Assembly (NCBI GenBank): GCA_025800345.1
Contig: JAOXSB010000073.1
Coordinates: 21,467 to 85,466 of the forward strand
From: Mangrovicoccus sp.
GTDB taxonomy: Bacteria; Pseudomonadota; Alphaproteobacteria; Rhodobacterales; Rhodobacteraceae
Reading direction: 5' to 3'
Length of the DNA: 64,000 nucleotides
Shown: one piece after another, positions 1 to 64,000 of the stretch
How positions within the stretch are numbered: the first letter of the stretch is position 1
Layout: every line of letters begins with the position of its first letter
The notes under the pieces: generated by a model
What the model was told of the DNA's origin: nothing
What the model saw: the letters and a program-made list of their open reading frames with translations, nothing else
The model's database searches: none
Made by a program: the position numbers and the translations under genes

Positions 1-137
1 GCTCAGATGACCACAGCACAGGGCTACCGCACTGCACTGTCTCTGAGACCACGAGAGGTGCCGGGAAAGAGGAGTTGGTAGCAGCTGATTTACATTTGGA
101 AGCCGGTGTAGACATGTCGGCTCCAGGAAGGCGCGGC

Positions 138-374
138 TTAATCTCTCAACCGGAAGAGGTCCGCGACATCAAGATTCAGAGCGTCGGCTATTTTGATGAC
201 GGTTTTGAGACCGGGATTTCTCTCCCCGCGCTCAATTCCACCAATATATGTCCGGTCCAGATCCACTGCATGGGCAAAGCTCTCCTGCGAGTAGCCTTGC
301 GCCTTGCGGGCTGATCTCAGGTTGTTCCCGAAATCATCTGCTGTGAACCGATTTCTCATCCCTTGAAACGGCAA
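138..374 (-). CDS. XRE (Cro/C1) family helix-turn-helix transcriptional regulator
   Basis: 78-aa ORF. The segment QESFAHAVDLDRTYIGGIERGERNPGLKTVIKIADAL is a classic XRE HTH. Confidence 0.8.
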   Translation of the reverse strand: MPFQGMRNRFTADDFGNNLRSARKAQGYSQESFAHAVDLDRTYIGGIERGERNPGLKTVIKIADALNLDVADLFRLRD

Positions 375-445
375 GAAAGATGTTTAATCGTCTACGGACT
401 TATCGTATCATTTTATGGGGAAGGCTTTATTCTGAGGATGTTCAC

Positions 446-814
446 ATGTTTGATGCGTACCCTGACGGCAAGATCGAAGCCAACTCGGAACAATTTGCGG
501 AGATGCACAGGATTGCCAAATCCCGCCTAGCCGCAATCAACAGCATGCCCGGCGCCGGTCTCGGTTCAAAATTCAGACGCCACCTCGCACTTTCCAAACT
601 GAATGCGCAGCTTTCATTCTATGGCTGGGCGATCCGCAGAGATGGAACTCTGTTTGAGGTACGGGTACGCGGAGAACCGGTGAAGCTGTGTCGGGATGAC
701 AGGTCACAGCTACCTCCGGGAAGTTGTTCGATCCGACAACCGGTCGCCGTTTGCCAAATTCCGAACGGCATCGCTTTGGTATCGTTTAGCACCAACGGCC
801 CATATCGGACCTGA
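446..814 (+). CDS. Hypothetical protein, divergent from the XRE gene
   Basis: ORF track gives 380-814. I prefer ATG 446, preceded by GAGGA, because 380 lies only 5 nt from the divergent XRE start. No recognisable domain. Confidence 0.35.
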   Translation: MFDAYPDGKIEANSEQFAEMHRIAKSRLAAINSMPGAGLGSKFRRHLALSKLNAQLSFYGWAIRRDGTLFEVRVRGEPVKLCRDDRSQLPPGSCSIRQPVAVCQIPNGIALVSFSTNGPYRT

Positions 815-1072
815 ACGCCACATGCCGTTGCTGCGGTGCAGCCAGTCGAAGCAGCCATTGGTGCTCAGTGGCAACTTAAGGGGCTGTGCTTTGACTTGGA
901 TGTTCATCATCGAGTGGCTGCTCGACACCGACATGCCGCGTCGCGCTCAAATAGGCCTCAATAAAGATGAGGCCCAAAAATACTCTGAAGAAAGCTCTGC
1001 GAATCTGCCGTCAGGGGTAAGTCCGCGACAGTACAAGCCTTGTTGTACAGGTGTTTGGTCCTTAGAACCGTG

Positions 1073-1663
1073 CTAAGTTGTTTGGAGGAAATCGACCGTC
1101 TCGTGTATGGCCTCCAGAAAGCTGAAAAGAACAAACGCAACTTGCCAAGGCTTGCGCCGCATTTTTCCTTCGAGTTCGATTTCTCCGATCATCGACCAAA
1201 TGCCCTCATCTCGAGGCTGTGATCCATTGTCATAGACGGGGCGAAAGTCATCGGTGTGGATAATTTTGTTGCAGCATTCGCGAAGTGTTTCAGGGATCTC
1301 CTCGCCTTCATAGATGGTGAGAAACCCGCCGTGTGCTGCAAGCTGTTCGGCTTTGAAGGTCTGGAACCCTCGTTCCTCTCGCAACTGGTCATCAAGCGCA
1401 CGGTACGACGCCGCTACGGTCAGTAGAATCCTCGATAGTCGCTCCTCGGCTGCGTCTTGGTGCCGTTTGACCAGCAATGGGTGCGACCACGCGGGATCTT
1501 CGCCAAATTCCTGAAGATCATCATTCCAAAAGGCCTCAACACCTCTCGTTGCGAGCGCGATCTCGAATGCTTCAAGGCACATGGATTCGATTGCGTCGCA
1601 ATCAAAGGCGAGTGGTTTTTTGAATTCGTGCCAGTACGGATTTTCGTTCGGTGATCGAGACAC
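1073..1663 (-). CDS. Hypothetical protein, third gene of the AbiE operon
   Basis: 196-aa ORF. Its GTG start shares 1 nt with the AbiEii stop, and GAGGG lies about 8 nt upstream. No recognisable domain. Confidence 0.6.
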   Translation of the reverse strand: MSRSPNENPYWHEFKKPLAFDCDAIESMCLEAFEIALATRGVEAFWNDDLQEFGEDPAWSHPLLVKRHQDAAEERLSRILLTVAASYRALDDQLREERGFQTFKAEQLAAHGGFLTIYEGEEIPETLRECCNKIIHTDDFRPVYDNGSQPRDEGIWSMIGEIELEGKMRRKPWQVAFVLFSFLEAIHETVDFLQTT

Positions 1664-2688
1664 TATTTCACCCTCTTATTGGCGCGGATTTGCAGGTCGG
1701 CCATTCTTTCCATGAGTTCATCAAAGCCGATTGCATCGGATCGCAGGAGCCCGGCATCGATCATCTTTTGGTAATCCTGATGAAGCGCCTCCAAAGGCTC
1801 GCCCTCGGGTGCCAAACAAAGTGAACCGGATACTGCTGTCGCATACTCGATCACCTTTCCTGTTTTGTCAGTCTCCCGAAAGAATTGTTGCTTGTGCTCG
1901 GCTACAGCGTTGGCGAGCCCTCGATCATCAAAGGCCTTTTGGGCAATCCCGATCTTATCCAGGCAGTCAAGATCGTACCAATGTCGCGCATAACGATCGC
2001 CACCGCGAAAGGCTCCGCGCAGGCAATACGCGTGAATGGCAGTGGCTTTTTCCCAGAATGTGCGCTCCGCAACCATGACCCTTGGGTGGGCTGTGGGCAA
2101 TATGAGCCCTTCGACCCCCTCGACTAGATCGCAGGTTACTCTGTGCCGCCCGGCAGGCTCGCCCGTTGAGCGTGCACCGAACTCCAGGAGCACCGCGGGT
2201 CGCACATATCCGTTGTTGCCGCGCACAGCTTTGTAATCCAGGTAGAGCCGGCCATTGTCCTGCCGCAGTGATGCTGGGAGCTTCTGGCTTTCAAATTGAG
2301 TGATGAACAAAGGCACTACGTCGGTCTCGATCCAAACTGACAAGCGCTCTTGCACAGCCTCTGACCACTTCCTTGCCTGGGACCGGTTTGGTGGATACGG
2401 GGTCTCGGGATTTGAGATGAGATCGGGAATAATCTGCCGAATGTCATAGGTCACATCGACGTCTTCAGAAAATCGGTCGATCGCCTTGTAGACTTTTGAT
2501 AGGGACGTTCCGCCCTTGAATACGAGATGATCGCTCCATTCGCTTTCGAAAAGAGCATTGAGCGCCCAAACGACCCAGATGTCTTTTTCGAGGAGATCAG
2601 CGGGCCGCCCCAAATTTGAGGCAGCCGCTTCGAGCGCATCGATTTTGTCTCTTTCGGACAGATCGAAATAGCTTGGGGTTCGTGTCAT
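1663..2688 (-). CDS. abiEii: AbiEii/AbiGii-family nucleotidyltransferase toxin (DUF1814, type IV TA)
   Basis: FKGGTSLSKVY and FSEDVDVTYD motifs are typical of AbiEii. I take ATG at 2688 (ATGA overlap with the upstream stop) rather than the track start at 2727. Confidence 0.85.
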   Translation of the reverse strand: MTRTPSYFDLSERDKIDALEAAASNLGRPADLLEKDIWVVWALNALFESEWSDHLVFKGGTSLSKVYKAIDRFSEDVDVTYDIRQIIPDLISNPETPYPPNRSQARKWSEAVQERLSVWIETDVVPLFITQFESQKLPASLRQDNGRLYLDYKAVRGNNGYVRPAVLLEFGARSTGEPAGRHRVTCDLVEGVEGLILPTAHPRVMVAERTFWEKATAIHAYCLRGAFRGGDRYARHWYDLDCLDKIGIAQKAFDDRGLANAVAEHKQQFFRETDKTGKVIEYATAVSGSLCLAPEGEPLEALHQDYQKMIDAGLLRSDAIGFDELMERMADLQIRANKRVK

Positions 2689-3281
2689 CACGCCACGGCT
2701 AGGGTGCTTAGTTCTTTCGCCATCCAAGTCGGCGCGCTGGCGCGTAAGGCGAGTAGCTCACGCCGCTCGTCTTCATTCAGTTGGGACTTGATACGCCCCA
2801 AAGCCTTGCCTGCTTCTGATTTGCCAAAGTAAGCCAATGCCCTGAAGGCATGCCCGGCCCGGCTGTTTGGCGCACGTAGCTGCCAACTCGGAACATGCTT
2901 CAATTCCACGCTTTGGGCCCCAAGCTTCAGATTGCGACTGGGACCGGACGTCCAGTAGATCTGGCGGGAGGGGTTTTGCGTCGACAAACCAAGTATATTG
3001 GCCGCAGAGGCACCGCTTAGCGACACACGTTCTCCTGTGGTTTTTGCGATGCTCTCAACAACAGCCTCGACAGATGGCGCACGCGCCCCGAAGCGGGTCT
3101 TTACAGGCAGGGCGAACAGACCACGTTTTACACGCATGAGCTCGCCACGCTTCACCAATCGAGACAAAGCCTGGTCAATTGCAGCGCGCTCTCCAAGGTG
3201 GAGAAGCTCTTTTGCAGAAAGGGCCGAGCCTTCCGGCAACGCTTCTGCATAGGCCTTGATCGCTTCGGATGTGGTTCTCAT
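2688..3281 (-). CDS. abiEi: AbiEi-like antitoxin / transcriptional autoregulator (DUF6088-like)
   Basis: 197 aa with an N-terminal winged-helix-like segment (IDQALSRLVKRGELMRVKRGLFALP). It is translationally coupled upstream of AbiEii. Confidence 0.75.
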   Translation of the reverse strand: MRTTSEAIKAYAEALPEGSALSAKELLHLGERAAIDQALSRLVKRGELMRVKRGLFALPVKTRFGARAPSVEAVVESIAKTTGERVSLSGASAANILGLSTQNPSRQIYWTSGPSRNLKLGAQSVELKHVPSWQLRAPNSRAGHAFRALAYFGKSEAGKALGRIKSQLNEDERRELLALRASAPTWMAKELSTLAVA

Positions 3282-3293
3282 GTCGGCTCCTTT

Positions 3294-3321
3294 GTGTCAG
3301 ATATATAGCTTGTTTTCTGAC
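3294..3321. promoter_or_regulatory. Inverted repeat TGTCAGA-N14-TCTGACA in the divergent abiEi / sigma-like promoter region (candidate operator)
   Basis: Perfect 7-bp arms read directly from the sequence, 13 nt upstream of the abiEi start. AbiEi antitoxins are known to autoregulate through inverted repeats. Confidence 0.35.
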
Positions 3322-3403
3322 AGTTTGCAAGGTAAAAGCAAAGCAGGGAACGCGCTGGAGAAACCGAACTAACGAATTGATTTACGAAAATTATGAACTT
3401 GAT

Positions 3404-4210
3404 ATGTGCATTGAACCCCTGAGAAAACGAACAGTAAGCGGAGAGCTCTATACCCGACGGGATGAGATTAATGCGTTTATCCGCTTGAGCCTTGATTGGC
3501 CCTTTGATGAGCTGCTGGACAAAGCTGCGATGCGAGATCGGCGGCACGCCGACTACGTGCCTTCCGAAGTGCTGCTCTATCACCTGAGACAAACCAAGAC
3601 CGACAATGCGGATGGCCGGTTTGTTGCACTTTACAACATTTTGTTGGATCGGATTGAAGCTGCCTGTCCCCGGCCCAATAGCCGACGCGGCGATAAGGAC
3701 GTCGAGGATTTTCGCGTCGCCGAGATCCGCGATAAAATAATAGAACGTGTGACAGAGCTCATGTTTGAGGACCGGCGGGGCTACGTAGAACAGCTTGACG
3801 CATATGAGGTGTTTTTTGACCGGGCCGTTCGCTCCGTTCGCATAGACAAATTTCGGCAGATAAGTGGTCGGGAAAATGCCACCGAATCCGTTGTGCACCA
3901 CGATGGCAGCGAGGATATCCGCGAGGAAGTCGAAGAGGCGCTTGAGCGATACAAAAAGTCAGGCCTGACAAAAGAAGAAGATTTTGATTACCGGTTTCGC
4001 ATACGTCGCGCGATTGACGCCTTACCCGAGGAAGAACGAAAGGTGATCGATTTGATGCTCGCAGAGATTCCCATTGAGACGAACAAAGACGGTGAGCCTT
4101 CAATGACCCAGCTGCTCGGCTGCGTCGAAAAAACCGTACGAAACAGGCGTGATCGTGCGTTTGAAAAGATCAGACGCGCACTCAAACTGGAGGACAATGA
4201 TGAACAATAG
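3404..4210 (+). CDS. Sigma-70 region-4-like DNA-binding protein (ECF-sigma-like C-terminus)
   Basis: The C-terminal IDALPEEERKVIDLMLAEIP...MTQLLGCVEKTVRNRRDRAFEKIRRAL looks like sigma-70 region 4. ATG 3404 is chosen to leave a divergent promoter region; the track start 3269 would overlap abiEi. Confidence 0.6.
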   Translation: MCIEPLRKRTVSGELYTRRDEINAFIRLSLDWPFDELLDKAAMRDRRHADYVPSEVLLYHLRQTKTDNADGRFVALYNILLDRIEAACPRPNSRRGDKDVEDFRVAEIRDKIIERVTELMFEDRRGYVEQLDAYEVFFDRAVRSVRIDKFRQISGRENATESVVHHDGSEDIREEVEEALERYKKSGLTKEEDFDYRFRIRRAIDALPEEERKVIDLMLAEIPIETNKDGEPSMTQLLGCVEKTVRNRRDRAFEKIRRALKLEDNDEQ

Positions 4211-4748
4211 AGAAGATGTCCTCAGCGACTTTACGATTGAGCCTGAAATGTCGCCTGCCGTGCTGAAAACCTATTTGAGCAAATACCCTGAATTTGCAGA
4301 CGAACTTCTGGATTTGTTCCACGAGCTGACAATGAGCGACATGGAAGCGGTCGAGGCAAGTCTCCCGCTTGAGACCAAGGCTATGAAGACCAGCGTCTTG
4401 CGGGTTAGGAAAGTCGAGCAAGCACTGTACGGCGCCGACGTTCGTGAACTCTCAAAATCGTTGGGTTTGCCGCGGAGTTTCCTCATGGGGTTACAAGCAA
4501 GTGTAGTCCATATCGGCTCGATGCCGATTTCGCTCCTTAATAAGCTAGCGAAACTGCTGGATGTGAGATTACAGGATGTCATCAGCGGCATGCAAATTGG
4601 CGATCAACAGGCCGTTGCGATGAAATCTGATGTGAAACCTGAAGCACAACCGGCCATCGAATTCCAAGTTTATGTAGACCAGGCTGGATTGACCGAGGAG
4701 GAGCAACGCGCATTACAAGAGTTGCTTGTAGATGATGGATCGGATTGA
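4197..4748 (+). CDS. Hypothetical protein with XRE-like HTH segment
   Basis: ATGATG at 4197 is preceded by GGAGG and overlaps the upstream stop by 14 nt. [20 protein letters not shown] resembles an XRE-type HTH. The C-terminal tail is acidic. Confidence 0.6.
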
Positions 4749-7700
4749 AGCCGTTCGTCGATGTGCCGCACATCTTCATACTGAGCGTAGGAGCAAGGGA
4801 GGCGATCCAACCCAACCCTATTCATTTGCTCTCCAAGAGGCAGAAGCTCGGGATTACGAAGTCCGCAAGCTCGCTCCTGACCATCCCCAGCTCAAAGGGG
4901 GACGGGCGCTCTTGCAGCCGAGAACCAAAGTCATCCTGCATGAGGATACGGGCAATGAGTTTTTAAATGCGTTTCTTGTTGCCCATGAGCTAGGTCATGA
5001 TGAATTTGGCGGAGGTATTGATGTCCCGCCAACCGTGAACATCGATCCGGCACGATCGTCTGATCCAGCCTCCGTTGGGGCGGATCGCGTTGTCGATTAC
5101 AGCAACCGTGCCCGCCAGGAAGTCCAAATGGATATGTTTGCGCGGGAGTTCCTCTTTCCGCGCAGTTTGGCCTGGTCCTGGCATGTCGAAGACAACCTTG
5201 GCGCAAAGGAGATTTCAGAGCGTCTTGGCGCCCCCTACGACATGGTTGCGGTGCAGCTATTTGATGCGCTTTTGTTACCGGTGTTGGAGGAAACGCCGGA
5301 TATCGCAAGCGCACCCAAACCATTGAACCGTGAGCAACAACTTGCTGCGGATCATGACGGAAAAGCGCTTCTGCTGAAGGCGGGCCCCGGGACGGGCAAA
5401 ACCCAGACGCTCGTTGGCCGCCTGTCTGTGCTACGAGACCGCGCTGTGCAGCCAGAGTCCATTCTGCTTCTGACATTTTCCAACAAGGCCGCAGGAGAGA
5501 TGACCGATCGGGCGCTGCGGGTTTGGCCGGAAGCGGCTGGTGCGGCCTGGATTGGGACCTTTCACTCATTTGGGCTTGATATCTTGCGCAGGTTTCATGA
5601 CTGCGTGGGTCTTCCCGCGGATCCCCGTATGATTGATACGACCGAAGCCATCGCCCTATTGGAGGATGAATTCCCACGGCTGCGTTTGAAGCATTTCAAC
5701 GAACTTTGGGATCCGACAGATACCCTGCGCTCTCTCCTTTCCGCCATTTCACGGGCCAAGGATGAGGTGGTCGACAACATCCATTACCGTAAGCTCGCCG
5801 AGCAAATGATGGAGGCCGCGGTCACAGAGGCGGATATCGAGGCAGCAGAAACGTGTCTGGAGATCTCAGCTGTCTATGATCTCTATGAAGAACTCAAGGC
5901 GGAACGCGGCGTGGTCGATTTTGGTGATCTGGTCGCTCGGCCGACAATGCTCGTCGAAGGTGATGCGGATGTTCGCGAGAAACTTCAACAACTCTACGAC
6001 CATGTTCTGGTGGACGAGTATCAGGACGTAAACCGGGCCAGTGTGCGATTGTTGAAGGCGCTGAAGCCTGACGGCACCAACCTCTGGGTGGTGGGAGATG
6101 CCAAACAATCGATTTACCGGTTTCGAGGTGCATCCTCGTATAACATTGATCGATTTGAGACCGAGGATTTCTCCGGAGGCAAAAGTCTCCCACTCAATAT
6201 CAATTACAGGTCATCACAAGAAATTTGTGACATATTCAAGGGCTTCGCTCAAACGCGCATGGTAGCTGCCGGTGTGGGCTTTGAGGCCACGGCGTTTAAG
6301 GGTGCCAGTGGGATTAGTCCCGTGTTTGTGGGCGTCGATGCCAAGGATCGCGAAATCGATGAAATCGCCTTCCGAATTAAAGACGCCTGCAACGAGGCCA
6401 CGTCTTTCCGTGATCAGGCCGTCATATGTAAGGGCAATGCGAGGCTGGCAGAAATCGCCGCTGGTTTAGAGGCGCGGGGTATTCCGGTCTTGTTTCTTGG
6501 GCCCCTCTTCGACAGACCAGAAATAAAGCAAGCGCTTTCCGTCCTTTCCCTTGTGGTTGACCCACGCGCCATGGGACTTGCCTGCGTCGCGTCTCTGCGC
6601 CCATTTCAAATGGCGATTGACGATGTTTCAGCTTGTGTTGATGCGGTTCGTGCCGCAAAGAACACGCTGCCCTTGGACTGGAGGCAGACGCTTTCGGGCC
6701 TAGACGACATCAGCGAGGCGGGTGAGAAGTCCCTCTCAAAGTTGATTGAGGTGTTTGGGGAGTTTGAACCAACTTCATCAGCCTGGCGCGTGGTTACAAC
6801 ACTCTATCTCGACAAGACGCGCTTGGCAGCCGAATTTGCGAAGGAAGCAAGATCAGGCAACGCAAATCCTGCGATTGCGATGTGGCAGTTTCAGAATTTT
6901 CTGAGATCAACATTGCCGAAAAAATCCGGGTACCCCATTCGTGATCTTCTCGATCACATCCGGCGCCTTGTCATTGTGTCAGATGAACGTGACTTACGCG
7001 ACCTGCCTGAAGCGGCACAAAGCCTCGACGCTGTCCGGATCATGACCATTCACGGCAGCAAGGGACTTGAGTTCAAAGTCCTTCATTTGCCGGCATTAAC
7101 CAGCCGATCCATTCCGCTGTCAGCCAAGCAAAACCGCGGACTTGCGCCTCCTGACGGCATGATCGAGGGTGCGCCCTTTAAGGGCTGTGACGCGCTCACG
7201 TCTGGGCATGACGAGGAGCAGGAATGTTTGTTTTTCGTCGCTTTATCCAGAGCAGAGGAGCGGTTGATACTTTATGCCTACAGCAAGAGATCGAAGTTCG
7301 TGGATGACATATCTGGTCATGTTCTAAGCGAAGCTTCACAATCGGCATCGACTGAATTCGCGATATCAGCGAACGGAATAAAGTTGGAGGTTGATGGCAT
7401 CGCTCGCATATCGCCTTCCCAGCTTGCGGCCTATGAAAAGTGCCCGCGGCGGTTTTTCTTTGCACATGTGTTGCAAGTCGGCGGTCGTCGCGCAGAGTCG
7501 CCCCTTATGCGTATGCACAACGCAGTCCAGGGCGTTGTCGATGAGCTGACGTCTCGTTTGAACGATGAACCAAGCGATGCAGAACTCGCAGCCATTATGG
7601 ATAAGGCGTGGGTGGAAAATGGTCCGGTGGATCATGGATACGCTGCCGAGTACCGTCAAATCTCAGACGAGCTGCTGAGTTTTTTCCGATTGGTCCGAAC

Positions 7701-8130
7701 AGGTGAAAAACGGCGCGCACCAACCCCAATTTCCTTGAAGTTCGGTGAGGCAGAGATTGTCGTGTCTGCACATGAGGAAGTCGATGCTGGGTCTGGCCGG
7801 GTGCTGCGGCGTATCAAAACAGGACGGAAGACCACGAACGCTGTCGAGTCCTTAGATGCGGCTGCCTTTCAGCTCGCCGCTGAAGGCCACGGCCAGGCAG
7901 AGTTCGTGTTTCTGACCGGCGCGACGCAGGACCGATTGACCATGAGCAGCACGAAACTGGGGAACCGGAAAACAAAGATCGCTCAAGCTGCAATTGCGAT
8001 CCTCGAAGGGCATTTCCCTCCAAAACGCACCGATCGCTGCGCCCGCTGCGCATATTTCTTCATCTGCAATGAACCGCCCTCAGGCACGCTCCGAAAAAAA
8101 ATCGGATCAGGCTTACCGGATTCCTCCTGA
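4732..8130 (+). CDS. ImmA/IrrE (M78) metallopeptidase + UvrD/PcrA-type SF1 helicase + Cas4/AddB-type PD-(D/E)XK nuclease fusion
   Basis: HEXXH ([10 protein letters not shown]) near the N-terminus. Helicase motifs [43 protein letters not shown] and ALSRA. C-terminal CPRRFF...[10 protein letters not shown] (C...CX2CX5C) is typical of iron-sulfur RecB-family nucleases. Confidence 0.85.
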
Positions 8131-8199
8131 CGCCGCGATTGTCCTTGTGAAGGCGCAGACATGAGGTTTACGTCCGCCAACTTCTTAAGGACGAACACA

Positions 8200-9051
8200 A
8201 TGAAATCGCAAGGAAATGATCCTCGCTTCCCGGTCTTCATCGCTGATGAGGGCCTCAACTACAAAAAACACGTTTTCGATGACCCAAAGGTTCTCGGTCG
8301 CCAGTTGATCGAAGCTGCCGACGGGCATCCGGTTGATGAACATGTGGCAATCGCCATTTTGCCAAACGGGGACTTCGAAGACATTCGCCTCGACGAAAGC
8401 TATGATCTGCGCGGGCGCGGTGCCGAGAAAGTGCTGGTTGCGCGGACGGACCGTGTCTTCAAGTTTAAGATCGACGACAAGGATCTTGAATGGCCGCGCG
8501 CGTGCATCAGCGGATTTGTACTGCGTAAGCTTGCGGACCTGCCGGAAAACTACAATCTCTGGCAGGAAATTCCAGGCCAGCAGGACCGCAAGATTGCTGA
8601 CTGCGATCTGATCAATCTCAATGCCAAGGGTGTGGAGCGGTTCATCTCGCTCATCGATCAGACGACGGAGGGGGACACCCTTCCGTCGTTCGATCAGACT
8701 TTTCTGGTGGACCATGGCTATCAGTTCGACGTCGTTCAGGAAGGCCGTGAAACCGGCATCATCCTGAAGTCGCTCGACCTGCCGGAAGGCAAATTCAATG
8801 TCGAAGCCGCGGACATCCTTGTACTCCTGCCAAACGGGTATCCCGACTGCGCGCCTGATATGTTCTATGCCTCTCCGCATTTGACGTTGGCGAGCGGTCA
8901 GGTCCCGAAAGCCTGCACGGTCCAGCACACCTATGCAGGTCGTGTTTGGCAGCGCTGGTCGCGCCACAACAACGCCTGGCGGCCCGGGATTGATGGTTTG
9001 CGCACGATGGTGGCGCGGATCAAAACTGCGCTCGCCGAGGCGCGGCCATGA
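8200..9051 (+). CDS. Tandem ubiquitin-like (Multi_ubiq) domains fused to a prokaryotic E2-like domain (family E type)
   Basis: Two beta-grasp-like repeats (VFIADEGLNYKKHVF... and FKFKIDDKDLEWPRACISGFVLRKLA...). These are followed by LPNGYPDCAPDMFY...GRVWQRWSRHNNAWRPGIDGL, which I recognise as Prok-E2_E-like. ATG 8200 has an AAGGA RBS. Confidence 0.8.
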   Translation: MKSQGNDPRFPVFIADEGLNYKKHVFDDPKVLGRQLIEAADGHPVDEHVAIAILPNGDFEDIRLDESYDLRGRGAEKVLVARTDRVFKFKIDDKDLEWPRACISGFVLRKLADLPENYNLWQEIPGQQDRKIADCDLINLNAKGVERFISLIDQTTEGDTLPSFDQTFLVDHGYQFDVVQEGRETGIILKSLDLPEGKFNVEAADILVLLPNGYPDCAPDMFYASPHLTLASGQVPKACTVQHTYAGRVWQRWSRHNNAWRPGIDGLRTMVARIKTALAEARP

Positions 9052-10442
9052 AGGGCCCGCTGGATATTGTTCTGGCTGGTCCGCACGAAGCCGGTATCCG
9101 GTCTCTGCTCGCGCAGGGTGCCGGTGCCGAGCGTTCCGCCTACATGCTTTTTGGGACAGCGGCGATTGAGAAAGACCCCTGGACGGACTCTGCTCGCACA
9201 CGACTCATTTCGCATGCATTCATCGACCTCGATGATGACGACGTGGTCTCAGCCTCCGAGCGCCACGTGACGTGGCAAACTGATAGTTTCATGCGATTGC
9301 TTGGTCGCGCCAAGTCCGGTGGCCTGGTTCCCGCCATCGTTCATACCCATCCAAAGGGCCGGGCCCGTTTTTCCAAACAAGATGACCGGAACGAGGCGGA
9401 ACTTGCGCGGACCGCCCTGTTCAAGGGTGCACCCGGACTAATTAGCGTTTTGATTGCGAGCGACGGCGAGATTGCCGTGAGGATTTGGCGCTCGGCTGAA
9501 AAGCCAACGGCCATCAGGCGTATTCTTCACACAGGACCGCGTCTGGCCCTCACCGCAGAGAACGGTAGCGAGCTGGGCTTTCTGGACCGTCAAACCCGAC
9601 TTTTCGGCGATCAGGCCAATGCAATGATCACGCAGTTTCGCTGCGGCATTTCCGGAGGGGGCGCTACGGGAAGCGCAGTGTTGCCTTTGCTGATGCGTCT
9701 TGGCGTGCGCGAGGCGGTCCTCTGCGAAAAGGACCATGCTGAAGATACAAATCTCAACAGGCTCCATGGCGCACGACAGGAGGATGTCGACGCTCATCGA
9801 GCCAAGGCTGACATTCATGCTCGGACAGTTACGGAGGCCGATCTTGGCATGTCATTGGTAACCATCGATGCCTGGGCCGGTGAGCCATGCACATGGGACG
9901 CATTGAGGTCTTGTGATGTGATTTTCTGTTGCACGGATGATCACGCCGGTCGACTCTTTCTGAACCGCTTCGCCCGTTTCTATGGCATTGCGGTCATCGA
10001 TGTCGGTCTCGCAATGCAGCGTCGCGATGCTCAGTCGTTCGATCTGTTTGCCCGGGTTACCACCCTTGTGCCCGGACACCCCTGTCTGCTCTGCGGCGGG
10101 TTCATCAACCCGCAACGCGCGCGCGAGGAAGCCCTGCAGCGGACTGATCCGGAGGCTTATGAAAAACTGAAAGAGGAAGCCTATCTGCTTGGTGAGGGTG
10201 ACCCCTCCCCTGCCGTTGTGACCTTCACGACAGAGGCGGGTGCCATGGCGGTCAATGAATGGCTGACCGGTATCACCGGATTTGCCGGAGCAAACGGAAT
10301 GGCACCGACGCGGATGCGCCGGTTTCACGCGCGCGATGAGCGTTTTCCTGAGATTTCGCCGCGCCCGGGTTGCCCGTGTTGTGATGCAACTGAAACGCTG
10401 GGCCGGGGAGACATGACACCCTTTCTGGACATGGTGACGTGA
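9048..10442 (+). CDS. JAB/JAMM deubiquitinase-like peptidase fused to E1-like (ThiF/MoeB) adenylyltransferase
   Basis: Intact JAMM motif HTHPKGRARFSKQD (HxHx7Sx2D). Rossmann GGGATGS, NLNR, CTDD. Paired CLLC and CPCC zinc site as in ThiF/MoeB. ATGA overlap with the upstream gene. Confidence 0.85.
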   Translation: MKGPLDIVLAGPHEAGIRSLLAQGAGAERSAYMLFGTAAIEKDPWTDSARTRLISHAFIDLDDDDVVSASERHVTWQTDSFMRLLGRAKSGGLVPAIVHTHPKGRARFSKQDDRNEAELARTALFKGAPGLISVLIASDGEIAVRIWRSAEKPTAIRRILHTGPRLALTAENGSELGFLDRQTRLFGDQANAMITQFRCGISGGGATGSAVLPLLMRLGVREAVLCEKDHAEDTNLNRLHGARQEDVDAHRAKADIHARTVTEADLGMSLVTIDAWAGEPCTWDALRSCDVIFCCTDDHAGRLFLNRFARFYGIAVIDVGLAMQRRDAQSFDLFARVTTLVPGHPCLLCGGFINPQRAREEALQRTDPEAYEKLKEEAYLLGEGDPSPAVVTFTTEAGAMAVNEWLTGITGFAGANGMAPTRMRRFHARDERFPEISPRPGCPCCDATETLGRGDMTPFLDMVT

Positions 10443-10443
10443 G

Positions 10444-10815
10444 ATGAAAAAGCTATTGGCAAACCTGCTTCGGCAGCTTGGAGTGCTGAGGTATGACTAT
10501 CTGGTGAGCAGGCAGGACGCCTTTCCGCAAACGCCTGAATCAGAACCGGACGAGTTAATCCTGGTCGAGAGCGGCGCGATCCAAAAATGGGCCTGTCTCT
10601 CCTGCCCTGGCGGCTGCGGCGAGAGGATCGCTTTGTCTCTCAACCCAGATCGCCGACCTCGCTGGAGCATTAGGACAGATTTCTGGCAGAGACCCACACT
10701 CCACCCGTCGGTGCATCAGCAAAATGACTGTGGATGCCACTTCTGGGTCAAAAAGGGTCAGGTTCATTGGTGCAAGGGTGGGCGGCCGCAATCACCGAAC
10801 AAGAGAATGGAATGA
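10444..10815 (+). CDS. DUF6527-like small Cys-rich protein
   Basis: 123 aa with CLSCPGGCGE...TLHPSV...CGCHFWVKKGQVHW, matching my memory of the DUF6527 signature (xPS...C.SH.W...G.v.W). It starts 1 nt after the E1 stop. Confidence 0.7.
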   Translation: MKKLLANLLRQLGVLRYDYLVSRQDAFPQTPESEPDELILVESGAIQKWACLSCPGGCGERIALSLNPDRRPRWSIRTDFWQRPTLHPSVHQQNDCGCHFWVKKGQVHWCKGGRPQSPNKRME

Positions 10816-10888
10816 CACAAATGGTTTGCGAGCGAATAAAGCGATCGGGATATCGCGGCACACGGCCCGCACAGGTGGGGGCGTATCG

Positions 10889-11590
10889 ATGCGTTTCGCT
10901 TTAGACGAGGGCAAACGAGTTGAAGCCACCCCAGGCGCCAAAGGCAAATGCCCAGGATGTGGTGCAGAACTCATCGCACGATGCGGAACCAAGAAAGTTT
11001 GGCACTGGGCCCATAAAGGTCAGCGGCATTGCGACCACTGGTGGGAAAACGAAACGCAGTGGCATCGGGACTGGAAGAACCACTTCCCGTCTGATTGGCA
11101 GGAGATCCCAGCTCGAGATGAAGCGGGTGAACTTCATATCGCAGACATCAAGACGCCAAAGGGTTTGGTTGTCGAGTTTCAGCACTCTTACATCAAGCCA
11201 ACAGAGGCCTGTAAGAGAACAGAGTTTCACAACCCGATGTTTTGGGTTGTCGATGGAACTAGGCGAAAGACGGATCCCAAGCAGTTTCAAACAGCACTGA
11301 AAGACGGCTTAGAACATCCAACGAAGGATGGGCTTGTTCAACAGATTTGGGTCTATGATTCACGGCTGATCAAAGAATGGGTTCACGTCGGAGTAATCGT
11401 TGCATTCGATTTTGGCAAAGACACAGTTTGGATCCTCCGTCGAATTAAGAACGATTGGGTATATGGATTTGAGTACCCGAAACTCAAACTGGTCGAGCAT
11501 ATCTCTGAAAGCAGGCCCATCCCCGATGTGTTATTTGGCCAGCCTGAACGTCGGACAGCAAGATACCGTCGCCGCCGGGCCAGATTTTGA
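10889..11590 (+). CDS. CoiA-like (competence protein CoiA family) putative nuclease
   Basis: N-terminal CPGCGAELIARCGTKKVWHWAH zinc-ribbon plus HCDHWWENETQWHRDWK and ADIKT...VVEFQHS core resemble the CoiA family. ATG 10889 is chosen over track start 10724, which overlaps the previous gene. Confidence 0.7.
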   Translation: MRFALDEGKRVEATPGAKGKCPGCGAELIARCGTKKVWHWAHKGQRHCDHWWENETQWHRDWKNHFPSDWQEIPARDEAGELHIADIKTPKGLVVEFQHSYIKPTEACKRTEFHNPMFWVVDGTRRKTDPKQFQTALKDGLEHPTKDGLVQQIWVYDSRLIKEWVHVGVIVAFDFGKDTVWILRRIKNDWVYGFEYPKLKLVEHISESRPIPDVLFGQPERRTARYRRRRARF

Positions 11591-11791
11591 CTAATAAGGC
11601 GGCTTCTTAGCGGCTGATTGTCTGGTGCCTGAAGCGATTCCTAGATTGGCTTCTCAATGTCAGCTTTTAGGTTGTGAGGTTAGTCATTCCGCACGTGCAG
11701 CGAATGGCGACTCTCCGCCCCGTATCAACGCCTGATAATGTCTTCAGCCCAGCGCAATCTCAATCGTCGATCCCTATCAGGTTTGCGAACA

Positions 11792-11820
11792 GCCCCGGAA
11801 GGAATTCGGGGCCGTTTTCT
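11792..11820 (+). terminator. Hairpin GCCCCG-N9-CGGGGC followed by T-run; likely terminator of the island operon
   Basis: Read directly from the sequence: gccccggaaggaattcggggccgttttct. Confidence 0.5.
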
Positions 11821-11899
11821 CATATCATCTGCCAAAATGACCTATTGAAACGTTTAGGTCATGTCACGTGAAACGCCACACGCACATTACCGGCGCAGT

Positions 11900-14170
11900 T
11901 TAGCCGCTACATTTGGAATAGCCGCAACTGCCGCAGGTCATGCAGCCTTCAAGCATCCGCATCTCATAGGCCCCGCAACTGTCACAGGCTTTGCCCCGTG
12001 GGCGGGCCGTATCAATCATGTCATGGGGATCAGATTTCAGCCCTTGGCCTTCGCCATCGATAAAGCCGATGGCCACCATATGGCGCTCCACCACGCCGCC
12101 GATCGCCGCCAGGATCGAGGGCACATATTTGCCTTCCATCCAGGCCCCGCCGCGCGGGTCGAACACGGCTTTGAGCTCTTCCACCACGAAAGACACATCG
12201 CCGCCGCGCCGGAACACCGCCGAAATCATCCGGGTCAGCGCCACGGTCCAGGCGTAATGCTCCATATTCTTGGAGTTGATGAAAACCTCAAAGGGCCGGC
12301 GGCGCCCGTTCACCTCAATATCGTTGAGAGTGATATAGATCGCGTGCTCGCTTTCGGGCCAACGCAGCTTATAGGTATGCCCTTCGAGAGCACGGGGCCG
12401 ATCCAGCGGCTCGGTCAGATGCACCACATCGCCGCTCACCACCGGGGCGGGGGCGGCGGTTTCCTTGGGCTTTTCTTCGGCAACGCTCAGCACCGAGCCG
12501 GTCACATCATTGGGCCGGTAGGTGGTGCAGCCTTTGCAGCCCTGATCCCAAGCGGCCAGATAAACATCTTTGAAATCCTCAAAGCTGATATCTTCGGGGC
12601 AGTTGATAGTTTTGGAGATGCTGGAATCGATCCAGCGCTGCGCGGCGGCCTGCATGCGCACATGATCCATAGGTGCCAGGGTCTGCGCATTGACGAAATG
12701 ATCGGGCAGCGGCGCATCGCCCTTGAGCTCGCGCCACATCTGCACCGCGTAATCGGTCACTTCTTCTTCGGTGCGGGTGCCATCTTTTTGCAGCACTTTG
12801 CGGGTGTAGCTATAGGCAAAGACCGGCTCGATCCCGCTGGACACATTGCCCGCGTAAAGGCTGATGGTGCCAGTGGGCGCGATCGAGGTCAGCAGCGCGT
12901 TGCGAATGCCATGCTCGCTCACCGCCGCGCGCACATCCTCGCCCATGCCTTGCATAGTGCCGCTGGCCAAATAAGCGTCGCGGTCAAACAGGGGGAAGGG
13001 GCCTTTTTCCGCCGCCAGATCGACCGAGGCCAGATAAGCGGCGCGGGCAAGCGCCCCCAACCATTGATCGGTCAGACGCGCCGCTTCCTCGGATCCATAA
13101 CGCTCCCCTACCATCAGCAAAGCATCGGCCAGCCCGGTCACCCCAAGGCCGATCCGGCGCTTGGCCGCGGCTTCTTGCGCCTGCGCTTCCAAGGGGAATT
13201 GGCTGGCATCCACCACATTATCCATCATGCGCACGGCGAGGCGCACCAGATCATCCAACGCCGCCTCATCAAGCCCTGCATCGGGGCCAAACGGGTCTTT
13301 GACCAGCCGCGCCAGATTGATCGAGCCCAGCAAACAGGCCCCATAGGGCGGCAATGGCTGCTCGCCGCAAGGATTGGTGGCGGCGATGCTTTCGCAATAG
13401 GCCAGGTTATTGGCGGTGTTGATCCGGTCGATGAAAATCACCCCGGGCTCGGCGAAATCATAAGTGGATTGCATGATCGCATCCCACAGCGCCCGGGCCT
13501 GCACCGTGCGATAGACCGTCCCGTCAAACACCAGATCCCAAGCCCGGTCCGCTTTCACCGCTTCCATGAACGGATCGGTGATCAGCACCGAAAGATTGAA
13601 CATGCGCAGCCGCGCCGGATCGGATTTGGCCGAGATAAACGCCTCGATATCAGGGTGGTCACAGCGCATGGTGGCCATCATCGCGCCCCGGCGCGAGCCC
13701 GCGGACATGATGGTCCGGCACATCGCATCCCAAACATCCATAAAGCTCAGCGGGCCAGACGCATCCGCCGCCACCCCATGTACTGGCGCGCCTTTGGGCC
13801 GGATGGTGGAGAAATCATAGCCGATCCCGCCCCCTTGCTGCATGGTCAGGGCGGCTTCTTTGAGCATATCGAAAATCCCCGACATCGTGTCGGGAATCGT
13901 GCCCATAACAAAACAGTTAAACAGCGTTACCGCCCGGCCAGTGCCCGCACCGGCGGTGATCCGCCCCGCTGGCAGGAATTTGAAATCCTCAAGCGCCTCA
14001 TAAAATTTCGGCTCCCAAGCGGCGGGATCTTTTTCCTGCTCGGCCAAGGCCTTGGCAATGCGCTGCCAACTGTCTTCGATACTATGATCTACCGGGGCAC
14101 CGTCGGCGTCCTTAAGGCGGTATTTCATATCCCAAATCTGCTCGGCAATGGGCGCAGAGAATCGGCTCAT
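11900..14170 (-). CDS. nrdJ: Vitamin B12-dependent (class II) ribonucleotide reductase
   Basis: Strong family resemblance throughout (TNPCGEQPL, SISKTIN). C-terminal Cys-rich tail CDSCG...CMTCGSCGYSKC. ATG 14170 (MSRFSAPIAEQIW) is preferred to the upstream track start. Confidence 0.9.
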   Translation of the reverse strand: MSRFSAPIAEQIWDMKYRLKDADGAPVDHSIEDSWQRIAKALAEQEKDPAAWEPKFYEALEDFKFLPAGRITAGAGTGRAVTLFNCFVMGTIPDTMSGIFDMLKEAALTMQQGGGIGYDFSTIRPKGAPVHGVAADASGPLSFMDVWDAMCRTIMSAGSRRGAMMATMRCDHPDIEAFISAKSDPARLRMFNLSVLITDPFMEAVKADRAWDLVFDGTVYRTVQARALWDAIMQSTYDFAEPGVIFIDRINTANNLAYCESIAATNPCGEQPLPPYGACLLGSINLARLVKDPFGPDAGLDEAALDDLVRLAVRMMDNVVDASQFPLEAQAQEAAAKRRIGLGVTGLADALLMVGERYGSEEAARLTDQWLGALARAAYLASVDLAAEKGPFPLFDRDAYLASGTMQGMGEDVRAAVSEHGIRNALLTSIAPTGTISLYAGNVSSGIEPVFAYSYTRKVLQKDGTRTEEEVTDYAVQMWRELKGDAPLPDHFVNAQTLAPMDHVRMQAAAQRWIDSSISKTINCPEDISFEDFKDVYLAAWDQGCKGCTTYRPNDVTGSVLSVAEEKPKETAAPAPVVSGDVVHLTEPLDRPRALEGHTYKLRWPESEHAIYITLNDIEVNGRRRPFEVFINSKNMEHYAWTVALTRMISAVFRRGGDVSFVVEELKAVFDPRGGAWMEGKYVPSILAAIGGVVERHMVAIGFIDGEGQGLKSDPHDMIDTARPRGKACDSCGAYEMRMLEGCMTCGSCGYSKCSG

Positions 14171-14279
14171 GGTGGGCGGTCCTGTCAGAATCGTCGGATG
14201 CGGTGAAAGAGGCCCCACCCTATTGCAACCCGCTATAGCTAGTCTACCATAAAGCGCAGACAACAAGGACTAGAGAAAA

Positions 14280-14711
14280 ATGGCAGGCAAGCTGCATCTG
14301 ATAAAGCTTTGCGTGGGCGCGGAAAAGGTCGAAGATCTGATCGCTTGGCAGGCCAGCGCCGCCGCCAAAGGCCCTGATGGACGCCCGCGCCATGTCACCC
14401 GCATGTGGCCCAAACGCGCCGCGCAATTGCTTGAGGGCGGCGCGCTCTATTGGGTTTTCAAAGGTCAGATTTTGGCCCGGCAGCGGATCTGCGCCTTTGA
14501 TGAAGTCATTGGCGAGGATGAAATCCGGCGCTGCGGCATCGTATTGGACCCCCATGTGATTCTCACCACGCCCCGGCGCAAACGCCCTTTTCAAGGCTGG
14601 CGCTATCTGGCCCATGAGGATGCGCCGCCGGATCTGGGGAGCCAGCGCGATAGCGAGGCCCCTTTGCCCCCCGAACTCCAAGCCGCCTTGGCCGAGATCG
14701 GCGTGCGGTGA
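14280..14711 (+). CDS. DUF1489 family protein
   Basis: N-terminus MAGKLHLIKLCVGAEKVEDLIAWQ is typical of the alphaproteobacterial DUF1489 family. Confidence 0.7.
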   Translation: MAGKLHLIKLCVGAEKVEDLIAWQASAAAKGPDGRPRHVTRMWPKRAAQLLEGGALYWVFKGQILARQRICAFDEVIGEDEIRRCGIVLDPHVILTTPRRKRPFQGWRYLAHEDAPPDLGSQRDSEAPLPPELQAALAEIGVR

Positions 14712-14987
14712 TCAACTCACCCCTTGGGCGGCTTCTGGATGATCTGACATAAAGCGATGCAGCGTGGAATAAAGCTGGCGCGCATGGGTGAGATTATCAT
14801 CATGCAGCGCGGCGCGAATATCATCGCAAATCATTTCTTGCACCCGCTGCGGGCCTTTATGGCTGTGCAAGAGATAATTGGCCAAGCAGGCCGCCGAAAC
14901 TTGCGGAATATGCTCATGTTCAGCAATGGCATTGACCTCAGCGGCGGTTAAATCCGTCATGCCCACAATATCGTCTTTTGTAATCAT
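14712..14987 (-). CDS. Hypothetical small protein
   Basis: 91-aa ORF with coding-like composition. No recognisable domain. Confidence 0.5.
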   Translation of the reverse strand: MITKDDIVGMTDLTAAEVNAIAEHEHIPQVSAACLANYLLHSHKGPQRVQEMICDDIRAALHDDNLTHARQLYSTLHRFMSDHPEAAQGVS

Positions 14988-15122
14988 TTTTGGCTCCCCC
15001 CAAAAAACACTGACCTTACTTCACAAGATTAAACTAAATTTTCTTAACGCAATCTGACTCAGGTCAAAGCATGCATATATTCAAAGCTGTATTTTCTGCG
15101 TATCAATTAATGGAGGCCTCAA

Positions 15123-15308
15123 ATGATCCGGCTTGCGATGATTCTTTATTCTTTGATTGGCACCACCTTGGCGGGCAGCTTAGTGGTGGTGGCTTTGGTG
15201 GCAGGGTTTGACGATCTGCAAGGCATCCTCGCCGCCGCTGTTATCGGCGCTGTGCTGTCGATCCCGGTCTCGCTCTTTGTGGCTAAGCAGATCACCGCAC
15301 GGGGTTAG
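15123..15308 (+). CDS. Small hydrophobic membrane protein
   Basis: 61 aa with two predicted TM stretches. GGAGG lies just upstream of the ATG. Confidence 0.5.
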   Translation: MIRLAMILYSLIGTTLAGSLVVVALVAGFDDLQGILAAAVIGAVLSIPVSLFVAKQITARG

Positions 15309-16041
15309 ACGGCCGGGCGCTGAACAAGGCGCAGCCCAGTGTTTCCCGCAGGGCTGCCACCAGTTCATCCAGGGTTTCGGCATCCACATAGCGCCCGCCG
15401 GTGTGATCGGCCAAACAGCGCGTGGCGCTTTGCCCATCGGTATATCCGGGATCTTGCCGGTCCCAGGAAAAGTAATCGCCGCGCATTTTAAAGCCGATCA
15501 CATGCACGGTCAGTCCCGGTCGTTCGGCCGCAAGCTGCGCCGCCAAAGCGCAGGGCGCGCCGCCACAGGTTTCTTTGCCATCAGTGACCAGAACAATGGT
15601 GCTTGATTGCGCTGCCGGGTCAAGCGCCCCGGCGGCCTGGCGCACAGCCTCGGTCAAAGGGGTGCGCCCATCGGGTTCGAGCCCGTCCACAGCTTCGATA
15701 ATCGGGCCATCAGCGCGGGGCAGCGGCGGGAAGCGTAGATCGATATTCTCGCAAGCGCCCCCTTGCCCCGGACCATAGATGATCAACCCCAAGCGCCGAT
15801 GCAGAGCGATATCGGGCATCACCTGGCGCATGGCGCGGCGGGCATCGAATATGCGCGGCTCGTCTAAATGGTTGAACCCCATTTCCGACATGGAGCCAGA
15901 GCCATCAAAGACGATCATCGCGTCTTCGGTGCATTGCGGGCCTGCCCCCAACGCCCCGGCCAGCGCCGCGGAAAGCCACAAGCCAACCCCGCCCACGCGA
16001 AAGGGCCGTGCCAGTTGAGATCGGGAAAAGCGCGCAACCAT
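15292..16041 (-). CDS. von Willebrand factor A (VWA) domain protein, secreted
   Basis: MIDAS motif DGSGSM and a signal-peptide-like N-terminus from ATG 16041. The track start 16095 is an alternative. Confidence 0.7.
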   Translation of the reverse strand: MVARFSRSQLARPFRVGGVGLWLSAALAGALGAGPQCTEDAMIVFDGSGSMSEMGFNHLDEPRIFDARRAMRQVMPDIALHRRLGLIIYGPGQGGACENIDLRFPPLPRADGPIIEAVDGLEPDGRTPLTEAVRQAAGALDPAAQSSTIVLVTDGKETCGGAPCALAAQLAAERPGLTVHVIGFKMRGDYFSWDRQDPGYTDGQSATRCLADHTGGRYVDAETLDELVAALRETLGCALFSARPSNPVR

Positions 16042-16096
16042 AGCGCCACCCTGCCCAACTGGCCCCGGCCCGATCAAGCCCGACCAAGGGCGCAAA

Positions 16097-16789
16097 TCAC
16101 AAACTGATGGGCTCCATCACCACTGGTTCGATCACATCCACCCCTGGCAAGGCCGCCACCAGTTTTTCCGCCGATTGCTCGAGCAAAGGAAAGGTTTTGT
16201 AATGGCAGGGGATCACGGTTTTGAACTTGAAAAACCGCTTTGCCGCATAGCCAGCCCGCGCCATATCCATGGTGAAATGCCCGCCCGCGCAAAGAATGCC
16301 AATCTCGGGCGCATGCAGCGCTTGGATCAGCTCCATATCCATATGCAGATCCGTATCGCCGGAAATATAGACCGAGCGGCCCCCATGGCTGAGCACAAAA
16401 CCTGCCTCACCCCCCGCATAGACCGGCCCGTGATCTGAGGGCAGCGAAGAGGAATGCACCGCATGCACCATGGTCACGGCCACATCGCCCAGCATCACAG
16501 TGCCGCCCTTGTTAAAGCCCACGCCCTTGATGCCCTCGGCGCTTTCCCAATAGCTGATCAGATCAAAGATCCCGACGATGGGCAGATCGCATTCCTTGGC
16601 CAGGGCCAGGATCCCATCGCTATGGTCAAAATGGCCATGGGTCAGCAGGATATGGGTCGCCCCGGCAATCGCCTCGGCGCGCTTTTCCGGATCAAAGAGC
16701 GGATTGCTCAACCACGGATCCACCAGCAAAATTTGATCGCCAATCTCAATGCGAAAACCAGAATGGCCAAGCCATGTAAATTTCATCAT
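16097..16789 (-). CDS. Metallo-beta-lactamase fold hydrolase (UPF0173 family)
   Basis: MKFTWLGHSGF...LLTHGHFDHSDG signature. Confidence 0.85.
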   Translation of the reverse strand: MMKFTWLGHSGFRIEIGDQILLVDPWLSNPLFDPEKRAEAIAGATHILLTHGHFDHSDGILALAKECDLPIVGIFDLISYWESAEGIKGVGFNKGGTVMLGDVAVTMVHAVHSSSLPSDHGPVYAGGEAGFVLSHGGRSVYISGDTDLHMDMELIQALHAPEIGILCAGGHFTMDMARAGYAAKRFFKFKTVIPCHYKTFPLLEQSAEKLVAALPGVDVIEPVVMEPISL

Positions 16790-16834
16790 TCTCTCCCCAG
16801 TGACTCGCTCGCAGTCTAAGGAAAGCTCGCCGAA

Positions 16835-17506
16835 ATGGAACTCACGCGCGCCGTAAATGGCTATTGCGAAAGGCTTGATCCAGGCTATTGGGCCGAGCCC
16901 ATCAATGCCATTACAAATGCCGGTTTTGTCATTGCCGCTGTGATCCTATGGCCGCGGGTGGCGGGGCTGCCTTTGGCCCGAGCGCTTTGCGTGGTTCTGG
17001 CGGCAATCGGGGTGGGGTCTTATCTGTTTCACACCCATGCGCAGATTTGGGCCATGATCGCCGATGTTCTCCCGATCGGGATTTTCATCCTGCTTTATAT
17101 CTATGTGGCCAATCGCCATTACTGGGAATTGGGGCCATGGGCTGCCTTGGCCCTGACGGGGCTGTTTTTGCCCTATGCGGCGCTGTTGCTGCCGGTGTTT
17201 TCAGCCCTGCCGTTTTTCCACATCTCTGCCGCCTATTGGCCCGTGCCGCTTTTGATCGCGATTTATGCGATTTTGCTGCGAAACCGAGCACCGCAGACCG
17301 CAAAGGGGCTTGGCATAGGCGCGGCGCTCTTGGCGCTGTCTTTGAGCTTTCGCAGCCTGGACATGCCGCTTTGCCCGCAACTGCCCGTAGGAACACATTT
17401 TCTTTGGCATTTGCTCAATGCGGTAATGCTGGGCTTGGTGATTGAAACCTATCGCGCGCATATGCAACGCCGCGCAGCGGTTGCAGCCGCGCAGGCACAG
17501 GGGTAA
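16835..17506 (+). CDS. Ceramidase-like integral membrane protein
   Basis: Seven hydrophobic segments. The N-terminal YCE...EPINAITN motif is typical of the alkaline ceramidase-like family. Confidence 0.65.
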   Translation: MELTRAVNGYCERLDPGYWAEPINAITNAGFVIAAVILWPRVAGLPLARALCVVLAAIGVGSYLFHTHAQIWAMIADVLPIGIFILLYIYVANRHYWELGPWAALALTGLFLPYAALLLPVFSALPFFHISAAYWPVPLLIAIYAILLRNRAPQTAKGLGIGAALLALSLSFRSLDMPLCPQLPVGTHFLWHLLNAVMLGLVIETYRAHMQRRAAVAAAQAQG

Positions 17507-17542
17507 AGCGGCGAGTGATTTGACAGACGGAGGCCGGCCCCC

Positions 17543-17830
17543 ATGTCCATCGACATCGAGACCGCTGCAAAAGTGGCCAAGCTCGCGCGGATCCGCGTGG
17601 AAGACGACGCGCTCCCGGCGCTGGCTGCGGAATTCAACACCATCCTCGGCTTTATCGAGCAATTGAGCGAGGTGGATGTAGACGACGTAGAGCCCATGGT
17701 GAGCGTCACCCCCATGCGCCTGAAACGCCGCGAAGACGCGGTGAGTGACGGCGATATCCAAGACAAGGTTTTGGCCAATGCGCCCGATGCGCGCGAGGGC
17801 TTTTTTGCGGTGCCAAAGGTGGTTGAGTGA
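17543..17830 (+). CDS. gatC: Asp-tRNA(Asn)/Glu-tRNA(Gln) amidotransferase subunit C
   Basis: 95 aa. Sequence and position upstream of gatA, with an ATGA overlap. Confidence 0.9.
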
Positions 17831-19320
17831 TGAGCGAGCTGTCTTCCCTAACCCTGGCCGCCGCCCGCGACGGGCTGCGCAAAGGCGAGATCACCGCCAC
17901 CGAGCTGACCGAGGCCTGCCTGAGCGAGATCGAGGGTGCCAGCGCCCTGAACGCTTTTGTGCACAACACCCCCGATCTGGCCCGCGAGCAAGCCGCTGCG
18001 GCGGATGCGCGCCTGAAATCTGGCGATGCGCCGGATCTGTGCGGCATTCCCCTGGGCATCAAAGATCTGTTTTGCACCAAGGGCGTGGCCTCCCAGGCGG
18101 CATCGCGCATCCTTGAGGGCTTCAGCCCGGAATATGAAAGCACCGTGACCTCTAAGCTTTGGGATCAAGGCGCGGTTATGCTGGGCAAGCTGAATATGGA
18201 CGAATTCGCCATGGGCTCGTCCAATGAAACCTCGGTTTATGGCAATGCGATCAACCCTTGGCGCCGGGATGGCGACGGGGCGGATCTGACGCCTGGGGGC
18301 TCTTCGGGGGGCTCGGCTGCGGCTGTGGCCGCTGATCTGTGCCTTGCGGCCACAGGCACCGATACGGGCGGCTCGATCCGCCAGCCTGCGGCCTTTACCG
18401 GCATTGTTGGGCTCAAACCCACCTATGGGCGCTGCTCCCGTTGGGGCATTGTCGCCTTTGCCTCTTCGCTGGACCAAGCAGGCCCCATGACCAAAACCGT
18501 GCAGGATGCGGCGATTTTCCTGAACGCGATTGCCGGTCATGACGCCAAAGACAGCACTTCGGCGGATCTGGCAGTGCCAGATTTCGAAGCCATGCTCACC
18601 GGTGATATTCGCGGCAAGAAAATCGGCATCCCCAAAGAATACCATATGGAAGGCATGCCCGCCGAGATCGAAGCGCTCTGGGCGCAAGGCGCGGATATGC
18701 TGCGCGATGCAGGTGCCGAGATTGTCGAGATCTCCCTGCCCCATACGAAATACGCACTGCCCACCTATTACGTCATCGCGCCGGCAGAGGCCTCGTCGAA
18801 CCTGGCACGCTATGACGGGGTGCGCTATGGCCACCGCGCCAAGCTGGCCCAGGGCGATGGCATCACCGAGATGTATGAAAAAACCCGCGCCGAAGGCTTT
18901 GGCCATGAGGTGCAGCGCCGGGTGATGGTGGGCACTTATGTGCTCTCGGCTGGTTTCTATGACGCCTATTACAATCGCGCCCGCAAGGTGCGCAGCCTGA
19001 TCAAGCGCGATTTTGAGACCGTCTTTTCCGATGGCATTGATGCGATCCTGACCCCAGCCACGCCTTCGGCGGCCTTTGGCCTGGGCGAGATGACTGAGGC
19101 CGATCCGGTGCAGATGTATCTTAATGATGTCTTTACCGTGACCGTGAACCTGGCCGGTTTGCCCGCGATCTCGGTGCCTGCTGGGCGCGATTCCCAGGGC
19201 CTGCCCCTGGGGCTGCAATTGATCGGCAAGCCTTGGGAAGAAGGCGATCTGCTCAACCAAGCGCAGGTTCTGGAACGGGCCGCTGGGTTTGATGCCAAAC
19301 CCGCGCGCTGGTGGGCATGA
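17827..19320 (+). CDS. gatA: Asp-tRNA(Asn)/Glu-tRNA(Gln) amidotransferase subunit A
   Basis: Amidase signature [12 protein letters not shown] and full-length similarity to GatA. Confidence 0.95.
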
Positions 19321-19880
19321 TGATGCGCAGCGCTTTGATTGCTGTGGCAGCCATCGGATTGCTGGCGGCCTGTGATCCCGCAGGACCTGCAGATACCCGG
19401 GTGCAATTGATCCCGATCATGAACCCCGAGGATCGCGGCGGCGCAACGACGCAATCCACTGGTGGCGGCGCGCCATTGGATGCGATGCGCCCCGATGCCT
19501 CGCCCATTGCCAGCTCTGCCCCTGGGGCCGTCACCCCGACCGCGGATGCCTCAACGGAACTGGCCGCAGCCGCCACCGCCGCTGTGACCGAGCCCGCAGA
19601 GAGCCAAGAGACCGCTGTGGTGGCCGCTGATGGGGCCGCGCTGGCAGCCTTTGCCAAATCCAATACCCATGCCCCTGGGGCCGCTGCTTATGGGCGCAGC
19701 TTTAGCTCGCCGGAACGGGCCGAGCGCGCTTGCGCCCGCTATGCCAGCGCTGATCAAGCGCAAACCGCCTTTTTGGCCGCAGGCGGGCCGCAGCAAGATC
19801 CCAAAGGCATGGACCCGGATGGGGATGGCTATGTTTGCGGCTGGGATCCGGCCGCGTTCCGCAGCGCCAGTGCCAGCTAA
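19311..19880 (+). CDS. Lipoprotein with C-terminal Excalibur calcium-binding domain
   Basis: Lipobox LLAAC, Ala-rich linker, C-terminal [10 protein letters not shown] motif. Confidence 0.65.
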
Positions 19881-20622
19881 GCCTGCGCCTCCAGAAAATG
19901 CTCAGGGCCGCGCCAATGGCCCTGACACAGCCCTGGCCCAATGGTACCCTTCGCCCAGTTTCGGCCCGCGCCGCGGGGATGGGAAAATCTCTGTCATTGT
20001 GATCCATTACACCGCTATGGACAGCGCCGAGGCCGCCCTAGAGCGGCTATGCGATCCCGCTGTGGAAGTTTCCGCCCATTACCTGATCGGCAGCGATGGC
20101 AGGATCTGGCAGATGGTCCGCGATCAAGAGCGCGCTTGGCATGCGGGCCTGGGGGAATGGGCGGGCGAGGGCGATGTGAATTCCCGCTCCATCGGAATAG
20201 AGCTCGACAATCGCGGCGATCACCCATTTTCTGCCGCGCAAATGGACCGGCTGGAAGCGTTGCTCCGCGATCTCATGGCCCGGCACGATCTTGGCCCGAG
20301 CGCGGTGATCGGCCATTCGGATATGGCGCCCGAGCGCAAATGCGATCCTGGCCGGCGCTTTGATTGGGCGCGGCTGGCACGGCAAGGGCTGGCGCTTTGG
20401 CCCGCCCCCATATCGCCCCCTGAGGCCGCCGCCATTGATCCAGAACTCTTCGCCGCCAATCTGCGCGCCTTTGGCTATCCCAAGGCCCCGCCTGAGATAC
20501 TGCTTGATGCGATGCGCCAGCGCTTTCGTCCCTGGGCCAGCGGGCCGCTTACCCCCAAAGATATGGCCCTTGCCCGCGCCCTTGCGCAGCTGGCCGTTGA
20601 CCCCGACGCCCAGAGCGCCTAA
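19870..20622 (+). CDS. N-acetylmuramoyl-L-alanine amidase (Amidase_2 / AmpD-like)
   Basis: VIHYTA...AHYLI...RAWHAG...SIGIEL...IGHSD motifs. The start is uncertain: GTG 19870 is chosen, overlapping the upstream stop, and the frame is open from 19630. Confidence 0.7.
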   Translation: MPAKPAPPENAQGRANGPDTALAQWYPSPSFGPRRGDGKISVIVIHYTAMDSAEAALERLCDPAVEVSAHYLIGSDGRIWQMVRDQERAWHAGLGEWAGEGDVNSRSIGIELDNRGDHPFSAAQMDRLEALLRDLMARHDLGPSAVIGHSDMAPERKCDPGRRFDWARLARQGLALWPAPISPPEAAAIDPELFAANLRAFGYPKAPPEILLDAMRQRFRPWASGPLTPKDMALARALAQLAVDPDAQSA

Positions 20623-20630
20623 GCCGCCGG

Positions 20631-21002
20631 GCGCGCGGATGGCTGGATGGCCGCGGCCTTTGGGTCGAGGAAAGTCCGGACTCCAAGAAGCATCGGTGCC
20701 GGGTAACGCCCGGCCGGGGAAACCCGAGGGAAAGCGCCACAGAAAACAGACCGCCCCGCTTGCGGGGTAAGGGTGAAACGGTGGGGTAAGAGCCCACCGC
20801 GGGACGGGTAACCGGACCGGCATGGCAAGCCCCACCGGGAGCAATGCCGAATAGGGATCCTGCGCGGGCTTGCCCGCAGGCCGCTTCAGCCCAGGGATCC
20901 GGGTTGGCAGCTAGACCCCGTCAGCAATGGCGGGGCCAGAGGAATGGTCATCCATGGGGCCCTGCCCCAGGACAGAATCCGGCTTACAGGCCATCCGCGC
21001 GC
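20631..21002 (+). ncRNA. rnpB: RNase P RNA, bacterial type A
   Basis: Conserved GAGGAAAGTCCGG, ACAGAAAACA, GGGTAAGGGTGAAA, GGTAAGAGCCCACC and ACAGAATCCGGCTTA blocks. P1 pairing joins 20631-20643 with 20989-21002. Confidence 0.85.
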
Positions 21003-21109
21003 TTGATGTCTTCGCCAAAAGCAATCACCAGCGCGCCATCGCACCGCCCCAAAAATCGGGCGGATCACCTTTATCGCAGCCTGCCCGAGCCTGCGCCGCG
21101 CGAATCTAC

Positions 21110-21137
21110 TTGACAGAGACCGCGCGTTCTCTACAAG
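21110..21137 (+). promoter_or_regulatory. Candidate promoter for rpmG (TTGACA-N16-TACAAG)
   Basis: Perfect -35 hexamer read from the sequence, but the -10 is weak. Confidence 0.3.
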
Positions 21138-21190
21138 GCGGCCTTCATAGATTTCCGGGCGGAGAGCACCGCCTGTGTCAGGAGCACACC

Positions 21191-21358
21191 ATGGCGAAGC
21201 CGACCACGATCAAGATCCGCCTGAACTCGACCGCGGATACCGGGCATTTCTACGTGACCAAGAAAAACGCCCGCACCATGACCGAGAAAATGGTGGTCAA
21301 GAAATACGACCCCGTTGCGCGTAAGCACGTTGAATACAAAGAAGGCAAGATCAAGTAA
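21191..21358 (+). CDS. rpmG: 50S ribosomal protein L33
   Basis: 55 aa [26 protein letters not shown]..., embedded in a longer track ORF. AGGAG RBS. Confidence 0.95.
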
Positions 21359-21384
21359 TCTTGCGCCTTTTTTGGATGGATTAG

Positions 21385-21412
21385 GGCCGTGCTTTGCGCG
21401 GCCTTTTGCCGT
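21385..21412 (+). terminator. Candidate intrinsic terminator after rpmG
   Basis: ggccgtgctttgcgcggcc hairpin (one mismatch) followed by TTTT. Confidence 0.45.
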
Positions 21413-21466
21413 TTAAGCCCCTACGCCGATTACGCCCGCTCAGCGCGCCCGCGGGCCATCATGCGC

Positions 21467-21495
21467 AAAAAAAGGGCGACAGATCCCTGCCGCCC
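21467..21495 (-). terminator. Intrinsic terminator after lpdA
   Basis: On the minus strand: GGGCGGCAG-GGAT-CTGTCGCCC (9-bp stem with one G-U pair) followed by TTTTTTT. Confidence 0.6.
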
Positions 21496-21520
21496 CTTGG
21501 ATTTGTCAGTGTTTCGCCTG

Positions 21521-23263
21521 TTAGGCCTTTTTCTTTTTCGGCGGCATCAGATCGGTGATCGTGCCTTCGAACATCTCGGCAGCGAAATTCACCGTTTCTG
21601 ACAGCGTGGGATGGGGGTGAATCGTATGGCCCAGATCCACCGCATCGGCGCCCATCTCAATGGCCAGCGCCACCTCGGCGATCAGATCCCCCGCATTGGT
21701 TCCCACAATCGCCGCCCCAAGCACGCGATCATCGCTTGGATCAAACAGCAGCTTGGTGATCCCCTCGCTGCGCCCATTGCTGAGCGAGCGCCCAGAGGCC
21801 GCCCAGGGAAAGACGCCTTTTTCGACCTTCACCCCTTTGGCGCGGGCTTCGGTCTCGGTCAGGCCGCACCAGGCAACCTCGGGGTCCGTATAGGCCACTG
21901 AAGGGATCACACGGGCGTCGAAATGGCGATTATGGCCCGCAGCTGCCTCGGCCGCCACTTTGCCCTCATGCACCGCCTTATGGGCCAGCATCGGCTGGCC
22001 GACCACATCGCCAATGGCAAAGATATGCGGCTGGCCTGTGCGCTGCTGGCTGTCCACAGCGATAAAGCCGCGCTCATCCACTGCGACACCGGCCTGTTCC
22101 GCATCAATCAGCTTGCCATTGGGTGTGCGCCCCACCGCCACCAGAACCTTGTCAAAGCTCTCAGTGAAAGCATCGCCTTTCTCATCCTCGAAATGCACTT
22201 TCAGCGCCTTTTTCTGAGGCTCGATGCCGGTGACCTTGGTCTTGAGCCAGATATTTTCATACCGGGCCTCGATGCGTTTATGGAGCGGCTTTACCATATC
22301 CTTATCGGCGCCGGGCATGATCTGATCCATCAGTTCCACAACACTGATCTGAGAGCCCAGAGCATCATAGACACAGGCCATCTCTAGCCCGATGATACCG
22401 CCGCCCAGGATCAGCATCCGCTTGGGAATGTCGGCCAGTTCCAGCGCCCCGGTGCTGTCGATCACCCGCGGGTCATCATGGGGCAGGAAAGGCAGCTCCA
22501 CCGGCTCTGAGCCCGCAGCGATGATGCAAGTGTCAAAGCTGACGGTTTTGCTGCCCTCAGCGGTCTGCACCGCGATCATATTGGGCCCGGTGAAACGCCC
22601 TAGCCCCTCAACCACCTGCACTTTGCGGCCCTTGGCCAGACCCGAAAGCCCGCCTGTGAGCTGGCCGACCACCGTGTCCTTCCAAGACCGCAGAGCATCC
22701 AGATCGATCTTGGGCTTGGCAAAGCGAATGCCGTGATCGCCCATCTCTTCGGTCTCAGTGATCACCTTGGCCGCATGGAGCAGCGCTTTGGAGGGGATAC
22801 AGCCCACATTGAGACACACACCCCCAAGGGTGGGGTTGCGCTCGATCAAGATCACCTTCTTGCCCAGATCCGCCGCCCGGAAAGCCGCCGTATACCCGCC
22901 AGGGCCAGAGCCCAGCACCACGACCTCGCCATGCAGATCCCCTGGCCCTGTGGCGCTGCCGGCAGCCGCCAGGGCCTGAGGCGCGGCAGGCGCCGATGCG
23001 GCAGAGGGGGCCTCGATGGCCGCCTCTGCCGCCCCTGCCATTTCCAAGGTCAAGATCACACTGCCTTCCGAGACCTTATCGCCCTCGCCCACGGCAATTG
23101 CTGTGACCTTGCCCGCCGCAGGGCTGGGCACTTCCATTGTGGCTTTGTCGCTTTCGATCTCGATCAACGGGTCTTCTGCGGCGACAACATCGCCCACAGA
23201 GACCAGCACACTGACCACAGGCACATCGGTGAAATCACCAATATCGGGAACTTTCACGTCCAT
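21521..23263 (-). CDS. lpdA: Dihydrolipoyl dehydrogenase (E3) with N-terminal lipoyl domain
   Basis: Lipoyl domain with SDKATMEV, Ala/Pro linker, then GSGPGGY FAD motif, the redox-active CLNVGCIPSK and an E3 C-terminus. Confidence 0.9.
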   Translation of the reverse strand: MDVKVPDIGDFTDVPVVSVLVSVGDVVAAEDPLIEIESDKATMEVPSPAAGKVTAIAVGEGDKVSEGSVILTLEMAGAAEAAIEAPSAASAPAAPQALAAAGSATGPGDLHGEVVVLGSGPGGYTAAFRAADLGKKVILIERNPTLGGVCLNVGCIPSKALLHAAKVITETEEMGDHGIRFAKPKIDLDALRSWKDTVVGQLTGGLSGLAKGRKVQVVEGLGRFTGPNMIAVQTAEGSKTVSFDTCIIAAGSEPVELPFLPHDDPRVIDSTGALELADIPKRMLILGGGIIGLEMACVYDALGSQISVVELMDQIMPGADKDMVKPLHKRIEARYENIWLKTKVTGIEPQKKALKVHFEDEKGDAFTESFDKVLVAVGRTPNGKLIDAEQAGVAVDERGFIAVDSQQRTGQPHIFAIGDVVGQPMLAHKAVHEGKVAAEAAAGHNRHFDARVIPSVAYTDPEVAWCGLTETEARAKGVKVEKGVFPWAASGRSLSNGRSEGITKLLFDPSDDRVLGAAIVGTNAGDLIAEVALAIEMGADAVDLGHTIHPHPTLSETVNFAAEMFEGTITDLMPPKKKKA

Positions 23264-23275
23264 CGGTGTTTCTCC

Positions 23276-24541
23276 TTACCACATCAATTTGCGCATATCG
23301 CCGAGCAGGGTTTTCAGCGTCACGCAGAACCGCGCTGCCAATGCCCCATCCACGGCCCGGTGATCATAGCTCAGCGACAAAGGCTGCATCAGCCGCGGCT
23401 CAAAGCTCTCTGTCGCCTTGTTCCAGACCGGCGCGATTTTCGACCGGGTCAGGCCCAAGATTGCAACCTCTGGCGCATTCACGATCGGGGTGAAACTGGT
23501 CCCCCCAATCCCGCCCAGCGAGGAAATCGTAAAGCTCGCCCCGGACATATCCCCGCCTTTGAGCTCCCCGGCGCGGGCTTTGGCAGAGAGCGCGCCAAGC
23601 TCTTGCGAGATCTCCACAATGCCTTTGCGGTCCGCATCTTTGATCACCGGCACCACAAGCCCATTGGGCGTGTCCGCGGCAAAGCCGATATTGTAATAGC
23701 GCTTCTTGATCAGCTTATCGCCATCAGGATGCAGCGAGCTGTTGAACTCCCAATGGGTTTTCAGCGCGCTCACCGAGGCTTTGATCACAAAGCTCAGCAG
23801 CGTGACCCGATAGCCTTCTTCTTTGGCCATCGTATCCATCTCTTTGCGATACCCATCAAGATCCGTGATATCGGCCTCGTCATTATGGGTGACATGGGGG
23901 ATGTTGAGCCATGAGCGGTGCAGCGCGGGCCCCGAGATCTTTTTGATCCGAGACATCTCCACATCTTCCACCGGACCGAATTTCGAGAAATCCACCGCCG
24001 GAATGGGCGGGATACCCATACCGCCCTGAGCCGCGCCAGGGCCGCTGGCCGGGGCCTGGGTGGATTTGAAGAACTTGGTCACATCCTCGCGCAGGATGCG
24101 GCCCTTGCGGCCGGTGCCATTCACCTGGGCCAGTTCCACCCCAAGATTGCGGGCAAAGGCACGCACCGACGGCGAGGCATGGGCTTTGCCAAAGCCCGCA
24201 TCGGTCACCGCCCCAGCGCTGGCCACTGGGGCAGGCGCGGGTGCTGGTGCCGCCGGAGCGGGCGCCGCAGCCGGCGCCGGGGCCGGAGCGAGCGCTGCCG
24301 CAGCGCCATCGGCTTCAAGGATCAAGATCAACGCCCCTTCCGAGACTTTATCCCCTTCCGCAAGCTTGATCTCTTTGACCACGCCAGCGGCGGGGCTGGG
24401 CACTTCCAGCGTCGCCTTATCGCTTTCCAGCTCGATCAGCGGATCCTCAACCGCGATGCTATCGCCCACACTGACCAGCACGCTGACCACGGGCACATCG
24501 GAGAAATCACCAATATCGGGTACGGTTACTTCGATCGTCAT
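23276..24541 (-). CDS. aceF: Pyruvate dehydrogenase E2 dihydrolipoamide acetyltransferase
   Basis: Single lipoyl domain, Ala/Pro linker, E3-binding domain, catalytic domain with DHRAVDG. Confidence 0.9.
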   Translation of the reverse strand: MTIEVTVPDIGDFSDVPVVSVLVSVGDSIAVEDPLIELESDKATLEVPSPAAGVVKEIKLAEGDKVSEGALILILEADGAAAALAPAPAPAAAPAPAAPAPAPAPVASAGAVTDAGFGKAHASPSVRAFARNLGVELAQVNGTGRKGRILREDVTKFFKSTQAPASGPGAAQGGMGIPPIPAVDFSKFGPVEDVEMSRIKKISGPALHRSWLNIPHVTHNDEADITDLDGYRKEMDTMAKEEGYRVTLLSFVIKASVSALKTHWEFNSSLHPDGDKLIKKRYYNIGFAADTPNGLVVPVIKDADRKGIVEISQELGALSAKARAGELKGGDMSGASFTISSLGGIGGTSFTPIVNAPEVAILGLTRSKIAPVWNKATESFEPRLMQPLSLSYDHRAVDGALAARFCVTLKTLLGDMRKLMW

Positions 24542-24563
24542 GTCTTGTCTCCTCCTCCCGCGC

Positions 24564-27224
24564 TCACACCAACCGGGGGTTCGGCTTATTGCCGTCGATG
24601 TCGTATTTGCTCAGGGCTTTGGTCAGATCCGCTTTGGTGATGGCTTTCGCCTTCCACAGATCCACCATGGCCGCAGCGGCGATATGATTGGCGTCCACCT
24701 CAAAGAAGCGCCGCAGATTGACCCGGCTGTCCGAACGACCAAACCCATCAGTGCCCAGCACCGAGAAACTGCGCCCTTCAGGGATGAAGCCCCGGATCTG
24801 TTCGGCATAGTTTTTCATGTAATCGGTGGCCGCCACGATGGGTCCGCGCGATTTCGCCAGCTGGTCCGTGACAAAGGCGCTGCGCGGCTCTGCCAAAGGA
24901 TTAAGCCGGTTAAACCGCTCCGCATCCTGGCCATCGCGGGCCAGCTCGTTGAAGGATGTGGCCGACCAGATCTCGGCGCTGACCCCGAAATCTTCCTTGA
25001 GCATTTGCGCCGCTTTCATCGCCTGCACCAAGATCGTGCCAGACCCCATCAGCGTGACATGCTTTTTCGGCGCTTTGGACGGACCGGAGAGCTTGTAAAG
25101 CCCGCGGATAATATCGGCCTCCACCCCCATGGGCATATCGGGATGGGCGTAGTTTTCATTCATCAGCGTGAGATAGAAGAACACATCTTCCTGATCCTCA
25201 TACATGCGCCTCAGCCCATGCTGCACAATCACCGCCACCTCATATTGGAAGGTGGGATCATAGGTGATGCAATTGGGAATGGTCCCCGCCAGGATATGGC
25301 TATGGCCATCCTCATGTTGAAGCCCCTCACCATTGAGCGTGGTGCGCCCAGCGGTGCCCCCCAGCATAAAGCCCCGCGCCCGGCTATCGCCCGCCGCCCA
25401 GGCCAGATCCCCGATCCGCTGGAAGCCGAACATTGAATAATAGATGAAGAACGGGATCATCGGCACCCCATGCACCGAATAGGATGTGGCCGCGGCGATC
25501 CAATCGGCCATAGCCCCGGCCTCGTTGATGCCCTCTTGCAGCACCTGACCGTTCTCTGTCTCCTTGTAGAACATCATCTGATCAGCGTCTTCGGGCGTGT
25601 ATTGCTGCCCTTTGGGATTGTAGATCCCCACCGAGCGGAAGAGCCCTTCCATGCCGAAAGTGCGGCTTTCATCGGGTACGATTGGCACCACTTGCTTGCC
25701 GATTTTCTTGTCCCGCAGCAGGGTTGTTAAGATCCGCACAAAGCCCATGGTGGTGGAAATCTCGCGATCCCCGGTGCCTTTGAGCTGCGCCTCGAATTTA
25801 TCGAGCCCCGGGATCTCGAGCTTAGGAGCATCGCGCCAATGGCGTTTGGGGAACTCCCCGCCCAATGCTTTGCGCCGATCTGACAGATAGGCTTTCTGCG
25901 CGTTGTTGAGTTTGACAAAGGGCGCTTTGGGCAGATCCTCGTCTGATACCGGGATCTGGAACCGGTCACGCATATCGCGCAACTGATCTTCGGCCATTTT
26001 CTTTTGCTGATGGGTGGTGTTTTGCCCCTCACCCGCGCTGCCCATGCCATAGCCTTTGACGGTTTTCACCAGCAGGCAAGTGGGCTGGCCTTTGACCTGG
26101 GTGGCGCGTTTAAAGGCGGTATAGACCTTTTGCACATCATGCCCGCCCCGGCGCAGATCCCAGATTTGCTCATCGCTCCAATCTTCGACCAGCGCCGCGG
26201 TTTCGGGATATTTGCCAAAGAAATTCTCGCGGATATAAGCGCCATCTTTGGATTTAAAGGTCTGATAATCCCCATCAAGGGTTTCATCCATGAGCTGACG
26301 CAACCGCCCAGAGGTGTCTTTTTCCAACAGCTCATCCCAGCCCCGGCCCCAGAGCAGTTTGATCACTTCCCAGCCCGCGCCGCGAAAGCCGCCTTCAAGC
26401 TCTTGCACGATCTTGGAATTGCCCCGCACCGGCCCGTCAAGACGCTGCAAATTGCAATTGATCACAAAGATCAGGTTATCGAGCCCTTCCCGCGCGGCCA
26501 GGCTGATCGCGCCAAGGGATTCCGGCTCGTCCATCTCGCCATCGCCCAGGAAACACCAGACCTTGCGATCGGCCATATCAATGAGCCCGCGATTATGCAG
26601 GTATTTCATGAACCGCGCCTGATAGATGGCGCAAAGGGGCCCCAGCCCCATCGAAACCGTAGGGAATTGCCAATAATCGGGCATCAGCCATGGGTGCGGG
26701 TAAGAGCTCAGCCCACCGCCCGCGACCTCGGAACGGAAATTCTCCAGCTGCTCTTCGCTGATCCGGCCTTCCATAAAGGAGCGCGCGTAAATGCCAGGGA
26801 TCACATGGCCCTGGAAAAACACCAAATCGCCCCCATGCAGCGCCGAGCGTGCCCGCCAGAAATGGTTCAGCCCCACATCATAGAGCGCCGCCGAGGAGGC
26901 AAAGCTGGCAATATGGCCGCCATATTCACTGCTTTCCTTATTGCGGCGCACCACCGTGGCCATGGCGTTCCAGCGATTGATGGTGCGGATACGCCATTCC
27001 ATTTCCAGATCGCCAGGAAACTCGGGCTGATCATCTACGGGAATGGTGTTTTGATAAGGCGTGGTGGCCGAAAAGGGCAGCATCGCCCCCGCAGCGCGGG
27101 CCTGCTGCACCGCTTTGTCCAGCAGAAAATGCGCCCGGTCCGCCCCGTCGCGTTCGATCACATCAGCGACCGCTTCCTGCCATTCCTGGCTTTCCACCGG
27201 ATCAATATCGGATTGGTCTTTCAT
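24564..27224 (-). CDS. aceE: Pyruvate dehydrogenase E1 component, homodimeric type
   Basis: 886 aa, collinear with E. coli-type AceE. GDGEMDEPES ThDP motif. Confidence 0.95.
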   Translation of the reverse strand: MKDQSDIDPVESQEWQEAVADVIERDGADRAHFLLDKAVQQARAAGAMLPFSATTPYQNTIPVDDQPEFPGDLEMEWRIRTINRWNAMATVVRRNKESSEYGGHIASFASSAALYDVGLNHFWRARSALHGGDLVFFQGHVIPGIYARSFMEGRISEEQLENFRSEVAGGGLSSYPHPWLMPDYWQFPTVSMGLGPLCAIYQARFMKYLHNRGLIDMADRKVWCFLGDGEMDEPESLGAISLAAREGLDNLIFVINCNLQRLDGPVRGNSKIVQELEGGFRGAGWEVIKLLWGRGWDELLEKDTSGRLRQLMDETLDGDYQTFKSKDGAYIRENFFGKYPETAALVEDWSDEQIWDLRRGGHDVQKVYTAFKRATQVKGQPTCLLVKTVKGYGMGSAGEGQNTTHQQKKMAEDQLRDMRDRFQIPVSDEDLPKAPFVKLNNAQKAYLSDRRKALGGEFPKRHWRDAPKLEIPGLDKFEAQLKGTGDREISTTMGFVRILTTLLRDKKIGKQVVPIVPDESRTFGMEGLFRSVGIYNPKGQQYTPEDADQMMFYKETENGQVLQEGINEAGAMADWIAAATSYSVHGVPMIPFFIYYSMFGFQRIGDLAWAAGDSRARGFMLGGTAGRTTLNGEGLQHEDGHSHILAGTIPNCITYDPTFQYEVAVIVQHGLRRMYEDQEDVFFYLTLMNENYAHPDMPMGVEADIIRGLYKLSGPSKAPKKHVTLMGSGTILVQAMKAAQMLKEDFGVSAEIWSATSFNELARDGQDAERFNRLNPLAEPRSAFVTDQLAKSRGPIVAATDYMKNYAEQIRGFIPEGRSFSVLGTDGFGRSDSRVNLRRFFEVDANHIAAAAMVDLWKAKAITKADLTKALSKYDIDGNKPNPRLV

Positions 27225-27374
27225 GGCATCTCTTCCCGTCCTTCAGGCATGGGGAAAGATACCGCTCGCGGCGCCTCCCCTTGCATGTGATCCGGCCAGG
27301 CTCAGCGGCCCAAATACCGGAATTCCAGGTTGAGTAGGTCAGAAAATTACGCGCCAGTTATGGTTCTTATTCGG

Positions 27375-27390
27375 ATCTTGCGCGCAAGAT
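27375..27390. promoter_or_regulatory. Perfect 16-bp palindrome ATCTTGCGCGCAAGAT upstream of aceE (candidate operator)
   Basis: Read directly from the sequence. It lies in the AT-rich intergenic region about 150 nt upstream of the aceE start. Confidence 0.3.
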
Positions 27391-27510
27391 TATTTCCATC
27401 CCGCTCAGATTTTATGCTTCACATTCAGTACTTTGCAAGTCTTCACGTCAACACTTATTACCTAACCCAAAACACCGGCTTTGCCTACCTTACGTCACGC
27501 ATAGCTGATC

Positions 27511-29229
27511 TTACTCAGCCGCATGCCCAGGCCCATCGCAACAGCCCCCGCCATAGAATTTATCGCGCGACATTTTCCCGATGCCGGGATTGAGACTATT
27601 GGTGGGATCACAGGCCCGGTAATGCGCTGCCAAATCCGGCTTGGCCGCATAAAGATGGCCCACATTATGTTCCGCCGGATATTCCGCCCCGCGCGCATCC
27701 AGCAGCGCCAGCATCTGCGCCTTCAGCGCGGCGGGATCTGCGCCTTTCTTCACGATATAATCTTGGTGCAGCACATGGCAGAAGAAATGGCCGTAATAGA
27801 GCTTGGCCACGAGCTGCTCTTCGATCTCGGGGGGCAAGACCTCTAACCAATCGCGATCATTGCGCCGCAAGGCGATATCCAGCGCTAAGATGTCTTCGAC
27901 CTCATCCGCATGAACCGCGCCATAGCGAATGGCCGCCCCGGCGGCTGCGAAACGGTGCAGCCCGGCGATTTTTGCCTCGCGCGGGGTGCATTCGAAATAA
28001 TCGCCATCCCGGGCCGCGAAAAACTCCGGCAGAAAACCCCGCGCCTCGGCAATGCCCTCGTCATGCATTTTCAAGATCAGATGATGGCGAAACTGAGCCC
28101 GAAAGCCCGTCATGCGTTTGGGCAGCAAATTGGGATAAACCCGCATCGCCAATTGCATGAACCGGTCCGTGGCGTGGCGCAGCCCGGGGATCTTATTCAA
28201 CCGTGCATCCACCGCGCCTTTGAGCGCAAAAATCCCCGGCAAACGGTCAGTGCCGAGCTTGTCGATCATCGCCACTGTGTCTTTGCCGTAGCGCTCCGCA
28301 ATATCAAAGCATTCCGCCTCAAGATATTCAGCACTCACCGGCAGGCTTTCAAACTCGGTCAGGATATGGCGGCGCAAATCAGTCAGCACGCCGGGATCAT
28401 TGGTGCCGATATAAAAGACCTGTTCCGCCTGATTGAGCGGATAACTGTCCAGGCGCACCGCAAACACCGCCAGCTTCCCAGCACAGCCCGCGGATTCAAA
28501 AAGGCGCGATTTATCCGCATTGAACCGCGCTGGTGTGGCCGCATCCACATCGCACACGCGGGTCACATAATCCGTGTCAGAGGCTTTGAAATTGCTGGTC
28601 TCGATATCCTCAGGGCCATATTCCCCCGCCTCTAGCCGGGTCAGGATCTCTTCGGGCGTTTCCCCAAGGCGAATGCCCAGATGATTGACCAGTTCCAGCG
28701 TACCGCTGGCGGTGATCTGCGCGTAAAGGGAAAGTTCTGTATAGCTGGGGCCGCGTTCGATCAGCGATCCCCCGGAATTGTTGCACACCCCGCCGATGAT
28801 CGAGGCCCCGATACAAGACGAGCCGATCACCGAATGCGGTTGACGCCCCAGCGGGGCCAGCAGCTTTTCCAGAGCAAAAAGCGTCGCGCCGGGAAAGCCG
28901 ATCACCTGCTTGCCCCCTTGCAAGGGCTGGATCGCATCCATGCGGTTGGTGTTGATCAGCACCACATCGCGATCATAGCGCCCTTTCGGGGTCGAGCCTT
29001 CGGTCAGCCCCGTATTGGCCGCTTGCAAAATGATGATCTTATCGGCGGCAACACAGGCTTGGAGCACCTGCCATTGTTCCAACAAACTGCCCGGGCGGAC
29101 CACCGCCAGAGCCTCGCCTTCGCCAGAGCGAAAGCCTTTGCGAAACCGCTCGGTCTCGCGCGCGCCCGTCAACACATGGCCAGACCCGACAATAGATTGT
29201 AACGCTGCAATCAACTCTCGGTCTGTCAT
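27511..29229 (-). CDS. dld: FAD-dependent D-lactate dehydrogenase (quinone), Dld type
   Basis: 572 aa. The N-terminus (RFRKGFRSGEGEALAVVRPGSLLEQWQVLQACVAADKIIILQAANTGLTEGSTP) closely parallels E. coli Dld. Confidence 0.85.
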   Translation of the reverse strand: MTDRELIAALQSIVGSGHVLTGARETERFRKGFRSGEGEALAVVRPGSLLEQWQVLQACVAADKIIILQAANTGLTEGSTPKGRYDRDVVLINTNRMDAIQPLQGGKQVIGFPGATLFALEKLLAPLGRQPHSVIGSSCIGASIIGGVCNNSGGSLIERGPSYTELSLYAQITASGTLELVNHLGIRLGETPEEILTRLEAGEYGPEDIETSNFKASDTDYVTRVCDVDAATPARFNADKSRLFESAGCAGKLAVFAVRLDSYPLNQAEQVFYIGTNDPGVLTDLRRHILTEFESLPVSAEYLEAECFDIAERYGKDTVAMIDKLGTDRLPGIFALKGAVDARLNKIPGLRHATDRFMQLAMRVYPNLLPKRMTGFRAQFRHHLILKMHDEGIAEARGFLPEFFAARDGDYFECTPREAKIAGLHRFAAAGAAIRYGAVHADEVEDILALDIALRRNDRDWLEVLPPEIEEQLVAKLYYGHFFCHVLHQDYIVKKGADPAALKAQMLALLDARGAEYPAEHNVGHLYAAKPDLAAHYRACDPTNSLNPGIGKMSRDKFYGGGCCDGPGHAAE

Positions 29230-29253
29230 ATGGGGCGCCCTCCCTGCGCCGTC

Positions 29254-30615
29254 TTAATAGGCCACCGATGGCAGCCAGGTGGCGATCTCGGGCCAGATAA
29301 AGACCAGCGCCAAAGCGAAAAGCTGGATCAGGATAAAGGGCACCACACCGCGATAGATGTCGGTGACCTTAATCTCGGGCGGGGCCACACCTTTGATATA
29401 GAACAGCGCAAAGCCTACTGGCGGGGTCAGGAACGAGGTTTGCAAACACATGGCAAAGAGAATGGTGAACCAGACCAGATCAAAGCCCAGTTGCTGCACC
29501 ACCGGGGCCACAAGCGGCAGAATGATCAAGGTGATCTCGACCCAATCCAGGAAAAACCCCAGAAGGAAGACCCCGCCTAGGATAGCAATCACAATCCCCG
29601 CCGGGCCAAAGGGCAGACCAAGAAGCAGCTCTTCGATCACCTCGTCGCCGCCCAAGCCCCGCAGCACCACCGAAAAGGCCGTGGCCCCAAGGAAGATGGC
29701 AAAGATAAAGGCCGCGGTGCGGGTGGTGGAATAAAGCGACTCGCTGAGCACCGGCAAAGACAGCCGCCCAGAGGCCGCCGCCAACAACATCGCGCCCAAT
29801 GCGCCCACGCCCGAGGCCTCGGTCGGCGTGGCCAGACCAGCAAAGATCGAGCCCAACACCCCCAGGATCAGCGCGGCGGTGGGGATCACCGCAAGCACCA
29901 CATCAAACACCACTTTGCCATCGATCTTGGGCAGATCCTTAGGCACCGGGGCGACCGAAGGCTGCAATGCCGGGCGGGCCAGCGCATAGATCACATAAAG
30001 CGCCCCAAGCATCAGACCGGGGAAAAACGCGCCCATGAACAGATCGCCCACCGAGGCTTCGGGCACCGCCAAACGGTCAGCCATCAGCACCAGCATGATC
30101 GATGGCGGGATCAAAATCCCCAATGTCCCCGTGGCGCAAGCCGTGCCGACGGCAAAGCCCTTGTCGTAATTATGCTCCATCATCACTGGCAGCGAGAGCA
30201 TGCCCAGCAGCACCACAGAGGCCCCGATGATCCCGGTGGTCGCCGCCAGCAACACGCCGATGATGATCACCGTCACCGCATAGCCGCCGCGCACCGCGCC
30301 AAAGAGCTTGACCATATTGTTCATGAGCCGCTCGGCCACGCCGGATTGATCCAGCATGATGCCCATAAAGATGAACATGGGCAGCGCCACCAGGGTTTCG
30401 CTTTCCACCAAGCTCCAAACCCGCTCGGGCACCAGCGCCAGCGAGGATGGGTAATCAAACCAAAGATCAGCGCCGAAATTTTCCACCGCGACCACACCGA
30501 TCACGGTCCAGATCACAGCGGTGCCGCCCAAAACCCAGGCCACGGGAAAACCGGTCATCAACAGCATCCCGAAAGTGCCGAACAAACCGATGACAAAAAT
30601 CTGTTCCGTGGACAT
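29254..30615 (-). CDS. TRAP transporter large permease subunit
   Basis: 453-aa polytopic membrane protein of DctM-like type, adjacent to the small permease and SBP genes. Confidence 0.85.
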   Translation of the reverse strand: MSTEQIFVIGLFGTFGMLLMTGFPVAWVLGGTAVIWTVIGVVAVENFGADLWFDYPSSLALVPERVWSLVESETLVALPMFIFMGIMLDQSGVAERLMNNMVKLFGAVRGGYAVTVIIIGVLLAATTGIIGASVVLLGMLSLPVMMEHNYDKGFAVGTACATGTLGILIPPSIMLVLMADRLAVPEASVGDLFMGAFFPGLMLGALYVIYALARPALQPSVAPVPKDLPKIDGKVVFDVVLAVIPTAALILGVLGSIFAGLATPTEASGVGALGAMLLAAASGRLSLPVLSESLYSTTRTAAFIFAIFLGATAFSVVLRGLGGDEVIEELLLGLPFGPAGIVIAILGGVFLLGFFLDWVEITLIILPLVAPVVQQLGFDLVWFTILFAMCLQTSFLTPPVGFALFYIKGVAPPEIKVTDIYRGVVPFILIQLFALALVFIWPEIATWLPSVAY

Positions 30616-31241
30616 TAGGCGGCTTCCTTGGACTCGGAGGTTTTCACAGGGGTTGGCAGCCCAAATAACAGGGCGGTGACGCGCAACAGGCGCGACAGCG
30701 CCGCCAGGATCAGCAGCGCAAAGGACAGCGCTACAATGCCTTTCAAGATCCAGCGATGATCAAGCCCCGCCGGGGCTTGGCTGCGCTCGCCTTGGGTAAA
30801 TGAGGCATAAGCATAAGGCATCGCCTCATAGAGCGCGGCGCCCAGGAAAGGCAGCAACAGCAATGTGATCCCGAAAAATTCGACCCAGCCTTGGGTTTTC
30901 AGGCTCATGCGCTCATGCAGCACATCCACGCGCACATGATCATCCGCGGTCAACGCATAAGACAGGCCCAGCAGCCAGGCCCCGCCCGCAATATGCCATT
31001 GCCATTCTTCCAAGGTCACAGAGCCCTGACCGAAAGCGTAGCGTCCCACCACCGCATAGATGATCACACCCACCACCGCGAGCCAGGCCCAGGACACCAA
31101 TTTGCCGAACCAGACGAACCCGGCATCGATCCGCTGGCTCAGCGCGGTTTGCGGCAATTGGGTATGGTGATGCAGCAACTCGTCAGCATCCGCGATATGC
31201 ATCTGTTCGCGTTCGCCGGTCTTGAACTCTGACTCCTGCAT
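30615..31241 (-). CDS. TRAP transporter small permease subunit
   Basis: Four hydrophobic segments, overlapping the large-subunit start. ATG 31241 (AAGGGG RBS) is preferred to the TTG at 31292. Confidence 0.7.
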   Translation of the reverse strand: MQESEFKTGEREQMHIADADELLHHHTQLPQTALSQRIDAGFVWFGKLVSWAWLAVVGVIIYAVVGRYAFGQGSVTLEEWQWHIAGGAWLLGLSYALTADDHVRVDVLHERMSLKTQGWVEFFGITLLLLPFLGAALYEAMPYAYASFTQGERSQAPAGLDHRWILKGIVALSFALLILAALSRLLRVTALLFGLPTPVKTSESKEAA

Positions 31242-31349
31242 AGGCCACCCCTTATCGCTGAAAAGGCTTGGCGTGCGCCACGCTTGCGCCAAGAAACCCT
31301 ATGGCCACCCGATCACGCGGGCAGCCATAGGCCGTCATATGAACGCGGT

Positions 31350-32411
31350 TTATTCCGCGTCGAGATTGGCCGGCAGATAGGCCCGCTCATCCCAGATGGC
31401 GTAGTTTTTCTGGAATGCCTGCTGGCTTTCATAGATCCGCGCGAAATCAGCGTCATTGGCCGCTTCTTCCGCCAGAACCTCTTCGGTCAGGGTTTTCAGC
31501 TGGCGCAGGATCTCCACCGGGATCTGATCCGCATTCACGCCGCCCTCTTGGAAGCCTGCGAGCACTTCACCGTTTTTATACTCGCCTTCCGCCAGACCGC
31601 GGGTCACTGCCGCCGTGCAAGTGGCTTCGACCAGCATTTTCTGCGCGTCGCTTGCCTTGGCCCATTCATCCTTGTTGATCAGCATATACTGCGCCGTGAA
31701 GGGCTGATGCCAACCGGGGAAGAGATTGTATTTCACAATCTGGTTGAAGCCGAGGATCTGATCGATTGCCGGCATGGAGAATTCGGTGGCGTCGATCGTG
31801 CCTTTTTCCAGGGCTTGGAACAGCTCGCCGCCGGGCATCATGGTGACGCTAGCGCCCAAACGCTCCATCACCTTACCGCCCAGACCGGCAAAGCGGATCT
31901 TCATGCCTTGGTAATCTTCCAAGTTCTCGATGGGCTCTTTGAACCAACCCGCGGTTTCCGGTCCAATGATCCCGCAAAGCTGCGCATGCACATTAAAGCC
32001 TTTGGCGTCATAGACCTCTTGCAGCATGTCATGGCCGCCGCCGTAGTAATACCAGCCCGTATAGGCCCAGGGCTTAAGCCCAAAGGGCACCGCCGCAAAG
32101 AGCGGCAGCGCAGGCACTTTACCCTGGTCATAGCCGATCCAAGTATAGCCTGCCTGCACTTTGCCATCGCTGACCGATTGCAGGATATCGAACGGCGGTA
32201 CCAATTTGCCCGGCTCGTAGATTTTCACTTTGAAACTGCCATCGGACGCGGTGTTCAGCGTGTCGGCCACCCAAGGCGCAGGCGAGCCAAGGCCTGGCAG
32301 ATTGGATGCAAAGGCAATGGGCATCTTCCATTTCAGATCGTCGGCCATTGCGGGAATGGCAGCAGTGACAGCAGCCGCCGCAACCGCGAGACCGGTGAGA
32401 ATGGTTTTCAT
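31350..32411 (-). CDS. TRAP transporter substrate-binding protein
   Basis: Signal peptide MKTILTGLAVAAAAVTAAIPAMA. GGAGGAATACA lies before ATG 32411. DctP-superfamily context. Confidence 0.8.
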   Translation of the reverse strand: MKTILTGLAVAAAAVTAAIPAMADDLKWKMPIAFASNLPGLGSPAPWVADTLNTASDGSFKVKIYEPGKLVPPFDILQSVSDGKVQAGYTWIGYDQGKVPALPLFAAVPFGLKPWAYTGWYYYGGGHDMLQEVYDAKGFNVHAQLCGIIGPETAGWFKEPIENLEDYQGMKIRFAGLGGKVMERLGASVTMMPGGELFQALEKGTIDATEFSMPAIDQILGFNQIVKYNLFPGWHQPFTAQYMLINKDEWAKASDAQKMLVEATCTAAVTRGLAEGEYKNGEVLAGFQEGGVNADQIPVEILRQLKTLTEEVLAEEAANDADFARIYESQQAFQKNYAIWDERAYLPANLDAE

Positions 32412-32733
32412 TGTATTCCTCCAAAGCGGGCTCTTGTGAGCCACAAAAAACGGCACTCACCTCCGGCAGTGGTTCAATTAAATTACCACCATTTGCACAG
32501 CCTCCCCCTTGCCCGAATGAGCCAGCCATCCCAGGCAAGCCCGCCATGCAACGCAAGCAAGCTTGATAGCACCATACACAGAAGATTCCTCAAATAAAGC
32601 CTCATGCGAGAGAAAATCGCCGCGGGCCAAAGGCACATTTCACACGGCTGATTTACAGTCCGCCCCACCTGCGCCGCAGCGTTCTGGCACATTTTATTGA
32701 CCATCTTTGATCTGCGCCCCTATTCTGGGCTCT

Positions 32734-33516
32734 ATGGCGGATACACTTTCCTTATTTGACCCGATCGACCATGTGAGCGTCGCCGATGCGGTGGTGCATC
32801 AGATCGAAAGCATGCTGGTGGCCGGTGTGCTCAAGCAAGGCGAACGCCTGCCCTCGGAACGCGATCTGGCCGAAGCGCTTGATGTCTCGCGCCCGAAAAT
32901 ACGCGAAGCACTGAAAACCCTTGAAACCCGCCAATTGGTCGAAGTGCGCCATGGCGAAGGCAGTTTCATCGCCCGGCTTACGGGCAGCGCTATGTCTCCG
33001 GCCTTGATGGAGCTTTACGCCCGTCACAGCCATGCGTTTTTTGACTATCTCGAATATCGCCGCGCCCAAGAAGCCTTTGCCGCGGAATTGGCGGCGCAGC
33101 GAGCCACGGCCTCGGATCATCGACGGATCTCGGCCAGCATCTCCCGGCTGCAAAAAGCCTGGGAGAACGGGGATGACCTTGCCGCGCGCGAGGCCGATGT
33201 CACCTTTCACAGCGCCATTGTCGATGCCAGCCACAACGCCACGCTGATCCATATGATGGGATCGATCTATGAACTGACGCAAAAGGGGCTGTTTTATAAC
33301 CGGCGCTATCTGCGGGCCATTGATGGTTCAGGATTGGCATTGCTGGAACAGCATAAAGCCATCGGGGCTGCGATTCTCGACGGGCATCCCGACGCCGCAC
33401 GGCAAGCGGCTCTGGACCATCTGGATTTTGTCGCGGCCTCCATGCGCAAAGGCGTGGAAGACACCCAACGCGAAACCATGGCGCGCAAACGCCTGGGCAG
33501 CCCAGAAAGCGGGTAA
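32734..33516 (+). CDS. GntR family transcriptional regulator with FCD (FadR C-terminal) domain, PdhR/LldR-like
   Basis: N-terminal winged HTH (LPSERDLAEALDVSRPKIREALKTLE) and FCD-type C-terminus. Divergent from the TRAP operon. Confidence 0.85.
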   Translation: MADTLSLFDPIDHVSVADAVVHQIESMLVAGVLKQGERLPSERDLAEALDVSRPKIREALKTLETRQLVEVRHGEGSFIARLTGSAMSPALMELYARHSHAFFDYLEYRRAQEAFAAELAAQRATASDHRRISASISRLQKAWENGDDLAAREADVTFHSAIVDASHNATLIHMMGSIYELTQKGLFYNRRYLRAIDGSGLALLEQHKAIGAAILDGHPDAARQAALDHLDFVAASMRKGVEDTQRETMARKRLGSPESG

Positions 33517-33581
33517 TTGTCACTCTGGCCCCTAGGGCAACTGAGCGTTAGGAAGGGCTGAAACCCTTTGGGAGACTGCCT

Positions 33582-34094
33582 ATGCCAATCCGCCGTCTGA
33601 TCCTTTTGCGCCATGCGAAATCTGCTTGGGATCATCCCGAGCTAGAGGATCACGACCGCCCGCTGAATGAACGCGGCGTGCGTTCGGCCAAAGCCATTGG
33701 CGGATGGCTCATGGCGCAAGACTATCTGCCCGATCAGGTGCTGTGTTCTACTGCGGTGCGCACCCGGCAAACCTGGGATCTTCTCGGGCCAGAACTTGCC
33801 CAACCATCCGCGCCAATCAGCTATCGCAAAACCCTCTATCACGCCCCGCCAGAGGCGATGCGCGCGGAATTAGATGAGGCCAGCGGCAACACAGTCCTGA
33901 TGATTGGCCATAACCCCGGCATTGCCGCTTTCGCCGCCGAGCTTGCCGAAGCCGCCCCGGCCCACCCCAAATTCACGACATACCCCACCGCGGCCACTTT
34001 GGTGCTTGAATTTGATGTCGAGCATTGGGCCGAAATCCATGCCCGCCAAGGTCGGGTGCTGGGTTTCATCGTGCCCCGCGAATTGACAGATTAA
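33582..34094 (+). CDS. Histidine phosphatase family protein (SixA-like)
   Basis: LLRHAKSAW catalytic RHA/G motif and a later GHNP motif. Confidence 0.75.
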   Translation: MPIRRLILLRHAKSAWDHPELEDHDRPLNERGVRSAKAIGGWLMAQDYLPDQVLCSTAVRTRQTWDLLGPELAQPSAPISYRKTLYHAPPEAMRAELDEASGNTVLMIGHNPGIAAFAAELAEAAPAHPKFTTYPTAATLVLEFDVEHWAEIHARQGRVLGFIVPRELTD

Positions 34095-34193
34095 CATTCA
34101 TCACAGGTAATAAACGGCTATTGGGAGGCCACCCTGACAAAATAGCAAAAACATGCTATGGTTGCGCCCTTCAACCTAGAAGGAGGGGGCAGA

Positions 34194-34325
34194 ATGTCCG
34201 ATCTACCAAATAGCGAGAAATGCCCAAGCTATCACGCCGATACCAACCCGAACTGCACCGGGCGCTGTCAGCGCGAAAAGGGCCATGACGGCAAGCACAA
34301 GGATCAGCACGGCCACGAATGGTAA
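34194..34325 (+). CDS. Unlisted 43-aa Cys/His-rich small ORF
   Basis: ATG 34194 is preceded by GAAGGAGGGGG. Translation: MSDLPNSEKCPSYHADTNPNCTGRCQREKGHDGKHKDQHGHEW. It falls below the 60-aa cutoff of the ORF track. Confidence 0.4.
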   Translation: MSDLPNSEKCPSYHADTNPNCTGRCQREKGHDGKHKDQHGHEW

Positions 34326-34352
34326 ACCCGCAGCCGCGCCGTAAAGCGCAGT

Positions 34353-35144
34353 TTAATGCCCCAAGATCTGGCTGAGGAACAATTTGGTCCGGTCGCTTTG
34401 CGGGTTCTCAAAGAACTGTTCGGGCTCGTTTTGCTCAACGATTTGGCCCTGATCCATGAAAATCACGCGGTTGGCCACCTGGCGCGCAAAGCCCATCTCA
34501 TGGGTCACGCAAAGCATGGTCATGCCTTCCTCGGCCAGCTCGATCATCGTGTCGAGCACTTCTTTGATCATCTCTGGGTCAAGCGCCGAAGTGGGCTCGT
34601 CAAACAGCATGATCCGCGGCTTCATACAAAGCGAGCGGGCGATGGCCACACGCTGTTGTTGCCCGCCTGAGAGCATGCCCGGATATTTATTGGCCTGATC
34701 AGGGATCTTGACCTTTTCCAGGAAATGCATCGCCGTTTCTTCGGCCTCTTTCTTGGGGATCTTCCGCACCCAGATCGGGGCCAGGGTGCAATTCTCCAAG
34801 ATCGTCAGATGCGGGAACAGGTTGAAATGCTGAAAGCACATGCCAACCTCAGAGCGGATCTTATCAATATTCTTTAGATCCGATGACAGGCGGGTGCCAT
34901 CCACAACAATGCTGCCTTGCTGGTGCTCTTCCAGCGCGTTGATACAGCGGATCAAAGTGGATTTCCCCGACCCAGATGGGCCGCAGATCACGATACGCTC
35001 ACCGCGATAGACCGTGAGATTGATATCGCGCAGCACGTGGAATGCGCCATACCATTTATTCATCCCCTGGATCTCAATCGCCACCTCATCAGAGACGGTC
35101 ATTTGCGACGGGCTGGATACGGTATTGGTGGCCGTGTCGGTCAT
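34353..35144 (-). CDS. aapP: General L-amino acid ABC transporter ATP-binding protein
   Basis: Walker [10 protein letters not shown], signature LSGGQQQR, Walker [14 protein letters not shown] 35144 has a GGAGG RBS. Confidence 0.9.
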
Positions 35145-35154
35145 GGATGCCTCC

Positions 35155-36453
35155 TTAGCGGCGATCGGTGGCGAGCTTGCGCTCGAGATATTGAGAATAC
35201 TGGCTGATGCCGTAGCAGAAGACAAAGAACATCGCGGCAGCGGCGATATAGAGCTCCCAATAGACCCCAAACCAAGCGGTTGAAGACAGGATCGGCCCGC
35301 CAATCATCCCCAGCACATCGAACATGGAAATGATCGACACCAGCGTGGTGTCTTTGAACAGGCTCAGCGCGATATTCACGATGGACGGGATCGAGATCTT
35401 TAGCGCTTGCGGCAGGATAATCAGGCGCATGGATTGCCAATAATCCAACCCGATAGAGGCCCCGGCCTCATATTGGCCTCGCGGCAGGGCCGCCAGGCCG
35501 CCCCGGATCGCTTCGGCCATATACGCAGCAGCAAAGAGCGTGATCATGATGATCACCCGCAAGATCAGATCGAAATTCGAGCCTGGCGGCAGGAAATAAG
35601 CCAGCATCACCGAGGCCACGAATAGCAAGGTGATCAGCGGCACACCGCGGATGAATTCGATAAAGACCACACAGATGGTTTTGATAATCGGCAGATCCGA
35701 TTGCCGCCCCAGCGCAAGGGCAATGCCCAAAGGCAAGGCCAGCGCCATAGAGGAGATGCCCAGGATAAAGTTGATCATAAAGCCGCCGATCTCGCGGCTT
35801 TCCACCTTATCTAGGGAAATATTGGCAATCGCGGAAAGCGCACTATCGAGCGGGCCCACCAGATAGACCCAAAACAGCATGCTGGCGGCAACACCTGCGA
35901 TGATCGCTCCGAAAAAGGACCGGTCCGCGAGCAGCTGATAGACCACAAAGCCCAGCACAACCCCCAGCAGAGCCAGCACCGGCACCCAGATCGACCCGCC
36001 CCAGATCAGCCAATAGGCCAGGAAAGGGAACAACCCAGTGAACCAGAGCATTTTGCGCGGCAATTCGGAAAAGAGCAGCGGTGCCAAAGCCACAAAGAGC
36101 AGCACAAAGGCCAATGTGGCCCGGCCATAATGTTCGGACGGGTAGTTGCCGAACAACAGCTGTGGCCAGCGCTCGCTTAGCACCGCGAAACACCCGCCGC
36201 GCGCGCCATCAAGCTGCTCGCGGCAATCGCGGATCGAGGTGGCGTCCCAGACCCCATTGGCAAACCAGGGGATCACCGCCACCAAAAAGGAATAGATCAG
36301 ATACAGCGCGATCAGCGTCATGATCCCTTGGGGGATCGATGAAAATAGATTGGCGCGCAGCCAATGCACCGGCCCTGCGGCTGTGGCAGGCGGGGCCTGG
36401 GCCGGCAAGGTTTCAGTGCGCACAAAGGCAAGCTGTTCGGGAGTATGAACCAT
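35155..36453 (-). CDS. aapM: Amino acid ABC transporter permease
   Basis: Polytopic membrane protein with the EAA-like motif ([24 protein letters not shown]). Operon context. Confidence 0.8.
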
Positions 36454-36454
36454 C

Positions 36455-37669
36455 TTAGCGCTCCTTCAGCTTAACCGAATTGTTATAGAGATTCATGATC
36501 CCCGAAATCGCGAGCGAAATCGCCAGATAGAACCCCATGAGCAGCAAGATCGCTTCAAAGCTGCGCCCGGTCTGGTTCAAGGTGATCCCCCCCAGCGTGC
36601 CGGTGATATCCATATAGCCCACCGCAGCGGCCAAAGAGCTGTTCTTGGTCAGGTTCAAATATTGGCTGATATTTGGCGGGATCATCACCCGCAGCGCTTG
36701 CGGCAACACCACCAGGCTCATGATCCGGCCAGGGCGCAACCCAAGAGAGGCCGCCGCTTCGCTTTGGCCTTTGCTCACGGATAAGATCGCGCCGCGCACA
36801 TTTTCCGCAATGAAGGCGCCGGTATAAAGCGACAAGGCCAACCACAGAGCCAGGAAAGAGCCGCGGATTTGCAACCCGCCTTGGAAATTGAACCCTTTCA
36901 GCGCCGGGTAATCCAGGCTGATCGGCTGGCCCATGGCGAAAAACGCCGCAAGCGTGGGCAGGAAAAACAGCGCCAGGCTTAGGGGCAGCACCGGCAGCTC
37001 GCGCCCTTGGCTATATAGCAAATGGCGCGCATAGCGGCGCAGAGCAAAAATCGCGATGATCGAGGCGATAAAGACGCCCACCACGATGCTTGAGCCATCC
37101 AACCAAACCGGCTTGGGCACATAGACCCCGCGATTGGTAAAGGCAAAAGCGTTGAACAACATGCTGGCATCGGGATCATCCCCGCGAAAGGCGCGCGGGC
37201 TGGGCAGCGCATTGGCCATCACGTTGAAAACGATCAAGATCCAGATCAGCACCGGCACATTGCGGAAAATCTCCACATAGATCGACATGATCTTGGCCAC
37301 GAGCCAGTTACTGGACAGGCGCAAAACACCGACCACAACCCCAACAATCGTCGCCAAGATACAGCCCAGAATCGCCACGAGCAGGGTGTTGAGCACGCCG
37401 ACGATGGCCGCGCGCATATGGGTGTTGGTGCTGACAAAAGGGATCAGCTGCTGGTTGATATCATAGCCCGCGGGCTGACCGAGAAAGCCAAAATCAATAT
37501 CCTGGCCCAGAGCCGCCAAATTGGTGATGGCGTTGGATATGAGCCATGTGAACAATGCCACAAGCGCCAAAAGCGCGATCACTTGGAATGTATAGCCGCG
37601 ATACCGAGTATCATTGAGCAGCATGCTTAAACGAAAGCTCTGTGACGGCGGGTCTGTGGCAAGGCTCAT
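36455..37669 (-). CDS. aapQ: Amino acid ABC transporter permease
   Basis: Polytopic membrane protein with the EAA-like motif (AENVRGAILSVSKGQSEAAASLGL). Operon context. Confidence 0.8.
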   Translation of the reverse strand: MSLATDPPSQSFRLSMLLNDTRYRGYTFQVIALLALVALFTWLISNAITNLAALGQDIDFGFLGQPAGYDINQQLIPFVSTNTHMRAAIVGVLNTLLVAILGCILATIVGVVVGVLRLSSNWLVAKIMSIYVEIFRNVPVLIWILIVFNVMANALPSPRAFRGDDPDASMLFNAFAFTNRGVYVPKPVWLDGSSIVVGVFIASIIAIFALRRYARHLLYSQGRELPVLPLSLALFFLPTLAAFFAMGQPISLDYPALKGFNFQGGLQIRGSFLALWLALSLYTGAFIAENVRGAILSVSKGQSEAAASLGLRPGRIMSLVVLPQALRVMIPPNISQYLNLTKNSSLAAAVGYMDITGTLGGITLNQTGRSFEAILLLMGFYLAISLAISGIMNLYNNSVKLKER

Positions 37670-37741
37670 ATAGGGGGGTCCTCTTTCGCGGCAATATCGG
37701 GCGCGGCGCGGGGGAATGCGGATCTATGGCAGCGCGGCCAT

Positions 37742-37772
37742 AGAGAAAGGGGCGCAGCCTTGGCCGCACCCC
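37742..37772 (-). terminator. Hairpin plus T-rich tract between aapJ and aapQ (partial terminator/attenuator)
   Basis: On the minus strand: GGGGTGCGGCC-AA-GGCTGCGCCCC followed by TTTCTCT. Confidence 0.45.
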
Positions 37773-37784
37773 CTCTAGATCAGA

Positions 37785-38801
37785 TTACCGGAACGGCGGT
37801 GCGTAAAGCAGGCCACCATCGGTCCATTGGGCGTTCAGGCCCCGTGCCAGACCAATCGGAGTGGTCTCGCCGATGTATTTTTCAAAGATCTCGCCATAGT
37901 TACCATTGGCTTTGATCGCCGATGCGGCCCAATCCGCCGACAGGCCCAGCATCTCGCCCAGGGTGCCTTCGGAGCCCAGCAGACGGTTGATTTCTGGATT
38001 GTCGGTACCAGCAGCCAGCTCATCGATATTGGCCGAGGTGATGTCGAGCTCTTCAGCGGCGATCAGAGCGTTCAGGCTCCAGCGCACCACATCGCCCCAT
38101 TCGTCATCGCCGTGACGCACCAGCGGGCCCAGAGGCTCTTTGGAGATGATCTCAGGCAGAATCACATGGGCGGAGGGATCTTCAAAGGCGGCGCGGGTTG
38201 CAGCCAGACCAGAAGCATCGGTGGTGTAGACGTCACAAGCGCCGGCCAGATATTGCTGCTGGGCTTCCGAGGCTGTGGTGATCGGCACCGGCTCATAGCT
38301 GATATTGTTGACGCGGAAGTAATCGGCGAGGTTCAGCTCGGTGGTGGTCCCTTGCTGGATGCAGACGGTGGCGCCATCCAGTTCTTTGGCCGAGGAAACC
38401 CCCAGCTCGGTGGGCACCATAAAGCCCTGACCATCGTAGTAGTTCACGCCCAGGAAATCGAGCTTGAGATCCACATCGCGCGAGAAGGTCCAGGTGGTGT
38501 TCCGGGACAGCATGTCGATCTCACCAGAGTTCAGCACCTCGAAACGCACTTTGTTGGTGACCGGCGTGAATTCAACCGCCTTAGGATCGCCAAAGACCGC
38601 TGCGGCCACCGCTTGGCACACAGCCACGTCGAACCCTTGCCACTCGCCATTGGCATCTTGCGATGCAAAGCCAACGAGACCCGTGGAGATCCCACAGTTC
38701 AGCTTACCGCGTTCCTTGACGTCTTCCAGGGTGCCTGCGCCTGCCGCACCAGCGACCAGACCTGCGGCAGCGACCGCGCCAAGCAAAAGCGAATTTTTCA
38801 T
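37785..38801 (-). CDS. aapJ: Amino acid ABC transporter periplasmic binding protein
   Basis: Signal peptide, 338 aa, family-3 SBP features. First gene of the aap operon. Confidence 0.85.
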   Translation of the reverse strand: MKNSLLLGAVAAAGLVAGAAGAGTLEDVKERGKLNCGISTGLVGFASQDANGEWQGFDVAVCQAVAAAVFGDPKAVEFTPVTNKVRFEVLNSGEIDMLSRNTTWTFSRDVDLKLDFLGVNYYDGQGFMVPTELGVSSAKELDGATVCIQQGTTTELNLADYFRVNNISYEPVPITTASEAQQQYLAGACDVYTTDASGLAATRAAFEDPSAHVILPEIISKEPLGPLVRHGDDEWGDVVRWSLNALIAAEELDITSANIDELAAGTDNPEINRLLGSEGTLGEMLGLSADWAASAIKANGNYGEIFEKYIGETTPIGLARGLNAQWTDGGLLYAPPFR

Positions 38802-39034
38802 GATTACCTCACCTTGATGAGTTGCATTTTTCGGCAGACTTGCCCCGGCTCAAAGGTTTTGGGGCATCTCTCTTTCCGGTACCGACTAACTAACTGGTGA
38901 CCCCTCACCGCGGTGAATTTGGGCAGCAGGAATCGCATTGGTCAAGGTTAGTTATACGGAAAACTGCAGATCAGACCTACAAAATTGCCAAGAACATAGT
39001 CATGCGCTTAAATTCAAAGCGCTGAAAAAACGCA

Positions 39035-39745
39035 TTATTCCGCAAGTTTTTCCACGACCGCGACCGCATGGAAAAATTCTTCCCGTTTCCGCGCGATGAT
39101 GTGGGCCGCATCCTCATCTTCGCCCCAATGTTCTTGCTGCCAAATCTCATCCAGGCGCGAGCGCTCCCATAATGTGTCGGCCGGCAAAAATTTGTCCAAA
39201 ACAGCAAAACCGATGATCAAGGATCCCGACAGCGCGACCAGATCGTGAAACGCCGCCATGCGGAAGGCATCCAAATCATGCACCTTTTGCGCCAGGATTT
39301 TCAGGCTGCTTTCGGGCTGAGCCACATGGATCAACCCGGCCCCAATTTCCAATGGCGCGCCAAACTCGCCTGCGGCCCAATCTAGCAGCGGATCCCAAGC
39401 CGCCGCTTGGCGCGCCACCAGCTCTGCCGGGCTCTCGGCGCGATAACACAGCAGATCGCTTTCCCCATAAGCAGCGATCATCTCAGCAATCTGAGAATGG
39501 TTCTTGGCCACATTGTCGATGGCTGAATTCACCGTGCGGGTGAATGGCATGGAAAGCGGGTCGATCTTTTCCTCTTGGGCGCGCCATTCCGCAGCCACAG
39601 CTTCGGCCAATGGGCGGCTGGGCAGGATCATCTGGGCTTTGGCCGGTGTGCGCAGCGCTCGGCCATCCAAAGCAATGCCATAGCCTTCGGGCGCTGTGGT
39701 GACCTCGGCCTTTGTCCAAAACCGGCGGGGGATCCATTCGCTCAT
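39035..39745 (-). CDS. ATP12 family F1-ATPase assembly chaperone
   Basis: RFWTKAEV...GYGIALDGRALRTPAK...LPSRPLAEAVAAEW is typical of alphaproteobacterial ATP12. ATG 39745 forms an ATGA overlap with the upstream stop. Confidence 0.75.
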   Translation of the reverse strand: MSEWIPRRFWTKAEVTTAPEGYGIALDGRALRTPAKAQMILPSRPLAEAVAAEWRAQEEKIDPLSMPFTRTVNSAIDNVAKNHSQIAEMIAAYGESDLLCYRAESPAELVARQAAAWDPLLDWAAGEFGAPLEIGAGLIHVAQPESSLKILAQKVHDLDAFRMAAFHDLVALSGSLIIGFAVLDKFLPADTLWERSRLDEIWQQEHWGEDEDAAHIIARKREEFFHAVAVVEKLAE

Positions 39746-40428
39746 GCGCTCAACTCCAACAGCTCTAGCAGCGCCGGGATCATCGCAGGCACTTCGGTGA
39801 CATAGGCATGGGGCGCACAGGCTTCGAGCGCCGCGCGCGGGTGATAGCCCCAATCCACCGCCAAGGTCAGGCACCCCGCCGCATGGCCCATTTCCATGTC
39901 AAAGCTGGTATCCCCGATCATCACCGCATTTGCCGCTTCGACCCCGGTGTCCGACAAGGCCGCATGGATCATCGCCGGGTGGGGTTTGGAAGGATGAAAA
40001 TCCGCCACTTGCTCGGACACAAACCGCCCGGTCAGCCCATGGGCTTCCAGCAGGAAATCAAGCCCCCGCCGGGATTTACCCGTGGCCAGAGCCACCAGCA
40101 GATCATCGCGCGCCAATAGGGTCTCAAGCGCCGCGCTGATGCCCGGGAAAAGCGGCGAGGAGGCCGCCGCATCCGCTGCGCGCATGGTGGTGTAGCTGCT
40201 TTTGTACCCCTCCACGAGCCGCGCCACCGCCTCAGCACTGAGCTCAGGGGCCAGGCGGGCAATCGCCTCGGGCAGGGAAAGCCCAACAATCGCGCGCACC
40301 GCGTCACGCTCGGGCAGCGCCAGGCCCTGCCCCGCAAAGGCGGCGCACATCGCCTCATAAATATGGCCCTGGCTGTCCACCAAAGTGCCATCCACGTCGA
40401 AAATCACCAGCTTTGGCAGGGCACTCAT
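39742..40428 (-). CDS. HAD-superfamily hydrolase (phosphoglycolate phosphatase-like)
   Basis: DVDGTLVDS motif I and a C-terminal GDTSFD motif. Confidence 0.8.
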   Translation of the reverse strand: MSALPKLVIFDVDGTLVDSQGHIYEAMCAAFAGQGLALPERDAVRAIVGLSLPEAIARLAPELSAEAVARLVEGYKSSYTTMRAADAAASSPLFPGISAALETLLARDDLLVALATGKSRRGLDFLLEAHGLTGRFVSEQVADFHPSKPHPAMIHAALSDTGVEAANAVMIGDTSFDMEMGHAAGCLTLAVDWGYHPRAALEACAPHAYVTEVPAMIPALLELLELSA

Positions 40429-41471
40429 TGTACATCCTCAAACGGGTCATCGGGCACATCCGAAGCGTGCCAATCGAACTCTTGCCAAGTGCGCGCCATG
40501 TGATCGGGCAGCGGCGCGGTCAGCGATAGAATCGCGCCGGTGATCGGATGGGTCAGGCGCAAGGAGCGTGCGTGCAAATGCAGCTTGCGCGACAGCTCGC
40601 CGCCCAATTGCGCGCCCCAACCATCGCCCAGGTTTTCCTGGCCCGAGCCGCCATATTTGCCATCGCCAATGATCGGATGGCCCAACTCGGCCATATGGGC
40701 GCGCAGCTGATGGGTGCGCCCGGTGATCGGCACCAGAGCCGCCCAAGACACCCGTTTGCCCAAGGAAGACATCACCGCGTAATCGGTGGTTGCCCGCTTT
40801 GCCCCTGGCGTTCTGGCCACCGCATCAGGGTGCATGCAATGCATTTTCTCGCCGCCAGAGCCGCTCCCGCCTGCCTTAACCAACCCATAGCGCACAGTGC
40901 CCATGGGCGGATGCGGCACACCGGCCAGGGCCGCCCAATAGATCTTGCGGGTCTCGCGGGCGCGAAAAGCCGTGGTCAGGGCCGAGGCCACTCGGCCCGT
41001 GCGCGCCATGATCAACACGCCCGAAGTGTCCTTATCCAGACGATGTACCAGGCGCGGCGCATCCTCGCGTTCAAAACACAGCGCCTCGGCCAGTCCCGCC
41101 ACATGGCGATCCCCTTGCCCCGAGCCGCCCTGGCTGGGCAGGCCCGGCGGTTTGTTCAGCGCCAGGATATGTTCATCGCGATAGATCACCGCCCGGCGGA
41201 TCATCTCTGCATCTGCCTCTGACGGCCCGCGGCGCGTGGGCATCGGCGCCCGGCGCTGATCGCTGGCCTGCAGCGGGGGCACCCGCACAATCTGGCCGGG
41301 GCTCACACGGCTATTGGCTTTGACCCGGCCCCCATCGACGCGGATCTCGCCTTTGCGGCACATTTTCTCGATCCGCCCCTGGCTCACATGGGGAAATTGT
41401 TTGCGAAACCACCGGTCAAGCCGCTGATCGGCCTCATCGGCACCGATTGTGATCATCTGAACGCCGCTCAT
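40425..41471 (-). CDS. RluA-family 23S rRNA pseudouridine synthase with S4 domain
   Basis: S4-like N-terminus, catalytic HRLDKDTSGVLIMAR, TGRTHQLRAH motif. Confidence 0.85.
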   Translation of the reverse strand: MSGVQMITIGADEADQRLDRWFRKQFPHVSQGRIEKMCRKGEIRVDGGRVKANSRVSPGQIVRVPPLQASDQRRAPMPTRRGPSEADAEMIRRAVIYRDEHILALNKPPGLPSQGGSGQGDRHVAGLAEALCFEREDAPRLVHRLDKDTSGVLIMARTGRVASALTTAFRARETRKIYWAALAGVPHPPMGTVRYGLVKAGGSGSGGEKMHCMHPDAVARTPGAKRATTDYAVMSSLGKRVSWAALVPITGRTHQLRAHMAELGHPIIGDGKYGGSGQENLGDGWGAQLGGELSRKLHLHARSLRLTHPITGAILSLTAPLPDHMARTWQEFDWHASDVPDDPFEDVQ

Positions 41472-41576
41472 GACAGGGCCTGCGCAGGGATAATGCCAGG
41501 CGCCGCGGCGCAGGTGAGGCGGAATATATGGGGGGTGATCATCATGGGCGTGGTCTTTCGCGGGTGGGCGGGCTTG

Positions 41577-42914
41577 TCAACCATCCTGGCGACGGGCGCG
41601 CAGCTTGGCGAAATAGGCCACACGTTTGCCTAGCTCGCGCTCATGGCCGCGCTCCACCGGATGATAAAATTGCGGGCGCTCCATGGCCTCGGGGAAATAA
41701 TTCTGCCCGGAAAACCCATCTTCGGCATCATGATCATAGGCATAGCCCGCGCCATAGCCTTGATCCTTCATCAAGCCTGTGGGCGCGTTCAGGATATGTT
41801 TCGGTGGCATCAGCGAGCCGGTTTTGCGCGCCGCGACCCGCGCCGCTTTATAGGCCACATAGCCCGCATTGGATTTCGGAGCCAGCGCCAGATAAATCAC
41901 CGCCTGCGCCAGCGCCAGTTCGCCTTCGGGGCTGCCTAGGCGTTCATAGCTGGCCCAAGCATCCAGGCAGTGCCGCTGCGCGTCAGGATCGGCCAGGCCG
42001 ATATCCTCCACCGCCATGCGCGTAAGCCGCCGCGCCAGATAGCGCGGATCCTCGCCCCCTTCGAGCATGCGCGCGAACCAATAAAGCGCCCCATCAGGAT
42101 CCGATCCGCGCACGGATTTATGCAAGGCCGAGATCAGGTTGTAATGCCCATCCCCGGATTTGTCATATTGTGCCGCCCGCCGGGAAAGGCGCTGGCCCAG
42201 CCCCTCCACATCCAGCGGCGCGCCGGGCGGGGCCTCGACCAAGATCTCAATCAGGTTCAGCAAGGCGCGCCCATCGCCATCGGCCATGGTGATCAAGCTT
42301 TCGCGGGCCGCATCGGTCAGGGGCAAGGGGGCGCCAAGATGCGCCTCGGCCCGTGCGGTCAGCGCCCCAAGCGCCGCCTCATCCAGCCGTTCCAGCACAA
42401 TCACCTGGGCGCGAGACAACAGCGCGGCGTTGAGCTCAAAGCTTGGGTTTTCCGTGGTGGCCCCCACCAAAACGATGGTGCCATCCTCCATATGGGGCAA
42501 AAACCCGTCCTGCTGGGCTTTGTTAAAGCGGTGGATCTCGTCCACAAACAGCAATGTTCGCCGCCCGGCCTGATGCAGTTTGCGGGCATTCTCAAAGATC
42601 TTTTTCAGATCCGCCACGCCCGAGAAAATCGCTGAAATCGCCACCATCTCAAGCCCCGCCTCCCGGGCCAGCAGCCGGGCAATGGTGGTTTTACCCACCC
42701 CAGGCGGGCCCCAAAGGATCAGCGAGGATAAATGCCCCGAGGCCAGCATGCCGCCCAAAGGGCTGTCAGGGCCAAGCGCTGCATCCTGGCCGATCACCTC
42801 GCCAAGGCTTTGCGGGCGCAGCCGGTCCGCTAACGGGCGATGGCCTCCGGGCTGCTCTAGCTCGGGCGCAGCCGCTTGAGCGGGATCAAATGGTGGATCG
42901 AATAAATCAGCCAT
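41577..42914 (-). CDS. rarA: Replication-associated recombination protein A (AAA+ ATPase)
   Basis: GPPGVGKTT Walker A, VDEIHRFNK, MgsA C-terminal domain. Confidence 0.9.
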   Translation of the reverse strand: MADLFDPPFDPAQAAAPELEQPGGHRPLADRLRPQSLGEVIGQDAALGPDSPLGGMLASGHLSSLILWGPPGVGKTTIARLLAREAGLEMVAISAIFSGVADLKKIFENARKLHQAGRRTLLFVDEIHRFNKAQQDGFLPHMEDGTIVLVGATTENPSFELNAALLSRAQVIVLERLDEAALGALTARAEAHLGAPLPLTDAARESLITMADGDGRALLNLIEILVEAPPGAPLDVEGLGQRLSRRAAQYDKSGDGHYNLISALHKSVRGSDPDGALYWFARMLEGGEDPRYLARRLTRMAVEDIGLADPDAQRHCLDAWASYERLGSPEGELALAQAVIYLALAPKSNAGYVAYKAARVAARKTGSLMPPKHILNAPTGLMKDQGYGAGYAYDHDAEDGFSGQNYFPEAMERPQFYHPVERGHERELGKRVAYFAKLRARRQDG

Positions 42915-42976
42915 GGCCCCTCATACCGGTTTTGCCCCGAGCGTGCCCGCGCAAAGATACGCCGCCCCAAAAATGC

Positions 42977-42999
42977 AAAAACCCCGCCAGAAGCGGGGC
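42977..42999 (-). terminator. Intrinsic terminator after rplQ
   Basis: On the minus strand: CCCCGC-TTCTG-GCGGGG followed by TTTTT. Confidence 0.6.
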
Positions 43000-43022
43000 T
43001 TTCGTCAAACTGTCAGAGCAGC

Positions 43023-43442
43023 TTATTCTTCGACGGCCTCTTCGGCCTCCAAACGGGCGCGGTCGGCAGCGCCTTTGGCGGCCGGGTCGCGATCCACGAA
43101 TTCGATGATCGCCATGGGCGCCATATCGCCGGTGCGGAAACCAGCTTTCAGCACGCGCACATAGCCGCCGTTACGCTCGGCATAGCGCGGGCCCAGCACT
43201 TCAAACAGCTTGGCCACATGGTCATCTTGCTTCAGGCGCGATGCGGCCTGACGACGGGCATGCAGATCGCCACGCTTGGCCAGGGTCACCAGCTTTTCGG
43301 CCACGCGGCGCAATTCTTTGGCCTTGGGCAGGGTGGTTTTGATCTGTTCATGTTCGATGAGCGAGCCAGCCATGTTGGCGAACAGGGCTTTGCGGTGCTC
43401 ATGAGTACGGTTCAACCGGCGATAGCCGCGAGCGTGACGCAT
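43023..43442 (-). CDS. rplQ: 50S ribosomal protein L17
   Basis: [21 protein letters not shown]... is canonical L17. Confidence 0.95.
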
Positions 43443-43559
43443 TGTTTTGATCCTTTGCTATGCTTTGTCCGGCCCCGCTGCGTTGGCGGAGCGCTCCTTA
43501 TTGGGGCGGGATTGCCCAGGGTGAGCGCGGCGGCGATCAGACCACCGCTCTCGAATTCA

Positions 43560-44576
43560 TCAGAACTGGTCTTCGAATTTCTTGGCCAGGTCTTCGATAT
43601 TGTCCGGTGGCCAATCTTCGACATCCATGCCCAGATGCAGGCCCATGCCCGAGAGCACTTCTTTGATCTCGTTGAGCGATTTGCGGCCAAAGTTTGGCGT
43701 GCGCAGCATCTCGGCTTCGGTTTTCTGGATCAGATCGCCGATATAAACGATATTGTCGTTCTTCAGGCAGTTGGCCGAACGCACGGACAGTTCCAGCTCG
43801 TCCACTTTCTTGAGCAGAAGCGGGTTGAACTCGAGACCTTCGTCTTCGGCTTCGGCGCGGGCCTGTTCGGGTTCTTCGAAATTCACGAAGATCTGCAACT
43901 GATCCTGAAGGATACGCGCCGCATAGGCCACCGCATCATCCGGGGTCACAGAGCCGTCGGTTTCCAGCTTCAAGGTCAGCTTGTCGTAATCCAGCACCTG
44001 GCCCTCACGGGTGGGCTGAACATCGTAAGAAACCTTTTTCACCGGCGAATAGATCGCATCGATCGGGATCAGGCCAATGGGGCTGTCTTCGGGGCGGTTT
44101 TTATCAGCCGCCACATAGCCTTTGCCAGTGTTCACGGTGAGTTCCATGAAGAGGCTCGCGCCGTCATCCAAATGGCAGATCACGTGATCGGTGTTCAGGA
44201 TCTCGATCCCGGCACTTTCCGAGATATTGCCCGCAGTGACAACGCCCGGGCCTTCGGCCTGGATGGTCACCCGCTTGGGGCCTTCGTTATCCATGCGCAG
44301 CGCCACACCTTTGAGGTTCAGCACGATGTCGGTGACATCTTCACGCACACCAGCAACCGAAGAAAACTCATGCAGCACATTGTCGATTTGCACGCTGGTG
44401 ATCGCCGCCCCTTGGAGCGAGCTCATCAACACTCGGCGCAGGGCATTGCCCATGGTCAAGCCAAAACCGCGCTCAAGCGGCTCTGCCACCACAGTGGCCT
44501 GACGCGCCGGATCATTGCCGGGCTTAACGTCAAGCTGGGTCGGCTTGATGAGTTCCTGCCAGTTTTTCTGGATCAT
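43560..44576 (-). CDS. rpoA: DNA-directed RNA polymerase subunit alpha
   Basis: 338 aa, canonical RpoA NTD and CTD. Confidence 0.95.
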
Positions 44577-44696
44577 GCTGCTTGGCCTCCATGCCCGTCA
44601 CCTACCCATGATCGGGGGAAAGTGACTCCCGAGGAAAAAATGAAAATGCGCCGCCGACCCACGAAACCGCGGATCGACAGACAGAATTTGCAGCTC

Positions 44697-45092
44697 TTAG
44701 ACGCGGCGGCGTTTGGGAGGGCGGCAGCCGTTATGAGCAATCGGGGTCACATCACGGATCGAGGTGATGTTGAAACCGATCGCGGCCAGAGCCCGCAGGG
44801 CGCTCTCACGGCCCGAACCGGGACCTTGCACTTCGACTTCCAGAGTCTTCACCCCATGCTCTTGGGCTTTGCGGCCCGCATCTTCCGCAGCCATCTGAGC
44901 CGCGTAAGGGGTGGATTTCCGGGAGCCTTTGAAGCCCATGGTGCCAGCGGACGACCAAGAGATCGCATTGCCTTGCACGTCGGAGATCAGAATTTTGGTG
45001 TTGTTGAACGAGCTGTTCACATGCGCCACACCGGCAGCAATGTTCTTACGCTCTTTTTTCTTGCCGCCAGAACGGCGAGGATCGCGTGCCAT
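44697..45092 (-). CDS. rpsK: 30S ribosomal protein S11
   Basis: Canonical S11 sequence and position. Confidence 0.95.
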
Positions 45093-45107
45093 TAACTCTG
45101 CCCTTCC

Positions 45108-45476
45108 TTACTTCTTCTTGCCGGCAATCGGCTTGGCCGGGCCCTTACGGGTACGGGCGTTGGTATGGGTACGCTGACCGCGCACAGGCAGGTTGCGGCG
45201 ATGGCGCAGACCGCGATAGCAGCCCAGATCCATCAGACGCTTGATGTTCATCTGAACTTCGCGGCGCAGATCGCCTTCGACGGTCAGAGTGGCATCGATA
45301 TGTTCACGGATTTGCAGAACTTCTGCGTCAGAGAGTTCATTGACCCGGCGGGTATTGTCGATTCCCACAGCTTCGCAAATGCTGGCTGCGGTGGTCGGGC
45401 CAATCCCGTGGATATAAGTGAGCGCGATAGGGACGCGCTTATGCGTCGGAATGTTGACGCCGGCGATACGTGCCAC
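45108..45476 (-). CDS. rpsM: 30S ribosomal protein S13
   Basis: [15 protein letters not shown]... is canonical S13. Confidence 0.95.
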
Positions 45477-45701
45477 GTGGCTTTTCCTTTTCGTTGCGGT
45501 TCCGTAGCCCCAGAACCTTTTTTCACAACAAAGCCCACGGCGGGCGCCGGGGCTGCGTTAGGCTAGATTTCTGTCGATTGGGGAAGCACCCGCAAACGAC
45601 CCGATTCTCATCGGGAAGTTGCGGGATAATGTTTCATTGCCAAACCGTCAAGAGCCCGAACGGGCTCTGTCAAGGCTTTTTAAACCCACAGCTTGCGGGT
45701 C

Positions 45702-46277
45702 TTAGGCGCTCACCGCCAAAGCGGCAGCGATTGCCGTGGTCACCGCATCCATTTCCTGGGCGCCATCCACGGTCTTTAGTTTGCCAGTGCCTTTGTAATA
45801 TTCGACCAAAGGCGCGGTGTCTTTATGGTAATTCACCAGACGCTTTTTTAAGGTCTCGGCATTGTCATCGGCGCGGGTGCCGCCGGTTTCTGCCGCGCGC
45901 TTTTCGATCCGCCCGATCAGCAGCTCGTCCGGCACTTGCATCTCCACCACCGCATCCAGGCTCATGCCCTTCTCCGCCAGCAGATTGTCCAGCGCTTCGG
46001 CCTGGGCCGTGGTGCGCGGAAAGCCATCAAAGATCACGCCGGCTTTGGTGTCCGGCTGATCAAGACGCTCAGAGACGACGCCGATCACGATCTCATCAGA
46101 GACCAGATCGCCCGCCTCCATGACGGCTTTGGCTTTCAGGCCCACTTCGCTACCCGCTTTCACCGCAGCACGCAGCATGTCGCCCGTAGAAAGCTGCACC
46201 ATTCCGTGGCTTTCGATCAGGCGGGCCGCCTGGGTGCCTTTGCCCGCGCCGGGCGGTCCAAGCAGAATAATGTTCAT
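45702..46277 (-). CDS. adk: Adenylate kinase (short, lid without zinc site)
   Basis: MNIILLGPPGAGKGTQA P-loop. Position after secY. Confidence 0.95.
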   Translation of the reverse strand: MNIILLGPPGAGKGTQAARLIESHGMVQLSTGDMLRAAVKAGSEVGLKAKAVMEAGDLVSDEIVIGVVSERLDQPDTKAGVIFDGFPRTTAQAEALDNLLAEKGMSLDAVVEMQVPDELLIGRIEKRAAETGGTRADDNAETLKKRLVNYHKDTAPLVEYYKGTGKLKTVDGAQEMDAVTTAIAAALAVSA

Positions 46278-47629
46278 CGTCTTGCTGTCCCCTTTTTGCC
46301 CCGCTTCTTGCCCCTGAGCTGCGATTTCTCGATCAGCCCCTCATATTGGTGCGCGAGGAGATGTGACTGCACCTGTTGGATGGTATCCATGGTGACCGAC
46401 ACGACAATAAGGACAGATGTGCCGCCGAAATAGAACGGAATGGCCAATTGCGACCTCATGACCTCGGGTAACAAACAGACCAAAGTCAGATAGCCCGCCC
46501 CGATCACCAGCACCCGGCGCACCACGTAATCCAGGTAATCCTGGGTCCGCTTGCCAGGGCGAATGCCCGGGATAAAGCCGTTCTGGTTCTTGAGGTTATC
46601 GGCCACATCGTCGGTCTTGAAGGCGACGTTTTCCGTGTAGAAATAGGTGAAGAAGACGATCATCACCGCAAAGAACAACAGGTAAAGCGGCTGGCCTGGC
46701 CCGAAATAGGCCAAAATCGTCGACATCACTGGCCCGGTCTGGCTGCCCGAAAATGCAGCAAGCGTCGTGGGCAGCAGCAGCAGCGAGGAGGCAAAGATCG
46801 CCGGGATCACTCCTGCGGGGTTCACTTTGATGGGCAAATGGCTCTGACCACCATCATAGACCTTCATCCCCACCTGGCGGCGCGGATATTGGATCGTGAT
46901 CTTGCGCAAGGCGCGCTCCATAAAGACCACGAAGGCGATGGTGATCACCACCATCAAGAGCACTCCGAGGATCACGGCGGGGCTGATGGCGCCAGAGCGG
47001 CCTTGGCTAAAGAACTGCGCCAGAGCAGCGGGAACCTCTGCGATGATCCCCACAAAGATGATCAGCGAAATGCCGTTGCCGATGCCCCGCTGGGTGATTT
47101 GCTCGCCCAGCCACATCAAGAACATGGTGCCGCCCACCAGGGTGATCACGCAGGCCGCGCGGAAGAACCAGCCCGGATCGGTGACCAAACCACCAGATTC
47201 AAGGCTGACCGCCAGGCCATAGGCCTGGAACGTAGCCAAAAACACCGTGCCATAGCGGGTGTATTGATTGAGCTTTTTGCGCCCTTGCTCGCCCTCTTTC
47301 TTGAGCTGCATGAGCGGACCCCACATGGCCCCCAATAGCTGCACGATGATCGAGGCCGAAATATAGGGCATGATGCCCAGGGCAAAGATCCCCATCCGCG
47401 AGATCGCGCCGCCGGTGAACATGTTCAGAATGCCGCCGATCCCGGCCGCTGCCTGTTCCATGAAGGCACGCAATTCACCGCCATCAATGCCAGGGACGGG
47501 AATATACGTCCCCAGGCGATAGACGATCAAAAGCCCAATAGTGAATACAATCCGCTGCCGCAGTTCGGTGGCCTTGCCAAAGGCCCCCCAACTCATATTG
47601 GCGGCCATCTGTTCCGCTGCCGATGCCAT
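46274..47629 (-). CDS. secY: Preprotein translocase subunit SecY
   Basis: Canonical 10-TM SecY. ATG 47629 has an AGAGGA RBS; the track start is 47647. Confidence 0.95.
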   Translation of the reverse strand: MASAAEQMAANMSWGAFGKATELRQRIVFTIGLLIVYRLGTYIPVPGIDGGELRAFMEQAAAGIGGILNMFTGGAISRMGIFALGIMPYISASIIVQLLGAMWGPLMQLKKEGEQGRKKLNQYTRYGTVFLATFQAYGLAVSLESGGLVTDPGWFFRAACVITLVGGTMFLMWLGEQITQRGIGNGISLIIFVGIIAEVPAALAQFFSQGRSGAISPAVILGVLLMVVITIAFVVFMERALRKITIQYPRRQVGMKVYDGGQSHLPIKVNPAGVIPAIFASSLLLLPTTLAAFSGSQTGPVMSTILAYFGPGQPLYLLFFAVMIVFFTYFYTENVAFKTDDVADNLKNQNGFIPGIRPGKRTQDYLDYVVRRVLVIGAGYLTLVCLLPEVMRSQLAIPFYFGGTSVLIVVSVTMDTIQQVQSHLLAHQYEGLIEKSQLRGKKRGKKGTARR

Positions 47630-47729
47630 GCGCATCCTCTTTCGCAAAGGCGCCGCCGGGCGGGATCCCGACCGGCGGCGCTGGAAAACCTAAGGTGATG
47701 TAAGCGGAGCTGTCTCCGCCCACAAGCGG

Positions 47730-48215
47730 TTAGGCGGTCGCGTCGGCCGGTTCTGCCGCTTTCGTGACCGTCAGGCTGCCGCCCGCTTTGGCCACCGCGT
47801 CCACAGCCGCTTGGCTGGCGCCGGTGACAGTCAGCGTCAAAGCGCTGGTCACTTCGCCTTTTGCCAGGATCCGCACACCGTCAAGCTTACGGCGCACCAG
47901 ACCAGAGGCCACCAGGGCGTCCTCATCGATGGGCTGCGCAGCATCCAGCTTACCCGCTTCAACGAATTTCTGGATCAGGCCCAGATTGACCACTGCAAAT
48001 TTCTTGCGGTTCGGCTTGTTAAAGCCGCGCTTGGGCAGGCGCTGATAGAGCGGCATCTGGCCGCCTTCATAGCCATTGATGGCCACACCCGAACGGGATT
48101 TCTGACCTTTGATCCCGCGGCCACCCATTTTACCGGTGCCCGAACCAGGGCCACGGCCAACGCGCTTGCGCTTCTTGGTCGCGCCGGGATTGTCCCGAAG
48201 TTCATTCAATTTCAT
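47730..48215 (-). CDS. rplO: 50S ribosomal protein L15
   Basis: [22 protein letters not shown]... is canonical L15. Confidence 0.95.
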
Positions 48216-48373
48216 GTCGCTTCTCCTTCATGCCGGACGCGCCCCGCCAGCGACGGGAATGGGGCGGCCTCGGCTTTGCGTCTCTCCCCAAGATCGGGGA
48301 AGCCCGGCCTTTAGCCCAAGCACGCCCATCGCGCAAGCCTGCAACGCGCCGGGAAGTGGTCTGAAAGAAGGGG

Positions 48374-49153
48374 TTAATCGCCCGCTATTGCTGCCGCATC
48401 TAGAAAGACCCGCACTGCGGCCTCGAATTCGCGGGGCTTTTCCGCATGGAGCCAATGCCCTGCCCCGGGAATTTTCACGAAACGGGCTTTGGGGAAATGA
48501 GCGCGGATCTCGGGGCGATGTTCTGGGCGCACATAATCCGAGGCTCCGCCAGATAGAAACAGCGTCGGCCCTTCAAACACGCCTTGCAGCGGCACAAAGC
48601 CCACGATCTGATCCATATCTCGGGCCAAGACCTGCAGATTAAGCCGCCAGCGCCGGGCGGCCACATCCAGACTTTGCAGCAAAAAGGCGCGAATCGCGGG
48701 CTCGGGCACTGTTTCCGCCAGGCGGGTATCGGCCTCTTTGCGGGTGGTGATGCCGTTCAGATCCAGATCAGCCATAGCCCGGGCATATTGGATCTGGGAA
48801 TGGGTATAGGCCACTGGCGCGATATCGGCCACGATCAGCCGCGCCACCATTTCAGGCTGCCCAGCCGCCAGAACCATGGCCGCTTTGCCCCCCATGGAAT
48901 GGCCCAGGACATCTGCCCGCCCGCCATGGGCGGCGATCACCTCTGCCAAATCTTGCGCCATCTCCGGATAGCTATGGCTGTCGGTCCAGGCGCTGGCCCC
49001 GTGATTGCGCATATCCACCGCGATCACTTGGCGCGTATCGGACAACCGTTTGGCAATCACCCCCCAATTGCGCGCAGAGCCATAAAGCCCATGCACGATC
49101 AGCAAGGGCAGCTGGCCCGGACGGGCCTCTCCATGAAGCGTGGTGGCGAGCAT
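48374..49153 (-). CDS. Alpha/beta hydrolase fold protein
   Basis: Nucleophile elbow GHSMGG, 259 aa. Confidence 0.8.
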   Translation of the reverse strand: MLATTLHGEARPGQLPLLIVHGLYGSARNWGVIAKRLSDTRQVIAVDMRNHGASAWTDSHSYPEMAQDLAEVIAAHGGRADVLGHSMGGKAAMVLAAGQPEMVARLIVADIAPVAYTHSQIQYARAMADLDLNGITTRKEADTRLAETVPEPAIRAFLLQSLDVAARRWRLNLQVLARDMDQIVGFVPLQGVFEGPTLFLSGGASDYVRPEHRPEIRAHFPKARFVKIPGAGHWLHAEKPREFEAAVRVFLDAAAIAGD

Positions 49154-49231
49154 GAGATCTCCTTAGCCCTCAGGCGGGATGGCTGTTCATAAATCCTATC
49201 CCTTTTCCGCGCCCCATGGCAGAACGCCGCC

Positions 49232-49633
49232 ATGGAATTGGCCCCAGGTGAATATGGTTTTACGGATCTGCGCCCTGGCGATGGCTTTGCCACCGCTTGG
49301 CTGTGCCCGAGCCCCGAGGCATGCGCGCGATTCGGCGCCCTGACCGGCGCGCAGGCAAATCCCCAAAACCTGCCCGCCCTATTGATCCTTTCCATGGTGG
49401 AAGGGGCAAAGCAATCAGGGCCCGTGCAGATCCAAGGCCGCTTGATTCGCCGCTGGGAGATCACCTCTTGCGCCCCCGGCACGCTTGGTCAGCCTTTACG
49501 CGGGCGCTATGAAATCACCGCAACACGAGAAGCGGGCGCAAATGGGCTGGTGCAGCTGGGTTTGGATATCACAGAGCGCTCCGGCACGATGCTGTTGCGC
49601 GGCGCGGCCCAATTGCTGATGGCGCGGCCCTAG
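49232..49633 (+). CDS. Hypothetical protein (possibly hot-dog fold)
   Basis: 133-aa ORF with coding-like composition. The fold assignment is a guess. Confidence 0.4.
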   Translation: MELAPGEYGFTDLRPGDGFATAWLCPSPEACARFGALTGAQANPQNLPALLILSMVEGAKQSGPVQIQGRLIRRWEITSCAPGTLGQPLRGRYEITATREAGANGLVQLGLDITERSGTMLLRGAAQLLMARP

Positions 49634-49748
49634 CGCGTCCCGCGCCCTGCACGGTCCGGGCGATCACAATTTGCGTTACTCTCCCCCGCTTTATGCATCA
49701 CCGGGTGATCCCGCAGCGCAGCTATGCTAAACTTGTCTTAACCAATAA

Positions 49749-49774
49749 AGGCCCAATTAAGGGCCTCTTTCCTT
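49749..49774 (+). terminator. Candidate terminator hairpin AGGCCC-AATTAA-GGGCCT plus T-rich tail
   Basis: Read from the sequence, downstream of the 49232-49633 ORF. Confidence 0.4.
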
Positions 49775-49800
49775 GAGACAGAGCAACCCGGAGACAGGCG

Positions 49801-50628
49801 ATGTTACGTGCGCTTTTGCTATTGAGTCTGGCCGTGATCCTGGCCGGTTGTGGCGGCAATAAAGACCGCGCGGCAGAACGTGCCGCAACCACTGGCTATT
49901 ATGCGACCTCTGCCCCGGCTTCGGCCCATTTCCCGAAATTTGGCGATAGCGCTCCCCATGAATGGGACGGCCGCAGCCCAGATTACTATCCGATTCACGG
50001 CATTGATGTGTCCCGCTGGCAGGGCGAGATTGATTGGCACCGCGTTGCCCATAGCGGCGTGAGCTTTGCCTTTATCAAAGCCACTGAGGGCGGCGATTAT
50101 ATCGACCCGATGTTCGAGCAAAATTGGCGCGATGCGAAACGTGCCGGGGTGCCGCGCGGGGCGTATCATTACTATTATTTCTGCCGCAGCCCGGAAGAGC
50201 AGGCGAAATGGTTCTTCCGCAATGTGCCCAAAGATCCGCGCGCCTTGCCGCCGGTATTGGATATGGAATGGACCCATACTTCGAAAACCTGCACCTACCG
50301 GCCCGATAGCGCCACGATCAAATCCAAAGCGGATCGGTTTATCGCGCTGCTGACCGCCCATTACGGCAAACGCCCGATCATCTACACCACGGTGGATTTT
50401 TATCGTGAAACCCCCATTGGCCAGGTGCGCGGCGCGGATTTCTGGCTGCGCTCCGTGGCTGGGCACCCGCGGGATGTCTATGAAAAAGCCCGCTGGAGCT
50501 TCTGGCAATATACCGGCACTGGCCGGGTGCCTGGGATCACCGGGGATGTGGATATCAACGCCTTCGCAGGCTCACCGGAACGCTGGGCCGCTTGGCGCGA
50601 GGGCAGCGCCATCGTCGCCACCCGCTGA
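49801..50628 (+). CDS. Glycoside hydrolase family 25 lysozyme (muramidase), lipoprotein
   Basis: Lipobox LAGC. GIDVSRWQGEIDW...FAFIKATEG...GAYHY are GH25 motifs. Confidence 0.85.
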   Translation: MLRALLLLSLAVILAGCGGNKDRAAERAATTGYYATSAPASAHFPKFGDSAPHEWDGRSPDYYPIHGIDVSRWQGEIDWHRVAHSGVSFAFIKATEGGDYIDPMFEQNWRDAKRAGVPRGAYHYYYFCRSPEEQAKWFFRNVPKDPRALPPVLDMEWTHTSKTCTYRPDSATIKSKADRFIALLTAHYGKRPIIYTTVDFYRETPIGQVRGADFWLRSVAGHPRDVYEKARWSFWQYTGTGRVPGITGDVDINAFAGSPERWAAWREGSAIVATR

Positions 50629-50642
50629 TCGCACTGCTGGGT

Positions 50643-51188
50643 TTAGGAGCTGCGGCAACCTTCGGGCAGAACGCGGTTCCATTCCTCCAAGCGCGGCGCG
50701 CCCAAATCAATGCGCATTTCCCGCGCCCCATTGGGGCCATTGGTGATCCCCCAACCGCTGCGCAGATCGACTTCGCAATGGCCATCATCACCGCTGGCCA
50801 TGGAATCCCACCAAGACCGGGTGATTTTGGCCAGCCGGAAAGCATTATCGAACCAAGCGATGGTCAGGCCCTGATCCCAACGGGTGCGGCCCACCGCATG
50901 ATTGCCCGACAGCACCTCTAGGGCCCCATCGGCGCTGATTTGCAGCCGCGCCTCTTGTCCGGCCATAACGCTGGAAAACACCAGATCAGGGTAGAAATAG
51001 AGCTTGCCGCCGGCTTTGATGATCAGATCGGCATTGGGCGCATCAGCGCTCATGGCCAGCACGGCCTGATCCATCGCGCCATCCCCATCGAGATCGGCGA
51101 CGAGAAAATTCTGAGCAGAACAAATCGAGCCCGCCGTCATCGCCAGACAGGCGAGAACAAAAGACGCAGCCAGCAGTTTCATACCCAC
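50643..51188 (-). CDS. Secreted hypothetical protein with FG-GAP/VCBS-like DxDGDG motif
   Basis: Signal peptide and a DLDGDGAMD motif. Confidence 0.5.
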   Translation of the reverse strand: MGMKLLAASFVLACLAMTAGSICSAQNFLVADLDGDGAMDQAVLAMSADAPNADLIIKAGGKLYFYPDLVFSSVMAGQEARLQISADGALEVLSGNHAVGRTRWDQGLTIAWFDNAFRLAKITRSWWDSMASGDDGHCEVDLRSGWGITNGPNGAREMRIDLGAPRLEEWNRVLPEGCRSS

Positions 51189-51236
51189 GACCTACTACCA
51201 CTTGTTAAGCCAATCCCCATGGCATAGCCCTGGGCC

Positions 51237-52181
51237 ATGTCCACAGCTTTGATCAGCCACCCGTTGGGCCTTGCCCATATCACACCGCCCGGACATCCCG
51301 AACAGACGGGACGCTTGGACGCCATTTACACCGCATTGTCTAGCGCTGCTTTCAATGATCTCGAACAAGTCACAGCGCCACGGGCAGATGACGCAACGCT
51401 AAGATTATGCCATCCGCAGCATTATATTGACCGGATCGAGGCCGCTGCACCGGAGAGCGGCTGGGCCGCGCTGGATGGCGACACCCATTTGGTCAAAGCC
51501 ACCCCAGAGGCCGCGCGCCATGCGGTGGGCGGTGTGGTGGAGGCCGTGGATCGGGTGCTGGATGGGCGCAACCAAAACGCTTTCTGTGCAGGCCGTCCGC
51601 CAGGCCATCATGCGGAACATGAAACCGCCATGGGGTTCTGCCTTTACGGCAATGTGGCCATCGGCGCCAAACACGCTTTGGAGAATCGCGGGCTCAGCCG
51701 CGTTGCGGTGATCGATTTCGACGTACATCACGGCAATGGCACCCAAGATCTGCTTTGGGATGAGGCACGGGTGTTTTTCGCCTCGAGCCATCAATCACCG
51801 CTTTTTCCTGGCACCGGCCTGCCCAGCGAGCGCGGCGCTCATGGTCAGATCTTAAACGCGCCTCTGCCTGCGGGCACCGGCAGCGAGATGTTTCGCCAGA
51901 TCTATGACAATGTGATCCTGCGGCAGATCGAAGAGTTTTTGCCCGATTTGATCTTGGTCTCGGCGGGGTTCGACGCCCATCAGGCCGACACGCTGGCAGA
52001 TCTGCGCCTGAGCACCGATGATTTCACCTGGATCACCGAACGGATTTGCGATCTGGCGGATCGGGTATGCCAAGGCCGGGTGGTATCGAGCCTCGAAGGC
52101 GGCTATGATCTTGAAGCGCTCGCGGCCGCAACAGCCGCCCATATTTCCGTTTTGATGCGCCGTGGAGTTGCCCCTCAATGA
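51237..52181 (+). CDS. Histone deacetylase family (HDAC-like) amidohydrolase
   Basis: RPPGHHA, DFDVHHGNGTQ and EGGY motifs. Confidence 0.85.
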   Translation: MSTALISHPLGLAHITPPGHPEQTGRLDAIYTALSSAAFNDLEQVTAPRADDATLRLCHPQHYIDRIEAAAPESGWAALDGDTHLVKATPEAARHAVGGVVEAVDRVLDGRNQNAFCAGRPPGHHAEHETAMGFCLYGNVAIGAKHALENRGLSRVAVIDFDVHHGNGTQDLLWDEARVFFASSHQSPLFPGTGLPSERGAHGQILNAPLPAGTGSEMFRQIYDNVILRQIEEFLPDLILVSAGFDAHQADTLADLRLSTDDFTWITERICDLADRVCQGRVVSSLEGGYDLEALAAATAAHISVLMRRGVAPQ

Positions 52182-52429
52182 CCCAATCCTCTGAAAAACC
52201 CGTGTCGGAAATGAGCTTTGAAGAAGCCATGGCCGCGCTTGAGGCAGTTGTGGGACAGCTCGAGCGGGGCGATGTACCCCTAGAAGCCTCGATCGCGCTG
52301 TATGAGCGCGGCGCGGCGCTGAAGGCCCATTGCGATGCGAAGCTGAAAGCGGCCGAGGAAAAGGTCGAAGCCATCACTTTGGATGGTGCGGGCAAACCCA
52401 CAGGCACCAAACCGGCAGAAGATCTCTAA
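52178..52429 (+). CDS. xseB: Exodeoxyribonuclease VII small subunit
   Basis: SFEEAMAALEAVVGQLERGDVPLEASIALYERG is canonical. Conserved xseB-ispA-dxs order. Confidence 0.9.
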   Translation: MTQSSEKPVSEMSFEEAMAALEAVVGQLERGDVPLEASIALYERGAALKAHCDAKLKAAEEKVEAITLDGAGKPTGTKPAEDL

Positions 52430-52434
52430 AACCG

Positions 52435-53304
52435 ATGTTCAAGACCGAATTGGCCGCCGCTACTGCCCGCGTGCAGGCACGTTTCGATGTGATTTTTGCA
52501 GATTTGCCGCAAAACCCGATCACCGAAGGCATGCGCTATGCCCTAGAAGGGGGCAAAACCCTGCGCGGCTATCTGGTGCTGGAAAGCGCCCGGCTACATG
52601 GGCTCGACCCGGCCCAGGCCGAACTCGCCGCCGCCGCGATTGAAGCGCTGCACGCCTATAGCCTGGTGCATGATGATCTGCCCTGTATGGATGATGATGA
52701 TCTGCGCCGGGGCCGCCCTACTGTGCATGTGAAATGGGATGAAGGCAGCGCGGTTTTGGTGGGCGACGCGCTGCAAAGCCTCGCCTTTGATCTGCTATCG
52801 CGCCCCGATTGCGCCCCTGATCCGGCCATTCGCGCCGATCTGGTGGCTAGCCTGGCCCGGGCCGCGGGTATCACCGGTATGGTTTTGGGCCAGGCCCAGG
52901 ACATTGCTGCGGAAACCGCCGCCCAACCGCTGGATCTGGATCAGATCATCGCCTTGCAGCGCAATAAAACCGGCGCGCTGATTGCCTGGTCTGCGGAGGC
53001 AGGGGCGCGCTTGGCCGGGGCCGACCCCGCCCCCATGCGCGCTTATGCCCAGGCCCTGGGCCTGGCCTTTCAAATCGCCGATGATGTGCTGGATGTGACC
53101 GGCAGCGCCGAGGTGACCGGCAAACAGGTGCAAAAGGACGCGGCGGCGGGCAAAGCCACCTTTGTTGGGCTTTTGGGCCTGGACGGCGCGCGCGCGCGGG
53201 CCACATCCCTTATAGAAGACGCCGAAGCCGCTCTGGCGCCCTATGGCGCGGCGGCAGAGCAGTTGCGTCAGGCAGCGCGCTTCGTTATTTCGCGCGATCA
53301 CTGA
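52435..53304 (+). CDS. ispA: Farnesyl diphosphate synthase (polyprenyl synthetase)
   Basis: [21 protein letters not shown] and [16 protein letters not shown] 52435. Confidence 0.9.
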
Positions 53305-53323
53305 CCGTCCGCGAGGAAACGTC

Positions 53324-55249
53324 ATGAGCGACCGCCCCAAGACCCCCCTACTCGACCGGGTGCATATCCCGGCGGATATGAAAAACTTCTCTGATGCCGA
53401 GCTGATCCAGCTCGCCCATGAGCTGCGCGCCGAAACCGTCAGCGCGGTTTCTGTGACCGGCGGGCATTTGGGCGCGGGGCTGGGCGTGGTGGAACTAACC
53501 GTGGGGCTCCATGCGGTGTTCGACACCCCCCGCGATCAGTTGATCTGGGATGTGAGCCATCAATGCTATCCCCATAAGATCTTGACCGGGCGCCGTGATC
53601 GCATTCGCACCCTGCGCCAAAAGGACGGGCTGTCAGGCTTCACCAAGCGCAAGGAAAGCCCTTATGACCCGTTCGGGGCGGCCCATAGCTCCACCTCGAT
53701 CTCTGCGGCTCTGGGCCTGGCCACGGCCCGGGATCTGGGCGCGAAGGGCGTGGGCGATTGCATCGCGGTGATTGGCGATGGCTCCATGAGCGCTGGCATG
53801 GCCTATGAGGCCATGAACAATGCCGGCCATATGGGCAATCGGCTCATTGTGATTCTCAACGATAATGAAATGTCCATCGCCCCGCCCACCGGCGCGATGT
53901 CCAATTACCTTTCGCGGCTTTATGCTGAGGCCCCGATCCAAGATCTGGCACAAGTGGCCAAGGATGCCGTGCGCTTGCTGCCCCCGCCCTTCCAAGAAGG
54001 GGCAAAACGGGCCCGCGATCTGATCAAGCATTCGGTGATCGGCCATGGCACATTGTTCGAAGAACTGGGCTTTAGCTATATCGGCCCTATCGATGGCCAT
54101 GATCTGAACCAGATCCTGCCGGTGCTGCGCAGCGTCAAAGCCCGCGCCAATGGGCCAGTGCTGATCCACGCCATCACCAAAAAGGGCAAAGGCTATGCCC
54201 CTGCCGAAGACAGCGCCGATCGCGGCCATGCGCGGGCGCGATTCGATGTGGTCACCGGCAAGCAGCAAAAACCGCCCTCAAACGCCCCAAGCTATACCAA
54301 AGTCTTTGCCCAATCGCTGATTGATGAGGCCAGCCGCGATGATGATATCGTGGCGGTCACAGCGGCCATGCCCGATGGCACTGGGCTGGATCTTTTTGCC
54401 GAGCGCTTCCCCGAGCGCTGTTTCGATGTGGGTATTGCCGAGCAACATGGGGTGACCTTCTGCGCAGGCATCGCGGCGGCGGGGATGAAACCCTTCTGCG
54501 CCATGTATTCCACCTTCTTGCAGCGCGGCTATGACCAGGTGGTGCATGATGTGGCGATCCAGCGCTTGCCCGTGCGCTTTGCCATTGACCGGGCCGGGCT
54601 TGTGGGCGCCGATGGCCCCACCCATGCGGGCAGTTTCGACATCGCCTTCCTGGCCAATCTGCCAGATATGGTGGTGATGGCCGCCGCCGATGAAGCCGAG
54701 CTGGTGCATATGGTGGCCACTGCTGTGGCGATTGATGATCAGCCCTCGGCCTTCCGCTTCCCGCGCGGCGAAGGCGCTGGCGTGGAAATGCCCGAGCGCG
54801 GCAGCCCGCTTGAGATCGGCAAAGGCCGCATGATCCGCGAAGGCAAAGGCGTGGCGATCCTGAGTTTTGGGGCGCGCTTGTCCGAGGTTATGGTGGCCTG
54901 CGAGAATCTGGGGGCCTATGGGCTTTCCCCAACTGTTGCCGATGCGCGCTTTGCCAAGCCACTGGACCGGGATCTGGTGCTGCGCCTGGCTGCCGAGCAT
55001 GAGGCCTTGATCACCATCGAGGAAGGCGCCATTGGCGGCTTTGGCTCCCATGTGGCGCAATGCCTGGCCGATGCAGGCGTGTTCGACACTGGGCTGAAAT
55101 TCCGTTCCATGGTGCTGCCGGACACGTTCCAAGATCAAGCCAGCCCGAAAGACATGTATGCGGCCGCGGCGATGAACGCCCCAGATATTGAGGCCAAAGT
55201 GCTGGAGGTGCTGGGGGTGACACGGCTAGAGGGCAGCGGTCGGGGCTAA
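53324..55249 (+). CDS. dxs: 1-deoxy-D-xylulose-5-phosphate synthase
   Basis: Canonical DXS throughout ([26 protein letters not shown]). ATG 53324. Confidence 0.95.
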
Positions 55250-55280
55250 GGCCCCGTTTGCCCAAACATCCAAACAAAAG

Positions 55281-55312
55281 AAAACGCCCCATCCAATCGG
55301 ACGGGGCGTTTT
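55281..55312. terminator. Bidirectional terminator between dxs and rpmD
   Basis: AAAACGCCCC-N12-GGGGCGTTTT is a perfect 10-nt inverted repeat with A/T runs on both sides. Confidence 0.65.
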
Positions 55313-55336
55313 CTTGTCTGAAGCTGTGGGGAGCGC

Positions 55337-55525
55337 TTAGCCGCGCTCTTCCACGATCTCCACCAGATGCGGGATCTTATTGACCATGCCGCGCACGGAA
55401 GGGGTATCTTCCAGCTCGCGGGTTTTGTGCATCTTGTTCAGGCCCAGACCGATCAGCGTTTGACGCTGGTCGGCGGGACGGCGGATCGGGCTGCCGATCT
55501 GCTTTACAACGATGGTCTTAGCCAT
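55337..55525 (-). CDS. rpmD: 50S ribosomal protein L30
   Basis: 62 aa, canonical L30. Confidence 0.95.
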
Positions 55526-55537
55526 GGGTCAGTCTCC

Positions 55538-56131
55538 TCAGGCGGACGCTTGCTCGGCTGCTTCAGGAGCAGCTTCTGCAACGGGTGCCGGTGCCTCATC
55601 CCGCTTGGGCAGGATATCGGCGACCTTTTTACCACGACGCTGAGCAACCATACGGGGGCTGGATTCTTTGGTCAGCCCGTCGATGGTGGCGCGGATCATG
55701 TTGTAAGGGTTCTGAGACCCGATGGATTTCGCCACCACGTCCTGAACACCCAACATTTCAAACACCGCACGCATCGGACCACCGGCAATGATACCAGTAC
55801 CGGTCGGTGCCGTGCGCATGACCACTTTACCTGCGCCCCAACGACCTTCGATGTCGTGATGCAGGGTGCGGCCTTCGCGCAGAGGCACACGAACCAGACC
55901 ACGCTTGGCCTGCTCGGTGGCTTTGCGGATCGCCTCGGGCACCTCTTTGGCTTTACCCTTGCCGAAACCCACGCGGCCTTTTTGGTCGCCGACAACCACG
56001 AGAGCGGCGAAGCCAAAGCGCTTACCACCTTTCACGGTTTTCGACACGCGGTTGATCGCCACGAGACGATCGGCGAATTCCGGGGTTTCGTCGCGATCGC
56101 GACGGTCCCGACGGTTTTCACGTTCTGCCAT
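55538..56131 (-). CDS. rpsE: 30S ribosomal protein S5
   Basis: Canonical S5. Confidence 0.95.
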
Positions 56132-56141
56132 ATCCGTCTCC

Positions 56142-56501
56142 TTAGAACTTCAGACCGCCCTCACGGGCGGCATCGGCGAGCGCCTTGACCTTGCCGTGAA
56201 AGAGAAAACCACCCCGATCGAAGTAGCATTCTTCCACGCCCTTTGCTTTCGCCCGTTCGGCAATAGCGGTGCCCACTTTGGCAGCGGCTTCCACATTGTT
56301 GGTACCGACCACGCCGAGATCTTTTTCCAGCGAGGAGGCGGCGGCCAGGGTCACGCCCTGGACGTCGTCGATCAGCTGAACGCTGATGTTCTTGTTGCTG
56401 CGATGAACGCTCAAGCGCGGCTTTACGCCGGCTTCGCGCTTCAGTTTGTTCCGGACGCGCAGGCGGCGCTTCAGGAACAGGGTCCGTTTGCTGTTGGCCA
56501 T
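56142..56501 (-). CDS. rplR: 50S ribosomal protein L18
   Basis: Canonical L18. Confidence 0.95.
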
Positions 56502-56512
56502 CTGTCCGGTCC

Positions 56513-57046
56513 TTACTTCTTCTTACCTTCCTTGCGGAAGATATACTCATCCTTGTAGCGAATACCTTTGCCTTTATAGGGCTCGGGTGCGCGCCATTCG
56601 CGGATATTGGCGGCCACTTGGCCGACGAGCTGCTGATCATCGCCTTCAATGACAATCTCGGTCTGCTTGGGGCAGGTTACCGTGATGCCTTTGGGCACTT
56701 CGAAATTCACGTCATGGCTATAGCCGAGCGCCAGTTTGAGCGTGGTGCCCTGCATCTGTGCCCGGTAACCCACACCTTGGATTTCCAGCTCTTTTTTGAA
56801 GCCCTCGGTCACGCCAGTGACGAGGTTCTGGATCATGGTGCGGCTCATGCCCCATTGCTGACGCGCCCGCTTGGACTTGCCTCGCGGGGTGACAGAGATC
56901 TTGCCGTCTTCCACAGCCAAGGTGACATCGTCAGTGGCGGTGAAGCTGCGGGTGCCCTTGGGCCCTTTCACTTCAACCGTCTGCGCTTTCACCTCTGCAG
57001 TGACGCCAGAGGGCAGATCGACGGGTTTTTTCCCGATACGCGACAT
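56513..57046 (-). CDS. rplF: 50S ribosomal protein L6
   Basis: [15 protein letters not shown]... from ATG 57046. The track ORF extends upstream artefactually. Confidence 0.95.
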
Positions 57047-57056
57047 CTTTCCCTCC

Positions 57057-57449
57057 TTAGAACACGGTGCAGAGCACTTCGCCGCCAACATTGGAAGCGC
57101 GTGCATTGGCATCGGACATAACGCCTTTGGGGGTCGACACGATGGAAACGCCCAGACCCTGACGGACCTGCGGGATTTCCTTGACGCCCATATAGACGCG
57201 GCGGCCAGGCTTGGACACACGCTGCAATTCGCGGATCACCGGGGTGCCGTCGAAATATTTCAGCGAGATTTCCAGAGCTGGAAGGCCAGCCTCGGTGGTG
57301 GTGTGCTCGTAACCGCGGATGTAGCCTTCATCGGCCAGCACATCCAAAACCCAAGCCCGCAGCTTAGAAGCCGGAGTGGATACGGTGGATTTACCACGCA
57401 TCTGCGCGTTGCGGATACGGGTGAGCATATCTCCGAGAGGATCGTTCAT
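57057..57449 (-). CDS. rpsH: 30S ribosomal protein S8
   Basis: Canonical S8. Confidence 0.95.
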
Positions 57450-57461
57450 ATCGTCTCCTCC

Positions 57462-57767
57462 TTACCAGCTCGACTTAACCAGACCGGGGATCTGGCCTTT
57501 GCTGCCCAAATCGCGCAGGGCGATCCGGCTAACCTTGAGCTTGCGGTAATACGCATGCGGACGGCCGGTGAGCTGGCAGCGGTTGTGAATACGGGTTGCC
57601 GAGCTGTTGCGCGGCAGTTTGGCCAGCTTCAGACGCGCTTTGAAGCGCTCTTCCATGGGCCGGCTTTCATCGTTGGCGATTTCCTTCAGCGCGGCGCGCT
57701 TGGCGGCATATTTCTCCACCAGCTTGGCGCGCTTCACCTCGCGTTCGATCATTGCTTTTTTAGCCAT
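57462..57767 (-). CDS. rpsN: 30S ribosomal protein S14
   Basis: 101-aa long-form S14. Confidence 0.95.
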
Positions 57768-57782
57768 GTGATCTCTCCGGGC

Positions 57783-58343
57783 TCAGCTGTTGAACGGCAT
57801 GTTGAACTGCTTCAACAGCGCCTTTGCTTCCGCGTCGGTGGGCGCGGTGGTGCAGATGATGATATCCATGCCGCGAACGGTATCGACTTTGTCGAAATCG
57901 ATCTCAGGGAACACGATGTGCTCTTTGAGGCCCATGGCATAGTTGCCGCGCCCATCGAAGGACTTGCCGGACACGCCGCGGAAGTCGCGGATGCGAGGCA
58001 TGGCGATGGTGATCAGACGATCCAGGAATTCATACATCCGGTCATTGCGCAGGGTCACTTTGGTGCCCAGCGGCATGCCTTCACGAACCCGGAAACCCGC
58101 GATGGATTTCTTGGCGCGTGTCACCAGAGCTTTTTGACCTGCGATGGCGGTCAGATCTTCCTGAGCCGACTTCACCTTTTTGGTGTCGTTGACGGCTTCG
58201 CCAACACCCATGTTCAGGACGATTTTGTCCAGACGCGGGATCATCATCTCGTTCTTATAGCTGAATTCTTCTTTCAGCGCAGCGCGGATGGTTTCGCGAT
58301 AGAGCGATTTGAGACGCGGCGTGTAGCTTGCAGTGTCAAGCAT
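57783..58343 (-). CDS. rplE: 50S ribosomal protein L5
   Basis: Canonical L5. Confidence 0.95.
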
Positions 58344-58648
58344 CAGACAGCCTCCCCAGTGGTCTTGGCGAAACGCACTTTCTTGCCGTCTTCCACACGG
58401 AAGCCAACGCGAGTGGCTTTGCCATTGCTGTCAAGCAGCGCGAGGTTGGACAGATCAACAGGCATTGCGGTCGGCACGCGGCCACCTTGGCTTGCCTGGG
58501 TCTGACGCTGGTGGCGGATGGCGATATTGATGCCTTCCACAACGGCTTTCCCGGCTTTGGGCATCACTTGGGTGATCTCACCCTCTTTGCCCTTGTCCTT
58601 ACCGGCCAGCACGACGACCTTGTCGCCTTTTTTCAGTTTCGCAGCCAT
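58343..58648 (-). CDS. rplX: 50S ribosomal protein L24
   Basis: Canonical L24 ([16 protein letters not shown]). Confidence 0.95.
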
Positions 58649-58650
58649 GG

Positions 58651-59019
58651 TCAGAGCACCTCCGGCGCGAGGCTGATGATCTTCATGAAGTTCTTGGCGC
58701 GCAGCTCGCGGACCACTGGTCCGAAGATACGGGTGCCGATCGGCTCCATGTTGTTGTTGAGGATCACAGCGGCGTTGCGATCAAAACGGATGGCGGTGCC
58801 ATCCTCACGACGGACTTCCTTAGCAGTGCGCACAACGACAGCCTTACGGACATCGCCTTTTTTCACACGGCCGCGCGGAATGGCTTCTTTGACCGACACC
58901 ACAATGATGTCGCCCACAGAGGCGTATTTCCGCTTGGATCCGCCGAGAACCTTGATGCACTGAACCCGGCGAGCACCGGAGTTATCAGCGACATCCAGAT
59001 TGGTCTGCATCTGGATCAT
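58651..59019 (-). CDS. rplN: 50S ribosomal protein L14
   Basis: [17 protein letters not shown]... is canonical L14. Confidence 0.95.
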
Positions 59020-59084
59020 GGGGTTTCTCCCGACCTTTGGGAACTGGTCCCAGGGTTTCGCTCAAACTGAGCGGTGTGATCGCC

Positions 59085-59315
59085 TTAGGCGGTCAACACC
59101 TCCCAGCGTTTCGTTTTCGACTTCGGCGCGCATTCGATGATGCGGACGCTGTCGCCTTCTTTGTACGTATTCGCCTCATCATGGGCGCGGTACTTCTTCG
59201 ACTTCCGGATGGTTTTCTGCAGAACCGGGTGCTTGAAGCGGCGTTCCACGGAAACGGTCACGGTTTGGTCATTCTTGGCGCTGGTCACAGTGCCTTGCAG
59301 GATGCGTTTGGGCAT
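59085..59315 (-). CDS. rpsQ: 30S ribosomal protein S17
   Basis: [21 protein letters not shown]... from ATG 59315. Confidence 0.95.
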
Positions 59316-59328
59316 AGAACCAGCCTCC

Positions 59329-59535
59329 TTATTCGCTTGCAGCCGCAGCAGCGGCCTTTTCATTAAGAACAGTCATCACGCGAGCCACGTCACGACGGAC
59401 GGTGCGCATACGGGCGGTGTTCTCAATTTGGCTGGTGGCCTGCTGGAAACGCAGGTTGAAAGCCTCTTTCTTCAGAGTGGCGAGGGCATCGCGCAGCTCG
59501 TCAGGCGTTTTATCACGCAGTTCTTGGGCGTTCAT
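59329..59535 (-). CDS. rpmC: 50S ribosomal protein L29
   Basis: 68 aa, canonical L29. Confidence 0.95.
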
Positions 59536-59627
59536 CGCCTATTCCTTTTTTACAACATCACTGGGGGGCCCCGACCGGTAAGTGCCGGGTCACCCTGATT
59601 CCAGTGGAGATCGTGGATGAAGCGCGC

Positions 59628-59656
59628 GTATAGGCCCAAGCGCCAAGGATAGCAAG
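59628..59656 (-). promoter_or_regulatory. Candidate promoter for rpmC and downstream genes (CTTGCT-N17-CTATAC on minus strand)
   Basis: Hexamers read from the sequence resemble the alphaproteobacterial CTTGAC/CTATAT consensus. A promoter is needed here if the terminator after rplP is functional. Confidence 0.3.
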
Positions 59657-59731
59657 CCTTTCCCGCAGCAGATGAATGAGGAACTGAATAGGACAACTTT
59701 GGGCGCACAAGGTTGCTGCGATCCATTCCGT

Positions 59732-59783
<52 letters not shown>

Positions 59784-59890
59784 CGGCCCAGGCAGCGGGC
59801 ACCCCTTGTAAACGGAACAGCCACTCACTATTTATCAATTATCCGTGATGAGTTTACGGGATTAAGGGGTATAATTATTATTTTTTCCAC

Positions 59891-60145
59891 ATGGTTAGAC
59901 TTTTGAAAGAACCAATGAACCAGCAAGAATACCTAAACCAGTTCGAACTGAACCAAATAAAAATCACGCGCACGCGCTTAACTTTCGACGAAGCGGTAGC
60001 TGTATGGCACATGCACTGGGATGAAAACTTCAATAGCCTGATAGCCGCGAAGTTCGGCGTCAATCAGGGCCGGATCGCTGAAATCCTCAACGAAAAGGCC
60101 CATATAGGCTCGCGTGAACGCGCTTTTCAGCTTAGATCAGGTTAA
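59891..60145 (+). CDS. Small HTH protein (sigma-r4/Nlp-like), AT-rich foreign-looking gene
   Basis: 84 aa. LTFDEAVAVWHMHWDENFNSLIAAKFGVNQGRIAEILNEKAH resembles small phage/plasmid-type HTH proteins. A TATAAT box lies at 59870-59875. Confidence 0.55.
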   Translation: MVRLLKEPMNQQEYLNQFELNQIKITRTRLTFDEAVAVWHMHWDENFNSLIAAKFGVNQGRIAEILNEKAHIGSRERAFQLRSG

Positions 60146-60157
60146 AAGCTACTAACG

Positions 60158-60179
60158 CAGCCGCCTCTCGGGGCGGCTG
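60158..60179. terminator. Hairpin CAGCCGCC-N6-GGCGGCTG between convergent genes
   Basis: Perfect 8-bp stem read from the sequence. The flanking T-runs are weak. Confidence 0.45.
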
Positions 60180-60192
60180 TTCACTTACACAA

Positions 60193-60813
60193 TCAGTCCC
60201 AGCGATAGTTAAAGCTGACGCTGATGCGCTCTTCTTCGGCCATATTCATGGGCACTTCATGGCGCAGCCAGCTTTCCCATAGCAGCACATCCCCCACCGC
60301 CGGTTTGGCATAAACAAAGGTCTGCATCTCTTCGCGGGCGGATTTGCGCCGCGCCGGGGCGGCCATCAACCGGCCCGAACGGGGATCTTCAAGCTTTAGC
60401 GCGCTGGTGCCCTCGGGCATGGAGACATAGGTGGTGCCCGAGATCACCGAATGCGGGTGCAAATGCGAGCTATGGGTGCCGCCTTCGGGCAGGATATTGA
60501 TCCACAGATCTTCGAGCTTGAGTTCGCGCCCATCAAGATCAAATTCCAGATCTTCGGCAAAGGCCGCCACATGTTTATCCAGCGCAGTCACCACATCGGC
60601 AAAAATTGGAAAGCGCCAGGGCAGATCGGTCAGGGAGGCATAGCTGGTATAGCCCGGATAGCCGTTTTCCTCGCACCAGATCTGACCGGCGCTGTCATCC
60701 TCGGCGATAACCAGGCAAGAGTTTTCCAATTCCTGCGGATCGACCTTATCGCCGAACTCGGAAAGCTTGGCGCGGTAAAGACGGGTAACGAAAAGCGATG
60801 TGATCTGTGCCAT
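60193..60813 (-). CDS. 2OG-Fe(II) oxygenase superfamily protein (TIGR02466 / 2OG-FeII_Oxy_5-like)
   Basis: HSSHLHPHSVISGTTYV ... GDVLLWESWLRHEVPMN...ERISVSFNY matches my memory of this family. Confidence 0.7.
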   Translation of the reverse strand: MAQITSLFVTRLYRAKLSEFGDKVDPQELENSCLVIAEDDSAGQIWCEENGYPGYTSYASLTDLPWRFPIFADVVTALDKHVAAFAEDLEFDLDGRELKLEDLWINILPEGGTHSSHLHPHSVISGTTYVSMPEGTSALKLEDPRSGRLMAAPARRKSAREEMQTFVYAKPAVGDVLLWESWLRHEVPMNMAEEERISVSFNYRWD

Positions 60814-60924
60814 GGGCTCTTCCTAGAGCATGGGCGCGGCGGGAAAAACCCCAAGACGCCGCCCTGCCCCGCCCTTAAAAAGGAATTGCTCGCCCGTTCA
60901 ATGATTCCCCCCCAAAGGCCACGC

Positions 60925-61269
60925 ATGACCCGCGCTGAATTCCTTGCGGCGATCGAAATCGCCAGCCGCCCGCCCGCACCTCAGGATCTGAAAGACGCGC
61001 CGATGATCGAGCCCTGGTGGGTGGAGCTCGACGATCAGTTCTTGCATTTGCACGGGCTGGTGCAAGGCCATCCCCTGCTGCCCGATGGGCCAGTGAACAC
61101 CTCGCCGCTTTTGGCATTCGATCTGGAAGTCCGCTGGGCGCGCACTGCCTCGCGCTGGTATCGCCTTGGCCCCACTTGGCAAGGCATGGCACCGCAAGAG
61201 CAAAGCAGCGCCGGGCAATCGCTCAGCGATGGGTTGCGGCAATTGCGGGCGCAATTGCGCAGCCATTAA
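60925..61269 (+). CDS. Hypothetical protein
   Basis: Part of a longer track ORF (60451-61269) that overlaps the oxygenase gene antisense. ATG 60925 (or 60901) gives a non-overlapping 114-aa product. No recognisable domain. Confidence 0.45.
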   Translation: MTRAEFLAAIEIASRPPAPQDLKDAPMIEPWWVELDDQFLHLHGLVQGHPLLPDGPVNTSPLLAFDLEVRWARTASRWYRLGPTWQGMAPQEQSSAGQSLSDGLRQLRAQLRSH

Positions 61270-61290
61270 AACCCGCCCTTCTGGCACCCG

Positions 61291-61332
61291 AAAAAGAAAA
61301 ACCCCCGCCATTTCTGGCAGGGGTTTGATTTT
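61291..61332. terminator. Strong bidirectional hairpin immediately downstream of rplP
   Basis: On the minus strand: ACCCCTGCCA-GAAA-TGGCGGGGGT (one mismatch) followed by TTTTTCTTTTT. On the plus strand it is followed by TTGATTTT. Confidence 0.6.
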
Positions 61333-61356
61333 CATCCGGTCACAAGACCTGCGGAA

Positions 61357-61770
61357 TTACCAATCCTCGCGGACCACGATCCGAGTTTTGATCGGCAGTT
61401 TCATGGCTGCCAGGCGCAGGGCCTCGCGGGCGATGTCTTCGGACACACCGTCCAATTCGAACATCACGCGGCCAGGCTTGACCTTGCACGCCCAGAAATC
61501 AACCGAACCCTTACCTTTACCCATCCGAACTTCGGTGGGCTTCGAGGTCACGGGCAGGTCAGGGAAGATCCGGATCCAGACCCGGCCTTGACGCTTCATG
61601 TGACGCGTCATGGCCCGGCGGGCGGCTTCGATCTGACGCGCAGTGATACGCTCAGGCTGGATCGCTTTCAGGCCATAGGTCCCGAAGGCCAGGGTGGAAC
61701 CACCCTTGGCTTCGCCGTGGATCCGGCCCTTATGCTGCTTGCGGAATTTTGTACGCTTTGGCTGAAGCAT
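61357..61770 (-). CDS. rplP: 50S ribosomal protein L16
   Basis: [16 protein letters not shown]... is canonical L16. Confidence 0.95.
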
Positions 61771-61783
61771 TGTTTCTTACTCC

Positions 61784-62506
61784 TCAGCGGTCGCGATCAC
61801 GACGGCCGCCGCCAGCGCCGCGCGGGGCAGGCCCGTCTTGCAGCTCTTGCGATTTCCGGTCGCGCGCAGAAGGATCGTGCTCCATGATCTCGCCTTTGAA
61901 GATCCAGACCTTGATCCCGATGATCCCATAGGGCGTTACCGCCTCGGAATGGGCATAATCGATGTCGGCGCGCAGGGTGTGCAGAGGCACACGGCCTTCG
62001 CGATACCATTCAGTCCGTGCGATCTCGGCACCGCCAAGACGACCGGCCACATTCACACGGATGCCCAGGGCCCCCATGCGCATGGCGTTTTGCACGGCGC
62101 GCTTCATGGCACGACGGAAGCTGACCCGGCGTTCCAGCTGCTGGGCGATGCTTTCGCCAACCAACTGTGCGTCCAGTTCAGGCTTGCGCACTTCCACGAT
62201 GTTCAAGTGCAGCTCGCTGTCGGTCATATTCGCCAGCTTCTTGCGCAGGGTTTCGATATCGGCGCCTTTTTTGCCGATGATCACACCCGGACGTGCGGTG
62301 TGAACCGTCACGCGGCATTTTTTATGCGGGCGCTCGATGATGACGCGGCTGACGCCGGCCTGCTTGCACTCTTTGTGAATGAACTCACGGATTTTCAGGT
62401 CTTCCAGAAGAAGATCCCCGTAATCCTTGGTGTCGGCGTACCAGCGGCTGTCCCAGGTGCGGTTGACCTGGAGGCGCATGCCGATCGGATTAACCTTCTG
62501 ACCCAT
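61784..62506 (-). CDS. rpsC: 30S ribosomal protein S3
   Basis: Canonical S3 with a basic C-terminal extension. Confidence 0.95.
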
Positions 62507-62886
62507 TAGGCTTGCTCCTCGATCTGGCGCACCTTGATGGTGAGCTCGGCGAACGGCTTGTGGATTTTACCAAACCGACCACGGGCCCGCGGGCGACCGC
62601 GCTTCATGGTCAGGTTCTTGCCGACATAGGCTTCGGCCACGATGAGCTCATCCACATCAAGATTGTGGTTGTTCTCAGCATTGGCGATGGCCGATTGCAG
62701 GCATTTCTTCACGTCCATAGCGATACGGCGCTTAGAGAAGGTCAGATCGGACAGAGCCTTTTCCACCTTCTTGCCGCGGATCATCGCTGCAACGAGATTC
62801 AGTTTCTGCGGGCTGGTGCGGAGCATCCGGGCTTTCGCCAGAGCTTCGTTTTCAGCCACGCGGCGGGGGTTTTTATCCTTGCCCAT
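62506..62886 (-). CDS. rplV: 50S ribosomal protein L22
   Basis: Canonical L22. Confidence 0.95.
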
Positions 62887-62889
62887 GAC

Positions 62890-63168
62890 TTACTTCCGTT
62901 TCGCTTTTTTATCGGCCGCGTGACCATAATAGGTCCGGGTCGGAGAATACTCGCCGAATTTCTGGCCGATCATGTCTTCGGACACCATCACAGGGATGTG
63001 CTTGTGACCGTTATAGACACCAAAGGTGAGGCCAACGAATTGCGGCAGAATGGTGGAACGGCGCGACCAGATCTTGATGACCTCGTTCTTGCCGCTCTCG
63101 CGGGATTTCTCGGCCTTTTTGAGGACGTAAGAGTCCACAAAGGGGCCTTTCCAGACGGAACGTGCCAT
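62890..63168 (-). CDS. rpsS: 30S ribosomal protein S19
   Basis: [12 protein letters not shown]... is canonical S19. Confidence 0.95.
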
Positions 63169-63170
63169 GC

Positions 63171-64000
63171 TTAGCGGCCCTTCTTCTTAGCGTGACGCGA
63201 GCGGATGATGAGCTTCTGCGACGCCTTGTTCGTATCGCGGGTGCGCGCACCCTTGGTCGGCTTACCCCAAGGGGTCACCGGGTGACGACCACCCGAAGTC
63301 CGGCCTTCACCACCACCATGAGGGTGATCGATCGGGTTCATAACCACACCACGCACAGAAGGACGCTTGCCCTTGTGACGCATACGGCCAGCTTTACCGA
63401 AGTTCTGGTTCGAGTTGTCGGGGTTGGACACGGCACCGACGGTGGCCATGCATTCCTGGCGCACCAGGCGCAGTTCGCCCGAGCTCAGACGGATCTGAGC
63501 GTAACCGCCATCGCGACCAACAAACTGAGCATAAGTGCCTGCAGCGCGGGCGATCTGACCGCCTTTTCCGGGCTTAAGCTCGATATTGTGCACGATCGTC
63601 CCGATGGGCATGCCCGAGAAAGGCATTGCGTTGCCGGGTTTGATATCCGCTTTTTCCGAGGAAACGACCTTATCGCCCACAGCCAGACGCTGAGGTGCAA
63701 GGATATAGGCCTGTTCGCCATCGGTATAGACCACCAGCGCGATAAACGCGGTCCGGTTCGGGTCATATTCGATGCGGGTCACCGTGCCGACCACGTCGCG
63801 CTTGGTGCGCTTGAAGTCAACGATGCGGTAAAGACGCTTTGCCCCACCGCCGCGGCGGCGCGAGGTGATCCGTCCGGTGTTGTTCCGGCCGCCCGATTTG
63901 GTCAAACCCTCGGTGAGAGATTTGACCGGACGCCCTTTCCAAAGCTCCGAACGGTCGATCAGAACCAGCCCACGCTGGCCAGGCGTCGTCGGCTTGTACG
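63171..64000 (-). CDS. rplB: 50S ribosomal protein L2 (N-terminus runs off the window)
   Basis: The frame stays open to the window edge and reads [40 protein letters not shown].... The track start at 63905 is an internal TTG (Leu). Confidence 0.95.

What the first reader, a model, noticed from the sequence alone, without database searches (positions are those of the whole stretch)
3404..11590. Seven tightly packed co-directional genes join an ImmA-UvrD-nuclease fusion, a ubiquitin-like conjugation module and a CoiA-type nuclease: candidate composite, undescribed defence system
Seen in the sequence. The genes run sigma-r4-like, HTH, ImmA-UvrD-nuclease, Ubl-E2, JAB-E1, DUF6527-like, CoiA-like. 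The spacings between successive genes are:
- 14-nt overlap at 4197-4210;
- 17-nt overlap at 4732-4748;
- 69-nt gap;
- ATGA overlap at 9048-9051;
- 1-nt spacer at 10443;
- 73-nt gap.

The next hairpin terminator is at 11792-11820. This packing argues for one transcription unit.

Established knowledge:
- Bacterial E1/E2/Ubl/JAB operons act in antiphage immunity (Bil, and CBASS Cap2/Cap3).
- HTH plus ImmA-type protease pairs (CapH/CapP) switch defence operons on after DNA damage.
- UvrD-like helicases and RecB-family nucleases are recurrent defence components.

Inference. The helicase-nuclease/ImmA fusion may sense phage or damaged DNA and cleave the adjacent HTH protein. That would license the Ubl-conjugation module, with CoiA as a nuclease effector. 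I know of no described system with this full composition.
Basis: partly seen in the sequence, partly recalled or inferred. Interest (0 to 1): 0.9.

Follow-up and report, generated by a model that had tools for sequence, protein, structure and literature searches.

The report
Bacterial ubiquitin-like operon with helicase-protease switch
A known bacterial ubiquitin-like conjugation operon (Type I Bub) is here preceded by a conserved three-gene module (sigma-like protein, small helical protein, protease-helicase fusion) with its own promoter-like DNA motif; I found no description of this module, and it suggests how this pathway of unknown function is switched on.

Summary
All seven genes, their overlaps and gaps, and the terminator are as stated, and Pfam supports most domain calls.

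- Genes 4-6 are a Type I Bub operon (bubAB-bubCD-bubE). It is biochemically characterised, but its biological role is unknown.
- Genes 1-3 are a sigma-70-like protein, a small all-helical protein, and an M78 protease–UvrD helicase–4-Cys PD-(D/E)XK-like fusion. [quoted passage not shown]
- The Bub papers I read mention no helicase or sigma module.

New here: a bipartite motif, TTACCGG-N16-CGATT, occurs exactly twice per locus. One copy sits inside gene 1, where synonymous sites are frozen. The other sits just before bubA. The two copies co-vary within genomes, as expected of promoters read by the gene-1 sigma-like protein. A covarying hairpin pairs the bubA ribosome-binding site.

The CoiA-like gene is in only 3 loci and is not core. 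The nuclease motif of gene 3 looks degenerate.

Verdict: a new variant of a known kind. The mechanism is inferred, not shown.

The parts
3404..4210 (+). g1: sigma-70-family-like (ECF-like) protein, 268 aa
   Evidence: Sequence hits are weak: Pfam Sigma70_r4_2, NCBIfam ECF sigma models over residues 125-263, PHROG sigma/transcription regulator. The AF2 model has pLDDT 75.7, and its top Foldseek PDB hits are all sigma factors at E 0.02-0.1. It lies upstream of g2-g3 in every locus with enough flank. The family has 182/594/985 50%-identity representatives at E<=1e-30/1e-10/1e-3, and the top 150 are mostly ~260-280 aa.
3988..4015 (+). Site A: TTACCGG-N16-CGATT motif embedded in the g1 ORF, 182 nt upstream of the g2 ATG (putative internal promoter)
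   Evidence: Exact match. It is present at the same position in 25 sequences (exact in 21 distinct loci). Codons Y196 TAC, R197 CGG, A203 GCG and I204 ATT are kept in 19-20 of 20-21 loci, whereas other conserved residues use their commonest codon in only 29-76% of loci.
4197..4748 (+). g2: small all-alpha protein with a possible Cro/C1-like HTH core and an invariant K143/P148 motif (consensus SYKADxKP; MKSDVKP in the window protein); candidate protease substrate (anti-sigma or repressor)
   Evidence: No Pfam family, and only marginal HTH_26/HTH_31 hits. The AF2 model has pLDDT 78.8; the only local fold match is a Cro protein (TM 0.58 over 62 aa, not significant). The alignment of 19 homologues is.
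4732..8130 (+). g3: M78/ImmA-like Zn protease (Pfam residues 41-176 = 4852-5259), UvrD/PcrA-type SF1 helicase (residues 198-850 = 5323-7281), and 4-Cys PD-(D/E)XK-like domain (residues 892-1113 = 7405-8070)
   Evidence: Pfam domains. The PDB profile search puts PcrA/UvrD/Rep first, at E 1e-79. HExxH, Walker A, DEYQD and Cys904/1103/1106/1112 are conserved in 20 homologues. The nuclease motif III reads RRI[K/R/W]TG instead of DYKTG. The C-terminal Cys cluster aligns weakly (E 1.5) to Cas4.
8113..8140 (+). Site B: second TTACCGG-N16-CGATT motif, overlapping the last codons of g3, 59 nt upstream of the bubAB ATG (putative bub promoter)
   Evidence: It is present before bubA in Type I and Type II loci. 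It co-varies with site A within genomes: L013 has TTTCCGG at both sites and L014 has TTACCGA at both. These two sites are the only exact matches in the 64-kb window.
8141..8199 (+). bubAB leader: two-tier hairpin whose outer stem pairs CCUU(GUG) with the Shine-Dalgarno region (CUU)AAGG
   Evidence: Window MFE is -19.2 kcal/mol, z = -2.75. The same architecture is the MFE fold in 13 of 16 loci (z -2.6 to -5.4), with different, complementary outer-stem sequences.
8200..9051 (+). g4 = BubAB: two ubiquitin-like beta-grasp domains fused to a serine-type E2
   Evidence: Pfam Multi_ubiq + Prok-E2_E. Gly158 (TTEG) sits at the Ubl/E2 junction, and S254-x-H256 matches the Bub E2 Ser/His motif (motif from bioRxiv 10.1101/2024.11.21.623953).
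9048..10442 (+). g5 = BubCD: JAB/JAMM peptidase fused to E1 adenylation domain
   Evidence: Pfam Prok-JAB + ThiF. E28, H99, H101, S109, D112 and Tyr379 are invariant in 10 homologues.
10444..10815 (+). g6 = BubE: DUF6527 serine protease with C4 zinc site
   Evidence: Pfam DUF6527 at E 1e-24. S89, C96 and H99 have the same +7/+10 spacing as Citrobacter S92, C99 and H102; C51, C54 and C58 are also present.
10889..11590 (+). g7: CoiA-like protein; an accessory or variable neighbour, not a core part
   Evidence: CoiA_N at E 3e-8; CoiA_nuc only at E 0.05, below cut-off. Homologues follow BubE only in L001 and L089, and are absent in L090, L091, L086, L082 and all others.
11792..11820 (+). Intrinsic-terminator-like hairpin plus T-run after g7
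   Evidence: 8-bp stem with 6 GC pairs, then CGTTTTCTCA; sequence.
1663..3281 (-). AbiEi/AbiEii pair divergent from g1 (recurrent neighbour, not shown to be part of the system)
   Evidence: Pfam AbiEii and DUF6088/AbiEi_4. An AbiE pair directly upstream of g1 is seen in window, L089-L091, L001, L003, L004, L008, L012 and L093, in three families and three arrangements.

Best explanation
The locus is a Type I Bub (bacterial ubiquitination-like) operon, bubAB-bubCD-bubE. It is preceded by a dedicated three-gene control and sensor module for which I found no published description.

Shown here:
- Six genes form one conserved unit.
- All Bub catalytic residues are intact.
- g3 carries an intact HExxH protease motif and intact SF1 helicase motifs.
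- A bipartite DNA motif with -35/-10-like geometry occurs twice per locus, under nucleotide-level selection.

Inferred mechanism:
1. g1 is a sigma-70-family factor that reads the two TTACCGG-N16-CGATT promoters. One drives g2-g3 and the other drives the bub genes.
2. g2 holds g1 or these promoters inactive.
3. The UvrD-type motor of g3 and its Fe-S-type, probably non-catalytic, nuclease-like domain engage DNA ends or single-stranded DNA from damage or an invading element.
4. This activates the N-terminal M78 protease of g3, which cleaves g2. The precedent is ssDNA-activated CapP cleaving CapH.
5. Freed g1 then switches on Bub. Bub conjugates the processed ubiquitin-like BubA to targets through Tyr and Ser oxyester intermediates, and BubE reverses the conjugation.
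6. The leader hairpin probably blocks bubAB translation from read-through transcripts.

The CoiA-like gene is an optional passenger.
For: - Synteny: g1-g2-g3-Ubl-E2/E1-BubE is kept in 27 of 28 evaluable loci, with both Bub types.
- Domains and motifs.
- g1 as sigma-like: plus source names.
- Motif count: 47 exact matches in 28 listed loci. By my estimate fewer than one is expected by chance. All but one stray hit (L076) are on the + strand at the two syntenic sites.
- The window has only 2 exact matches in 64 kb.
- The spacer is fixed at 16 nt.
- Synonymous sites are frozen at site A.
- Sites A and B co-vary within a genome.
- L017, the one locus without Bub, lacks the motif.
- Leader hairpin.
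- Precedents: CapH+CapP, CapW and CapK+CapS occupy the same upstream position at Bub operons, and CapP is activated by ssDNA.
Against: - No experiment and no transcript data support the model.
- The sigma assignment for g1 rests on sub-threshold sequence hits and Foldseek E-values of 0.02-0.1 with low TM.
- g2 has no significant family or fold match, so neither its anti-sigma/repressor role nor its cleavage is shown.
- The M78 domain has no PDB sequence match and lacks the GAF-like sensor domain of CapP.
- The motif could instead be a binding site for g2.
- If transcription starts 6-7 nt after CGATTG, part of the anti-SD arm is not transcribed, so the role of the hairpin is ambiguous.
- Bub itself has no demonstrated biological function.
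Confidence: 0.5

Rival explanations
1. g3 is not a regulator but the working partner, effector or target of the pathway. In this reading the helicase/Fe-S domain protein acts on phage or damaged DNA, and Bub conjugates its ubiquitin-like protein to g3 or to proteins at the DNA ends it marks. g1 and g2 merely regulate the whole set.
For: - g3 is large and fully conserved, with all helicase motifs intact. That is more machinery than a sensor seems to need.
- DNA-end-processing genes recur next to the cluster: SbcCD-like in L012, L020, L090, L091 and L093; RmuC in L005; AddAB-like in L004; CoiA-like in window, L001 and L089.
- UvrD-like helicases are effectors in other defence systems, as the PADLOC GajB/DRT hits show.
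Against: - The catalytic (D/E)xK of the nuclease domain is lost across the family, so g3 probably cannot degrade DNA itself.
- The invariant HExxH protease domain next to a small partner protein fits the ImmA/CapP regulatory paradigm.
- Bub operons work with quite different upstream modules (CapW, CapH+CapP, CapK+CapS). This argues that the upstream slot is regulatory.
Confidence: 0.2
2. The TTACCGG-N16-CGATT motif is an operator bound by the g2 HTH-like protein, as CapH binds its operator, rather than a promoter read by g1. In this reading g1 is an accessory transcription factor or adaptor.
For: - g2 has a possible Cro/C1-like core.
- Repressor cleavage by ImmA-type proteases is the established paradigm.
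- ACCGGT within the first element is palindromic in many loci.
Against: - The motif is asymmetric and bipartite, with a rigid 16-nt spacer and a CG-containing downstream element. This is typical of -35/-10 promoters of alternative sigma factors, which is established knowledge rather than something tested here.
- It lies 45-59 nt upstream of the bubA start codon.
- The top structural matches of g1 are sigma factors.
Confidence: 0.2
3. One reading: all seven genes form one composite defence system, in which the CoiA-like protein is the nuclease effector licensed by the Ubl module.
For: - g7 follows BubE co-directionally in three loci: the window (73-nt gap), L001 and L089.
- No terminator-like site lies on the + strand between g6 and g7.
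- The slot after BubE often holds nuclease-type genes.
Against: - g7 homologues are absent from 24 of 27 Bub-linked loci. These include relatives whose g3 is 71-79% identical (L090, L091, L086).
- The gene in the same slot in Halomonas is unrelated.
- No copy of the system's motif lies upstream of g7.
- The CoiA nuclease domain scores below the Pfam cut-off.
Confidence: 0.08
4. Chance juxtaposition: independent systems (a regulator pair, a helicase-nuclease and a Bub operon) that merely sit together in a defence island.
For: Islands do pile up unrelated systems. AbiE, BrxR, Wadjet and SbcCD-like genes are all nearby in related loci.
Against: - The same order and spacing are kept in 27 of 28 loci across phyla and across two Bub types, while the flanks differ completely.
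- A shared cis-motif links g1 to the bub promoter region.
Confidence: 0.02

Closest known systems
Type I Bub (6E.1 / DUF6527) operon, bubAB-bubCD-bubE (Ye, Gong, Chambers, Corbett; bioRxiv 10.1101/2024.11.21.623953; first noted as operon type 6e by Iyer, Burroughs and Aravind 2006, PMC1779556)
   Same: Genes 4-6 have the defining architecture: a Multi_ubiq-E2 fusion, a JAB-E1 fusion and DUF6527. The published catalytic residues are present: Gly at the Ubl end, E2 Ser-x-His, JAMM residues, E1 crossover-loop Tyr, and the BubE Ser/His dyad plus C4.
   Different: The operon is preceded by a sigma-like/g2/protease-helicase module rather than by CapW, CapH+CapP, CapK+CapS or nothing. That paper's Table S1 lists the Phaeobacter inhibens Bub operon without any regulator. 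In a P. inhibens genome sampled here, the Bub operon has g1-g3 directly upstream (L086). I could not confirm that it is the same strain as the table entry.
CapH+CapP (and the related ImmR/ImmA and DdrO/IrrE-PprI pairs): a DNA-damage-activated M78 protease that cleaves an HTH repressor
   Same: An M78/ImmA-type HExxH protease is encoded next to a small helical protein, immediately upstream of an immune or stress operon. The likely signal is linked to DNA damage or ssDNA.
   Different: - The protease lacks the GAF-like sensor domain of CapP and is fused in cis to a UvrD-type helicase and a 4-Cys nuclease-like domain.
- The partner g2 is not a recognisable XRE-family HTH.
- A third gene, the sigma-like g1, and an asymmetric promoter-like motif are added.
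ECF sigma / anti-sigma modules controlled by regulated proteolysis
   Same: A small sigma-70-family-like protein is followed by a partner gene. A cognate bipartite motif with a 16-nt spacer lies in front of the regulated genes and in front of the partner gene, giving an autoregulatory layout.
   Different: - g1 is about 70 aa longer than typical ECF sigmas and scores below family thresholds.
- The autoregulatory copy lies inside the sigma gene rather than upstream of it.
- The putative protease is a cytoplasmic M78-helicase fusion, not a membrane site-1/site-2 protease.
AddAB / RecBCD / AdnAB and Cas4-type helicase-nuclease proteins
   Same: An SF1 UvrD-like motor is followed by a PD-(D/E)XK-fold domain. 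That domain has the N-terminal Cys plus C-terminal CxxCx5C pattern of the AddB/Cas4 iron-sulfur cluster.
   Different: - The helicase core is closest to PcrA/UvrD/Rep, not AddA/RecB.
- The nuclease motif III DYK is replaced by RI[K/R/W].
- The protein is a single polypeptide with an N-terminal protease.

Membership tests
Type I Bub operon | Ubl (1-3 beta-grasp domains) fused to a Prok-E2_E domain, with a conserved Gly at the Ubl C-terminus | tested here: met
   Pfam Multi_ubiq (2 stretches) + Prok-E2_E at E 7e-43. Gly158 in TTEG lies just before the E2 domain, which starts at residue 161.
Type I Bub operon | E2 active site with Ser and His instead of Cys (S333/H335 in Citrobacter) | tested here: met
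   S254-R-H256 in WQRWSRHNNAW near the C-terminus of g4. The match is by sequence reading, not by alignment to the Citrobacter protein.
Type I Bub operon | JAB/JAMM peptidase fused to a ThiF-type E1 with an invariant crossover-loop Tyr | tested here: met
   Pfam Prok-JAB + ThiF. E28, H99, H101, S109, D112 and Y379 are invariant in 10 homologues.
Type I Bub operon | DUF6527 protein (BubE) with a Ser/His dyad and a C4 zinc site | tested here: met
   Pfam DUF6527 at E 1e-24. S89, C96 and H99 have the published spacing, and C51, C54 and C58 are present.
Type I Bub operon | Ubl conjugation through oxyester intermediates | not testable with these tools
   This needs biochemistry.
CapH+CapP regulator pair | M78 Zn-metallopeptidase with HExxH | tested here: met
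   Pfam Peptidase_M78 at 29 bits (cut-off 22). HE[LIV]GH is invariant in 20 homologues.
CapH+CapP regulator pair | CapP C-terminal GAF-like domain with a cysteine-switch loop that binds ssDNA | tested here: not met
   The M78 domain (residues 41-176) is followed directly by the UvrD helicase from residue 196, which leaves no room for a GAF-like domain. The feature definition is from PMC13228613.
CapH+CapP regulator pair | Partner is an XRE-type HTH repressor cleaved by the protease | tested here: inconclusive
   g2 gives only HTH_26/HTH_31 hits at E 0.03-0.04 in 2-3 of 19 homologues, plus a non-significant local Cro match. Cleavage is not testable here.
Sigma-70 family (ECF-like) factor, for g1 | Recognisable sigma region 2 and region 4 domains | tested here: inconclusive
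   Sigma70_r4_2 scores 18.3 bits, below the 25.7 cut-off. NCBIfam ECF models match residues 125-263 at E 3e-5 to 2e-3, far below their cut-offs. The top Foldseek hits are all sigma factors, but at E 0.02-0.1 and TM about 0.2.
Sigma-70 family (ECF-like) factor, for g1 | Cognate bipartite -35/-10 promoter upstream of the regulated genes | tested here: met
   TTACCGG-N16-CGATT occurs at two syntenic sites in nearly all loci, with co-variation between the sites. That g1 reads the motif is an inference.
RecB/AddB/Cas4-family nuclease, for the g3 C-terminal domain | Catalytic D ... (D/E)xK residues | tested here: not met
   Where AddB-like, AddA-like and RecB proteins from the same loci have DYKTG or DWKS, g3 homologues have RRI[K/R/W]TG. 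The window clade also has AHEE where others have PD(D/E)V. This rests on sequence reading. hhalign to one AddB-like domain was uninformative.
RecB/AddB/Cas4-family nuclease, for the g3 C-terminal domain | Four-cysteine iron-sulfur cluster pattern | tested here: met
   C904, C1103, C1106 and C1112 are invariant. The C-terminal CxxCx5C aligns weakly (E 1.5) to the Cas4 part of a Cas4-Cas1 fusion. There is also a weak TIGR00372 cas4 hit.
CoiA family, for g7 | CoiA_N zinc-ribbon domain plus CoiA nuclease-like domain | tested here: inconclusive
   CoiA_N scores 33.5 bits, above the 26.3 cut-off. CoiA_nuc scores 14.3 bits, below the 20.3 cut-off, but lies in the correct order.
Gabija (GajA+GajB) | GajB UvrD-like helicase paired with a GajA OLD-family nuclease | tested here: not met
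   PADLOC GajB models hit only the generic helicase core of g3. No GajA hit occurs among the seven proteins.

The most novel reading that the evidence does not exclude
The g1-g2-g3 module is a self-contained switch of a new type. A CapP/ImmA-type protease is fused in cis to the DNA motor (UvrD helicase plus Fe-S end-binding domain) that finds or generates its activating DNA signal. It acts through a dedicated sigma factor with its own promoters rather than by simple repressor release. It is the specific control module that ties Bub ubiquitin-like conjugation to DNA-end or ssDNA events, so it points to the still-unknown biological role of Bub.
Probability: 0.35. Interest if true: 0.75.

Novelty: new variant of a known kind. 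Interest (0 to 1): 0.62.

Why it matters
Bub operons are a biochemically remarkable ubiquitin-like pathway that works through oxyester intermediates. Their biological function is still open: the authors report no phage protection so far.

This locus type adds a fourth kind of upstream module, one I did not find described, and it is the most informative so far. It couples a protease of the DNA-damage-sensing ImmA/CapP type to a helicase and an Fe-S DNA-binding domain, and it supplies a putative dedicated sigma factor with an easily recognised promoter motif.

That makes several questions directly testable:
- What signal turns Bub on (DNA ends, ssDNA, or a particular mobile element).
- Whether a sigma/anti-sigma/protease cascade controls an immune-type operon.
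- What Bub conjugates to once it is induced.

The motif also gives a simple sequence tag for finding such systems and any extra regulon members.

Tried and rejected
- **Metagenome survey.** The same profile on viral contigs found only one distant locus. The reverse fraction therefore remains unknown.
- **PDB sequence searches.** Single-sequence and profile searches with the M78 domain and the nuclease-like domain gave nothing significant.
- **hhalign.** Comparing the nuclease-like domain with one AddB-like domain was uninformative.
- **g2 fold.** Foldseek with the g2 model gave no significant match.
- **Leader consensus fold.** Folding each leader separately was informative.
- **g7 look-up.** An exact-sequence look-up of g7 found no record.
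- **Defence and phage libraries.** PADLOC gave only generic GajB/DRT helicase hits and weak E1-E2 hits. PHROGs added little.
- **Rfam.** No known RNA family lies in the cluster.
- **Literature.** Full-text searches for a described helicase or sigma link to Bub/6E operons found none. One broad search returned mostly irrelevant hits.
- **Gabija.** Considered and rejected, because no GajA is present.
- **g3 as an active AddA/RecB-type nuclease.** Considered and rejected, because the catalytic motif is lost.

Full report
**Observation.** The hairpin terminator at 11792-11820 is also there. A public contig with identical sequence carries independent gene calls that agree for g1 and g3 and differ by one codon for g2.

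Pfam confirms most domain calls:
- g3 carries Peptidase_M78, UvrD-helicase, UvrD_C and PDDEXK_1.
- g4 carries Multi_ubiq and Prok-E2_E.
- g5 carries Prok-JAB and ThiF.
- g6 carries DUF6527.
- g7 carries CoiA_N.

The g1 'sigma r4' call is below threshold. g2 has no family, only marginal HTH_26. The closest named g1 homologue (98% identity) comes from a Phaeobacter strain, so the window is probably from a Rhodobacteraceae genome.

**What is already known.** Genes 4-6 are a Type I Bub operon, formerly called 6E.1 or DUF6527. BubAB is a Ubl-E2 fusion, BubCD is a JAB-E1 fusion, and BubE is a DUF6527 serine protease (bioRxiv 10.1101/2024.11.21.623953; first noted as type 6e in PMC1779556).

The published catalytic features are all present here:
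- Gly158 at the Ubl end and S254-x-H256 in the E2 domain.
- E28, H99, H101, S109 and D112 in the JAMM domain, and invariant Tyr379 in the E1 domain.
- S89 and H99 plus the cysteines of the zinc site in BubE.

So the core is intact, but it is not new. The same group reports that Bub operons are often preceded by DNA-damage-responsive regulators: CapW, CapH+CapP (31%) or CapK+CapS. They also report that Bub has not yet been shown to protect against phage.

**Linkage of genes 1-3 to Bub.** g3 belongs to a well-conserved family of about 1130 aa. I fetched loci around its homologues from species-representative genomes and from assemblies. Among 28 evaluable loci, counting the window, 27 have the same order: g1-like, g2-like, g3, then a multi-ubiquitin gene, E2/E1 genes and a DUF6527 gene.

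The hosts include Rhodobacteraceae, Sphingomonas, Mesorhizobium, Halomonas, Aeromonas, Pseudomonas, Kluyvera and Acidobacteria. The flanking genes differ completely between them.

The module is joined to both Bub types:
- Type I, as in the window.
- Type II, with BubA plus a DUF6791-ThiF BubBD. Pfam verified this in L004, L006 and L015, and precomputed Pfam annotation shows it in L094.

The one exception, L017, has a 34%-identical g3 and no Bub genes.

The two Bub papers and the CapP and CapK/CapS papers contain no mention of a helicase, a nuclease or a sigma module next to Bub. Table S1 of the Bub paper lists a Phaeobacter inhibens operon with no regulator, yet a P. inhibens genome has g1-g3 directly upstream of its Bub operon (L086). 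I could not confirm that it is the same strain.

**The CoiA-like gene.** Homologues of g7 follow BubE only in L001 and L089. They are absent in L090, L091 and L086, whose g3 proteins are 71-79% identical to the window's, and in all other loci. The gene in the same slot in Halomonas is unrelated. g7 is therefore an accessory or passenger gene.

The slot after BubE is, however, often filled by DNA-processing genes. These are SbcCD-like pairs in L093, L012 and L020, RmuC in L005, and an AddAB-like pair in L004. An optional accessory role cannot be excluded.

**Nature of genes 1-3.**
- *g1.* It gives weak hits to ECF sigma models over residues 125-263 and to phage sigma/regulator families. Some homologues are named sigma factor by their sources. 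An AlphaFold2 model (pLDDT 75.7) finds only sigma factors among its best PDB matches (SigD, sigma-A, SigW, SigH, sigma-28), at modest E-values of 0.02-0.1. The family is sizeable, with 594 representatives at E<=1e-10, and most of the best 150 are about 260-280 aa.
- *g2.* It is all-helical, with a conserved N-terminal helical region, a possible Cro-like core and an invariant K143/P148 motif with consensus SYKADxKP.
- *g3.* HExxH, Walker A and DEYQD are invariant, and the helicase core is closest to PcrA/UvrD/Rep. The C-terminal domain keeps the four cysteines typical of AddB/Cas4 iron-sulfur clusters. Where AddB-like, AddA-like and RecB proteins have DYK or DWK, it has RRI[K/R/W]. By sequence reading it is probably not an active nuclease.

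**A new cis-element.** I compared the g3-bubA junctions across loci and found a bipartite motif, TTACCGG-N16-CGATT(G/A). In the window clade it overlaps the last codons of g3. A pattern search over all fetched loci found 47 exact matches in 28 loci. All but one stray hit are on the + strand, at two syntenic positions:
- Site B lies before bubA (window 8113-8140).
- Site A lies inside the g1 ORF (window 3988-4015), 182 nt before g2.

These two are the only exact matches in the 64-kb window.

Three results point to selection at the DNA level and recognition by one co-evolving factor:
- At site A the four codons that carry the motif are fixed at the nucleotide level in 19-20 of 20-21 loci. Every other conserved residue of g1 uses its commonest codon in only 29-76% of loci.
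- Deviations are mirrored within a genome. L013 has TTTCCGG at both sites, and L014 has TTACCGA at both.
- L017, which has no Bub, has no motif.

The asymmetry, the rigid 16-nt spacer and the position 45-59 nt upstream of bubA fit an alternative-sigma promoter. The obvious candidate reader is g1, but this is an inference. The tight packing therefore probably hides at least two internal promoters rather than one simple transcription unit.

**Leader.** Between site B and the bubA start codon, 13 of 16 leaders fold into the same two-tier hairpin, with z-scores of -2.6 to -5.4. The outer stem pairs the 5' end with the Shine-Dalgarno region, and its sequence differs between loci while staying complementary: CCUUGUG/CACAAGG, CCUUAG/CUAAGG, CCUUCUG/CAGAAGG.

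Suppose transcription from site B starts 6-7 nt after the -10-like element. Then part of the anti-SD arm would be missing from that transcript but present on read-through RNA. The hairpin might therefore restrict BubAB translation to promoter-B transcripts. This is speculative.

**Most likely mechanism** (inferred, confidence about 0.5).
1. g2 keeps g1, or the two promoters, silent.
2. The motor and Fe-S domain of g3 engage DNA ends or ssDNA.
3. This activates the fused M78 protease, by analogy with ssDNA-activated CapP and IrrE/PprI, and the protease cleaves g2.
4. g1 then drives g2-g3 and the bub genes.
5. Bub conjugation follows.

The last is effectively excluded.

**Context.** The cluster sits in mobile or defence-island settings:
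- Integrases, Trb/VirB conjugation genes, ParB and ArdC.
- BrxR and JetA.
- An AbiEi/AbiEii pair directly upstream of g1 in 10 loci, in three families and three arrangements.

This fits a defence or stress role but does not prove one.

**Verdict.** It is a new variant of a known kind: a Bub operon with a sigma-like/protease-helicase control module for which I found no prior description, together with its cognate promoter motif. It is interesting mainly because it offers a concrete handle on how, and in response to what, the enigmatic Bub pathway is switched on.

Noticed in passing
window 1663-3281 (- strand); L001 6832-8597; L003 5080-6980; L004 6664-8570; L008 6661-8564; L012 6370-8052; L089-L091; L093 3456-5217: An AbiEi/AbiEii toxin-antitoxin pair lies immediately upstream of g1 in 10 loci. 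The pairs belong to three different AbiE families and occur in three arrangements. In one arrangement, in L004 (and, by ORF listing, L003), the AbiEii stop overlaps the g1 start. This may reflect shared regulation or simply island stabilisation.
   Followed up: partly
window 3295-3322 (AbiEi-g1 intergenic region): A perfect inverted repeat, TGTCAGA-N14-TCTGACA, lies in the 122-nt divergent promoter region between abiEi and g1. It is conserved in L089, L090 and L091. It may be an AbiEi operator, which could also affect g1 transcription.
   Followed up: no
L093 13212-17038; L012 16551-21274; L020 17004-21702; L090 15341-19542; L091 767-5572: An SbcCD-like pair (Metallophos nuclease plus AAA_23/AAA_27/SMC-like ATPase) recurs next to the cluster. 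In three loci it lies directly after bubE on the same strand, in the slot that the CoiA-like gene occupies in the window. RmuC (L005) and an AddAB-like pair (L004) occupy the same slot.
   Followed up: partly
L002 16615-18672: In the Acidobacteria locus, a protein with two AAA domains (Cdc48/FtsH-like ATPase) lies downstream of bubE. This recalls ubiquitin-dependent unfoldases, but it is a single case.
   Followed up: no
L017 8373-13246: This is the only g3 homologue without Bub (34% identity, Acidobacteria). It keeps two ORFs of g1 and g2 size upstream, but VWA and ABC-transporter genes follow it and the TTACCGG-N16-CGATT motif is absent. It may be a related module attached to different cargo.
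   Followed up: partly
L088 8001-13295: This g3 homologue has 1764 aa. An internal duplication repeats the helicase C-terminal part and the nuclease-like domain. Site A was not found in this locus, and site B has a 15-nt spacer.
   Followed up: no
L015 9694-13409: g3 appears split across two frames (a likely frameshift or pseudogene), and site B is degenerate (TCACCGG). This is consistent with decay of the system in that genome.
   Followed up: no
window 8161-8163: An in-frame ATG 39 nt upstream of the accepted bubAB start lies inside the leader hairpin. It is missing in L001 and L086, so 8200 is the likely true start.
   Followed up: yes
window 1073-1663 (- strand): A 196-aa ORF of unknown function accompanies the AbiE pair in the window, L089 and L090. 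It matches a phage protein family of unknown function (phrog_18838, E 5e-7).
   Followed up: no
window 20635-21002 (+ strand): A bacterial RNase P RNA class A gene (Rfam RF00010, 296 bits) lies here. With the class II ribonucleotide reductase-like ORF at 11900-14266 (- strand), it marks the start of ordinary chromosomal genes right after the cluster. G+C rises from about 0.52-0.58 to above 0.60 there.
   Followed up: no
L082-L085 17152-23372 (- strand): In Halomonas the cluster abuts recD and recB genes on the opposite strand. These are probably the housekeeping RecBCD genes. I note this only because DNA-end-processing genes recur around these clusters.
   Followed up: no

Follow-up and report, generated by a model that had tools for sequence, protein, structure and literature searches.

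The window analyzed here, a stretch of 64,000 nucleotides of Mangrovicoccus sp. DNA, contains a gene for a 1132 amino acid protein in which an M78 peptidase, a UvrD helicase and a predicted Fe-S pseudo-nuclease are fused. Together with a sigma70-family factor gene and an orphan partner gene, this fusion gene constitutes a previously unlisted three-gene module (termed the trio) situated just 5′ of operons for Bub, a bacterial pathway of ubiquitin-like conjugation that was defined only recently. The reading favored here, with a probability of roughly 0.55, is that the fusion protein is the sensor-protease of a control module for the adjacent Bub operon, with the sigma factor and the partner as its other two members. 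The genes of the trio are:

Positions 3404–4210, + strand: sigma70-family factor gene, first of the trio, 268 aa; inferred start ATG 3404, mechanical open reading frame from 3269.
Positions 4200–4748, + strand: orphan partner protein gene, 182 aa from ATG 4200; open reading frame from GTG 4149.
Positions 4732–8130, + strand: fusion gene (M78 peptidase, UvrD helicase, Fe-S pseudo-nuclease), 1132 aa.

The fusion open reading frame displays no interruption. Four Pfam matches lie along it: Peptidase_M78 (PF06114) at residues 41–176 (29.0 bits, cut-off 22), UvrD-helicase at 198–477 (201 bits), UvrD_C at 488–850 (88 bits) and PDDEXK_1 at 892–1113 (57 bits), all four over the gathering score. The preliminary description of this DNA had read the gene as a one-frame triple fusion of an ImmA/IrrE peptidase, a UvrD helicase and an Fe-S nuclease domain, which the uninterrupted frame and the four matches confirm. 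The true start may be the second methionine, at position 4735, because homologues open with MDRIE. The fusion had also been considered unusual; however it is not rare, as it is kept full-length in 289 species genomes of many phyla, and it is found on at least 78 plasmids. Its present database label is “UvrD helicase” or “ATP-dependent helicase”.

The N-terminal module and its zinc ligands are located as follows:

Positions 4732–5301, + strand: IrrE/CapP-like zinc metallopeptidase and HTH-like linker, aa 1–190 (Pfam M78, AF2 model, Foldseek).
Positions 4984–4998, + strand: HExxH motif, residues 85–89.
Positions 5119–5121, + strand: third zinc ligand, the conserved Glu E130.

The HELGH sequence that had been expected near residue 85 is at 85–89. 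Residues H85, E86, H89 and E130 are invariant in all 73 phylum-spanning homologues, and E130 sits within the sequence RxExQMDxFAREFLxPR. An AF2 model of the module has a pLDDT of 86 and a pTM of 0.83. Foldseek gives as its top matches IrrE (3dti/3dte), PprI (8sln/8slm) and Mtb PrpR (6cyy), with probability 1.0 and TMq values of 0.53–0.57 over about 180 columns. The 8sln entry is a PprI-ssDNA structure. The possibility that the N-terminus lacks an M78 fold had been raised, but the Pfam score is over threshold and the model best fits IrrE/PprI. Pfam shows no match to a GAF domain after the peptidase linker; beyond approximately residue 190 there is the UvrD helicase instead.

Conservation of the fusion motifs was assessed in 110 close homologues and 73 phylum-spanning homologues. 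HELGH and the helicase motifs GPGTGKT (218–224) and DEYQD (428–432) are invariant or nearly so in both sets, as are the helicase motifs at 454–467 and 772–781; the conserved sequences include NYRS, TIHxSKGLEF and VALSRA. The helicase core is:

Positions 5323–7281, + strand: SF1A UvrD/PcrA-type helicase core, aa 198–850 (the two UvrD matches above).

The SF1A motif set is complete (Q/I, Ia, II DExx, III, IV, V and VI), with motifs I, Ia, II, III, V and VI invariant, which confirms the full set read earlier in the sequence. The fusion nevertheless falls below the NCBIfam equivalog cut-offs for PcrA, Rep, UvrD, AddA and RecB; the best is PcrA, at 240 versus 911 bits.

The C-terminal domain has the following features:

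Positions 7405–8070, + strand: AddB/AdnA/Cas4-fold PD-(D/E)XK domain with a degenerate site and a four-Cys cluster, aa 892–1113.
Positions 7441–7443, + strand: C904, first Cys of the Fe-S signature.
Positions 7807–7818, + strand: RRIK, residues 1026–1029, the motif III position.
Positions 8038–8067, + strand: CxxCx5C, with C1103, C1106 and C1112.

The four cysteines of the previously recognized signature are conserved, being invariant or nearly so in the 110 close and 73 phylum-spanning homologues. The best PDB sequence match of the domain is AdnA. The family profile matches the AdnA nuclease domain with an E-value of 1e-4, and the catalytic sequence VVVDLKTGK of AdnA aligns onto VLRRIKTG of the fusion such that the AdnA aspartate falls on R1027. 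In canonical outgroups with IIDYKTGK, the DYKTG also lines up on RRIKTG. The AdnA and outgroup alignments thus place the catalytic acid at R1027 and the lysine at K1029, which bears out the earlier suggestion that RRIKTG replaces (D/E)YKTG and that the nuclease site is altered. Position 1027 is Arg in 103 of 149 representatives and is D or E in none of the 110 close and 73 genome members; position 1029 is K in the window protein and Arg in most members. The D of HEEVD, a sequence noted earlier in front of RRIKTG, is not the motif II equivalent; in the window protein this is A1013-H1014, where the family consensus is P-D (D in 115 of 149 representatives). Profile and homologue alignments were also searched for an intact D...(D/E)xK triad elsewhere in the domain, and none was found. 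By these alignments the nuclease active site is dead or degenerate.

The surroundings of the fusion gene were surveyed in the best 80 of the 289 genome loci. The trio is found in the order sigma70-family factor, orphan 182-aa partner and fusion, with constant order and strand across phyla, and the overlapping stop and start codons between the genes are conserved across phyla as well. In essentially all loci examined the sigma gene is present and its position unchanged. ATG 3404 is its likely start because of the homologue lengths and the alignment of MCIEPLRKR. The sigma family profile matches regions 3–4 of FliA (6pmi, E = 7e-5) and, weakly, SigE residues 16–56 of region 2 (E = 0.017), and 18 of 22 members match Sigma70_r4_2 (region 4, the −35 binding HTH). 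Identity with the Halomonas counterpart is 38%.

The partner gene is present in all loci examined and its stop codon overlaps the fusion start. The partner protein has 35% identity to its Halomonas counterpart. Its database homologues are 182–193 aa in length, are labelled 'hypothetical' in every case and display no Pfam domain. Signals of a Cro/C1 HTH in the central region are faint and under every threshold. The model of the partner is all-helical (pLDDT 75) and gives no fold match; residues 137–148 form a linker (KSDxKP) which is disordered yet conserved. The partner is a candidate substrate of the peptidase, i.e. a putative anti-sigma factor or HTH repressor.

Directly 3′ of the trio are the following:

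Positions 8139–8194, + strand: leader hairpin, in whose outer helix UUGUCCUUG pairs with the bubAB Shine-Dalgarno region (AAGGA, 8187–8191).
Positions 8200–9051, + strand: bubAB, two Multi_ubiq domains (1.8e-26) fused to Prok-E2_E (8e-43), Pfam.
Positions 9048–10442, + strand: bubCD, JAB peptidase fused to E1-like ThiF (ThiF 3e-26, Prok-JAB 1.5e-10, Pfam).
Positions 10444–10815, + strand: bubE, DUF6527 serine protease (PF20137, 1.3e-24).

From its domain content the operon is a Type I Bub operon, with BubAB (Ubl-E2), BubCD (JAB-E1) and BubE (DUF6527) in the published order (Ye et al., PMC11601596). The bubAB start is likely ATG 8200, as the cross-locus alignment indicates, in an open reading frame that runs from 8161. 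The E2 domain of BubAB has the Ser-x-His motif 'SPH'. BubE shows zinc-finger residues C51, C54, C58 and C96 together with S89 and H99, the spacing being that of the published S92/C99/H102. The same gene order is found in the loci homologous to the window. Among the best 80 of the 289 loci, a Ubl-conjugation operon is directly downstream of the trio in all 71 that are informative: 30 Type I Bub, 37 Type II Bub, three of a split variant and one with a ubiquitin-family gene and ThiF. Such exclusive linkage hints at a role of the fusion beyond regulation. Other cargos may occur among the remaining loci.

The leader hairpin has a minimum free energy of −20.5 kcal/mol (z = −3.0). It also contains an inner GC-rich hairpin. 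Searching with a covariance model (R1) gives 28 copies, every one at the leader hairpin position, and Rfam has no family for it. Pairing in the outer helix is 93.6%, with compensatory changes in 4 of 6 pairs, counts somewhat inflated by the use of the covariance model to fit the alignment to the structure. The covariation score is 0.329 versus 0.204 ± 0.016 in shuffles (0 of 500 reach 0.329), and slid controls give 0.153 or less. The hairpin is predicted to sequester the bubAB ribosome-binding site.

A promoter-like sequence, TTACCGG-N16-CGATTG, is found twice per locus, once within the sigma gene and once at the fusion stop codon:

Positions 3988–4015, + strand: P1, TTACCGGTTTCGCATACGTCGCGCGATT (TTACCGN-N16-CGATT), within the sigma coding sequence about 185 nt 5′ of the partner gene.
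Positions 8113–8141, + strand: P2, with TTACCGG at 8113–8119, N16, and CGATTG at 8136–8141.

The TTACCGG of P2 is inside the last fusion codons and its CGATTG is just past the stop codon at 8128–8130. The P1 position is fixed in about 70 loci, and P2 is no more than 40 nt from the fusion stop in 66 loci, with a spacer of 16 every time. There are 143 matches to the motif in 1.57 Mb, versus about 3 in shuffles. Codon choice across P1 is highly constrained: GCG is used in 32/32 sequences (35% overall), ATT in 32/32 (35%) and CGG in 29/32 (24%), and the preceding third base is T in 30/32 (19%). Judged by this synonymous-codon choice, P1 is held at the DNA level. The motif has no dyad symmetry and is composed of two different half-sites. 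No other conserved promoter candidate for the sigma factor was found at the loci. From the asymmetry, fixed spacing and position we infer that the motif is the promoter of the trio sigma factor.

As had been suggested earlier, the fusion may couple the sensing of DNA to proteolytic signalling, a candidate function that is strongly supported by the translationally coupled partner, the sigma factor, the dedicated promoter motifs and the Bub operon directly 3′. In the proposed mechanism the motor would load on aberrant DNA together with the arginine-lined, catalytically dead Fe-S nuclease domain, the DNA being e.g. free ends or single-stranded DNA from phage replication or DNA damage. Engagement of DNA, possibly with ATP-driven translocation, would then turn on the N-terminal peptidase, in parallel with the activation of CapP and PprI by single-stranded DNA. 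The peptidase would cut the co-translated partner, the likely site being the disordered, conserved KSDxKP linker, and cleavage would free the private sigma factor or lift repression. The sigma factor would fire both P1 and P2. Transcription from P1 would resupply partner and fusion as a negative feedback, and that from P2 would express bubAB-bubCD-bubE. The 5′ arm of the anti-Shine-Dalgarno hairpin begins 1–3 nt past the −10 element, so P2 transcripts would probably start inside or beyond this arm and be translatable. Transcripts reading through from upstream would include the entire hairpin and be silent.

Among the alternatives, the one to be taken most seriously, although unlikely, is that the fusion is an integral effector or targeting part of Bub that, for example, tracks invading DNA, displacing proteins or labelling DNA-bound targets for conjugation with Ubl, its peptidase acting on a target or a Bub component. 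The exclusive linkage to Ubl operons (71/71 informative loci, four operon architectures) is consistent with this, the strict conservation of the helicase motifs suggests real translocation over mere binding, and the targets and biological role of Bub are not settled in the literature. However many Bub operons lack the fusion and have CapW, CapH+CapP or CapK+CapS in its place, which argues that it is not a core component, and the conservation of sigma factor, partner and promoter motifs alongside the fusion suggests transcriptional control. Somewhat less plausible is a CapH/CapP-type logic, where the partner is an HTH repressor that the fusion cleaves on sensing DNA, TTACCGG...CGATTG represents operators instead of, or besides, promoters, and the sigma-like protein is an accessory activator. 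CapH/CapP and IrrE/DdrO are characterized precedents, and the partner resembles CapH and DdrO in layout (a helical core, a disordered conserved linker and C-terminal helices) and has the faint Cro/C1-type matches. These matches are under every threshold, however, and a motif that lacks dyad symmetry, with a rigid 16-nt gap between unlike half-sites, is typical of −35/−10 elements; moreover the ever-present sigma factor needs a promoter, and the motif is the sole conserved candidate found. A more elaborate scheme, which we regard as doubtful, combines control with a second role: the fusion would be a translocating DNA-end or ssDNA sensor whose motor is mechanically coupled to the protease, so that tracking along DNA leads directly to the destruction of an anti-sigma factor, and also an E3-like platform that recruits Bub conjugation to proteins on foreign DNA. 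The E3-like role would account for the occurrence of the module with Ubl operons only.

It is very improbable that the fusion is an ordinary DNA-repair helicase-nuclease of the AddAB/AdnAB/RecB kind with an N-terminal extension. The helicase and the Fe-S nuclease fold are like those of AdnA and AddB, but the catalytic acids are lost family-wide (the motif II D is kept in 115/149 representatives), a partner helicase-nuclease subunit is absent and the scores fall far short of every equivalog cut-off. The fusion occurs patchily over the phyla and on plasmids, in the manner of mobile elements, and in the loci examined it is always within a trio-Bub cassette. An assembly or annotation artefact, i.e. 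two or three genes joined by a sequencing frameshift, has a negligible probability. A frameshift split, named earlier as a possible objection, was checked for and rejected, since single open reading frames of 1115–1180 aa are found in more than 100 independent database clusters, at 73 genome loci and on the plasmids.

Among the closest known systems is CapH+CapP, an HTH repressor and ssDNA-activated M78 peptidase associated with CBASS and Bub, some pairs of which are accompanied by a sigma70-family factor (Lau et al. 2022, bioRxiv 10.1101/2022.04.27.489752; bioRxiv 10.64898/2026.05.16.725639). In CapH+CapP as in the trio, the gene for an IrrE-like HExxH peptidase that runs on into an HTH-like linker adjoins that of a small partner and lies directly 5′ of an immune or stress operon, and Bub is a known cargo of CapH+CapP. 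Unlike CapP, with its C-terminal GAF domain, the fusion has a UvrD motor and Fe-S pseudo-nuclease of about 930 aa. The trio further differs in that its partner is an orphan protein and not a recognizable CapH, its order is sigma, partner, peptidase, cargo with the sigma factor always there, and it comes with a dedicated promoter motif and a leader hairpin. In published tables trio loci are not scored as CapH+CapP.

In structure the N-terminal domain best matches the IrrE/PprI-DdrO (Deinococcus) and ImmA-ImmR (ICEBs1, phages) systems, in which a DNA-damage-activated M78 peptidase cuts a transcription regulator. CapP and IrrE/PprI are both DNA-activated M78 peptidases that cut an adjacent regulator. 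IrrE/PprI and ImmA, however, stand alone as peptidases, with or without a GAF domain, and lack an ATPase motor, an Fe-S domain and a dedicated sigma factor. With AddAB, AdnAB and RecBCD the fusion shares the arrangement of an SF1A UvrD-type motor ahead of a RecB-fold domain, and with AddB, AdnA/B and Cas4 the four-Cys cluster signature. It differs from these in being a single polypeptide without a partner subunit, in having a peptidase and in its apparently dead nuclease site (R1027 for the acid, AH for PD), and none of the repair helicases is its orthologue. The Fe-S cluster of AddB is required for DNA-end binding, and the dead nuclease-like domain of RecC serves in strand handling. Regulated anti-sigma proteolysis is known, e.g. 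that of RseA by DegS/RseP. Such systems resemble the trio in that a small partner gene is translationally coupled to the sigma gene ahead of it, the protease belongs to the same operon and the promoter motif is a dedicated one; however the trio is cytoplasmic and presumably DNA-triggered, not responsive to envelope stress, its protease is a helicase-fused M78 enzyme and the anti-sigma role of its partner is putative.

Other DNA-damage-responsive regulators of Bub operons are CapW/BrxR and CapK+CapS (PMC11662680, PMC13373217). They too are upstream of Bub operons and presumably respond to the same kind of input, aberrant or single-stranded DNA, but they consist of a WYL repressor and of a GHKL kinase with a STAS repressor, respectively, unrelated to the trio proteins. 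They occur with many defence systems, whereas the trio was seen with Ubl operons only in the loci examined.

About half of the catalogued Bub operons are without an assigned regulator. Dataset EV1 lists trio-bearing operons as lacking one, and at least four species so listed carry the trio. Thus the trio accounts for a share of these gaps, and it offers a motor-bearing sensor-protease, a probable substrate, a private sigma factor, two promoter copies and a translational gate. Hundreds of genes now labelled as helicases would receive a proper description. The fusion would represent a new form of DNA-activated protease switch, with a helicase and an inactivated Fe-S nuclease where IrrE and CapP have a GAF domain, and, if proteolysis is indeed coupled to translocation or end recognition, a new route from the state of DNA to a transcriptional decision.

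The fusion, an IrrE/CapP-like M78 peptidase joined to a UvrD helicase and an Fe-S PD-(D/E)XK-fold domain, is the third gene of a trio that also contains a sigma70-family gene and an orphan partner gene. The trio is located upstream of a Bub operon, which encodes ubiquitin-like (Ubl) conjugation. Gene order in the window is AbiEii and AbiEi (reverse strand), sigma, partner, fusion, bubAB, bubCD, bubE, a CoiA-like gene and a ribonucleotide reductase (reverse strand). The features are:

1663-3281, reverse strand: AbiEii/AbiEi type IV toxin-antitoxin pair, divergent from the trio
3404-4210, forward strand: sigma70-family gene, 268 aa from the likely ATG at 3404
3988-4015, forward strand: promoter-like motif P1, in the 3′ part of the sigma gene over codons for YRxR..AI
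4200-4748, forward strand: orphan partner gene, 182 aa from the likely ATG at 4200
4732-8130, forward strand: fusion gene, uninterrupted, 1132 aa
8113-8119 (TTACCGG) and 8136-8141 (CGATTG), forward strand: promoter-like motif P2, overlapping the fusion stop codon
8139-8194, forward strand: two-helix leader, directly after the P2 -10 element
likely ATG at 8200, forward strand: bubAB, 283 aa, two Multi_ubiq domains and Prok-E2_E
after bubAB: bubCD, JAB and ThiF
after bubCD: bubE, DUF6527
10724-11590, forward strand: CoiA_N-like gene, 288 aa, zinc-ribbon, nuclease-like, overlapping the end of bubE
11900-14266, reverse strand: class II ribonucleotide reductase, barrel domain (E 6e-127) plus TSCPD
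20635-21002, forward strand: bacterial RNase P RNA class A gene, 296 bits

The Ubl genes of the window match the Type I Bub operon definition (Ye et al., PMC11601596), and the published catalytic signatures are present. Mechanical ORF starts at 3269 (sigma), 4149 (partner) and 8161 (BubAB) are probably too far upstream; the starts at 3404, 4200 and 8200 are preferred because of homologue lengths and alignments. Its RNase P RNA gene shows the window to be chromosomal. An inverted repeat, TGTCAGA-N14-TCTGACA, is found at positions 3295-3322 in the intergenic region shared by AbiE and the trio and is probably the AbiEi operator. AbiE and the repeat are also present upstream of the trio in the homologous loci L004-L008, L015, L017 and L021. 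The CoiA_N-like gene after BubE is limited to the closest relatives (L004-L008, L017, L020), and at this position a Halomonas locus carries an unrelated gene of 213 aa. A 781-aa open reading frame at 11861-14206 on the forward strand, antisense to the ribonucleotide reductase, shows no matches and is probably a shadow ORF.

Four out of four Pfam models matching the fusion score above their curated thresholds: Peptidase_M78 at residues 41-176 (29.0 bits, cut-off 22), UvrD-helicase at 198-477 (201 bits, cut-off 23), UvrD_C at 488-850 (88 bits, cut-off 25.6) and PDDEXK_1 at 892-1113 (57 bits, cut-off 22). The motifs quoted in the preliminary description, which had read the gene as a triple fusion with a possibly degenerate nuclease site, are all found in the 1132-aa frame, and that reading is essentially right. 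A database search gives more than 100 homologous clusters of 1125-1147 aa from numerous Alpha- and Gammaproteobacteria, with 99-100% query coverage and 50-95% identity; these full-length homologues rule out a frameshift artefact as the origin of the gene. The clusters are labeled solely "UvrD-helicase domain-containing protein" or "ATP-dependent helicase". The fusion is absent from the defence proteins listed in PADLOC, where it shows only generic GajB and DRT-helicase matches to the UvrD core and the other trio proteins have no match. One database homologue, P0115 (JGI metagenome, 1764 aa), has a ~630-aa insertion that separates the helicase from the nuclease-like domain; its M78 domain has a higher score, 43 bits.

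Residues 1-200 gave no match to the PDB by single sequence or by family profile, and the peptidase module was identified instead by a structure model and fold search. The AlphaFold2 model, from an alignment of 23 family sequences, has a pLDDT of 86 and a pTM of 0.83. Its top PDB matches are IrrE (3dti, 3dte), PprI, including the ssDNA complex 8sln, and PrpR, a DUF955-type regulator (probability 1.00, TM 0.53-0.57, ~180 columns). The match extends through the helices at 144-181, and the module therefore consists of a peptidase and an HTH-like linker, an arrangement described for IrrE and CapP. All 73 phylum-spanning homologues have H85, E86, H89 and E130, and the E130 context, RxExQMDxFAREFLxPR, is the M78 signature "E...FA..LL.P". 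A long insertion at residues 93-124 (window ~5008-5103) separates the HExxH helix from the E130 helix; R108, D122 and Y123 within it are invariant and the loop at 113-120 is of low confidence. In CapP the auto-inhibitory cysteine switch C113 is between H100 and E129, and the fusion insertion is comparably placed between zinc-site residues H89 and E130. Because of this placement, the insertion might gate the peptidase active site.

Helicase motifs I, Ia, II, III, IV, V and VI show no variation among the fusion homologues. The highest equivalog score, 240 bits, is below the cut-off of 911, and the fusion is not orthologous to PcrA, UvrD, Rep, AddA or RecB.

A single-sequence search of the C-terminal domain against the PDB gave nothing useful; the family profile matches the mycobacterial AdnA nuclease domain (6ppj and related entries, E 1e-4), with the catalytic VVVDLKTGK of AdnA aligned with VLRRIKTG of the fusion. 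An exhaustive profile search among representatives, whose best 150 were nearly all family members, yielded two canonical outgroup proteins reading IDRID...IIDYKTGK, which align onto the fusion in the same way. These alignments therefore put R1027 where the motif III acid would be and identify K1029 as the motif III Lys. In a set of 149 representatives (50% clustering), 103 have Arg at position 1027 and three have D or E there, namely the two outgroups and a single divergent member; at position 1029, 95 have Arg and 25 have Lys. The degenerate site thus holds family-wide. The HEEVD sequence, earlier proposed as a motif II remnant, is not one: the motif II equivalent is at positions 1013-1014, A-H in the window and P-D in most members (D in 115 of 149). 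The Q of the QxxxY motif is poorly conserved, and the four Cys are all invariant. In AddB the Fe-S cluster is required for DNA-end binding. The fusion is left with an arginine-lined Fe-S-cluster fold, which we infer to fit phosphate or DNA-end binding more than catalysis. Judged by conserved residues, the peptidase and motor sites of the fusion are intact, and the nuclease site is dead with its cluster ligands kept.

Relatives of the N-terminal domain were found in 289 species in a scan of one genome per species, and these belong to the Proteobacteria, Planctomycetota, Verrucomicrobiota, Myxococcota, Nitrospirota and Acidobacteriota. The full-length fusion is present on at least 78 plasmids. 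Phage records have no match to the N-terminal domain, and the Kluyvera copy of the fusion has no DNA-level match among complete E. coli genomes. The cassette has its closest relatives in Rhodobacterales, e.g. Ruegeria atlantica, and some relatives in Marinibacterium, Pelagibacterium and Roseovarius are plasmid-borne. In the best 80 of the 289 loci, the trio order is invariant, i.e. sigma-like (~267 aa), partner (~190 aa) and fusion (~1133 aa), with stop and start codons overlapping or abutting. The Halomonas sigma-like and partner proteins are 38% and 35% identical to those of the window, respectively.

A Ubl-conjugation operon directly follows the trio in all 71 loci with sufficient downstream sequence among the best 80 of 289 that were fetched, and the linkage is obligate on this count. 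The cargo is Type I Bub in 30 loci, Type II Bub (BubA, DUF6791-ThiF BubBD, BubE) in 37, a split Ubl / JAB / E1 variant in three and a ubiquitin-family plus ThiF system in one. The L051 locus (13470-19635) has the same P2 and leader with other cargo, a ubiquitin-family/DUF2604 protein, a 146-aa unknown protein and a ThiF E1-like protein, followed by a calcineurin-like phosphoesterase and an SMC/SbcC-like ATPase. With so exclusive an association, the fusion may have an effector or targeting role too.

In 1.57 Mb of loci the sequence TTACCGN-N16-CGATT is found 143 times, compared with ~3 in shuffles, and nearly all copies are at two fixed sites per locus, P1 and P2 (L001, L004-L084). P2 is present in 66 loci, with a spacer of 16 nt in every one; P1 is ~4.16-4.2 kb upstream of it. 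When the codons at P1 are compared with overall usage in the same genes, Ala is GCG in 32 of 32 (35% overall), Ile is ATT in 32 of 32 (35%), Arg is CGG in 29 of 32 (24%) and the preceding codon ends in T in 30 of 32 (19%). These fixed synonymous codons indicate that P1 is constrained at the DNA level. The motif is read as a promoter because it is asymmetric with a rigid spacer, as are -35/-10 elements; each locus has two such conserved promoter-like elements. The best structural relative of the sigma family among sigma factors is FliA, whose -10 consensus, GCCGATAA, has a CGAT core in common with the motif. A generic sigma70 and terminator scan was at chance level. An ECF-type candidate, GGAAC-N17-CTAAC, 5′ of the window sigma gene was dropped as it is unconserved across loci. 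A GAATTGA-like motif is seen 25-35 nt before the sigma start in the window (~3375-3385) and in L010, L017, L020, L025 and L030, where start calls are noisy.

The 3′ arm of the outer helix of the leader is the Shine-Dalgarno (SD) sequence of the first Bub gene. In the window, the leader folds with -20.5 kcal/mol (z = -3.0). For all leaders aligned with MAFFT, RNAalifold predicted zero pairs because the variable loops are misaligned; covariation was therefore assessed in a uniform subset of leaders, using an explicit structure together with a covariance model. The model gives 28 copies, every one at the same position. Pairing in the outer helix reaches 93.6%, and four of six pairs show compensatory changes; the covariation score of 0.329 compares with 0.204 +/- 0.016 in shuffles (0/500 reach 0.329) and with no more than 0.153 in slid controls. 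The inner hairpin of Type I leaders is longer, and the model misses these leaders; their structure is based on inspection and the window's own fold. Rfam has no family for the leader. The leader sequesters the SD in its outer helix.

A description of the fusion was not found in the accessible literature, whose coverage is partial. The founding comparative-genomics paper does not mention it, nor do the papers cited for known Bub background mention a helicase or nuclease. In Dataset EV1 of the CapK/CapS paper, the five regulator columns are CapK, CapS, CapP, CapH and CapW; none of them is filled for Phaeobacter inhibens (6E.1) or for the 6E.2 species Paraburkholderia tropica, Rhizobium mesoamericanum and R. 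sophorae. The trio is directly upstream of the Bub operon in these four species (including L066, L060 and L076), as matched by species name and not by gene identifier. By the accessible literature, the module appears unrecognised so far.

The partner was modeled from an alignment of database homologues; the model has no significant fold match in a fold search, and a profile search finds unannotated relatives only. The partner could be an anti-sigma factor or a repressor. On the model of CapP/CapH and IrrE/DdrO, the peptidase would be activated when the motor and pseudo-nuclease engage DNA, and it would cut the co-translated partner, a likely site being the conserved disordered KSDxKP linker. 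Cleavage would either free the sigma factor or remove a repressor. P1 would then restock the partner and fusion, and P2 would drive transcription of the Bub genes. Since the anti-SD arm starts 1-3 nt downstream of the -10 element, mRNAs initiated at P2 would probably be without it, hence translatable, and read-through transcripts would be silent.

The fusion module, widespread yet unannotated, probably represents a DNA-activated M78 protease switch that carries a motor, is coupled to a sigma factor and is dedicated to Ubl-conjugation operons.

Follow-up and report, generated by a model that had tools for sequence, protein, structure and literature searches.

A Type I Bub operon makes up the downstream half of a six-gene conserved cassette with a putative sigma-dependent promoter

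The Type I bacterial ubiquitination-like (Bub) system, formerly 6E.1, has already been characterised biochemically and structurally (Ye et al., bioRxiv 10.1101/2024.11.21.623953), and PF20137 (DUF6527) is now named "BubE" in Pfam. Defence operons, Bub included, are known to be regulated by CapH+CapP pairs, in some cases together with a sigma factor: such pairs are recorded beside 31% of Bub operons, and 24 CBASS systems add a sigma-70-family factor to CapH+CapP. According to the 2026 EMBO J paper, protection from phage has not been demonstrated for Bub, and the statement of the original prediction for the present locus, that targets, trigger and role are unknown, still holds.

In the 64-kb stretch of Mangrovicoccus sp. 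DNA analysed here (the window), three co-directional, translationally coupled ORFs make up a module that, judged by its sequence features, is a canonical Type I Bub operon, BubAB/BubCD/BubE (Table 1). The original prediction placed a three-gene module at 8200-10815, as the ORF positions bear out, and read its products as two beta-grasp repeats followed by an E2, a fusion of JAMM peptidase and ThiF-type E1, and a Cys-rich DUF6527 protein. Pfam recovers each of these elements: the first protein matches Multi_ubiq in two stretches (E = 1.8e-26) and Prok-E2_E (E = 8e-43), the second Prok-JAB (E = 1.5e-10) and ThiF (E = 3.1e-26), and the third DUF6527 (E = 1.3e-24). All of these matches exceed the curated cut-offs, which excludes a chance match. 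The motifs listed for the second protein (HTHPKGRARFSKQD, GGGATGS, NLNR, CTDD and CLLC...CPCC) are likewise all present and invariant in 28 relatives. The statement of the original prediction that 6E/DUF6527 operons had been named Bub, and use oxyester intermediates and a Ser-His peptidase, agrees with the Bub paper itself, and the identification as Bub is upheld by the architecture, by homology to Citrobacter BubCD and BubB, and by conservation of all published catalytic residues. Since all family-defining sequence features are present, the module belongs to a known family and is not a new system.

Table 1. Features of the six-gene cassette (window coordinates; domains of the fusion protein in residues)
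Feature	Position	Strand	Remarks
Divergent sigma-70-family factor, 268 aa	3404..4210	+	Start = M46 of ORF 3269..4210
Motif TTACCGG-N16-CGATTG, copy 1	3988..4016	+	Inside sigma ORF (codons Y-R ... A-I-D), ~180 nt upstream of HTH gene
183-aa protein, probable mid-protein XRE/Cro-type helix-turn-helix (HTH)	4197..4748	+	Putative CapH/ImmR-like partner of M78 peptidase
M78-UvrD-nuclease fusion, 1132 aa	4732..8130	+	Pfam domains and invariant motifs
M78 (IrrE/ImmA/CapP-type) metallopeptidase domain of fusion	aa 41-176		
UvrD/PcrA-type SF1 helicase domain of fusion	aa 198-850		
PD-(D/E)XK_1 Cas4/AddB-like 4-Cys (Fe-S nuclease-like) domain of fusion	aa 892-1113		
Motif TTACCGG-N16-CGATTG, copy 2	8113..8141	+	Over last codons and stop of helicase gene; ends 59 nt before ATG 8200
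bubAB leader stem-loop (predicted)	8139..8194	+	Outer helix 8139-8147 with 8186-8194; inner hairpin between
bubAB	8200..9051	+	Pre-protein: BubA (two beta-grasp Ubl domains, end TTEG) and BubB (Prok-E2_E, serine E2)
Predicted C-terminal glycine codon of mature BubA (TTEG/D)	8671..8673	+	Predicted JAB cleavage/adenylation site
bubCD	9048..10442	+	JAB/JAMM peptidase (aa 1 to ~165) and E1-like adenylation domain (aa ~175-464)
bubE	10444..10815	+	DUF6527/PF20137 zinc-binding Ser-His peptidase (deconjugase), hydrophobic N-terminal extension

The bubAB ORF spans 8161..9051, and homologues support the originally predicted start at ATG 8200, where a Shine-Dalgarno sequence and ATG AAA are kept in relatives; the resulting protein has 283 aa, compared with 284 aa in the Phaeobacter inhibens orthologue. 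BubAB residues are numbered here from the 8161 ORF, with numbers from ATG 8200 in brackets. Its PDB matches include the Ubl proteins 9D5B and 8U38 and Citrobacter BubB (9EAE, E = 1.4e-11). Residues T168-T169-E170-G171 (G158), D233 (D220) and WQRW-S267-R-H269 (S254, H256) are invariant in 78 homologues, with the TTEG motif at the Ubl/E2 junction at least 98% conserved, and the 34 residues from Asp to Ser equal the spacing of Citrobacter D299/S333. In Citrobacter, BubCD cuts behind the conserved junction glycine G229 (Ye et al., bioRxiv 10.1101/2024.11.21.623953), and by analogy BubAB would be cleaved here after the TTEG glycine. The next gene joins bubAB through an ATGA overlap, and its product matches Citrobacter BubCD (9EA4) across aa 48-408 (phmmer, E = 4e-26). 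Invariant in 28 BubCD relatives are the JAMM residues E28, H99, H101, S109 and D112; the adenylation residues G203/G205/G208, D229, N237-R238 and D297-D298, of which R238 is equivalent to Citrobacter R227; Y379 within E-A-Y, which aligns with Citrobacter Y370; and the cysteines C346/C349/C442/C445, between which (aa 350-441) there is no Cys. The bubE gene begins 1 nt past the end of bubCD. Its product has no relative of solved structure that our searches could find, and among 81 homologues C51, C54, C58, C96 (C98), S89 and H99 are invariant, with the cysteine at S+7 and the histidine at S+10 as in Citrobacter S92/C99/H102.

By homology to the Citrobacter proteins, the JAB domain of BubCD would cut BubAB after TTEG and so release the E2-like BubB and the two-beta-grasp BubA, whose C-terminal glycine would then be free. 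That glycine would be adenylated by the E1 domain of BubCD, pass to Tyr379 of the crossover loop as an oxyester and then to Ser254 of BubB (Ser267 in ORF numbering) with help from His256 and Asp220, and BubA would end up on a lysine of a target protein, from which BubE, through its C4 zinc site and Ser89-His99 dyad, would strip it off again. That the ThiF-like and beta-grasp proteins might serve a sulfur-carrier pathway of the ThiS/MoaD type, and not protein conjugation, is so improbable as to be nearly negligible. The E1 retains a MoeB/ThiF-type CxxC...CxxC zinc site and is weakly similar to ThiF and MoeB in NCBIfam, but each of these scores falls far under its cut-off, the crossover loop lacks a catalytic Cys and a rhodanese domain is absent; moreover, an E2-like domain, a JAB peptidase and BubE are all encoded, and BubCD is directly homologous to the Citrobacter protein that makes BubA-protein conjugates.

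While the module had been described as complete, this is accurate only for the conjugation core; the unit conserved in the clade comprises six genes and begins ~4.8 kb upstream. The Bub operon is the distal half of this cassette, and the genes for a sigma-like factor, a probable XRE-type HTH protein and an M78-UvrD fusion constitute the proximal half. Gene order is fixed across Alpha-, Beta- and Gammaproteobacteria, Acidobacteria, Nitrospirota, Planctomycetes and Verrucomicrobia, and gene junctions overlap inside each half, the sole gap, of 30-115 nt, being the one that separates the halves. Homologues of the M78-UvrD helicase down to 40% identity all adjoin a Bub operon. We found no mention of this linkage in the Bub papers covered here, and it may already be described in Burroughs et al. 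2011 or in the Bub paper as finally published in 2026. AbiE and CoiA-like genes are variable neighbours of these loci.

The trio could be merely a frequent defence-island neighbour of a functionally autonomous Bub operon. The regulators that accompany Bub operons do vary, and some operons have none, the Citrobacter operon functions when expressed alone in E. coli, and AbiE and CoiA-like neighbours come and go here; we nevertheless consider autonomy very unlikely. The M78-UvrD gene is complete in 70/73 related loci with enough flank, across phyla and with order and spacing fixed, whereas AbiE by comparison is present in only 15/63. In addition, the adjacency survives inversion of the trio in one locus (L040), rhizobial plasmids carry this trio beside another type of Bub that resembles Type II, and a shared DNA motif, also present on those plasmids, ties both halves together. 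The front half, comprising the sigma factor, the small repressor-like protein and the protease-helicase fusion, probably governs when the Bub operon switches on.

The first protein of the trio is a divergent member of the sigma-70 family whose homologues measure 267-270 aa, some carrying the source name "RNA polymerase sigma factor". Sigma70_r4_2 matches 22 of 23 family members, and the family profile matches FliA in the PDB (E = 7e-5), its closest solved relative by sequence. An AF2 model (pLDDT 73.7) returned only sigma factors among its top 20 Foldseek matches in the PDB, and the sigma4 domain aligned with 2h27_A at TM 0.79 and rmsd 1.2 A. The second gene shares 11-14 nt with the sigma gene and 17 nt with the M78-UvrD gene, as in relatives, and belongs to a small family (213 clusters at 50% identity, nearly all 180-200 aa). 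Its product had no sequence or profile match to CapH or to any PDB chain. A few family members show weak HTH_26, Xre-like-HTH or HTH_3 matches, and the top Foldseek matches of a weak single-sequence AF2 model (pLDDT 60) are SinR, ClgR, C.AhdI and lambda cI, at probabilities of 0.9-1.0 but E = 0.2-1; the assignment as an XRE-type HTH protein is probable, on weak evidence.

The bipartite motif TTACCGG-N16-CGATTG has exactly two matches in the window, where 0.11 would be expected, and is restricted to the same two positions in nearly all of 84 related loci. It is asymmetric, its spacing is fixed at 15-16 nt and its orientation follows that of the downstream gene. Copy 1 shows extreme synonymous constraint at Arg CGG (52/55; background 24%), Ala GCG (54/54; 31%), Ile ATT (54/57; 30%) and Leu TTA/CTA (38/57; 8%). 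The bubAB-side copy is conserved as DNA in coding and non-coding settings alike, is retained upstream of bubAB despite the trio inversion of L040, and is also found before bubA in the Type II-like rhizobial cassettes. A generic promoter/terminator scan gave no enrichment, and the region before the sigma gene showed neither a conserved promoter nor a conserved operator. The -10 box recognised by FliA is GCCGATAA, which resembles GCGATTGA. We consider copy 2 a putative sigma-dependent promoter of bubAB. A rather unlikely alternative is that the XRE-like protein uses the motif as its operator, or that the motif is a DNA-binding site of some other kind, and not a promoter of the cassette's own sigma factor; its position shortly before bubAB and before the HTH gene would suit a repressor, and XRE repressors paired with M78 peptidases bind their target promoters. 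However, the two boxes are neither inverted nor direct repeats of each other, their constant spacing and orientation are like those of -35/-10 elements, and the relationship of the sigma-like protein to FliA also argues for the promoter.

Downstream of this putative promoter, the bubAB leader is predicted to fold into a stem that can hide the ribosome-binding site (MFE -20.5 kcal/mol, z = -2.7). The 3' arm holds the AAGGA Shine-Dalgarno of bubAB, and the 5' arm overlaps and directly follows the -10-like box. When leaders of divergent loci were folded singly, the same two-helix form appeared with other sequences (CCTTGTG/CACAAGG, TCCTCCA/TGGAGGA, CTCCAG/CTGGAG). Duplexes between a locus's own arms averaged -7.1 kcal/mol versus -4.9 kcal/mol for cross-locus pairs, with 0/10000 permutations as good, a figure from which phylogenetic relatedness is not removed. 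RNAalifold on an automatic MAFFT alignment of the leaders gave no consensus structure, and no Rfam family matched. Fold-back inhibition of read-through transcripts of the IS10 transposase gene similarly hides a ribosome-binding site in a stem, with the 5' arm placed ahead of the point where the gene's own transcription begins, such that translation is limited to mRNA made from the proper promoter. For the bubAB leader the arrangement is predicted from where the stem sits with respect to the -10-like box; since its 5' arm would lie upstream of the predicted transcription start, we conjecture that only mRNA begun at the promoter would be translated, and not read-through mRNA.

The third protein of the trio combines three kinds of domain by its Pfam matches: UvrD-helicase (3e-59), UvrD_C (1e-24), PDDEXK_1 (3e-15) and Peptidase_M78 (1e-6; 29 bits, cut-off 22). 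In 68 homologues the M78 motifs H85-E86-x-x-H89 and E130...F136-A137...P143, the helicase motifs (Walker A 217-224, DEYQD 428-432) and the cysteines C904/C1103/C1106/C1112 are invariant. The (D/E)xK position reads R1026-R1027-x-K, with an invariant Arg replacing the acidic residue, so the nuclease-like domain is probably inactive or non-canonical. By analogy with CapH/CapP and ImmR/ImmA, we infer that the trio is a DNA-sensing switch that fires Bub. Contact of the helicase arm with damaged or foreign DNA would activate the M78 peptidase, which would cut the HTH protein and leave the cassette's sigma factor to fire the two motif promoters. The promoter inside the sigma gene would feed back on the HTH and helicase genes, and the second, directly before bubAB, would drive Bub.

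The fusion protein could instead be an effector or substrate, and not a sensor or regulator, a reading that we consider unlikely although it is compatible with the switch model. It would then act on invading DNA and be toggled or tethered by BubA conjugation, reversibly through BubE, or it would bring BubA to DNA-bound foreign proteins. Its resemblance to the defence helicase GajB (PADLOC, E = 5e-58) would fit such a role, keeping all helicase ATPase motifs and the 4-Cys cluster intact would be costly for a protein that does no more than sense, and the target of Bub is not established in the literature. Against this, the Arg at the nuclease position makes DNA cutting doubtful, an intact M78 domain in translational coupling with a sigma factor and an XRE-like protein is the hallmark of a switch that controls transcription by proteolysis, and the two shared promoter-like motifs indicate transcriptional wiring. 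Taken together, we assign a probability of roughly 0.72 to the joint reading of a Type I Bub operon in a six-gene cassette controlled by the trio switch, promoter and leader.

Compared with described systems, the closest is the Type I Bub operon of Citrobacter sp. RHBSTW-00271 (PDB 9EA4, 9EA5, 9EAE, 9EAV), which has the same three genes in the same order, Ubl-E2/JAB-E1/DUF6527. The two share the junction glycine, the E2 Asp/Ser/His triad in an identical QRWSRH, the JAMM E, HxH and D, the adenylation Arg in NLNR, the invariant Tyr in a crossover loop without Cys, and the BubE C4 zinc site with an equally spaced Ser-His dyad. The proteins are nevertheless distant (phmmer 4e-26 for BubCD, 1e-11 for BubB). 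BubA here has two beta-grasp domains in contrast to three in Citrobacter, the E1 carries a CxxC...CxxC zinc tetrad where Citrobacter has no Cys, and the sigma/HTH/M78-UvrD trio, which the papers do not mention, lies in front of the operon. Type II Bub (6E.2), consisting of BubA, BubBD (an E2-E1 fusion) and BubE, likewise has a Multi_ubiq Ubl, a ThiF-type E1 with crossover-loop Tyr, a serine E2 and DUF6527, whereas the window has Type I Ubl-E2 and JAB-E1 fusions and lacks a DUF6791-ThiF protein. Bil (BilABCD) and Cap2/Cap3 of Type II CBASS are also bacterial E1, E2 and JAB machineries that conjugate a protein C-terminus, but they work through cysteine thioesters, lack a DUF6527 protein and differ in gene architecture; PADLOC "E1-E2" models match the window E1 marginally, at E = 1e-6 or weaker and over the Rossmann core only. 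For the trio, the nearest parallels are CapH+CapP (Lau et al. 2022), ImmR/ImmA and DdrO/IrrE, in which an XRE repressor is paired with an M78 metallopeptidase activated by DNA damage. As in these, a defence-type operon is preceded by a neighbouring pair, an M78 domain with intact HExxH and a small protein of probable XRE-HTH type. Sequence similarity of the HTH protein here to a solved chain was not detectable, even for CapH, and capH/capP canonically lie upstream on the opposite strand, whereas the trio is co-directional with its operon. The peptidase of the window shares one chain of 1132 aa with a complete UvrD-type helicase and a nuclease-like domain with four Cys, and the cassette possesses a conserved, dedicated promoter-like motif.

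The three-gene module at 8200-10815, put forward in the original prediction as a set of Bub-type (bacterial ubiquitin-like) conjugation genes, is borne out by our analysis. Its three co-directional ORFs carry the domains claimed for them, with Multi_ubiq, Prok-E2_E, Prok-JAB, ThiF and DUF6527 all recovered by hmmscan against Pfam above the curated cut-offs, and the motifs quoted for them are present in the translations. The genes are closely packed, bubAB overlapping bubCD by 4 nt and bubCD being separated from bubE by 1 nt. The start of bubAB proposed earlier is most likely the correct one: an AAGGA-N8-ATG AAA arrangement at 8200 is kept among relatives, and translation from this ATG gives 283 aa against the 284 aa annotated for the Phaeobacter inhibens orthologue. 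The upstream ATG at 8161 was rejected as a start: the loop of a leader hairpin contains it, and distant loci do not conserve it.

Operons of this kind were described as type "6e", comprising a polyUbl, an E2-like domain, a JAB-E1 fusion and a metal-binding protein (Iyer et al. 2006), and were given the name Bub, with Type I defined as BubAB (Ubl-E2), BubCD (JAB-E1) and BubE (DUF6527), by Ye, Gong, Chambers and Corbett (bioRxiv 2024). In the Citrobacter system, BubCD cuts BubAB after a conserved glycine, conjugation requires BubCD Tyr370 and BubB Ser333/His335, which fits oxyester intermediates, and conjugates are erased by BubE, a weak peptidase that has a Ser92-His102 dyad and a C4 zinc site (Ye et al., bioRxiv 2024). 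ATP-dependent conjugation via oxyesters with deconjugation by BubE has been demonstrated for two systems only, those of Citrobacter and E. coli, and no phage protection by Bub has been shown. Searches with phmmer matched the window BubCD to Citrobacter BubCD (9EA4) over residues 48-408 (E = 4e-26) and the E2 part to Citrobacter BubB (9EAE; E = 1.4e-11); for the Ubl part, matches were to two solved multi-ubiquitin proteins, 9D5B and 8U38, and a PDB sequence search was unable to identify a solved relative of BubE. PADLOC 2.0 and NCBIfam hold no Bub-specific models and returned just marginal E1 or ThiF similarities for the window proteins. No relatives of BubCD were found in the phage collection.

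From this family of operons, 80 related loci were collected from species-representative genomes and each protein family was aligned; all defining Type I Bub residues are present and invariant in these families. The BubA/BubB junction T-T-E-G is at least 98% conserved among 78 homologues, and its glycine (G171 in ORF numbering, G158 from ATG 8200), the predicted site of JAB processing, is equivalent to Citrobacter G229. BubB residues D233, S267 and H269 (ORF numbering) are invariant and correspond to Citrobacter D299, S333 and H335, with an Asp-Ser spacing of 34 residues in both proteins and a WQRWSRH stretch that is identical in the phmmer alignment. The JAMM site of BubCD (E28, H99, H101, D112) is invariant in 28 relatives, its HxH...D block aligning with that of Citrobacter BubCD (E28, H91, H93, D104). 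The adenylation site is likewise invariant (GxGxxG 203-208, D229, N237-R238, D297-D298), N237-R238 being aligned to R229 of the 9EA4 chain, or native Citrobacter R227, as is Y379, where EEAY|LLG aligns to ERGY|ITG of 9EA4, placing it at Citrobacter Y370. BubE shows no variation across 81 homologues at C51, C54, C58, C96, S89 or H99, with Cys at S+7 and His at S+10 as in Citrobacter (C57/C59/C61/C99, S92, H102).

Two minor differences from the Citrobacter proteins are evident. The window E1 retains a CxxC...CxxC tetrad that is missing from Citrobacter BubCD, in which C346 and C349, just before the crossover loop, form a zinc site of the ThiF/MoeB type together with C442 and C445; this accounts for the "CLLC...CPCC" motif noted in the original prediction. 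The crossover loop is free of Cys, none occurring between residues 350 and 441, and as both Cys pairs lie outside the loop the tetrad is compatible with an oxyester mechanism. Citrobacter BubA has three beta-grasp domains whereas window BubA has two, a form of BubA that is a known class. Judged by Citrobacter homology and the defining residues, the module belongs to Type I Bub, and its earlier reading as Bub-type conjugation genes was correct. A role in a sulfur-carrier pathway was rejected, being contradicted by that same homology and by the E2, JAB and BubE parts. By homology, the chemistry of the window system would consist of JAB processing, a Tyr and Ser oxyester relay and deconjugation by BubE; as a three-gene module it was already known, and it adds nothing to Bub chemistry.

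What the locus does add lies upstream of bubAB. When all neighbouring window proteins were searched by tblastn against the 80 loci, three upstream genes were found to co-occur with the operon, encoding a sigma-like protein of 268 aa, an HTH-like protein of 183 aa and an M78-UvrD-PDDEXK_1 fusion of 1132 aa (table). Where 5.8 kb or more of upstream sequence is available (73 loci), the 1132-aa gene is complete in 70, partial in one and absent in two, and, in reverse, homologues of its product down to 40% identity always have a Bub operon adjoining. These loci span Alpha-, Beta- and Gammaproteobacteria, Acidobacteria, Nitrospirota, Planctomycetes and Verrucomicrobia, with identities falling to 47% for BubCD and to about 25% for the 183-aa protein. 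In the window, as in nearly all relatives, the six genes share one strand; genes within each half of the cassette overlap or stand 1-5 nt apart, and the sole gap, of 30-115 nt, falls between the gene of the 1132-aa type and bubAB. In one locus (L040) an inverted trio is found on the other side of the operon, after bubE, and still adjoins Bub. These conservation statistics contradict the view that the trio and the Bub genes are neighbours by mere co-location.

Features of the six-gene cassette and its surroundings in the window
Feature	Coordinates	Strand	Details
ORF, 196 aa	1073..1663	-	No Pfam family; abuts AbiEii
AbiEii toxin and AbiEi/DUF6088 antitoxin	1663..3281	-	PF08843 E = 1.5e-38; divergent from sigma-like gene
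Palindrome TGTCAGA...TCTGACA	3300..3345		Between AbiEi gene and sigma-like gene
Sigma-like gene	ORF 3269..4210, real start 3404	+	268 aa
Bipartite motif copy	3988..4016	+	Within sigma gene, about 180 nt before HTH gene
HTH-like gene	ORF 4149..4748, real start 4197 or 4200	+	183 aa
M78-UvrD-PDDEXK_1 gene	4732..8130	+	1132 aa
Bipartite motif copy	8113..8141	+	Ends 59 nt before ATG 8200
bubAB ORF	8161..9051	+	Multi_ubiq, two stretches, E = 1.8e-26; Prok-E2_E E = 8e-43 (Pfam)
bubCD ORF	9048..10442	+	Prok-JAB E = 1.5e-10; ThiF E = 3.1e-26 (Pfam)
bubE ORF	10444..10815	+	DUF6527 E = 1.3e-24 (Pfam)
CoiA-like gene	10889..11590	+	CoiA_N zinc-ribbon E = 3e-8; faint CoiA nuclease-like signal; directly downstream of bubE
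Terminator-like hairpin	11792..11812		Good hairpin, after CoiA-like gene
B12-type ribonucleotide reductase gene	11900..14266	-	G+C boundary nearby

The trio is also found with the second Bub type. In Mesorhizobium plasmid pMSNZP2077A and Rhizobium etli plasmid pRetNXC12d (L086 and L087, about 4900..12200) it precedes a Type II-like set made up of a standalone BubA with three Multi_ubiq domains, a DUF6791-ThiF protein and a DUF6527 protein, which suggests that the link is functional rather than an accident of one lineage. A large gene of the PD-(D/E)XK family follows the Type II-like set in both plasmids. A JGI metagenome contig (L084, 8001..13295) carries a 1764-aa M78-UvrD version with duplicated UvrD_C/PDDEXK matches beside a Type I Bub operon, in an element that also has phage-type integrase, BrxR and JetA genes.

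Among the papers covered, none describes the linkage of the trio to Bub. The helicase is not mentioned in either Bub paper, nor in the 2006 paper, nor in the CapK/CapS paper in the context of Bub, and a full-text literature search, with Burroughs et al. 2011 and the final 2026 Bub paper outside its scope, returned nothing relevant on a helicase-Bub linkage. The Phaeobacter inhibens genome carries the full cassette, and its operon is entered without a regulator in Table S1 of the Bub paper; thus the association is unrecorded in at least one catalogued case.

The cassette lies in a low-GC stretch of the window, is also found on plasmids and is absent from the phage collection. G+C is 0.51-0.58 over window positions 1..12000 versus 0.58-0.66 beyond, with the boundary near the ribonucleotide reductase gene; such a step would fit an island acquired horizontally, with its left end outside the window, and no tRNA gene marking an island border is present in the window. 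Two further neighbours were rejected as core parts. Of 63 related loci, only 15 have an AbiE pair in the 3.5 kb before the cassette (divergent in 12, co-directional in three), and in two rhizobial plasmids the pair abuts it co-directionally; this is more frequent than for a random neighbour and far from obligatory. Apart from a few other loci, the CoiA-like gene follows bubE only in close relatives. The small ORF that abuts AbiEii co-occurs with it in several loci (L001, L006, L007, L014), and the palindrome beside the AbiEi gene, also present in L006, which has AbiE upstream, is probably an AbiE operator outside the Bub cassette.

A bipartite DNA element, TTACCGG-N16-CGATTG, is conserved across all clades over the end of the helicase gene and the gap before bubAB. 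It occurs exactly twice in the 64 kb, against 0.11 occurrences expected (both strands, one mismatch allowed), the second copy lying within the sigma gene. A degenerate form of the motif is found at those two positions only in nearly all of 84 loci, including the inverted trio of L040, where the matches are on the minus strand, and the Type II-like rhizobial cassettes of L086 and L087. The internal copy encodes conserved residues of the sigma protein (Y/F-R ... A-I-D), and its codon choice is far from the background in these genes: Arg is CGG in 52/55 (background 24%), Ala is GCG in 54/54 (31%), Ile is ATT in 54/57 (30%) and the following Leu is TTA or CTA in 38/57 (8%). Frozen synonymous sites of this kind indicate that the element is selected as DNA. 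A promoter for the cassette's own sigma factor would fit the element better than an operator, a reading favoured by a spacing that does not vary, by the asymmetry of the motif and by its orientation, which matches that of the downstream gene; an operator is a live alternative. The second box, CGATTG, also resembles the sigma28 -10 box GCCGATAA. A generic sigma-70 promoter and terminator scan gave no excess over shuffled sequence, and the sequence upstream of the sigma gene yielded no conserved motif.

The stretch from the second box to the start codon of bubAB adopts the same fold in divergent loci when sequences are folded singly: bases directly downstream of the box pair with the Shine-Dalgarno sequence as an outer helix, with an inner hairpin between. 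The arms of this helix vary by clade yet stay complementary (CCTTGTG/CACAAGG, TCCTCCA/TGGAGGA, CTCCAG/CTGGAG), and among 31 distinct arms the own-arm duplexes average -7.1 versus -4.9 kcal/mol for cross-locus pairs, a difference equalled in none of 10000 permutations. The window leader folds with -20.5 kcal/mol (z = -2.7). It has no Rfam match, and RNAalifold found no structure in an automatic alignment that was out of register; the evidence for covariation is accordingly no more than suggestive. Were CGATTG to act as a -10 box, transcription would start downstream of the 5' arm (8139..8147); the ribosome-binding site would then be masked in transcripts that read through from the helicase gene, and exposed in those begun at the bubAB promoter. 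Fold-back inhibition in IS10 uses the same logic.

Among the three upstream proteins, the 1132-aa protein has Pfam matches to Peptidase_M78 (29 bits against a cut-off of 22, and 52 bits in a rhizobial orthologue), a UvrD/PcrA-type helicase and PDDEXK_1. Across 68 homologues, the M78 residues H85, E86 and H89 (HExxH) with E130...FA...P, the Walker A, DEYQD and other helicase motifs, and the four Fe-S cluster cysteines C904, C1103, C1106 and C1112, arranged as in Cas4/AddB, are all invariant. The nuclease-like domain is another matter: the expected (D/E)-x-K position reads R-R-x-K/R throughout the family, leaving no complete catalytic triad, and the window protein has H-E where most relatives have P-D. 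This triad was mapped by motif order and not by structural superposition, and since a PDB sequence search with the domain gave nothing useful, its catalytic state is judged from motif order only; it would appear to be inactive or non-canonical, and may serve to hold DNA instead.

The 268-aa protein is a sigma factor of divergent type: 22 of the 23 family members carry a Sigma70_r4_2 match, the family profile finds FliA in the PDB (E = 7e-5), and sigma factors make up all of the best 20 Foldseek matches to its AlphaFold model (pLDDT 73.7). A search that used the sigma and HTH sequences joined as one query gave sigma homologues only among the 120 matches listed. In the model, region 4 superposes on that of sigmaE (2h27_A) with a TM of 0.79 at 1.2 A, and full-length Foldseek alignments to sigma32, SigK, SigA and RpoE (E = 7e-3 to 0.1) tentatively suggest a region 2 in the model. 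The 183-aa protein belongs to a small family of uniform length (213 clusters), and sequence and profile searches of Pfam and the PDB were unable to identify a relative, CapH included. Its single-sequence model, of low confidence (pLDDT 60), resembles XRE/Cro-type HTH domains, and a few family members show weak XRE-type Pfam matches; its gene overlaps that of the peptidase.

Taken together, the six genes could form one DNA-triggered system not previously described as such, to which we assign a probability of about 0.3, in which the UvrD-M78 protein reads foreign or damaged DNA, destroys the XRE-type protein and licenses a private sigma factor for Bub; in the boldest version, the helicase or proteins met on DNA would be the targets of BubA. 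In our preferred reading of the locus, the helicase-peptidase would sense DNA and cleave the HTH protein, the sigma factor would then transcribe bubAB-CD-E and feed back on the HTH and helicase genes, and the leader would insulate bubAB from read-through. The helicase might also be simply an effector or a target of BubA, a proposal compatible with the six-gene linkage and weakened both by the degenerate nuclease motif and by an M78/HTH/sigma set that looks regulatory. Bub is the least understood bacterial ubiquitin-like system, though its chemistry has been solved (an oxyester relay through Tyr and Ser, plus a new Ser-His peptidase), and the value of this locus lies in a context that the original prediction did not take in: a widespread, conserved sigma/HTH/M78-UvrD companion module with a promoter-like signature, found with both Bub types. 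A DNA motor-peptidase, a private sigma factor, two promoter-like boxes and a leader make the open questions about Bub testable, and if the trio is a true trigger or partner of Bub it would give a direct experimental handle on what Bub responds to or acts on.

Among known regulatory switches, an XRE-type protein beside an M78 peptidase is the arrangement of ImmR/ImmA, DdrO/IrrE and CapH/CapP. CapH and CapP are regulators of defence operons that respond to DNA damage; they are recorded beside 31% of Bub operons and are accompanied by a sigma factor in 24 CBASS systems. The window trio shares with them an M78 peptidase with an intact HExxH. The adjoining 183-aa protein, a candidate XRE-type substrate, shows HTH signals that are only weak and has no sequence match to CapH. 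Published CapH/CapP pairs lie upstream of their operon on the opposite strand, while the window trio is co-directional with the Bub genes, and, unlike CapP, the window peptidase is fused to a helicase-nuclease module.
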